Source: an uncultured virus (IMG/VR IMGVR_UViG_3300030109_004543) (Duplodnaviria > Heunggongvirae > Uroviricota > Caudoviricetes). Taken from it: a stretch of 20,000 nt of DNA. Position 1 is the first letter of the stretch. Each line of letters begins with the position of its first letter. The stretch lies in the IMG/VR virus record IMGVR_UViG_3300030109_004543; one strand, 5' to 3'. This document shows positions 1-20,000 of this stretch, piece by piece. The position numbers were made by a program, and so were the translations under genes. The notes beneath the pieces are model-generated. The model was not told the origin of the DNA. It searched no databases and saw only the letters and a program-made list of their open reading frames with translations.

Positions 1-61
1 TATTCAAGTAAACCCCGGTGGCAATGCTGTAGATGTAGAACTATTTGTAGCTAGTGCATAA
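1..61 (+). CDS. 3' end of upstream gene (…IQVNPGGNAVDVELFVASA*), probably in the structural operon
   Basis: Open frame from base 2 to TAA 59-61, immediately before the AAGGA SD of the protease gene. Confidence 0.55.
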   Translation, partial: IQVNPGGNAVDVELFVASA

Positions 62-73
62 AGGAAATAAATT

Positions 74-1396
74 ATGACAACTGAAATAGATAAAGATACT
101 TGGTCTAAAGCTTTATACCAATTCGTAGAAGATGATGCTGAAATCCTTCCATTAGAGAAAGCAACTGATGGAAGAACTACAATGGATGAAATTGGGGGAG
201 CTTTAGAAGAATATAAAAAATTATTTAAAGCAGGAATAGCCTCGAAAGCTGAGATATTAACTCTATCAAGAGCTTTTCCTGATAGCCCTGAATATACCGA
301 AGCTGCTAAACCTCTCCTAGATGGAGAACCTATGGTAGTTGGAGGACCGGCCTCTGTTGAATTAATCGATAGAGAAGGTCATATGATTACTTCAAATGCT
401 TTAAAGAAAGCTTTTGGAAACTATATGAAGAGTTTTAGAACTAGAAATGCAATGGTTTTACACTCTGATGTTCAAGTAGGATGGTGTTTACCTGCTTATA
501 TAAGCAAAGGTGGACAGATATTTAAAAGTGGTGTAGACGATAAAGGCTTGTTCTTTGTCTGTGAAATAAGAGATGATACTCGAATTGCTAAGAGAGTCAT
601 GGAACAAGTAAACGAAGGAAAGCTAAAAAGCTATTCCATTGCAGGAAGTGCTACTAAAATAGAAAATGTACAGAAAGGTTTAGTACCATATATGAGAGTA
701 GATGATATGGAACTAGCTGAAGTAACTGTATGTGAAAAGGGTGTTAATCAATCAGCTTCTTTTGATTTATTGAAAGCTGAGGAAGACGAGAAAGAGAATG
801 CAAAGGAAACTCAGGAAGAAATAAAAATAAAAATACCTGAGCTTAAAAAAGAACTATTTTTTAAATCAGATACTGAAATAGACTTCTTAACTACCTTTGT
901 AAATTATAATGATACTATTATAAACAAGGCTAAAGACCCTTTAACATCTAAAGAAGCTTTCACTACTCTACACAATTATGGGGGAAGAGTGGAAGAACAC
1001 AACGAATTATTAGATAGAATGAAATTTCCTGATGAATTAGCCCCTGAAACATTAAGATATGCAACTGTAATACATGGAAAACAAAGCAAAGATGGGAAAA
1101 ATATAGTATCTTATAAACCCGGAATTGTAAATCAAGCAGGTGAAATGCTTGGAGATAAACATGATGAAGATGCTTCAACTTTTAAAACAAGTGATAAAAA
1201 CAAATCTAGAAAAAAAGCAAATACAATCTCAATAACTAAAACCTTTCTAGAATTTGAAAAGAGATTTAAGAAGAAGAAGAAATCTAAGAAAGCAGGTATA
1301 GGAAATCTTGGCTGGGCTGCAGGAATATTAGCTGGTCTAGCTGCCCCTATAGCCCCTAAATACAATCCGGAAACATCGAGTTTTGAATGGAACTAA
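74..1396 (+). CDS. Phage prohead (capsid maturation) serine protease, HK97/XkdF-like, with N- and C-terminal extensions
   Basis: Motifs GGPASVELIDREGHMI, VLHSDVQVG, GKLKSYSIAG, LAEVTVCEKGVNQSASFDLLK typical of prohead proteases; SD AAGGA at 61-65. Confidence 0.85.
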   Translation: MTTEIDKDTWSKALYQFVEDDAEILPLEKATDGRTTMDEIGGALEEYKKLFKAGIASKAEILTLSRAFPDSPEYTEAAKPLLDGEPMVVGGPASVELIDREGHMITSNALKKAFGNYMKSFRTRNAMVLHSDVQVGWCLPAYISKGGQIFKSGVDDKGLFFVCEIRDDTRIAKRVMEQVNEGKLKSYSIAGSATKIENVQKGLVPYMRVDDMELAEVTVCEKGVNQSASFDLLKAEEDEKENAKETQEEIKIKIPELKKELFFKSDTEIDFLTTFVNYNDTIINKAKDPLTSKEAFTTLHNYGGRVEEHNELLDRMKFPDELAPETLRYATVIHGKQSKDGKNIVSYKPGIVNQAGEMLGDKHDEDASTFKTSDKNKSRKKANTISITKTFLEFEKRFKKKKKSKKAGIGNLGWAAGILAGLAAPIAPKYNPETSSFEWN

Positions 1397-1398
1397 CC

Positions 1399-1548
1399 AT
1401 GTGGGCAGTAACAGATGATTATATGGCTCTCGCAGAGTGTGATTTAGGAGTTTGCAGTATAGACCATTGTATGTGGGAATGCGAATTTGAATGTATAGAA
1501 AATAGTATAAATGAAGAATGTAATTGTATGTGGGAAGGAGTATTATGA
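1399..1548 (+). CDS. 49-aa acidic Cys-rich peptide (not in ORF track)
   Basis: MWAVTDDYMALAECDLGVCSIDHCMWECEFECIENSINEECNCMWEGVL; fills the gap exactly and overlaps the next ORF at ATGA. Confidence 0.55.
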   Translation: MWAVTDDYMALAECDLGVCSIDHCMWECEFECIENSINEECNCMWEGVL

Positions 1549-1679
1549 AAAAATGGAAAGCATCGTTATTAGCTACAGCAGTAGCAGGGACAACTATATT
1601 AGCAATAATAGGATACCGAGAAGTACTTAATAGTATAGTTAACGGAATAACATTAGATTCATTAACAACAAATGAATAA
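1545..1679 (+). CDS. 44-aa single-TM membrane peptide (not in ORF track)
   Basis: SD AAGGAG 1535-1540; MKKWKASLLATAVAGTTILAIIGYREV…. Confidence 0.6.
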   Translation: MKKWKASLLATAVAGTTILAIIGYREVLNSIVNGITLDSLTTNE

Positions 1680-1704
1680 AAGAAACACAGGAAAGAGATC
1701 AAAG

Positions 1705-1854
1705 ATGTCACCTTTTAAACCTCAAATTTTTGTAGCCTTAATATTACTGTCCATACTTGGTGGAGCAGGACTTTACTTTGGTCATATAGAAGTTACTACA
1801 GGTTGTACAGGTGGTGTAATTGCTCTATCAATGAAACTTTTAGAAAATGAATAA
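1705..1854 (+). CDS. Small two-TM membrane protein (holin-like candidate)
   Basis: MSPFKPQIFVALILLSILGGAGLYFG…TGCTGGVIALSMKLLE has two hydrophobic segments; ORF track start is 1672. Confidence 0.6.
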   Translation: MSPFKPQIFVALILLSILGGAGLYFGHIEVTTGCTGGVIALSMKLLENE

Positions 1855-1864
1855 CGGAGGCATT

Positions 1865-2110
1865 ATGAATTTACCTTTACTCCCCTTTAGAATGGTTATA
1901 CTTATCGTTACTGCGATTATCGGAGCTTTTGTCGGTGGTATAATTAGTGCTTTAAGACTTTTAATTAAATGTTCTTTCGATGGTAAAATAACTAAGAAAG
2001 AGCAGGAACAGGTGGAAAAGATCACTTGGGCTGCGACATGGAAATCTATGGGAGCAATTCCAATGATAACTGTATGTAGTGATTGTGGTGATGGTTGTAC
2101 CTGTAAATAA
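1865..2110 (+). CDS. Small membrane protein with Cys-rich C-terminus
   Basis: SD GGAGG 1856-1860; N-terminal TM helix; ends CSDCGDGCTCK. Confidence 0.65.
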   Translation: MNLPLLPFRMVILIVTAIIGAFVGGIISALRLLIKCSFDGKITKKEQEQVEKITWAATWKSMGAIPMITVCSDCGDGCTCK

Positions 2111-2129
2111 TTAATATTTAAATAAGATG

Positions 2130-2172
2130 AAAATTCCCTTTGGCTTTCTTACAAGTTGAAGGGAATTTTTTT
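2130..2172 (+). terminator. Intrinsic terminator (potentially bidirectional) ending the late operon
   Basis: AAAATTCCCTTTGGCTT-TCTTAC-AAGTTGAAGGGAATTTT stem with G-U pairs, ending in a T-run. Confidence 0.85.
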
Positions 2173-2177
2173 ATGTA

Positions 2178-2207
2178 TTGACAAAGCTAGATTGATTCAG
2201 ATATAAT
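2178..2207 (+). promoter_or_regulatory. Sigma70-type promoter
   Basis: TTGACA-18-TATAAT directly after the terminator. Confidence 0.8.
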
Positions 2208-2227
2208 GTTTTTATTACAAATTTAGT

Positions 2228-2569
2228 TTGGGAGAACTTAATGGGAAATTTAACACCACTATGGTGTTTACTTATATTAGCAACAATAGGATATTACTTG
2301 TGAGTAAATACGAAGACGAAATAAACGAGATACTAAATAGACAATATACTGTTAGTGAACTAAAAGAAAGGTTAGTTAAAACTAGAGAGTTATTGGCTAT
2401 GGCAAATCAATGTGATAGAGGACAGGTTTTAAAAAGACATTTAAAACTATGTGAAACTCTATTAAGTTCTATTAGATGTCATGATTGTGTGAGGGAATTC
2501 GGAGATTCGATTAAGGAACTTAAGGAACTTTATGAGTATGAGAGTGACGATAATAAAGGTTATGTATGA
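2228..2569 (+). CDS. Hypothetical protein (true start possibly GTG 2300)
   Basis: ORF track; helical, CxxC; overlaps next gene at ATGA. Confidence 0.65.
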   Translation: MGELNGKFNTTMVFTYISNNRILLVSKYEDEINEILNRQYTVSELKERLVKTRELLAMANQCDRGQVLKRHLKLCETLLSSIRCHDCVREFGDSIKELKELYEYESDDNKGYV

Positions 2570-3168
2570 GTAAAGAAAACTTCAGCATAGATTTAATTAC
2601 TAAACATGAAGCCTCAGAAGTATTAAGTAAGTTTCATTACTTAACATCTTTAAGCAGAGGTTTTAAATCAGGAATTAATTTTGGTTTATTTGATGAAGAA
2701 GGGTCGTTAAGGGGAGTCTGTATTTTTACAGGCTTTCCTGTACCTGAATTATCAAAAGGATTGTTTGGATTAGACAGGGAAGACCAAGAAGGTCTTTACG
2801 AGTTAAGCAGATTATGTATGCATCCTAAAACACAGGAAGAGGAATATAATATTACTTCTTGGTTTGTAGCTAGATGTATAAAGGAATTAAAGAAGCAGGG
2901 AAAAGTAAGGGCTTTATTAAGTTATGCTGATACTGATTATCATAGTGGTATAATATATAGAGCTTTAAGTTTCGATTACTATGGGCTTACTGCCCCTAAG
3001 AAAGACTTTTATATTAAAACATCTGAAGGAAGTTATCTAAAACATTCTAGGGGTAAGGTAAAAGGGTTAGAAGGAGAGTGGAGAGATAGGACAAGGAAAC
3101 ATAGATATTTAAAAGTATTTGATAAAAAATTAAAACCTAAGTGGGAGAAAATAAAATGGCAAATGTAA
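2566..3168 (+). CDS. mom: Mom-family (GNAT-fold) DNA adenine modification enzyme
   Basis: FHYL…FGLF…GVCIF…YELSRL…SWFVARC…LLSYAD…HSGIIYRA…YYGLT matches the motif order of Mu Mom-like proteins. Confidence 0.8.
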   Translation: MSKENFSIDLITKHEASEVLSKFHYLTSLSRGFKSGINFGLFDEEGSLRGVCIFTGFPVPELSKGLFGLDREDQEGLYELSRLCMHPKTQEEEYNITSWFVARCIKELKKQGKVRALLSYADTDYHSGIIYRALSFDYYGLTAPKKDFYIKTSEGSYLKHSRGKVKGLEGEWRDRTRKHRYLKVFDKKLKPKWEKIKWQM

Positions 3169-3317
3169 TGCAATATATGATTCAAAGACACGAAGAATAT
3201 ACAGCGAGAGTAGACGAATTAGAGAAAAGATTACATGCTGTAGAGGAAAAAGTGGCTCAAATACAGTATAATATAGAAAGACTAGATGAGTTTTTACGAA
3301 TAAAATTATCAGATTAG
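3168..3317 (+). CDS. 49-aa coiled-coil peptide (not in ORF track)
   Basis: TAATG coupling to mom; RVDELEKRLHAVEEKVAQIQYNIERLDE heptads. Confidence 0.6.
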   Translation: MQYMIQRHEEYTARVDELEKRLHAVEEKVAQIQYNIERLDEFLRIKLSD

Positions 3318-3325
3318 GAGTATTT

Positions 3326-3481
3326 ATGTATTCATTCTACGACAAATTTAAGGAATTGATAGGAGAAACTGTGTTCTTTAACAAAGCTTCTATCTCAAGA
3401 CCCCCAACTGCTCATGAAATCTACAAGAGATTTAACATAGAAGCTGAAGTCACGGAAGAAGACGAAGAAGATGATGAGTAA
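3326..3481 (+). CDS. 51-aa hypothetical protein with acidic tail (not in ORF track)
   Basis: SD AGGAG 3316-3320; ends EEDEEDDE. Confidence 0.6.
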   Translation: MYSFYDKFKELIGETVFFNKASISRPPTAHEIYKRFNIEAEVTEEDEEDDE

Positions 3482-3596
3482 TTGGAAGAATAGAGATAAG
3501 AAAGTAGGGAAAAGAAAAGCTTATACCTTCAAAGCACATAAGAAGACTACCCCACAAGCAAAGAAAAACAAGACTTCTATAGGAAGACGAGTTTAA
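3471..3596 (+). CDS. 41-aa very basic peptide (not in ORF track)
   Basis: MMSNWKNRDKKVGKRKAYTFKAHKK…; tiles the gap. Confidence 0.5.
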   Translation: MMSNWKNRDKKVGKRKAYTFKAHKKTTPQAKKNKTSIGRRV

Positions 3597-3597
3597 A

Positions 3598-3765
3598 ATG
3601 AGTGGCTTCTCTTGGGCAAAATTTATTAAAAGTGGTTTTCCCCTACTCTGTTTAATTTCTAATTGTAAGAAATGGGAATTAGAAGTATGGGAAAGCAGGA
3701 CTTCGTATCAAAATACTTTGATAAGATGTACCAAATGTAATAGAATTATAGGTAAGATTAGGTAA
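3598..3765 (+). CDS. 55-aa putative Zn-binding peptide (not in ORF track)
   Basis: CLISNC…CTKC; tiles the gap. Confidence 0.5.
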   Translation: MSGFSWAKFIKSGFPLLCLISNCKKWELEVWESRTSYQNTLIRCTKCNRIIGKIR

Positions 3766-3769
3766 GAAA

Positions 3770-4015
3770 ATGGATTTAATTGTAATATTTATGGGGCTTA
3801 ATCTCTTGATTAACCTCATTGCAGTACTTGTTTTAGGGTGGATTAATTTCAGAATCTACTTCATTTCCCAAGATATTTTAAAAGTTAGTGTTGACCTTTT
3901 AAATGAAACTGTTATAATTAAAAAAGATACAAAGCATATTAAAGGTGAAACAATTTTAATAAAAGATGAAACTGTTGATATGCATAAAACGATAGGAAAG
4001 GATATAGATGTTTAA
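3770..4015 (+). CDS. Membrane-anchored hypothetical protein with short internal repeat
   Basis: N-terminal TM; ETVIIKKDT/ETILIKDET repeats. Confidence 0.7.
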   Translation: MDLIVIFMGLNLLINLIAVLVLGWINFRIYFISQDILKVSVDLLNETVIIKKDTKHIKGETILIKDETVDMHKTIGKDIDV

Positions 4016-4133
4016 AATAAAAAATACTTTTTGGTACAGAAGATTATTTTTAGGATTATTAGGAAGTATGCTTTCTATAGTATTTGGTTTAGGATTTATG
4101 ATAGGATTTATATTAGGAGCAGTATATGGGTAA
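4008..4133 (+). CDS. 41-aa membrane peptide (not in ORF track)
   Basis: SD AAGGA; LFLGLLGSMLSIVFGLGFMIGFILGAVYG. Confidence 0.6.
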   Translation: MFKIKNTFWYRRLFLGLLGSMLSIVFGLGFMIGFILGAVYG

Positions 4134-4350
4134 AATAAGGATAACGAAGGAACATGCTGACAGGACTTCTCAACATATGGGGTTGATAGGGACAGTAATA
4201 AGAGAAGGAATAGAGGAAGAGGGACTTGCATATTTAAAGTCAGCAGGGGGAAAGATGTGGTGTAATTTAACAGGGGTTAACTCAGAAAATCTAATGAGAG
4301 TAATTATAGGAAAATCCAACAGGAAATTTGATCCTAATGCCCTTATATAA
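4126..4350 (+). CDS. Hypothetical protein
   Basis: SD AGGAG; ORF track. Confidence 0.7.
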   Translation: MGKIRITKEHADRTSQHMGLIGTVIREGIEEEGLAYLKSAGGKMWCNLTGVNSENLMRVIIGKSNRKFDPNALI

Positions 4351-4663
4351 AGTATGTGTAAATAAAATTATAGTAGATACTTATGTGATAAAAGCAGAAG
4401 ATGAGAATCATGCATTCAGTCGTGTTAGAGAAGGGAAAGCATTTGTTTCTGATTCAACTAAATTAGATGGAGATGGGATAGAAGTTATCGAGATAAATCA
4501 AGAAGATGCAGACAGGTGGTTTGACACGAACAAGGAAGATAGTGTATACTTTGAATTGACTGATGGAGTGTGGGTAGCGAATATTTATAAAAAAGAAATG
4601 GATAAAGACCATGCAGAAAAGTGGGGGAAAAATGAAGAAACTTTCAAACAAGATGATTCCTAA
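4337..4663 (+). CDS. Hypothetical protein
   Basis: ORF track (4328); MPLYKV…YVIKAEDENHA pattern resembles small phage proteins. Confidence 0.7.
   Translation: MPLYKVCVNKIIVDTYVIKAEDENHAFSRVREGKAFVSDSTKLDGDGIEVIEINQEDADRWFDTNKEDSVYFELTDGVWVANIYKKEMDKDHAEKWGKNEETFKQDDS
4521..4550 (+). promoter_or_regulatory. Intragenic sigma70-type promoter
   Basis: TTGACA-18-TATACT. Confidence 0.55.
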
Positions 4664-4790
4664 TTGGATAAAGAGGAAAAGGAAACAAAGGAAGCAAAAG
4701 GATTATGCTATGAGAACATTCCTTATAGTAGCCTTTCTTATTATACTTTTAGGGGCATACGATAACTGTACTGATTTGATTCTTAGATGA
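4632..4790 (+). CDS. 52-aa basic, membrane-anchored peptide (not in ORF track)
   Basis: KRKRKQRKQK followed by TM FLIVAFLIILLGA. Confidence 0.55.
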   Translation: MKKLSNKMIPNWIKRKRKQRKQKDYAMRTFLIVAFLIILLGAYDNCTDLILR

Positions 4791-4804
4791 TTTCGTGGTA
4801 TAAT
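4776..4804 (+). promoter_or_regulatory. Sigma70-type promoter, extended -10
   Basis: TTGATT-17-TATAAT with TGn. Confidence 0.75.
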
Positions 4805-4821
4805 AGTATACAGAGGTACTT

Positions 4822-5406
4822 ATGAAACCAACAAAAATAGTTAAAGAATTAGATAAAGAACAAGGTATAACATACACAGTTACAATAACGGATTATCATA
4901 AATCCCCAAATAACCCTGTTGTGCCTTATGACACAGATGTAGAAGTAATTACATATAAAAGAAAGAATACTCCTAAAGACTATCATGCTTGGGTCAAGAG
5001 ATATTATAAACAATATGAAGATAGAAAGGATTGGTACTACACTCGTAAATATCCTAAACTTGTTTATAAAGGTCAAAGAGTAAAAGGAGTATCTAAAAAG
5101 ATTACAAGATATTTAAAAGAGAAGAAAGCTTTTTGGCTAACTGTTGTAGAAAAGAATAAAATAGAATATAGATGGTGGATTGATTCTTTTGGACATATAT
5201 GTCAAGTAGATACAGACCAAAAATTTTTAGGTGTAGGCATTCTTGGATATAGATATAAAGGTCAAATCCATTTAACTCAAGTATTAGATTTATTTACAAC
5301 TACCGAAGGTACTAAAGTATCTATGGAAAAAATATTAAAACTTCTTAAACCTATTAAAAGTGAGCCTGTAAAAAGGAGAAGAAGTATTTCAAGGGGGAGA
5401 ATATAA
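4822..5406 (+). CDS. Basic hypothetical protein
   Basis: SD GAGG; 194 aa, Lys/Tyr-rich. Confidence 0.8.
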   Translation: MKPTKIVKELDKEQGITYTVTITDYHKSPNNPVVPYDTDVEVITYKRKNTPKDYHAWVKRYYKQYEDRKDWYYTRKYPKLVYKGQRVKGVSKKITRYLKEKKAFWLTVVEKNKIEYRWWIDSFGHICQVDTDQKFLGVGILGYRYKGQIHLTQVLDLFTTTEGTKVSMEKILKLLKPIKSEPVKRRRSISRGRI

Positions 5407-5900
5407 TGAAATTTACAAATTTTGATCACAATGGATTCATAGAAATTGATATAGATAAACAGTTAGAGGACAATTTCGTAAAGCTTAAAATGGCTAATAG
5501 TGTAGAAGTCTTACACCCTTTAGCAAAATTAGTATTCGATTTAGAAGTATTATTAAATTATATTATTTTTAGAGTTATGAATAATAAAACCAATGAGATG
5601 TTCTTTGTATCTAATCAGATAGCTAATATACTCGCCTACATTGGATTCTCTCAGTTTGATGAATTAAAACCACAACTTGATAGAATAGAAAAAGGAAACA
5701 TAGAAAACAAGAATGAAGATATTTATGGAGAATACATTGGAGATTCTATACAAAGACTTTTAGGTATAGTACAAAGTTTTGAAGTAATCGATATAAAGGA
5801 TTCAGAGAATACAGGTTTGACAGATGGGAAAATGAATGATAAGCTTAAAAATAAATGGGATACATTGTTAAAGGATATAATAGATGATAACCAAGAATAA
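5406..5900 (+). CDS. Hypothetical protein
   Basis: TAATG coupling; SD GGGGAG. Confidence 0.8.
   Translation: MKFTNFDHNGFIEIDIDKQLEDNFVKLKMANSVEVLHPLAKLVFDLEVLLNYIIFRVMNNKTNEMFFVSNQIANILAYIGFSQFDELKPQLDRIEKGNIENKNEDIYGEYIGDSIQRLLGIVQSFEVIDIKDSENTGLTDGKMNDKLKNKWDTLLKDIIDDNQE
5817..5845 (+). promoter_or_regulatory. Intragenic sigma70-type promoter, extended -10
   Basis: TTGACA-17-TAAGCT with TGn. Confidence 0.55.
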
Positions 5901-6291
5901 GAAAAGAGCAGAAAAGTTTGTAAATAATAATCTTCAGAGAAACCAATATCAAGGACATATCTCTTGGTGTATGGATTCAAAATGCTATGGAGTAAACTTC
6001 TTCTCTATTAAATCTTATGACACTAAATGGATTAGTAGAATATTAAATGACCCTACTTTACAATATTCTTGTAGGTGGTGTGGGACAAAAGGACAGTTTA
6101 ACTCTGTAATGTTTATGAATGGAGAACTTAATGCCAAGTTTTATAGAGAACTTAGAGAGGGGCAGATAGACAGATGTGTTACTTATATAAGTGGATTTCT
6201 ATGGAAAATAGGAAACAAAGTTAGGAAAGAAAGTTTGAAAGAACTAATGAAGGAACTCTTAATTCATGAGGAGAGATTTGATGAAGATTAA
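5884..6291 (+). CDS. Putative Zn-binding hypothetical protein
   Basis: CMDSKC…CRWC. Confidence 0.7.
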   Translation: MITKNKKRAEKFVNNNLQRNQYQGHISWCMDSKCYGVNFFSIKSYDTKWISRILNDPTLQYSCRWCGTKGQFNSVMFMNGELNAKFYRELREGQIDRCVTYISGFLWKIGNKVRKESLKELMKELLIHEERFDED

Positions 6292-6589
6292 AGATACTTG
6301 GGAAGATAGGAATAGTTTTGACCAAGCTTTCTATTCATTAGCTGATGATTGGTCTAAGTATATGATTAGATGTGATCAGCTAGATGTAAAGGGTACAGAC
6401 GATTCTAAAGATGATGAAATTAACTATGGATTATTAGAGAATATAGTTTTCTATGTTTTAGGTACTTGGTTTCATGATGAAGGTCAACTTCATATAGATT
6501 TAGAGCATTGTTATAAAACCGAGTGGGAAACCAAACTAGAAGAAGCCTTACATAAGTTTGAAGACTTAAGGAAAGGATATGACGAATAA
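6281..6589 (+). CDS. Acidic hypothetical protein
   Basis: SD GAGGAG 6268-6273; ORF track start 6266. Confidence 0.75.
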   Translation: MKIKDTWEDRNSFDQAFYSLADDWSKYMIRCDQLDVKGTDDSKDDEINYGLLENIVFYVLGTWFHDEGQLHIDLEHCYKTEWETKLEEALHKFEDLRKGYDE

Positions 6590-6758
6590 TTTTAATCAAC
6601 AACATTGTTCAGATAAGAATTGTACTTTAACTAAGGAACAATTTGAACAATTACAAAAATATATAGGGAGTTTGGAATATGGACAAAACAGATTCTACGA
6701 AACCGAATATGAAGAAGCAAACGAAGAAGCAAGAAGAGAAGCCGAAGATTATAATTGA
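6579..6758 (+). CDS. 59-aa hypothetical protein (not in ORF track; overlaps next ORF)
   Basis: SD AAGGA; MTNNFNQQHCSDKNC…EAEDYN. Confidence 0.45.
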   Translation: MTNNFNQQHCSDKNCTLTKEQFEQLQKYIGSLEYGQNRFYETEYEEANEEARREAEDYN

Positions 6759-7065
6759 AAAGCTTGAGATAGAAGCTAAAGATTTACCTAAAGAGTTACC
6801 GAAAAAAACTGAGGTAAAAAAGGAAGAGGTACTGAAGCAAGGGGAAGCTAAATGTGATAGATGTAAGATGACCTTTGAAGAAAGACTTGCTTATAAAGTA
6901 GAGATGTCAGATAATCTTCAATGGGGAGAGTATCAAGACAACGACAAAAACCTTACTGTATCTAATGCTATGAAAGAATTGGGATTTTACATAATCTGTG
7001 ATACCTGCTATAATACTTCTATTGATGGTAGTACAGGTAGCATAAGTCGTGAATGGTTTGAATAA
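6679..7065 (+). CDS. Putative Zn-finger protein
   Basis: CDRC…CDTC; start uncertain. Confidence 0.7.
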   Translation: MDKTDSTKPNMKKQTKKQEEKPKIIIEKLEIEAKDLPKELPKKTEVKKEEVLKQGEAKCDRCKMTFEERLAYKVEMSDNLQWGEYQDNDKNLTVSNAMKELGFYIICDTCYNTSIDGSTGSISREWFE

Positions 7066-7076
7066 TGAAGGGGTTT

Positions 7077-7105
7077 TTGACAAAATTAAAAAAATGGTTT
7101 AAACT
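7077..7105 (+). promoter_or_regulatory. Sigma70-type promoter
   Basis: TTGACA-17-TAAACT, intergenic. Confidence 0.8.
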
Positions 7106-7158
7106 GTATGCAAAGAAATTTAAAAATATTTATTACACAATAGATTGGGAGAATTGAA

Positions 7159-7767
7159 ATGGCATGGAATAAGTTTCCAAAACAATTACAGATGTTTGGA
7201 TTTCCGAAAGAAGTACAATTAGATTATGTTTTAAGAAAAGATGTAATCCTTGAAAAGCTAATTGATTTAGATATTCGAGATGAACAAACATATAATAATC
7301 AAGACTTTTATTTAGGTAGTGAGCAAAGACTTAAATATTTATTGATTACAACTGAAACTTTTTATTGGTCGCATGATGAGGAAGAAGATAATAAATACTA
7401 TGATTGTATTAATCTAGCTACCTTAGAAGTTAATAACTTTGATTTAGCTAAAGAACTTCTATTCATGGATTCAGTAGATTTATATCATTATGTAGAGATA
7501 GAAAAAAGTTATGAGTGGATAGGGGAAGACTACGAACATATAACAGACTATATAGATTTTGTTGAATACAGGCAAGATAAATACAGGTGGTTAAACCAAT
7601 CTGAAAATTGGGATAGCGATAAAATGAATATAGAAAGAGTAACCCTTAAAGAATTACTTGCAAGGTATAGACCACTAGAACATAGATATACAATGTCTGA
7701 TGTTGCTATGGATAGAATGGAAAAGGAATTAGTAGCACAGAACAGGGGGTATTATGCCCTTACCTAG
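7159..7767 (+). CDS. Acidic hypothetical protein
   Basis: SD GGGAG; 202 aa. Confidence 0.8.
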   Translation: MAWNKFPKQLQMFGFPKEVQLDYVLRKDVILEKLIDLDIRDEQTYNNQDFYLGSEQRLKYLLITTETFYWSHDEEEDNKYYDCINLATLEVNNFDLAKELLFMDSVDLYHYVEIEKSYEWIGEDYEHITDYIDFVEYRQDKYRWLNQSENWDSDKMNIERVTLKELLARYRPLEHRYTMSDVAMDRMEKELVAQNRGYYALT

Positions 7768-7999
7768 AAGAGTAGAACAAGCAAGTAAAGAAAAGGTTAT
7801 ACAGGTTAGTCAGCAAATACTATTTGACACACTTAATGATATTAAGGTACAATTAGATTCGATTGATGATAAAGTATGGGAAGATATTGAAAAGGAACTT
7901 AATACTATAGAAGAACTTATTTCAAACCATGAACATATAGATTTAGAATATATGATTGATAATCAACTTAGATTAGAAGGAACAGGATTAAAAACATGA
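7754..7999 (+). CDS. Hypothetical helical protein
   Basis: SD GGGGG; ORF track. Confidence 0.7.
   Translation: MPLPRRVEQASKEKVIQVSQQILFDTLNDIKVQLDSIDDKVWEDIEKELNTIEELISNHEHIDLEYMIDNQLRLEGTGLKT
7824..7853 (+). promoter_or_regulatory. Intragenic sigma70-type promoter
   Basis: TTGACA-18-TACAAT. Confidence 0.5.
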
Positions 8000-8328
8000 G
8001 TAAAGATTTTAGCGAATACATAGATGATTATTGTGAAGATACTTATGGTCATACAAATTGGGCATACTTAGACACATTAACCAAAGAAGAACTAGAAGCT
8101 AACAAAGACAAAGGCGATATAGATAAACTTAATAATCTATTCTTTTATTATGAAGATGATAGTAACAATCTACAGATAGAAGCTATGTTAGAATCTAATG
8201 AATACATTGATGAATATGGAAGGTTATTAAATGAATATGGTCATGTAGTAACTGACTTAAATGGGGAAGCTATTTATGTTGATGATGACAAGATGGAATA
8301 TTATACAGTAAAAGAATATGAGGTTTAG
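7996..8328 (+). CDS. Highly acidic hypothetical protein
   Basis: ATGA overlap; D/E/Y-rich. Confidence 0.75.
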   Translation: MSKDFSEYIDDYCEDTYGHTNWAYLDTLTKEELEANKDKGDIDKLNNLFFYYEDDSNNLQIEAMLESNEYIDEYGRLLNEYGHVVTDLNGEAIYVDDDKMEYYTVKEYEV

Positions 8329-8329
8329 T

Positions 8330-8794
8330 ATGGATAAGGCAGAGTTATTTTTAAATGAATTAGAATCATTATTAGGTCGTTACTTTGATACAGATTGGAA
8401 CTACGATTTTGATTTTGATAAACCTATAACAATAGATGTTCCTATACAAGCTGACGATAAATTAGATACACAATTGTACAGTAGGAATTTACCTAAAAGT
8501 AGAAACTCACACAAGCAACTTCATTGTGCTAGTTGTAATTGTCGTGATCCAAGACTGACAGACGAAGAATATAATTCTATAATAGATGAGTTAATTGAGG
8601 AAGGTTATGAATCACAAACTTGTGATCTAGCTAATGAATGGGCATACTCAAGTTATCTATTGCAGGATAGAGATGAAGCTATCGAACATGGTTATCTTAT
8701 TATTTATTGTGAAGAATGCAGTAACGAGTTAAGATATGATTGTGATGATTATGATGTTCCTATCTGTGATAGTTGTTTAGAAAAAAAGGAGTAA
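8330..8794 (+). CDS. Acidic Cys-rich (Zn-binding) hypothetical protein
   Basis: SD GAGG; HCASCNC, CEEC, CDSC. Confidence 0.75.
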   Translation: MDKAELFLNELESLLGRYFDTDWNYDFDFDKPITIDVPIQADDKLDTQLYSRNLPKSRNSHKQLHCASCNCRDPRLTDEEYNSIIDELIEEGYESQTCDLANEWAYSSYLLQDRDEAIEHGYLIIYCEECSNELRYDCDDYDVPICDSCLEKKE

Positions 8795-8797
8795 AGT

Positions 8798-9151
8798 ATG
8801 GTTAGTATATTTGATAGATTAATACAGAAACTAAAAAGAAGAAAGGCTAGGTATGGGGAAAGAGGTTACGAATCAAAACCTTTTAAAATGGGTAGAGTAG
8901 ATACTTGGGATTACTATGATGATGTGGAAAGAAGAATAACTGTAATAGTAAATACAATAGTACATGATGATGAGGAAGTTTATGATACAGAAGACTCTGA
9001 ATCAAGAATAGTAACTGATGTTTACATATCACCACTAGGTTGTGATTTAAAGAATGAAAGCATTCATGATTACATGGAACAACTTGATGTATCAAGCTGT
9101 GATTGTAAAGGGGAATGCTATGATGTAGAAAAAGGATTGACAGGTAATTAA
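8798..9151 (+). CDS. Hypothetical protein
   Basis: SD AAGGAG; CDCKGEC. Confidence 0.75.
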   Translation: MVSIFDRLIQKLKRRKARYGERGYESKPFKMGRVDTWDYYDDVERRITVIVNTIVHDDEEVYDTEDSESRIVTDVYISPLGCDLKNESIHDYMEQLDVSSCDCKGECYDVEKGLTGN

Positions 9152-9339
9152 TGGAAGATAATATAGAGTATACTAATTTCTTGAATCACTTTGGGCATGA
9201 TGTATTCATAGTTAAGTATGGAACTGTGGAAGAGAATGGAAAAACCTATCCTTTAAATATAGCCCTTGAATGCGAAGATTGTAATGAAGTCATTGAATCG
9301 TATGACAGAGATGAAAGGAAATGGAAAGTATATATTTGA
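9151..9339 (+). CDS. Small Zn-ribbon-like protein
   Basis: HFGHD…NIALECEDCNEVI. Confidence 0.75.
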   Translation: MEDNIEYTNFLNHFGHDVFIVKYGTVEENGKTYPLNIALECEDCNEVIESYDRDERKWKVYI

Positions 9340-9364
9340 CAAACAAATAAAAGTAGTATAGAAT
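9336..9364 (+). promoter_or_regulatory. Sigma70-type promoter driving the 9371-9493 RNA candidate
   Basis: TTGACA-17-TAGAAT. Confidence 0.8.
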
Positions 9365-9370
9365 ATAAAT

Positions 9371-9493
9371 AGGTAGTAGGAACATTGCCCAACTATGAGT
9401 CGTGTTATAAAAAGTAATTTATGTAACATTGGCAAAATTTCTCACTATGGTATCAATATGATATTTAGGAATATTAATAAGAACCTATTGCCT
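9371..9493 (+). ncRNA. Candidate ~123-nt structured small RNA
   Basis: Begins at the expected TSS; AGGTAGTAGG pairs with CCTATTGCCT; nested TTGCC/GGCAA, GTGTTATA/TGTAACAT, GGTATCA/TGATATT; no + strand ORF in track. Confidence 0.55.
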
Positions 9494-9497
9494 TGAT

Positions 9498-9526
9498 TTG
9501 ACAAACAAATAAAAGTAGTATAGACT
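9498..9526 (+). promoter_or_regulatory. Sigma70-type promoter of the glycosylase gene
   Basis: TTGACA-17-TAGACT. Confidence 0.8.
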
Positions 9527-9545
9527 TACAGGGAAGGAGTCAATA

Positions 9546-10322
9546 ATGCAAACATTTATGCCTTATGGCAATTACGAAAAAGTAGCACAGACATTAGATT
9601 ATAGAAGATTAGGTAAGCAACGAGTAGAAGGTATGCAGACCCATAATCAATTAACTAAAGGTAAAGGTGGATATAAGTATCACCCTATTAATACTATGTG
9701 GGTAGGTTACGAATCATCTTTAGCCGAGTATACAAATGCTATGATAAAAGAATGGATTGATCGTGGCTACAATAATACTATGGAATATATTAAATGTTGT
9801 GATGACCCTTCGCATAAACAAATCACTTGTTATTGTCCCTACCATGCAAATCATGAAATGCCTTTTTGGGCAGACCATTCTAATTTGAATAAATCTCATC
9901 AAGCTAATTTACTACGAAAAGACTTTGAGTATTATAGTAATCATTTTGATAATACTATTGATGTTAGTATGCCTTACTTGTGGTGGAGTAAAGAAGAAAT
10001 GGATTTAGAAGAACTATATAAAACATTAACAATAGATGACCTTCGTTATCAATACATTGATGTATACCCAAAAGGTTTTGATGTTCAACAAGTTAATGAT
10101 AAATTAAATGTATGTAATGAATGTGGAATCATTGTTATATCTGAAACAGAACTGTATTGGCAAGATGACTTTGGTGGTGGATATTGGCATGAAGGAATGT
10201 ATCAAAAGGAAGCTACTGCTCTATGTGATGATTGTCATCATAGGTTTTGTACACCTGTTAAATACAAAAAAACTAGACAAGATATAAAAAATGGTTTATT
10301 ATTATGTAATGAGGAAGTATAA
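9546..10322 (+). CDS. Pyrimidine-dimer DNA glycosylase/endonuclease V-like (MSMEG_6728-type) protein with C-terminal Zn-ribbon extension
   Basis: MQTFMPY…LDYRRLGKQRVE…HPINTMWVGYE…SHQANLLRKD…PYLW; extra ~110 aa with CNEC/CDDC. Confidence 0.8.
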   Translation: MQTFMPYGNYEKVAQTLDYRRLGKQRVEGMQTHNQLTKGKGGYKYHPINTMWVGYESSLAEYTNAMIKEWIDRGYNNTMEYIKCCDDPSHKQITCYCPYHANHEMPFWADHSNLNKSHQANLLRKDFEYYSNHFDNTIDVSMPYLWWSKEEMDLEELYKTLTIDDLRYQYIDVYPKGFDVQQVNDKLNVCNECGIIVISETELYWQDDFGGGYWHEGMYQKEATALCDDCHHRFCTPVKYKKTRQDIKNGLLLCNEEV

Positions 10323-10703
10323 ATGTTTTTAAATAGAAGTGAAGCCTATAGATATTTTGAATATAATTGTGAAGACTACTTTGAAGAGGTAGATGTCTGT
10401 AGTAATTGTGAGTCTTGGGAAGTAGGACATTTAAAATTAGTAAATCCTAATAGTGATGTTTATGATTTTGATATAGACTATAGCTTCTCTTGGTGTAAAA
10501 ACTGTGAAGACATTGGTTATATGGATATAAAAAGTATACCTTATAAAGAACTTAAAGAGAAACAGTATCCTTACGAAAGGAATAACATGGAAGACTTACT
10601 CAATTTAAAACGATTCTTGCCAAAACTAGAGAAAGATTATATAATGTTAAGGACAGATGAGTTTATAAAGCAACATAATAAATGGAATGCTCATGAAGAA
10701 TAA
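10323..10703 (+). CDS. Zn-binding hypothetical protein
   Basis: CSNC…WCKNC. Confidence 0.75.
   Translation: MFLNRSEAYRYFEYNCEDYFEEVDVCSNCESWEVGHLKLVNPNSDVYDFDIDYSFSWCKNCEDIGYMDIKSIPYKELKEKQYPYERNNMEDLLNLKRFLPKLEKDYIMLRTDEFIKQHNKWNAHEE
10617..10645 (+). promoter_or_regulatory. Intragenic sigma70-type promoter
   Basis: TTGCCA-17-TATAAT. Confidence 0.55.
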
Positions 10704-10753
10704 AATATATCAAGGAACAGGGAAAAACAATTTAACTGTGCGAGGTGTGAAAT

Positions 10754-11083
10754 ATGAATAATTTAGAAAGCTTTACAGATTTTCATAAAAGGAAACGAAA
10801 GGATTGTATTGAGTCTTTGGATTCAATGTATGCAGAACATTATGGTGGTCTTGAAGAAACAGAATTTGTAACAGACCTTGTAGCTGATTTAATGCATTGG
10901 GCAAAAGCAAATAAAATATATGATTTCAATCTTTATATTGAAAGAGCAAAGAGTTATCATAATATAGAATGGGAAGAAGATAGAGAAGAGTGGAATGAGA
11001 AACAGGAAGGGGAACAACTTGAATTAGAATTAAGAGATAAGAATGGTCATCTTAGTGAAGACTTTATCTCAGAAGATGAATAG
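10754..11083 (+). CDS. Hypothetical phage protein
   Basis: SD GAGGTG; VTDLVADLMHWA helical motif. Confidence 0.8.
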   Translation: MNNLESFTDFHKRKRKDCIESLDSMYAEHYGGLEETEFVTDLVADLMHWAKANKIYDFNLYIERAKSYHNIEWEEDREEWNEKQEGEQLELELRDKNGHLSEDFISEDE

Positions 11084-11087
11084 ACAT

Positions 11088-11116
11088 TTGACAACAAATT
11101 ATTATTGGTATAAACT
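11088..11116 (+). promoter_or_regulatory. Sigma70-type promoter
   Basis: TTGACA-17-TAAACT; next ATG 6 nt downstream, so possibly a leaderless mRNA. Confidence 0.8.
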
Positions 11117-11122
11117 AGAAGA

Positions 11123-11326
11123 ATGAATATTAAAAAAGTAAATTGGTATAACGAAGAACTAGATGAATTCTATGATGAAGACAAGGATAACAATGGCTAC
11201 ATCTATGGAATATATTTCTATGATAACGAAGTTGAAAATCACACAGAAGTAGAGTGGTTTAAAACATTGGAAGAAAGAGATAGAGAATTCGATATATTAA
11301 ATTCAAAAAACATTGAAATAATGTAA
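11123..11326 (+). CDS. Small acidic protein
   Basis: ORF track; GYIYGIY…VEWFKTLEER. Confidence 0.75.
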   Translation: MNIKKVNWYNEELDEFYDEDKDNNGYIYGIYFYDNEVENHTEVEWFKTLEERDREFDILNSKNIEIM

Positions 11327-11337
11327 AGGATAATTAA

Positions 11338-11643
11338 ATGGTTTATGATATAGATACAGATATAGAGAATGCTAGTAGAGAAGCACATAAAATATTATAT
11401 GGGTCAGAGATAGTAGGGGCAAGATATTTGTCTAAAGAAGAAGCTAATGATTTAGGGTGGTATAAAAGTGGATTAGTTTTATGGTTAAAGACTAAAGAAG
11501 GGAATACAATACAAATGATTGTTCAACAAGATGATGAAGGAAACGATAGTGGTGTTCTTGGATATCAAATATGGGAAGATTACCTTGACGACAAGAAAAG
11601 AAAAAAGATAAAAGAAGATTTATTTTATAGCATACATATATAA
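11338..11643 (+). CDS. Hypothetical phage protein
   Basis: SD AAGGA; YLSKEEA…LGW…QDDEGNDSG. Confidence 0.8.
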   Translation: MVYDIDTDIENASREAHKILYGSEIVGARYLSKEEANDLGWYKSGLVLWLKTKEGNTIQMIVQQDDEGNDSGVLGYQIWEDYLDDKKRKKIKEDLFYSIHI

Positions 11644-11654
11644 GGAAGGTACTT

Positions 11655-12002
11655 ATGGCACAACATTATGATATACAAAACTTTAGGAAAGAAAATCCTA
11701 ACTTTGATAAATGGTATCCAAAGCTAGAGAAATCAATTCAGCATTGGTTAAATTATTTAAATCTATCTCATATGAAAAGTTACAGATCACTTCATATCGT
11801 TAATAAAAGTGTAACTATAATGCCACAAGAAGACTTAGAGAAAGGAAACTCTGAATTTAATGAAGGAAGTAATATTATTTTTCGATACACTTCCCCTATC
11901 AAAACTAGACTATGGTTTGACCAAGAAGATAAAGTATGCGATAATATGTTTGAAGTGCATGGATTGGATAGGGAAATAAAGAAAATATATTTGGTAGCAT
12001 AA
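11655..12002 (+). CDS. Hypothetical protein
   Basis: SD AAGGAAGG. Confidence 0.75.
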   Translation: MAQHYDIQNFRKENPNFDKWYPKLEKSIQHWLNYLNLSHMKSYRSLHIVNKSVTIMPQEDLEKGNSEFNEGSNIIFRYTSPIKTRLWFDQEDKVCDNMFEVHGLDREIKKIYLVA

Positions 12003-12064
12003 GATAAACTACCAAAGAAATTTATAAATGTTTATCAAAATGTTTATGGATTACTAAATTAATA

Positions 12065-12151
12065 GCAAGGGTCGAAAGTTAGTTACTCGTAAAGTTTATT
12101 TTAATGTTTAATCAAATTCATTTAAATATTCAGATTAGCTAACTTCCTTGT
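12065..12151 (+). ncRNA. Candidate end-closed RNA, unit A (87 nt)
   Basis: GCAAGG/CCTTGT plus AAGTTAGTTA/TAGCTAACTT with a 5-nt bulge; weak TTATCA-17-TAAATT upstream. Confidence 0.5.
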
Positions 12152-12164
12152 AAATAGAAAATAA

Positions 12165-12306
12165 AAGAGTAACTAGTTAAAACTTTATAAACATTAATAA
12201 TTGGAACTTATTTGAATTGGGTATAAAGGAAATGGGGATTAAATCAATCAGCGAATTGATATCTTTATTAGGAAATGGAAAAGCCTATATTTAACTAGCT
12301 ACTCTT
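12165..12306 (+). ncRNA. Candidate end-closed RNA, unit B (142 nt)
   Basis: AAGAGTAACTAGTTAAA (12165-12181) pairs at 16/17 positions with TTTAACTAGCTACTCTT (12290-12306). Confidence 0.5.
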
Positions 12307-12311
12307 AAAAG

Positions 12312-12340
12312 TTGACAATGTTATTTATAGATGGTATACT
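12312..12340 (+). promoter_or_regulatory. Sigma70-type promoter, extended -10
   Basis: TTGACA-17-TATACT with TGn. Confidence 0.85.
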
Positions 12341-12366
12341 ATAATAAATTAAATAAGAGGAAACAA

Positions 12367-12660
12367 ATGAATAATAGAAACATGACAGTAATAGATGAAA
12401 TTCTAAAATGTGAAACAACAGATGAAGTGAACAATATCATTGATGATATAAACTCAGCTCTTAGAACTGTGAAGAATAAAATTAATGGTAGAGCAAGGTT
12501 TGATTTTTCTGTAGGGGATAAAGTATTAGTAAACGAAAGGAATGGAAGAAAATCAGAAGGGGAAATTCTAAAGATTAACAGAACAAGAGCAAAAGTAAGA
12601 ATGAATGGAATCACTTATAATGTTCCATTTAATATTATGCAATTACAGGAAGCTATTTAA
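12367..12660 (+). CDS. KOW/SH3-like domain protein
   Basis: SD GAGG; FSVGDKVLV…GEILKINRTRAKV…YNVP. Confidence 0.75.
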   Translation: MNNRNMTVIDEILKCETTDEVNNIIDDINSALRTVKNKINGRARFDFSVGDKVLVNERNGRKSEGEILKINRTRAKVRMNGITYNVPFNIMQLQEAI

Positions 12661-12887
12661 TGAGTGAATTTAACACATGGTTAACTAATACATTAACACA
12701 TTATAATGTTGAACAAGAATGGCATGAAGAATATGCCAAGCAACATAAATTAAAATGTAACATACTTGATTGTAATCCAAAGGATTTAACACAAGTACAT
12801 CACGATTGGTTTGATTCCGATACAGGATTGATAGATGAAAACCAAAAATTAGCAATGGAAATTCTATTTAAAATAAGCAGTAAATAA
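12660..12887 (+). CDS. Hypothetical protein
   Basis: TAATG coupling. Confidence 0.7.
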   Translation: MSEFNTWLTNTLTHYNVEQEWHEEYAKQHKLKCNILDCNPKDLTQVHHDWFDSDTGLIDENQKLAMEILFKISSK

Positions 12888-13247
12888 ATGAGTGGAAATA
12901 GTTACAATACAGAATGTCCTTATTGCCACTCAGAAATGGAAACATATTCAGATTGGAAACCATACGAAGCTACAAATCATCAATGTCTAGAATGTGGTTG
13001 GTTTACAATTACAATAGAAGGAAGATATAGCTTGGAAGAAGTAAACGAAATTAGAAGCGAATATGAATATAGTAAACCACTAAAGGAATTAAAGAAGATA
13101 GATTTTGAAGAGAAGAAAACAAAAGCAAGTAAGGTACTTGACAACATTAAGATATACTTAGATAATAATAAAGATTCGCATATAACTGCTTATATGTTAA
13201 TAAATTTTATCTACAGTCAAGAATTAAAGGTAACAGAATGGAACTAA
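12888..13247 (+). CDS. Zn-ribbon protein
   Basis: CPYC…CLECG. Confidence 0.75.
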   Translation: MSGNSYNTECPYCHSEMETYSDWKPYEATNHQCLECGWFTITIEGRYSLEEVNEIRSEYEYSKPLKELKKIDFEEKKTKASKVLDNIKIYLDNNKDSHITAYMLINFIYSQELKVTEWN

Positions 13248-13537
13248 TAAGAGAAGCAAAGATTAAAGATATCTATGGAAGAGTAAATCATGAATATGAT
13301 TACTTTAATTCAGAGAGTGGTGAGTGGGAAGAATACCAAACACTTTCCCATTGTTGTTTTGCTACAGTATCTTTTACTGATTTCTGTGGAAGTTGTTATG
13401 ATCATTGTAGTATTGAATGTAATCATTGTGGTGTAACAGGGGATATAAGTGGTTGTCCATTTCATTTGTCTACTATGTCAGAAACTTTAAATAGCGATAA
13501 CTATTCAAAATATTATGTAAGTGAGCATTGGGATTAA
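13238..13537 (+). CDS. Cys-rich hypothetical protein
   Basis: SHCC…CGSCYDHC…CNHC…CPFH. Confidence 0.7.
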   Translation: MELIREAKIKDIYGRVNHEYDYFNSESGEWEEYQTLSHCCFATVSFTDFCGSCYDHCSIECNHCGVTGDISGCPFHLSTMSETLNSDNYSKYYVSEHWD

Positions 13538-13899
13538 TGATTAAAGTTAATGATACAGTAAGAATAAAAAACGATAAGACTTATAGCTATTCAAAACTAT
13601 GGAAAGTAATAGCAGTTAAAGATGATAAAGTTGCTTGTGAATTAAGAATAAGTGAAATTGAAGTCCTTAGAAAATCGTTTGACAAATCAAAAATACAAGT
13701 GTATATTAAACAGAATGATGAGTGGATAATAGGAAACACTTTAAAAAATAAGACTTATCAAGTATACTTTTTTGGTGGGGCAATTGAATTGTATGAAGGT
13801 AGTAGTGAAGAAGAAATTGATGAATACTTGGAAGATAATTGGAAAGAAATAACAGATAATCTTTCATGGAATATAGAAGCCGAAATAGAAGAGAGATAA
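13537..13899 (+). CDS. Hypothetical protein, SH3-like N-terminus
   Basis: TAATG coupling; IKVNDTVRIK. Confidence 0.7.
   Translation: MIKVNDTVRIKNDKTYSYSKLWKVIAVKDDKVACELRISEIEVLRKSFDKSKIQVYIKQNDEWIIGNTLKNKTYQVYFFGGAIELYEGSSEEEIDEYLEDNWKEITDNLSWNIEAEIEER
13679..13707 (+). promoter_or_regulatory. Intragenic sigma70-type promoter
   Basis: TTGACA-17-TATATT. Confidence 0.55.
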
Positions 13900-13901
13900 A
13901 A

Positions 13902-14195
13902 ATGGGAAAGATAACAGAAATAGATTTAGTAGAACAAGTAGGAAGGAATAGGAAAGCATTAGAAATGCATTTATCAGCTAATTTCTATCCTAGACACCCA
14001 AGCTATGTAGAAGAGTCTACTCTTAAAGGATTTGAACTCTATTGGAAAGGGGAACTAGGAATAGTGGAACTAGCTAAGTATTGCTATTTAAATGACTACT
14101 ACGATTTATATAAATACTATGAATCTTTTTTGAATGACGAAGATGTAGAATTCGAGAGAGATTTAATTCACGAAGATTTAGAATTTGACAATTAA
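13902..14195 (+). CDS. Hypothetical phage protein
   Basis: LEMHLSANFYPRHP motif; ORF track start 13866. Confidence 0.75.
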   Translation: MGKITEIDLVEQVGRNRKALEMHLSANFYPRHPSYVEESTLKGFELYWKGELGIVELAKYCYLNDYYDLYKYYESFLNDEDVEFERDLIHEDLEFDN

Positions 14196-14213
14196 TGAGA
14201 TTTAGTATAATAT
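14185..14213 (+). promoter_or_regulatory. Sigma70-type promoter
   Basis: TTGACA-17-TAATAT (TATAAT at 15-bp spacing). Confidence 0.7.
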
Positions 14214-14246
14214 ATAAGTAATACAAATTAAAACGAGTAAATAAAA

Positions 14247-14717
14247 ATGAGTGGAATAGAAGATATAATTAATAATGAAGATTGGTCAGAGAAATTTGAT
14301 GACATCACAGGTAAAGACTTGGCAAAAGAAATGGAAGTTTTTTGTGATAAAGTTATGGAAACTAATAAAGAGATACTAAGTAAAGATATATTTTCTTCTG
14401 AACATTCTCAATTTTTATTTGACAGAGTAGAAAACGAAATACGAAGCTTTTCTACTTATCATCAGATAAAAGGATTAATTCTATCTAGTGATTTTGAATC
14501 AGCTAAAAGAAAAGTTATGAAAGATACAGGTATGGAAGAGAGAACATTTAACAGGATTATGAATAATGGTCGTATGCTAGAAACAATGGTTATCTTCCCT
14601 AGAGTGTCTGAATATTGTGCCGAAGTATTTAAAATATCTATAGACTTTAAAGATGAAGATGTAGACAAATTATATAAAGATGTATTTGGGAAGGAAAAAG
14701 ATAATGATGAATCCTAA
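14247..14717 (+). CDS. Hypothetical helical acidic protein
   Basis: ORF track. Confidence 0.75.
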   Translation: MSGIEDIINNEDWSEKFDDITGKDLAKEMEVFCDKVMETNKEILSKDIFSSEHSQFLFDRVENEIRSFSTYHQIKGLILSSDFESAKRKVMKDTGMEERTFNRIMNNGRMLETMVIFPRVSEYCAEVFKISIDFKDEDVDKLYKDVFGKEKDNDES

Positions 14718-14943
14718 TCCAAAAGTTAAACCTACAACATTAAAAGCTGAAATATCAATTCAGTTAGACCATGACCCATACAACATAGAAACAGTAGAAC
14801 TTGACATTGAGAAATCTGACGATTATACTATGGGTATGACTTTGTTAAAGATGTTTCAAGGCATTGTTACTGAACTTGTAACTAATGAATCGCCTTGTGA
14901 TGATAACGAAGCTACTTTAAAAATTACTTTGTTTAGAGGATAA
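14704..14943 (+). CDS. Hypothetical protein
   Basis: SD AAGGA; ORF track start 14680. Confidence 0.65.
   Translation: MMNPNPKVKPTTLKAEISIQLDHDPYNIETVELDIEKSDDYTMGMTLLKMFQGIVTELVTNESPCDDNEATLKITLFRG
14801..14829 (+). promoter_or_regulatory. Intragenic sigma70-type promoter
   Basis: TTGACA-17-TATACT. Confidence 0.6.
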
Positions 14944-14948
14944 ATAAA

Positions 14949-15452
14949 ATGAAAGCAAAAGATATAAGAATTGGGGATTTAATAGAATTTGAGTATACAG
15001 TAAGAATAAAATATGACGAAGATAGTAAACCACTAATTGAAGGAACTGATGAAATAAAACTAAAAAAAGGTTTAGTTACAGGAAAGGAAGACCTAAGACT
15101 AGTTACTATTCGAGATGAAGATAAAAATTCTTCTACATATATGCAATATATTAAATATGATGAATTGTACATGAAAGACATACATGAAGTATTAGAATTA
15201 TCTAAACCTTTAACTGATAGAGAAAAAGATATTATAAACTTCTATGAAAATCATATTTCTGATATCTATAGTACAGTAGAAGATGAACTACAAACTGCAA
15301 GGGGATTAATAGATGAACTTAGCTATCAAATAACTAGTGTTGAAAATGAAGTAGTTGGGGATATGCAAGAAAGGTTAATTGAACATTTAGAAGAACAAGA
15401 AGCCGAAGAAAGAAGAAAGTCAATACAAGATATAGTAGGGAAGGATAAATAA
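14949..15452 (+). CDS. Hypothetical protein with coiled-coil C-terminus
   Basis: SD GAGGA; MKAKDIRIGDLI N-terminus. Confidence 0.75.
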   Translation: MKAKDIRIGDLIEFEYTVRIKYDEDSKPLIEGTDEIKLKKGLVTGKEDLRLVTIRDEDKNSSTYMQYIKYDELYMKDIHEVLELSKPLTDREKDIINFYENHISDIYSTVEDELQTARGLIDELSYQITSVENEVVGDMQERLIEHLEEQEAEERRKSIQDIVGKDK

Positions 15453-15679
15453 TGGGTTGGTATTCAGACGAGTGTTTACAGATAACTGATTCATTTGAAT
15501 TTGATTATAAGAATGATACAAATTTAAGACATCTTTTTACAGGTAGTGATCAAACACCTACAGACATATGGATATTAAATAAGAAAAAAGAATGTCTACT
15601 TAGAATGAAAGGTGTGTATAATGGAATGGCAAGAGAAGTACAAGAGTTAGAAAAGAACTTGAAAAGGAATTCAAGATGA
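15452..15679 (+). CDS. Hypothetical protein
   Basis: TAATG coupling; SD AAGGA. Confidence 0.7.
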   Translation: MGWYSDECLQITDSFEFDYKNDTNLRHLFTGSDQTPTDIWILNKKKECLLRMKGVYNGMAREVQELEKNLKRNSR

Positions 15680-15909
15680 AAGTAAAAGATTGGGAACTAG
15701 ACTTCAGTACAAAAGTGGGGGATAGAGTAAAGATTATTGGAACTAAAACAATAGGAACAGTAATAGAAGATAAGGAAGACACTCAAGTAATAGAAGTAGA
15801 AAATCATTGGTGTGATTATTGGAAGAGAAGATATACAATGACAGGAGAATATAAAAAGGATAGACTTAGGAAGGTAGTATACTTCTATCTATATAGAAAT
15901 GATTTATAA
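15676..15909 (+). CDS. KOW/SH3-like small protein
   Basis: KVGDRVKIIGTKTIGTVIE. Confidence 0.7.
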   Translation: MKVKDWELDFSTKVGDRVKIIGTKTIGTVIEDKEDTQVIEVENHWCDYWKRRYTMTGEYKKDRLRKVVYFYLYRNDL

Positions 15910-15920
15910 AAAGACATTCA

Positions 15921-15960
15921 ATGTATTCAAATGTATCTAAATGTATCTTAATATGTCCTA
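15921..15960. repeat. 10-bp period tandem repeat (ATGTATTCAA ATGTATCTAA ATGTATCTTA ATATGTCCTA)
   Basis: Direct inspection. Confidence 0.7.
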
Positions 15961-15989
15961 AAATAGAACTAAAGGAAACTAGTTGACAA

Positions 15990-16352
15990 ATGACCATCAA
16001 GGAAGTAATTAATAGAACTATGTATAGCATAAAGACCTATCTGTTGGATTATCCTTTCCAAAGCATAAAGGAAGGAATATGGGAAAGGGATAGGAAAAGC
16101 TTGGAAGTATCACTAGCTTTGTGTACTAATCCTTATGTATCATCTTGTTGTAAATATGATGTGTATACTTGGAGTATTTCTGATAAGGTAGAAGACTTGG
16201 AACTGCTGGAATGGTTGAGAAAAGGTGGAAGGCTTGGAAGCAAGTTGTTAGGTAAGTATGATTCCTTTAGTATATGCTTTAAGTGTAGGCTATGGTGTGG
16301 TTTATTAGAAGATAACTTCTTTACTTTTTCCCACGAATCTGATACTATATAG
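15990..16352 (+). CDS. Cys-containing hypothetical protein (uncertain)
   Basis: SSCC…CFKCRLWC resembles the 13238 ORF motif; weak SD. Confidence 0.45.
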   Translation: MTIKEVINRTMYSIKTYLLDYPFQSIKEGIWERDRKSLEVSLALCTNPYVSSCCKYDVYTWSISDKVEDLELLEWLRKGGRLGSKLLGKYDSFSICFKCRLWCGLLEDNFFTFSHESDTI

Positions 16353-16494
16353 ATACCCTTTAAGAAAAGAATAAAAGTATAGGTTTCTTAATATATCTTA
16401 ACTTTACTTTGTTCTGACTATTAAAGGTAATAAATTTGAGAAAGGTACTCTGTTATATTGTCCTTAAAATAAACTGAAAAATTATATTACACAG

Positions 16495-16523
16495 TTGACA
16501 GGGTATCTGAAAAATGATAAGAT
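16495..16523 (+). promoter_or_regulatory. Sigma70-type promoter, extended -10
   Basis: TTGACA-17-TAAGAT with TGn. Confidence 0.8.
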
Positions 16524-16529
16524 ATAAAT

Positions 16530-16605
16530 GTCTTGTTAAGTAGAGATAATTCATAACTCTCTTGAAATTAGTTTGAAGTCATCTACCAAAACTACTTGAC
16601 AAGGC
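16530..16605 (+). ncRNA. Candidate 76-nt end-closed small RNA
   Basis: Starts at the expected TSS; GTCTTGTTAAGTAG pairs over 14 bp (2 G-U) with CTACTTGACAAGGC. Confidence 0.55.
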
Positions 16606-16624
16606 TTTAAAATTAATATATAAT
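16596..16624 (+). promoter_or_regulatory. Perfect-consensus sigma70 promoter
   Basis: TTGACA-17-TATAAT. Confidence 0.9.
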
Positions 16625-16630
16625 ACTATT

Positions 16631-16950
16631 AATCGATCTTTTAAAACTGAATATAACTTATAGTAGAAATACTAAGGAAACAAAGAGATTAATTCTCTCT
16701 GATGATAGAGCCTGTACACAAAGTTAATTGATTAGCAATGTGAGGGATTTTGATAGAAGTTGTTATATATACTAGTTAGTATAGTAACATTGCTATCCCT
16801 TCCCCACTAGCCCACTTCTTACGATAGAGATGTATCTTGAAACTAGTAATTCTTTGGGATTGCATGAACCTTAAACTATAGACAAAGAGACCTTTGCGAA
16901 GTACAAGCGAACTCTTAAAGTTATATTCTTAATTTGTTTTTAAGACGATT
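16631..16950 (+). ncRNA. Candidate ~320-nt highly structured non-coding RNA with boxA-like leader and terminal stalk
   Basis: Bounded by a consensus promoter and an intrinsic terminator; no + strand ORF of 60 aa or more; nested long-range pairings and internal hairpins (see findings). Confidence 0.7.
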
Positions 16951-16952
16951 GG

Positions 16953-17011
16953 AAAGGGAAGGATAAGTAGACCTCTTGCTTAAAGCTTGATAATACTTAC
17001 CTTCCTTTTTT
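16953..17011 (+). terminator. Intrinsic terminator of the large RNA candidate
   Basis: GGAAGG(A)TAAGTA / TACTTACCTTCC stem followed by TTTTTT. Confidence 0.75.
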
Positions 17012-17032
17012 ATTGCTTCTAAACCCAATTCT

Positions 17033-17068
17033 TTGTGAAATAATTCACTATCAAAAATAGACATGATA
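17033..17068. promoter_or_regulatory. Rex/CRP-like palindrome plus TAGACATGATA box (cassette copy 1)
   Basis: TTGTGAA-ataa-TTCACTA (17033-17050); TAGACATGATA 17058-17068. Confidence 0.7.
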
Positions 17069-17163
17069 TAAGATAATTGGAAAAGCTTGGAAGTAGGAAA
17101 GGGTAAAGAACAGAATAACATATAATAGCCTCTATCACCTACTTGACAATATAAAACAGGGGG

Positions 17164-17193
17164 TTGACAATAAGATATCATCCATAGTATACT
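17164..17193 (+). promoter_or_regulatory. Sigma70-type promoter of the GP88-like gene
   Basis: TTGACA-18-TATACT; extra TTGACA 21 bp upstream (17143). Confidence 0.75.
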
Positions 17194-17223
17194 AGTTATA
17201 TATTAAATTAAAAGGTGTGTTAA

Positions 17224-17949
17224 ATGAAACTATTACATTTCTCAAGAGAAAACAAGAAGTTAGAAAAACTAGCTTTAGAAGTCTATTCCAAACAAGGTAT
17301 ATATCCCCAAGTATATTCTGTTTCTATTCCTAGTGGTAGAGCTGAAACTTGCCCATATGCTGATAAGTGTAAAGCTTATGTAGGTAGTGACGGCAAATTA
17401 GTTAAAGATGATGAGTACATAGATTATCGATGTTATTCGGCTAGTATGGAAGCAGTTTATCCGGCCCAATTAAAATCAAGAGATTATAACTTTGATTTAT
17501 TAAAAGACTGTAATAATGATGTACAAGAATTAACCACTTTAATAAATGCTTCAATTCCTATCGAAGCCCACATAATAAGAATTCATGTAGGTGGAGACTT
17601 CTACAGTCAACCCTATTTTGATGCTTGGTTAAATGTTGCAATGTTAAATCCACATAGACAATTCTATAGCTATACTAAGTCTTTGCCATTTTGGGTAAAT
17701 AGATTAAGTAGTATAGATGTTGGAAACTTCCCAAACATGGAGCTAATAGCAAGTCGTGGAGGTAAGAAGGATAAGTTAATAGATGAGTACGGATTAAAGG
17801 AAGCAGTAGTAGTATACAAAGAGAAGGAAGCAGAAGACAAAGGATTGGAAATAGACTATACTGATTACCTTGCTTGTTATGGGAAGGAATCATTTGCTTT
17901 ATTAATTCATGGGGTACAACCTAAAAGAATAAATCAATTAATGAAATAA
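17224..17949 (+). CDS. GP88-family phage protein (Cys-cluster, radical-SAM-like)
   Basis: N.KL…SIPSG…TCPYA..C…CYSA…IRIHVGGDFYS..Y…W…FYSYTKS motif order recalled for GP88. Confidence 0.75.
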   Translation: MKLLHFSRENKKLEKLALEVYSKQGIYPQVYSVSIPSGRAETCPYADKCKAYVGSDGKLVKDDEYIDYRCYSASMEAVYPAQLKSRDYNFDLLKDCNNDVQELTTLINASIPIEAHIIRIHVGGDFYSQPYFDAWLNVAMLNPHRQFYSYTKSLPFWVNRLSSIDVGNFPNMELIASRGGKKDKLIDEYGLKEAVVVYKEKEAEDKGLEIDYTDYLACYGKESFALLIHGVQPKRINQLMK

Positions 17950-17958
17950 TACAAGACT

Positions 17959-18003
17959 AGGAAGGGTAAGACTCAACACACCTTTTACCCTTCCTTTTAT
18001 TTT
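17959..18003 (+). terminator. Intrinsic terminator, homologous to the 16953 terminator
   Basis: AGGAAGGGTAAG / TTTACCCTTCCT followed by TTTATTTT. Confidence 0.85.
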
Positions 18004-18021
18004 ACCTATTTTCCTAATTCT

Positions 18022-18057
18022 TTGTGAAAGATTTCACGATATCTTGTATCATGTCTA
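18022..18057. promoter_or_regulatory. Rex/CRP-like palindrome plus inverted TAGACATGATA box (cassette copy 2)
   Basis: TTGTGAA-agat-TTCACGA (18022-18039); TATCATGTCTA 18047-18057. Confidence 0.7.
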
Positions 18058-18206
18058 AATTTAAAGAAGTGTAGGAAGGAAACTTTGGAAGGCAGGAAGT
18101 AGCAGGGGCGTAAAGCAGGAACGGAAAGGGGCTATTTTTGACAATTTTAAGACGCTACTTGACAAATTCTATCACCTATTTATCACCTACTTGACAATAA
18201 TGGGGG

Positions 18207-18235
18207 TTGACATAATGTCAACACTAATGTAAGCT
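18207..18235 (+). promoter_or_regulatory. Sigma70-type promoter with palindromic -35
   Basis: TTGACA-17-TAAGCT; GTTGACA-taa-TGTCAAC (18206-18222); extra TTGACA at 18138, 18159, 18191. Confidence 0.75.
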
Positions 18236-18267
18236 ATGTACATACTCAAATTCAAAGAGAGAAAAAA

Positions 18268-18777
18268 ATGAGATTAGAAGATTTATTAAATCAAATAGAA
18301 GGCACTTCCTATAAGAATTCTAAAGCCTTTAAAGAACAAGATCAGAAAATCAGAAAGTTATTTAAAAGCTATAGAGATAGACATATTGAAGCAACTAAAA
18401 AAAGTCCATCTTTTAATAGTGATATGCACGAACATATTATTGAATTAGCTTTTAGTACATCAGCTGAAATTTATGATTACTTTAGAGTAAAGCTAGAGTC
18501 TGAAAAAAATAATGTTTCTTTAATAGATATAATTACAGAAAAATCTAAAGATTGGGCAGAGAAAGATCAACTAGATTTTATTCGTACAGTATCACATGGA
18601 AAATTAATATTTCATCAATTAGTGTTACCTGTAATAGTTGAACATTTTATGAATGTCTTTGATCAGCAACTAGACGATAATAGTCTAATTAATCTAACTG
18701 ATAGTATATCAGAACAAGAACTAGAAGATGATCTTAATGATACTCTTAGAGATATTAGAGATAAAAAAGATATATAA
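18268..18777 (+). CDS. Hypothetical helical protein
   Basis: ORF track, 169 aa. Confidence 0.75.
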   Translation: MRLEDLLNQIEGTSYKNSKAFKEQDQKIRKLFKSYRDRHIEATKKSPSFNSDMHEHIIELAFSTSAEIYDYFRVKLESEKNNVSLIDIITEKSKDWAEKDQLDFIRTVSHGKLIFHQLVLPVIVEHFMNVFDQQLDDNSLINLTDSISEQELEDDLNDTLRDIRDKKDI

Positions 18778-18785
18778 AATAGTGA

Positions 18786-18814
18786 TTGAATTAGTTGACA
18801 ATTTATTATATAAT
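18786..18814 (+). promoter_or_regulatory. Sigma70-type promoter
   Basis: TTGAAT-17-TATAAT, with a TTGACA inside the spacer. Confidence 0.7.
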
Positions 18815-18846
18815 ATCTACATAAAGTAAATTCATTAGGGGAAATT

Positions 18847-19263
18847 ATGAATAGAATATGTACTACAAAGGCTAAAGAAATAATTAATAATTCAAATGGT
18901 AAATTCCTTAGTCTTGAGTGGATTAAAATTGATGGCACTTATAGAAGTATGGTTGCTAGAAATAAAGTTACTAAGTATTCAAATGGGGGATATTTAAGAT
19001 ATAATCTTGAAGATCACGATTTAATATTATTAGTAGATGTAAGCCTAGCTAAGAAGTATAAAAAAGGTATACTAGATAAGAATGGTAAAACAAGAAAACC
19101 ATTTGTACAAGTAAAGTATAAGAACCTTAAAAAATTAACTTATCAAGGTATTGTTAATGATGTACTTCAATGTGCTTATGATATAAAAGAAAATGAATCA
19201 AATTCAAATTTCGGTGGTTGTTTCTCTTGTGAAATAAGCCATCATAAAAAAGGTCATTCATAG
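18847..19263 (+). CDS. SH3-like beta-barrel phage protein (WYL_2/DUF2693-like) with CxxC/His tail
   Basis: GKFLSLEWIKIDGTYRSM pattern; tail CFSC..SHH...H. Confidence 0.6.
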   Translation: MNRICTTKAKEIINNSNGKFLSLEWIKIDGTYRSMVARNKVTKYSNGGYLRYNLEDHDLILLVDVSLAKKYKKGILDKNGKTRKPFVQVKYKNLKKLTYQGIVNDVLQCAYDIKENESNSNFGGCFSCEISHHKKGHS

Positions 19264-19272
19264 ACCTTCTCC

Positions 19273-19302
19273 TTGAATTAATATATTGAGTTTGATTACA
19301 AT
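19273..19302 (+). promoter_or_regulatory. Sigma70-type promoter directly before a terminator hairpin
   Basis: TTGAAT-18-TACAAT. Confidence 0.5.
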
Positions 19303-19311
19303 ATAAAGATT

Positions 19312-19349
19312 GGCTGATATTGTTGCGTTCAGTATCAGCCTTTCTTTTT
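19312..19349 (+). terminator. Intrinsic terminator
   Basis: GGCTGATATTG-ttgcgtt-CAGTATCAGCC then TTTCTTTTT. Confidence 0.9.
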
Positions 19350-19367
19350 GCTTCAAATCCATATTCT

Positions 19368-19438
19368 TAGTGAAATAAATCACAAGCTATCTTTAGACAT
19401 GATACCGGATAATTTAAGTTATTAGGTCTCATGTCTAA
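19368..19438. promoter_or_regulatory. Rex/CRP-like palindrome plus inverted pair of TAGACATGA boxes (cassette copy 3)
   Basis: TAGTGAA-ataa-ATCACAA (19368-19385); TTAGACATGA 19393-19402 and TCATGTCTAA 19429-19438. Confidence 0.7.
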
Positions 19439-19471
19439 TTTTCCTTGACCAAAATAATTGTCAAATTACTG

Positions 19472-19501
19472 TTGACAAATACAGTAGCTTCGTGGTAAGA
19501 T
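19472..19501 (+). promoter_or_regulatory. Sigma70-type promoter, extended -10, overlapped by a palindrome
   Basis: TTGACA-18-TAAGAT with TGn; TACTGT-N8-ACAGTA (19467-19486). Confidence 0.8.
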
Positions 19502-19531
19502 TAAATATTAATAACCAATAGGAGTACCTAT

Positions 19532-19756
19532 ATGGAAAGAGTAGTGAATAAGAAAGAAGATATAATTACATTAAGGATTGACCACTCGGATTGGAGTATG
19601 AATAGGATAGCAAAGGAAGTGGGGTGTACAAGGGAATATGTTAGATTAGTATTATTGGAAGTCGGATTGCCTACAGCAGTTGGTAATTGGGCTAAAGGGA
19701 ATATGAAATACCATGAAAGAAAAACTGAAAAAGACTTGACATTAACTAAGGCATAG
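19532..19756 (+). CDS. Small HTH DNA-binding protein (sigma70 region-4-like)
   Basis: SD AGGAG; WSMNRIAKEVGCTREYVRLVL. Confidence 0.75.
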   Translation: MERVVNKKEDIITLRIDHSDWSMNRIAKEVGCTREYVRLVLLEVGLPTAVGNWAKGNMKYHERKTEKDLTLTKA

Positions 19757-19764
19757 TGTAATCT
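19736..19764 (+). promoter_or_regulatory. Sigma70-type promoter
   Basis: TTGACA-17-TAATCT. Confidence 0.7.
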
Positions 19765-19798
19765 ATATACATTAAATAATAATTTCAAGGAGTATGTT

Positions 19799-20000
19799 TT
19801 GGAAAACTTAAATCCAACACCCCAAGAATTAAATGCATTTAGAAAACTAATGCAAAACCCCGAAATTGTAAATATGATTGAGCAATTTCAAGATGGTACT
19901 GTTAATCAGTATCCTACAAAAAAGAAAACAGAGAAACCAAAAGTTCAAAGTTCTTATAAAAGGAAATGGCTAACAGTTAAGGAAGTTGCAGAAATTAAAG
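19799..20000 (+). CDS. 5' part of a gene, probably an excisionase/MerR-like HTH protein (truncated by window)
   Basis: SD AAGGAG 19787-19792, TTG start; …KRKWLTVKEVAEIK typical of an HTH_17 helix. Confidence 0.6.
   Translation, partial: MENLNPTPQELNAFRKLMQNPEIVNMIEQFQDGTVNQYPTKKKTEKPKVQSSYKRKWLTVKEVAEIK

What the first reader, a model, noticed from the sequence alone, without database searches (positions are those of the whole stretch)
16596..17011. Large (~320-nt) phage ncRNA candidate organised like a miniature rRNA transcription unit
Seen: a perfect TTGACA-17-TATAAT promoter, second of a tandem pair. GATCTTTTAAAACTGAA (16635-16651) follows the TSS, then a TAGTA-GAAA-TACTA hairpin (16661-16674). 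Leader and trailer form a stalk: 16631-16640/16942-16950, 16643-16647/16936-16940 and a perfect 11-bp 16649-16659/16918-16928. Inner helices are TAAGG/CCTTA, CAAAGA(G)ATTA/TAATTCTTTG, and ACTAG/CTAGT (16806-16847), with hairpins at 16711-16745, 16752-16797 and 16885-16916. An intrinsic terminator follows, and there is no + strand ORF. Known: rrn leaders carry boxA (TCTTTGAAAACT-type in many Gram-positive lineages) and leader/trailer stalks cut by RNase III, and phages encode large orphan RNAs such as GOLLD and ROOL. It lacks tmRNA, RNase P and group I/II intron hallmarks by eye. Inference: an undescribed, abundant, Nus-assisted and processed structural RNA. This is the best novel-system candidate here, together with the smaller end-closed RNAs.
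Basis: partly seen in the sequence, partly recalled or inferred. Interest (0 to 1): 0.85.

Follow-up and report, generated by a model that had tools for sequence, protein, structure and literature searches.

The report
Conserved stable RNA of marine phage
An uncultured marine bacteriophage carries a promoter-to-terminator unit with no protein-coding frame that makes a folded RNA of roughly 300 bases, which turns up in ocean RNA surveys, matches no known RNA family and has no known job yet.

Summary
A perfect TTGACA-17-TATAAT promoter (16596-16624), an upstream partner promoter, an ORF-free stretch, a 26-bp leader/trailer stalk (16630-16659 with 16918-16951) and a long hairpin plus U-run terminator (16952-17010) are all present. 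Four metagenomic homologues keep the promoter-to-terminator block: only 2-4 of 318 columns differ outside two variable patches. In two of the four, the flanking intergenic DNA is only 42-45% identical, and both promoters keep their positions with diverged spacers. Contigs from 4 of 4 metatranscriptome runs laid (4 studies) lie wholly inside 16647-16962. No Rfam family, tRNA or tmRNA matches. Fifty records of related phages lack it.

So it is a real, expressed, conserved non-coding RNA gene of a narrow marine bacteriophage lineage. Its sequence is new and its function is unknown. The rRNA-operon analogy is only partly supported:
- tandem promoters and the stalk are real;
- processing within the stalk is a weak hint from contig ends;
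- the boxA match is at chance level (90 hits against 85.8 expected);
- three proposed inner helices are not supported.

Covariation is too scarce to prove the fold: 2 of 96 pairs change on both sides. My best guess is a trans-acting scaffold or decoy RNA made early in infection.

The parts
16495..16523 (+). Upstream promoter P1 (TTGACA-17-TAAGAT with an extended-10 TG)
   Evidence: Kept in L004 as TTGACA-17-TATAAT, 12/12. The leader between P1 and P2 is not conserved and carries indels.
16596..16624 (+). Main promoter P2 (TTGACA-17-TATAAT, 12/12). The inferred start is near 16631.
   Evidence: In L002/L004 the -35 and the 17-nt spacing are kept, the spacer sequence has diverged, and the -10 is TAAGAT preceded by TG.
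16630..16659 (+). 5' strand of the closing stalk. It contains the boxA-like motif at 16635-16651.
   Evidence: It is invariant in 5 of 5 sequences. The boxA match is at chance level.
16661..16674 (+). 5-bp hairpin with a GAAA loop
   Evidence: Pair probability is 0.91-0.96 in three alleles. Invariant.
16680..16717 (+). Variable patch 1, including the small hairpin 16685-16699
   Evidence: Together with patch 2, 28-29 of 70 columns differ from the four homologues. One both-sided change, G16687:C16697 to A:U, keeps the hairpin.
16723..16736 (+). Small hairpin. Its only variation, T16728C, is in the loop.
16740..16807 (+). Long central hairpin (three stacked helices), invariant. Its 3' strand starts the C-rich tract 16797-16822.
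   Evidence: Pair probabilities are 0.99 in all three alleles folded.
16813..16842 (+). Variable patch 2 (substitutions and indels)
   Evidence: An RNA contig of run X19 carries the variant patch 2 with the window-type patch 1.
16885..16916 (+). 3'-domain hairpin, invariant
   Evidence: pair probability 0.52-0.94.
16918..16951 (+). 3' strand of the closing stalk, with the U-run at 16937-16941
   Evidence: G16951A in L002/L004 turns a U-G pair into U-A.
16952..17010 (+). Intrinsic terminator: a long interrupted hairpin followed by a run of six T
   Evidence: pair probability 0.999. Conservation stops at 17010.
16647..16962 (.). Span covered by whole contigs of metatranscriptome runs
   Evidence: X15 covers 16650-16962 (313 nt, no differences). 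X16 covers 16647-16939. X17 covers 16657-16807 and 16794-16944. X19 covers 16657-16880 (a variant) and 16794-16944.

Best explanation
This is a stand-alone gene for a stable, folded, non-coding RNA of a marine tailed bacteriophage. It sits in the phage's cluster of early genes, which are read by the host's sigma-70 RNA polymerase.

Shown:
- Two tandem host-type promoters and a hairpin plus U-run terminator bracket a 380-nt block with no reading frame.
- The block is kept almost unchanged in relatives whose neighbouring DNA has diverged.
- About 16647-16962 of it is found as whole contigs in ocean RNA libraries.

Inferred:
- The transcript starts near 16631 and ends at 17010.
- Its two ends pair into a 26-bp stalk that closes a core of about six hairpins.
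- The stalk is cut, by RNase III or a similar enzyme. This removes the non-conserved leader of P1 transcripts and the terminator, and leaves a mature RNA of about 295-305 nt (roughly 16640/47 to 16939/44) with a paired, nuclease-resistant end.

Guessed mechanism, about 35-40% of my odds: the mature RNA acts in trans early in infection as a protein-binding scaffold or decoy for a host or phage factor. In that reading the invariant core is the binding surface and the two variable hairpins are peripheral.

I put about 0.85 on 'real, expressed, conserved ncRNA gene'. I put about 0.45 on maturation within the stalk. I put about 0.1 on Nus/boxA involvement. The overall confidence figure of 0.6 weights the identity claim together with the less certain maturation and mechanism.
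For: Anatomy:
- Promoters.
- No + ORF of 20 aa or more.
- Stalk and terminator in the MFE fold and the alignment consensus.
- Stalk energy reached by 9 of 2810 control segment pairs.

Selection on the transcript:
- Four homologues (L002, L003, L004, L006) differ at 2 of 318 (L006, L003) or 4 of 318 (L004, L002) columns outside two patches.
- The L002/L004 flanks are 42% (upstream) and 44-45% (downstream) identical in the intergenic DNA. They are 75-82% identical across neighbouring DNA, mostly genes.
- The conserved block begins just after the -10 and ends at the T-run.
- All changes outside the patches fall in loops or bulges, or keep a pair.
- Both promoters are retained with diverged spacers and swapped -10 types.

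RNA:
- 6 RNA runs of 5 studies hold 0.23-0.28 of the sampled words of 16400-17300.
- In 4 of 4 runs laid (4 studies), contigs of 151-313 nt lie entirely within 16647-16962. Four of the six are identical to the window.
- Contigs of two studies (X17, X19) start at 16657 and stop at 16944 with no loose end there, while DNA contigs L002-L006 run on.
- X16's contig, 16647-16939, has its ends facing each other in the stalk with a 3-nt 3' overhang. This is my inference.

Bacterial host:
- TTGACA occurs 27 times on the + strand and 3 times on the - strand, against 6 expected.
- A complete relative, G024, encodes bacterial-type RecA, a DnaB-like helicase, a Toprim primase and a sigma-70 region-4 protein.
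Against: - Structure is weakly proven. 86 of 96 consensus pairs never vary and only 2 change on both sides. 39 of 500 shuffles reach the observed covariation.
- The core without the terminator folds only at z = -2.68. 29 of 328 window segments of the same length fold as well.
- Contigs cannot give the strand, the ends or the level of an RNA. X15's contig runs to 16962, past the proposed 3' cut.
- No partner, target or ligand is known.
- No complementarity to 31.6 kb of the phage exceeds chance. The longest match is 13 nt, and shuffled RNAs reach 11-15.
- The family is narrow. 0 of 50 related phage records hold a homologue by BLAST or by the covariance model R1, including one complete genome. 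Most of these records are fragments.
- The host is unknown.
Confidence: 0.6

Rival explanations
1. It is a base-pairing regulator: an antisense or sponge RNA. Its accessible segments, such as the C-rich tract 16797-16822 or the variable hairpins, would pair with host or phage mRNAs or sRNAs. The variable patches would set target specificity.
For: A C-rich, G-poor tract sits in an AT-rich RNA (4 CCC against 1.2 expected). The two hypervariable patches assort independently, as specificity loops might. A strong terminator with a U-tail is typical of trans-acting sRNAs (recalled).
Against: The longest exact complementarity to the 31.6 kb of phage sequence at hand is 13 nt, within the range of shuffled RNAs (11-15). 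Much of the C-rich tract is predicted to be paired, with p = 0.99. At about 300 nt with an invariant multi-hairpin core, it is more elaborate than known base-pairing sRNAs. Three of four RNA contigs' 3' ends fall before the terminator. Host targets could not be tested because the host is unknown.
Confidence: 0.15
2. It is a cis-acting leader or attenuator. The C-rich segment 16796-16804 would compete with the terminator's 3' arm for its 5' arm (16951-16959), so a signal would switch read-through into the downstream GP88-family gene.
For: An inverted repeat of 9 nt, 89% complementary, joins 16796-16804 and 16951-16959.
Against: The alternative pairing has probability about 0 in the ensembles. 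The downstream gene has its own tandem promoters (17143 and 17164). About 210 nt separate it from the terminator, and that stretch is only 44-45% identical in L002/L004. No riboswitch or leader family matches. The RNA is found as a discrete piece.
Confidence: 0.07
3. The block is conserved for a DNA-level role, such as a replication origin, a packaging signal or a regulatory hub, and its transcript is incidental or serves as a primer.
For: The equivalent regions of relatives hold repeat arrays. There are six copies of a TGTGA-type palindrome and a C-rich array at the left end of G024, and four GAAGTTTTA repeats in G033. The same palindrome lies 22 nt after this terminator.
Against: Conservation starts and stops exactly at the transcript's inferred ends, not at the repeats. 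The block itself has no iterons. There is no turn in GC skew. It is recovered from RNA libraries as whole short contigs.
Confidence: 0.07
4. It is an archaeal-virus transcription unit. The TATAAT would be a TATA box about 27 nt before a start at about 16647, with termination at the oligo-T run 16937-16941, so the outer stalk and the hairpin terminator would not be part of the RNA.
For: In the phage collection, the portal and major capsid proteins hit only haloarchaeal tailed viruses and, for the capsid protein, one Methanofastidiosa virus: 8 records for the portal and 9 for the capsid protein. The contig ends (16647-16657; 16939-16944) fit this spacing.
Against: TTGACA shows a 27:3 strand bias with -10 hexamers at 16-18 nt. 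The spacing is preserved while the spacer diverges. Hairpin plus U-run terminators end the units. A complete relative has bacterial RecA, DnaB-like, Toprim and sigma-70 region 4 proteins. 16626-16646 and 16945-17010 are 100% conserved.
Confidence: 0.04
5. It is a decayed protein-coding gene left between promoter and terminator.
For: It occupies a slot built like the neighbouring protein-coding early units: tandem promoters, then cargo, then terminator, then palindrome.
Against: It is better conserved than the coding flanks. There is no frame of 20 aa or more. The 86-aa minus-strand ORF has no PHROG match and crosses DNA that diverges with indels.
Confidence: 0.02

Closest known systems
Bacterial rRNA operon architecture: tandem promoters, a boxA leader, and a leader/trailer helix cut by RNase III
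   Same: Tandem sigma-70 promoters kept in relatives. The 5' leader and 3' trailer pair into a long stalk that encloses a structured, untranslated RNA. Contig ends hint at maturation inside the stalk.
   Different: There is no sequence or Rfam relation to rRNA. The cargo is about 260 nt. The boxA-like motif is no better than chance and lies inside the stalk. The unit ends in a strong intrinsic terminator. Nus and RNase III involvement is untested.
GOLLD and ROOL, large orphan structured RNAs often found in phages and prophages (properties recalled, not from a call)
   Same: It is phage-borne, untranslated, elaborately folded and of unknown function.
   Different: No covariance-model match even at E<=10. 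It is about half their size or less. It is not next to tRNA genes. Multimer formation is untested.
Phage 'moron' cassettes: an independent promoter-cargo-terminator unit between genes (concept recalled)
   Same: It is a self-contained transcription unit with its own promoter and terminator. It is present in one sub-lineage and absent from 50 related records.
   Different: The cargo is an RNA, not a protein. The promoters evolve in place with the flanks rather than travelling with the cassette.
phi29 packaging RNA (pRNA) (recalled)
   Same: It is an early-promoter-driven, stable, structured phage RNA. Some hairpin sequences vary between relatives while the scaffold is kept.
   Different: No Rfam match. 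The phage family has a conventional large terminase. The two variable patches assort independently, unlike co-varying interlocking loops.
6S RNA and other protein-sequestering RNAs (recalled)
   Same: It is a stable RNA with paired ends, made from a strong promoter. A decoy role is my leading guess.
   Different: No Rfam match. The predicted shape is a multi-branched core, not a rod with a central bubble. GGA motifs are not enriched: 6 against 7.2 expected.

Membership tests
rRNA-operon-like (Nus-modified, RNase III-processed) transcription unit | Tandem promoters driving an untranslated RNA | tested here: met
   P1 is at 16495-16523 and P2 at 16596-16624. Both are kept in L004. There is no + ORF of 20 aa or more.
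rRNA-operon-like (Nus-modified, RNase III-processed) transcription unit | A leader/trailer helix enclosing the RNA | tested here: met
   26 bp in four segments. The energy is -17.3 kcal/mol, reached by 9 of 2810 controls. The helix is invariant, with one U-G to U-A change.
rRNA-operon-like (Nus-modified, RNase III-processed) transcription unit | A boxA element matching the host's consensus | tested here: inconclusive
   There are 2 mismatches to GYTCTTTAANA (PMC5725501, passages). That quality of match occurs 90 times against 85.8 expected. A looser core motif occurs 2 times against 2.67 expected. The host, and so its own consensus, is unknown.
rRNA-operon-like (Nus-modified, RNase III-processed) transcription unit | Cleavage of the stalk by RNase III; binding of NusB/NusE | not testable with these tools
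   There are only contig ends, at 16647-16657 and 16939-16962. Contigs cannot show RNA ends.
Any Rfam 15 family (including GOLLD, ROOL, 6S, RNase P, tmRNA, pRNA, group I/II introns, riboswitches) | A covariance-model score at or above the family's gathering score | tested here: not met
   There are 0 matches at gathering score in the window and in L002, L004, L097 and L099. At E<=10 there are only CRISPR-DR44 on the opposite strand (23 bits against 35), miRNA, snoRNA and plastid 3'UTR noise. ARAGORN found 0 genes.
RNA anti-CRISPR / solitary CRISPR repeat | A repeat-like hairpin on the transcribed strand that reaches the family score | tested here: not met
   The match is sub-threshold (E 0.21-0.53), on the minus strand only, at 16760-16787.
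Structured ncRNA proven by covariation | Significant compensatory substitutions in the helices | tested here: inconclusive
   2 of 96 pairs change on both sides. 86 never vary. 39 of 500 shuffles reach the observed score. There are only 4 distinct sequences.
Cis-regulatory terminator/antiterminator leader | Mutually exclusive pairings with comparable stability, and control of the downstream gene | tested here: not met
   The antiterminator pairing has probability about 0. The downstream gene has its own promoters.

The most novel reading that the evidence does not exclude
A new class of phage RNA built like a miniature rRNA transcription unit. Tandem strong promoters make a precursor whose leader/trailer stalk is cut by host RNase III. 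This releases a very stable RNA of about 300 nt, which serves early in infection as a scaffold or decoy for a host factor. Candidates are a ribosome-biogenesis, transcription-elongation or RNA-decay protein. The two swappable hairpins would tune specificity between phage strains.
Probability: 0.25. Interest if true: 0.8.

Novelty: new variant of a known kind. Interest (0 to 1): 0.62.

Why it matters
Few phage-encoded stable RNAs are understood, and large orphan RNAs from phages are among the main open puzzles in bacterial RNA biology (recalled). Unusually for a computational candidate, this one comes with independent evidence. Its conservation block coincides with the promoter and terminator. 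It is also recovered in RNA libraries of at least four ocean studies and in DNA of marine, subsurface and aquatic viral metagenomes.

It offers a compact (about 300 nt), clearly delimited RNA for structure probing and partner pull-downs. It is also a natural test of whether phages copy the rRNA way of making and maturing stable RNA.

Its reach is limited by a narrow known distribution (the window plus four contigs) and by an unknown host.

Tried and rejected
- Flanks in RNA runs. No contig of the four RNA runs lay on 15900-16646 or 16963-17700, apart from a 37-nt piece with 5 mismatches and loose ends in X19.
- Phage collection. BLAST of 16480-17220 and of 1-8000 found nothing.
- IMG/VR pattern scans with three RNA motifs. 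Two found nothing. The third gave 3 random GC-rich or unrelated hits.
- Genome collection pattern scan: 0 hits.
- Of the 5 metagenome hits, L005 was a chance match in GC-rich coding DNA and was dropped.
- Flanking proteins as bait in IMG/VR: no relatives.
- Related phages through the portal protein: 496 relatives, of which 80 were kept. I searched 50 of the 80, the longer records. No RNA homologue turned up by BLAST (two 21-23-nt chance hits) or by model R1 (best E 0.44). The other 30 are short pieces around the portal gene.
- Host. MAG bins holding relatives are labelled Alphaproteobacteria, Nitrosopelagicus, Daviesbacteria, Woesearchaeota and Chitinophaga. They are mutually inconsistent, so I drew no host from them.
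- Archaeal-virus reading: considered because, rejected.
- pRNA-like packaging role: a conventional large terminase is present in G024.
- CsrB-like sponge: GGA is not enriched.
- Internal antisense targets: none beyond chance.
- CTAG palindromes. There are three within 72 nt, but CTAG is not rare in the window (58 against 51 expected). This was a post hoc observation and I left it.
- Literature. Two full-text searches listed nothing describing this RNA. The library cannot be searched by sequence.
- Supplements of PMC10690425. I searched for five sample or contig prefixes of the records at hand in 6 files and found 0 occurrences. Three files could not be searched, so inclusion in that catalogue stays open.
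- Earlier notes of this scan: nothing relevant.

Full report
WHAT IS THERE

The 871-nt gap between the ORFs ending at 16352 and starting at 17224 has no + strand ORF of 20 aa or more. The four minus-strand ORFs found there are 29-86 aa. The longest has no PHROG match.

The scan finds a perfect TTGACA-17-TATAAT at 16596-16624, one of only two 12/12 sites in the window. A second promoter lies upstream at 16495-16523: TTGACA-17-TAAGAT with an extended-10 TG.

Folding 16631-17012 gives -94.8 kcal/mol, with z = -5.07 against 100 dinucleotide shuffles. The opposite strand gives z = -3.57. In this fold, and in the RNAalifold consensus of five sequences, the first 30 nt pair with 16918-16951 in four segments of 6, 4, 5 and 11 bp. 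A long interrupted hairpin at 16952-17010 follows directly and ends in six U. The stalk's duplex energy is -17.3 kcal/mol, matched by 9 of 2810 control segment pairs taken at the same spacing along the window.

Three proposed inner helices are not predicted. One of them, 16681-16691 with 16847-16856, loses two pairs without compensation in all four homologues.

CONSERVATION

One exact-pattern scan of the metagenome collection returned five loci. One, L005, is a chance match in GC-rich coding DNA. The other four, L002, L003, L004 and L006, are syntenic homologues.

- Outside two patches (16680-16717 and 16813-16842), 2 of 318 columns differ in L006 and L003, and 4 of 318 differ in L004 and L002.
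- Those changes are a loop base, a bulge, an unpaired base, one U of the U-run, and a U-G to U-A change in the stalk.
- In L002 and L004 the intergenic DNA is 42% identical upstream of 16626 and 44-45% identical downstream of 17010. Neighbouring DNA, mostly genes, is 75-82% identical.
- The conserved block starts just after the -10 hexamer and stops at the T-run.
- Both promoters survive in L004 at the same place relative to the block. Their spacers have diverged and their -10 types are swapped: P1 is TATAAT there and P2 is TG-n-TAAGAT.
- The leader between P1 and P2 is not conserved and differs by indels.

This is the pattern expected for selection on a transcript and its signals, not on the surrounding DNA.

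The two patches behave as swappable modules. L006 and L003 have flanks 99-100% identical to the window upstream, and 90-99% downstream, yet they carry the other patch alleles. One RNA contig combines the window's patch 1 with the variant patch 2.

EXPRESSION

Six RNA runs from five studies hold 0.23-0.28 of the sampled words of 16400-17300. Fourteen DNA runs (8 studies; marine, subsurface and aquatic viral metagenomes; one may be the source of this DNA) hold 0.59-1.00.

I laid four RNA runs from four studies on 15900-17700. The six contigs on the candidate are 151-313 nt long and lie wholly within 16647-16962:

| Run | Contig span | Note |
|---|---|---|
| X15 | 16650-16962 | identical to the window |
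| X16 | 16647-16939 | identical to the window |
| X17 | 16657-16807 and 16794-16944 | identical to the window |
| X19 | 16794-16944 | |
| X19 | 16657-16880 | variant: 7 differing letters and 3 gaps, per table 8 |

Contigs of X17 and X19, from two studies, start at 16657 and stop at 16944 with no loose end. The DNA contigs continue across these points. By the tool's own standard that is a weak hint of defined ends. Contigs give neither strand nor level. The + strand is inferred from the promoters, the terminator and the conservation limits.

PHAGE AND HOST

The window continues a viral record, G001, which carries ribonucleotide reductase, portal, SU10-type capsid and prohead protease genes. In the cultured-phage collection, the portal and capsid proteins hit only haloarchaeal tailed viruses and, for the capsid protein, one Methanofastidiosa virus. 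So I tested an archaeal reading, in which the TATAAT is a TATA box and the RNA ends at an oligo-T run. That reading happens to fit the contig ends. I reject it for four reasons:

- TTGACA occurs 27 times on the + strand and 3 times on the - strand, against 6 expected, usually with a -10-like hexamer 16-18 nt downstream.
- The units end in hairpin plus U-run terminators.
- A complete 71.5-kb relative, G024, encodes bacterial-type RecA, a DnaB-like helicase, a Toprim primase and a sigma-70 region-4 protein.
- G024 also has a conventional large terminase.

The host species remains unknown. MAG bins that contain relatives carry inconsistent labels.

THE BOXA CLAIM

The published gamma-proteobacterial consensus is GYTCTTTAANA (PMC5725501; I read the passages found for 'consensus' and the motif). 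The window's motif differs from it at two positions. Matches of that quality occur 90 times in the window against 85.8 +/- 9.3 in shuffles. A looser core motif occurs 2 times against 2.67 expected. The motif is invariant in all five sequences, but it lies in the stalk, which explains that equally well. The Nus reading is therefore unsupported. It is not excluded, because the host's own boxA is unknown.

HOW GOOD IS THE STRUCTURE

Moderate. Of 96 consensus pairs, 86 never vary, 2 change on both sides and 2 on one side; the other 6 depart only by unpaired cells. 39 of 500 shuffles reach the observed covariation. Without the terminator, the core folds at z = -2.68, and 1 of 100 shuffles does as well. 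Among the window's own segments, 12 of 327 (382 nt) and 29 of 328 (321 nt) fold at least as well.

These elements are robust across the three alleles folded: stalk segment S4 (p 0.998), the GAAA hairpin (0.91-0.96), the central hairpin 16740-16807 (0.99), the 3' hairpin 16885-16916 (0.52-0.94) and the terminator (0.999). The only clean compensatory change is G16687:C16697 to A:U, in a small hairpin of variable patch 1.

KNOWN FAMILIES

- No Rfam 15 family reaches gathering score in the window or in four related loci.
- At E<=10 only noise appears. The best is a CRISPR-repeat model on the opposite strand, at 23 bits against 35.
- There is no tRNA or tmRNA.
- The RNA is absent from 50 related phage records, both by BLAST and by a covariance model built here. 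Most of these are fragments. One is complete.
- In the complete relative, the region before the GP88-family gene instead holds a C-rich repeat array and six copies of a TGTGA-type palindrome. That palindrome also follows this RNA's terminator and two other terminators in the window.

MECHANISM

Shown: a promoter-to-terminator block under strong constraint, without a reading frame, and recovered from RNA libraries.

Inferred: transcription from P1 and P2 by host polymerase; closure of the RNA by the stalk; and removal of the variable P1 leader and the terminator by a cut in the stalk. That cut would yield about 16640/47 to 16939/44. In X16's contig, C16647 faces G16936, which leaves a 3-nt 3' overhang. 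This is close to the 2-nt overhang recalled for RNase III. However, X15's contig reaches 16962.

Guessed: a trans-acting scaffold or decoy for a protein during early infection.

I found no support for an antisense role inside the 31.6 kb of phage sequence at hand, for an attenuator, or for a CsrB-like sponge.

NOVELTY

This is a new RNA family by sequence, of a known general kind: stable structured phage RNAs of unknown function. Its rRNA-like build is its distinctive feature. Two literature searches and a partial supplement search of a catalogue of viral structured-RNA candidates turned up no description. None of these can be searched by sequence.

Noticed in passing
window 17000-17051, 17989-18040, 19335-19386; L097 465-860: A repeated module follows three terminators in the window: the terminator's 3' arm, a T-run, then a TGTGA-N6-TCAC-type palindrome. 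Six copies of the same palindrome stand in an array at the left end of the complete relative G024. It looks like a family-wide operator or iteron. A resemblance to CRP-type sites is recalled, not tested.
   Followed up: partly
L097 130-425 (record G024): A roughly 300-nt array of CCCCTCC-type repeats sits on the + strand at the genome end of the complete relative, just before the palindrome array. Its complement is G-run rich.
   Followed up: no
window 1-20000: TTGACA occurs 27 times on the + strand and 3 times on the - strand, against 6 expected. It is often in tandem (17143/17164; 18138, 18159, 18191, 18207) and often inside the 3' ends of upstream genes. This is a very dense array of host-type early promoters.
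   Followed up: partly
window 9334-9362 and 9496-9524: A 29-nt promoter-containing segment is duplicated exactly. It brackets about 130 nt with no long + ORF upstream of the pyrimidine-dimer glycosylase gene (9546-10322).
   Followed up: no
window 12003-12330: An ORF-free gap of about 330 nt has the lowest GC in the window (0.235 for 12001-12400). It lies upstream of a TG-extended promoter at 12312.
   Followed up: no
window 19141-19522: This intergenic module folds at -99 kcal/mol, z = -6.13, more strongly than the candidate RNA's core. It contains a terminator (19312-19340), the palindrome, and inverted copies of a GACATGA-type motif.
   Followed up: partly
L007 1831-3771 and 7946-9286: The portal and SU10-type capsid proteins find only haloarchaeal tailed viruses, plus one Methanofastidiosa virus for the capsid protein, among 50,697 phage records. 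Yet the family's replication and recombination genes are of bacterial type. At least 496 relatives exist in IMG/VR. This is a large uncultured marine phage family with no cultured relative.
   Followed up: partly
window 3373-3383: This is the only perfect match in the window to the published BoxA consensus GYTCTTTAANA. It lies inside the small ORF 3326-3481. It is probably chance.
   Followed up: no
L004 2790-2822 (minus strand); the same insertion in L002: The non-conserved leader between P1 and P2 carries a 29-nt insertion, absent from the window, that contains CACCTCC-like and CCTCC motifs.
   Followed up: no
L099 2640-2760 (record G033): Four GAAGTTTTA-type direct repeats lie in a 500-nt ORF-poor gap about 800 nt upstream of the GP88-family gene of another relative. 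They look like iterons.
   Followed up: no
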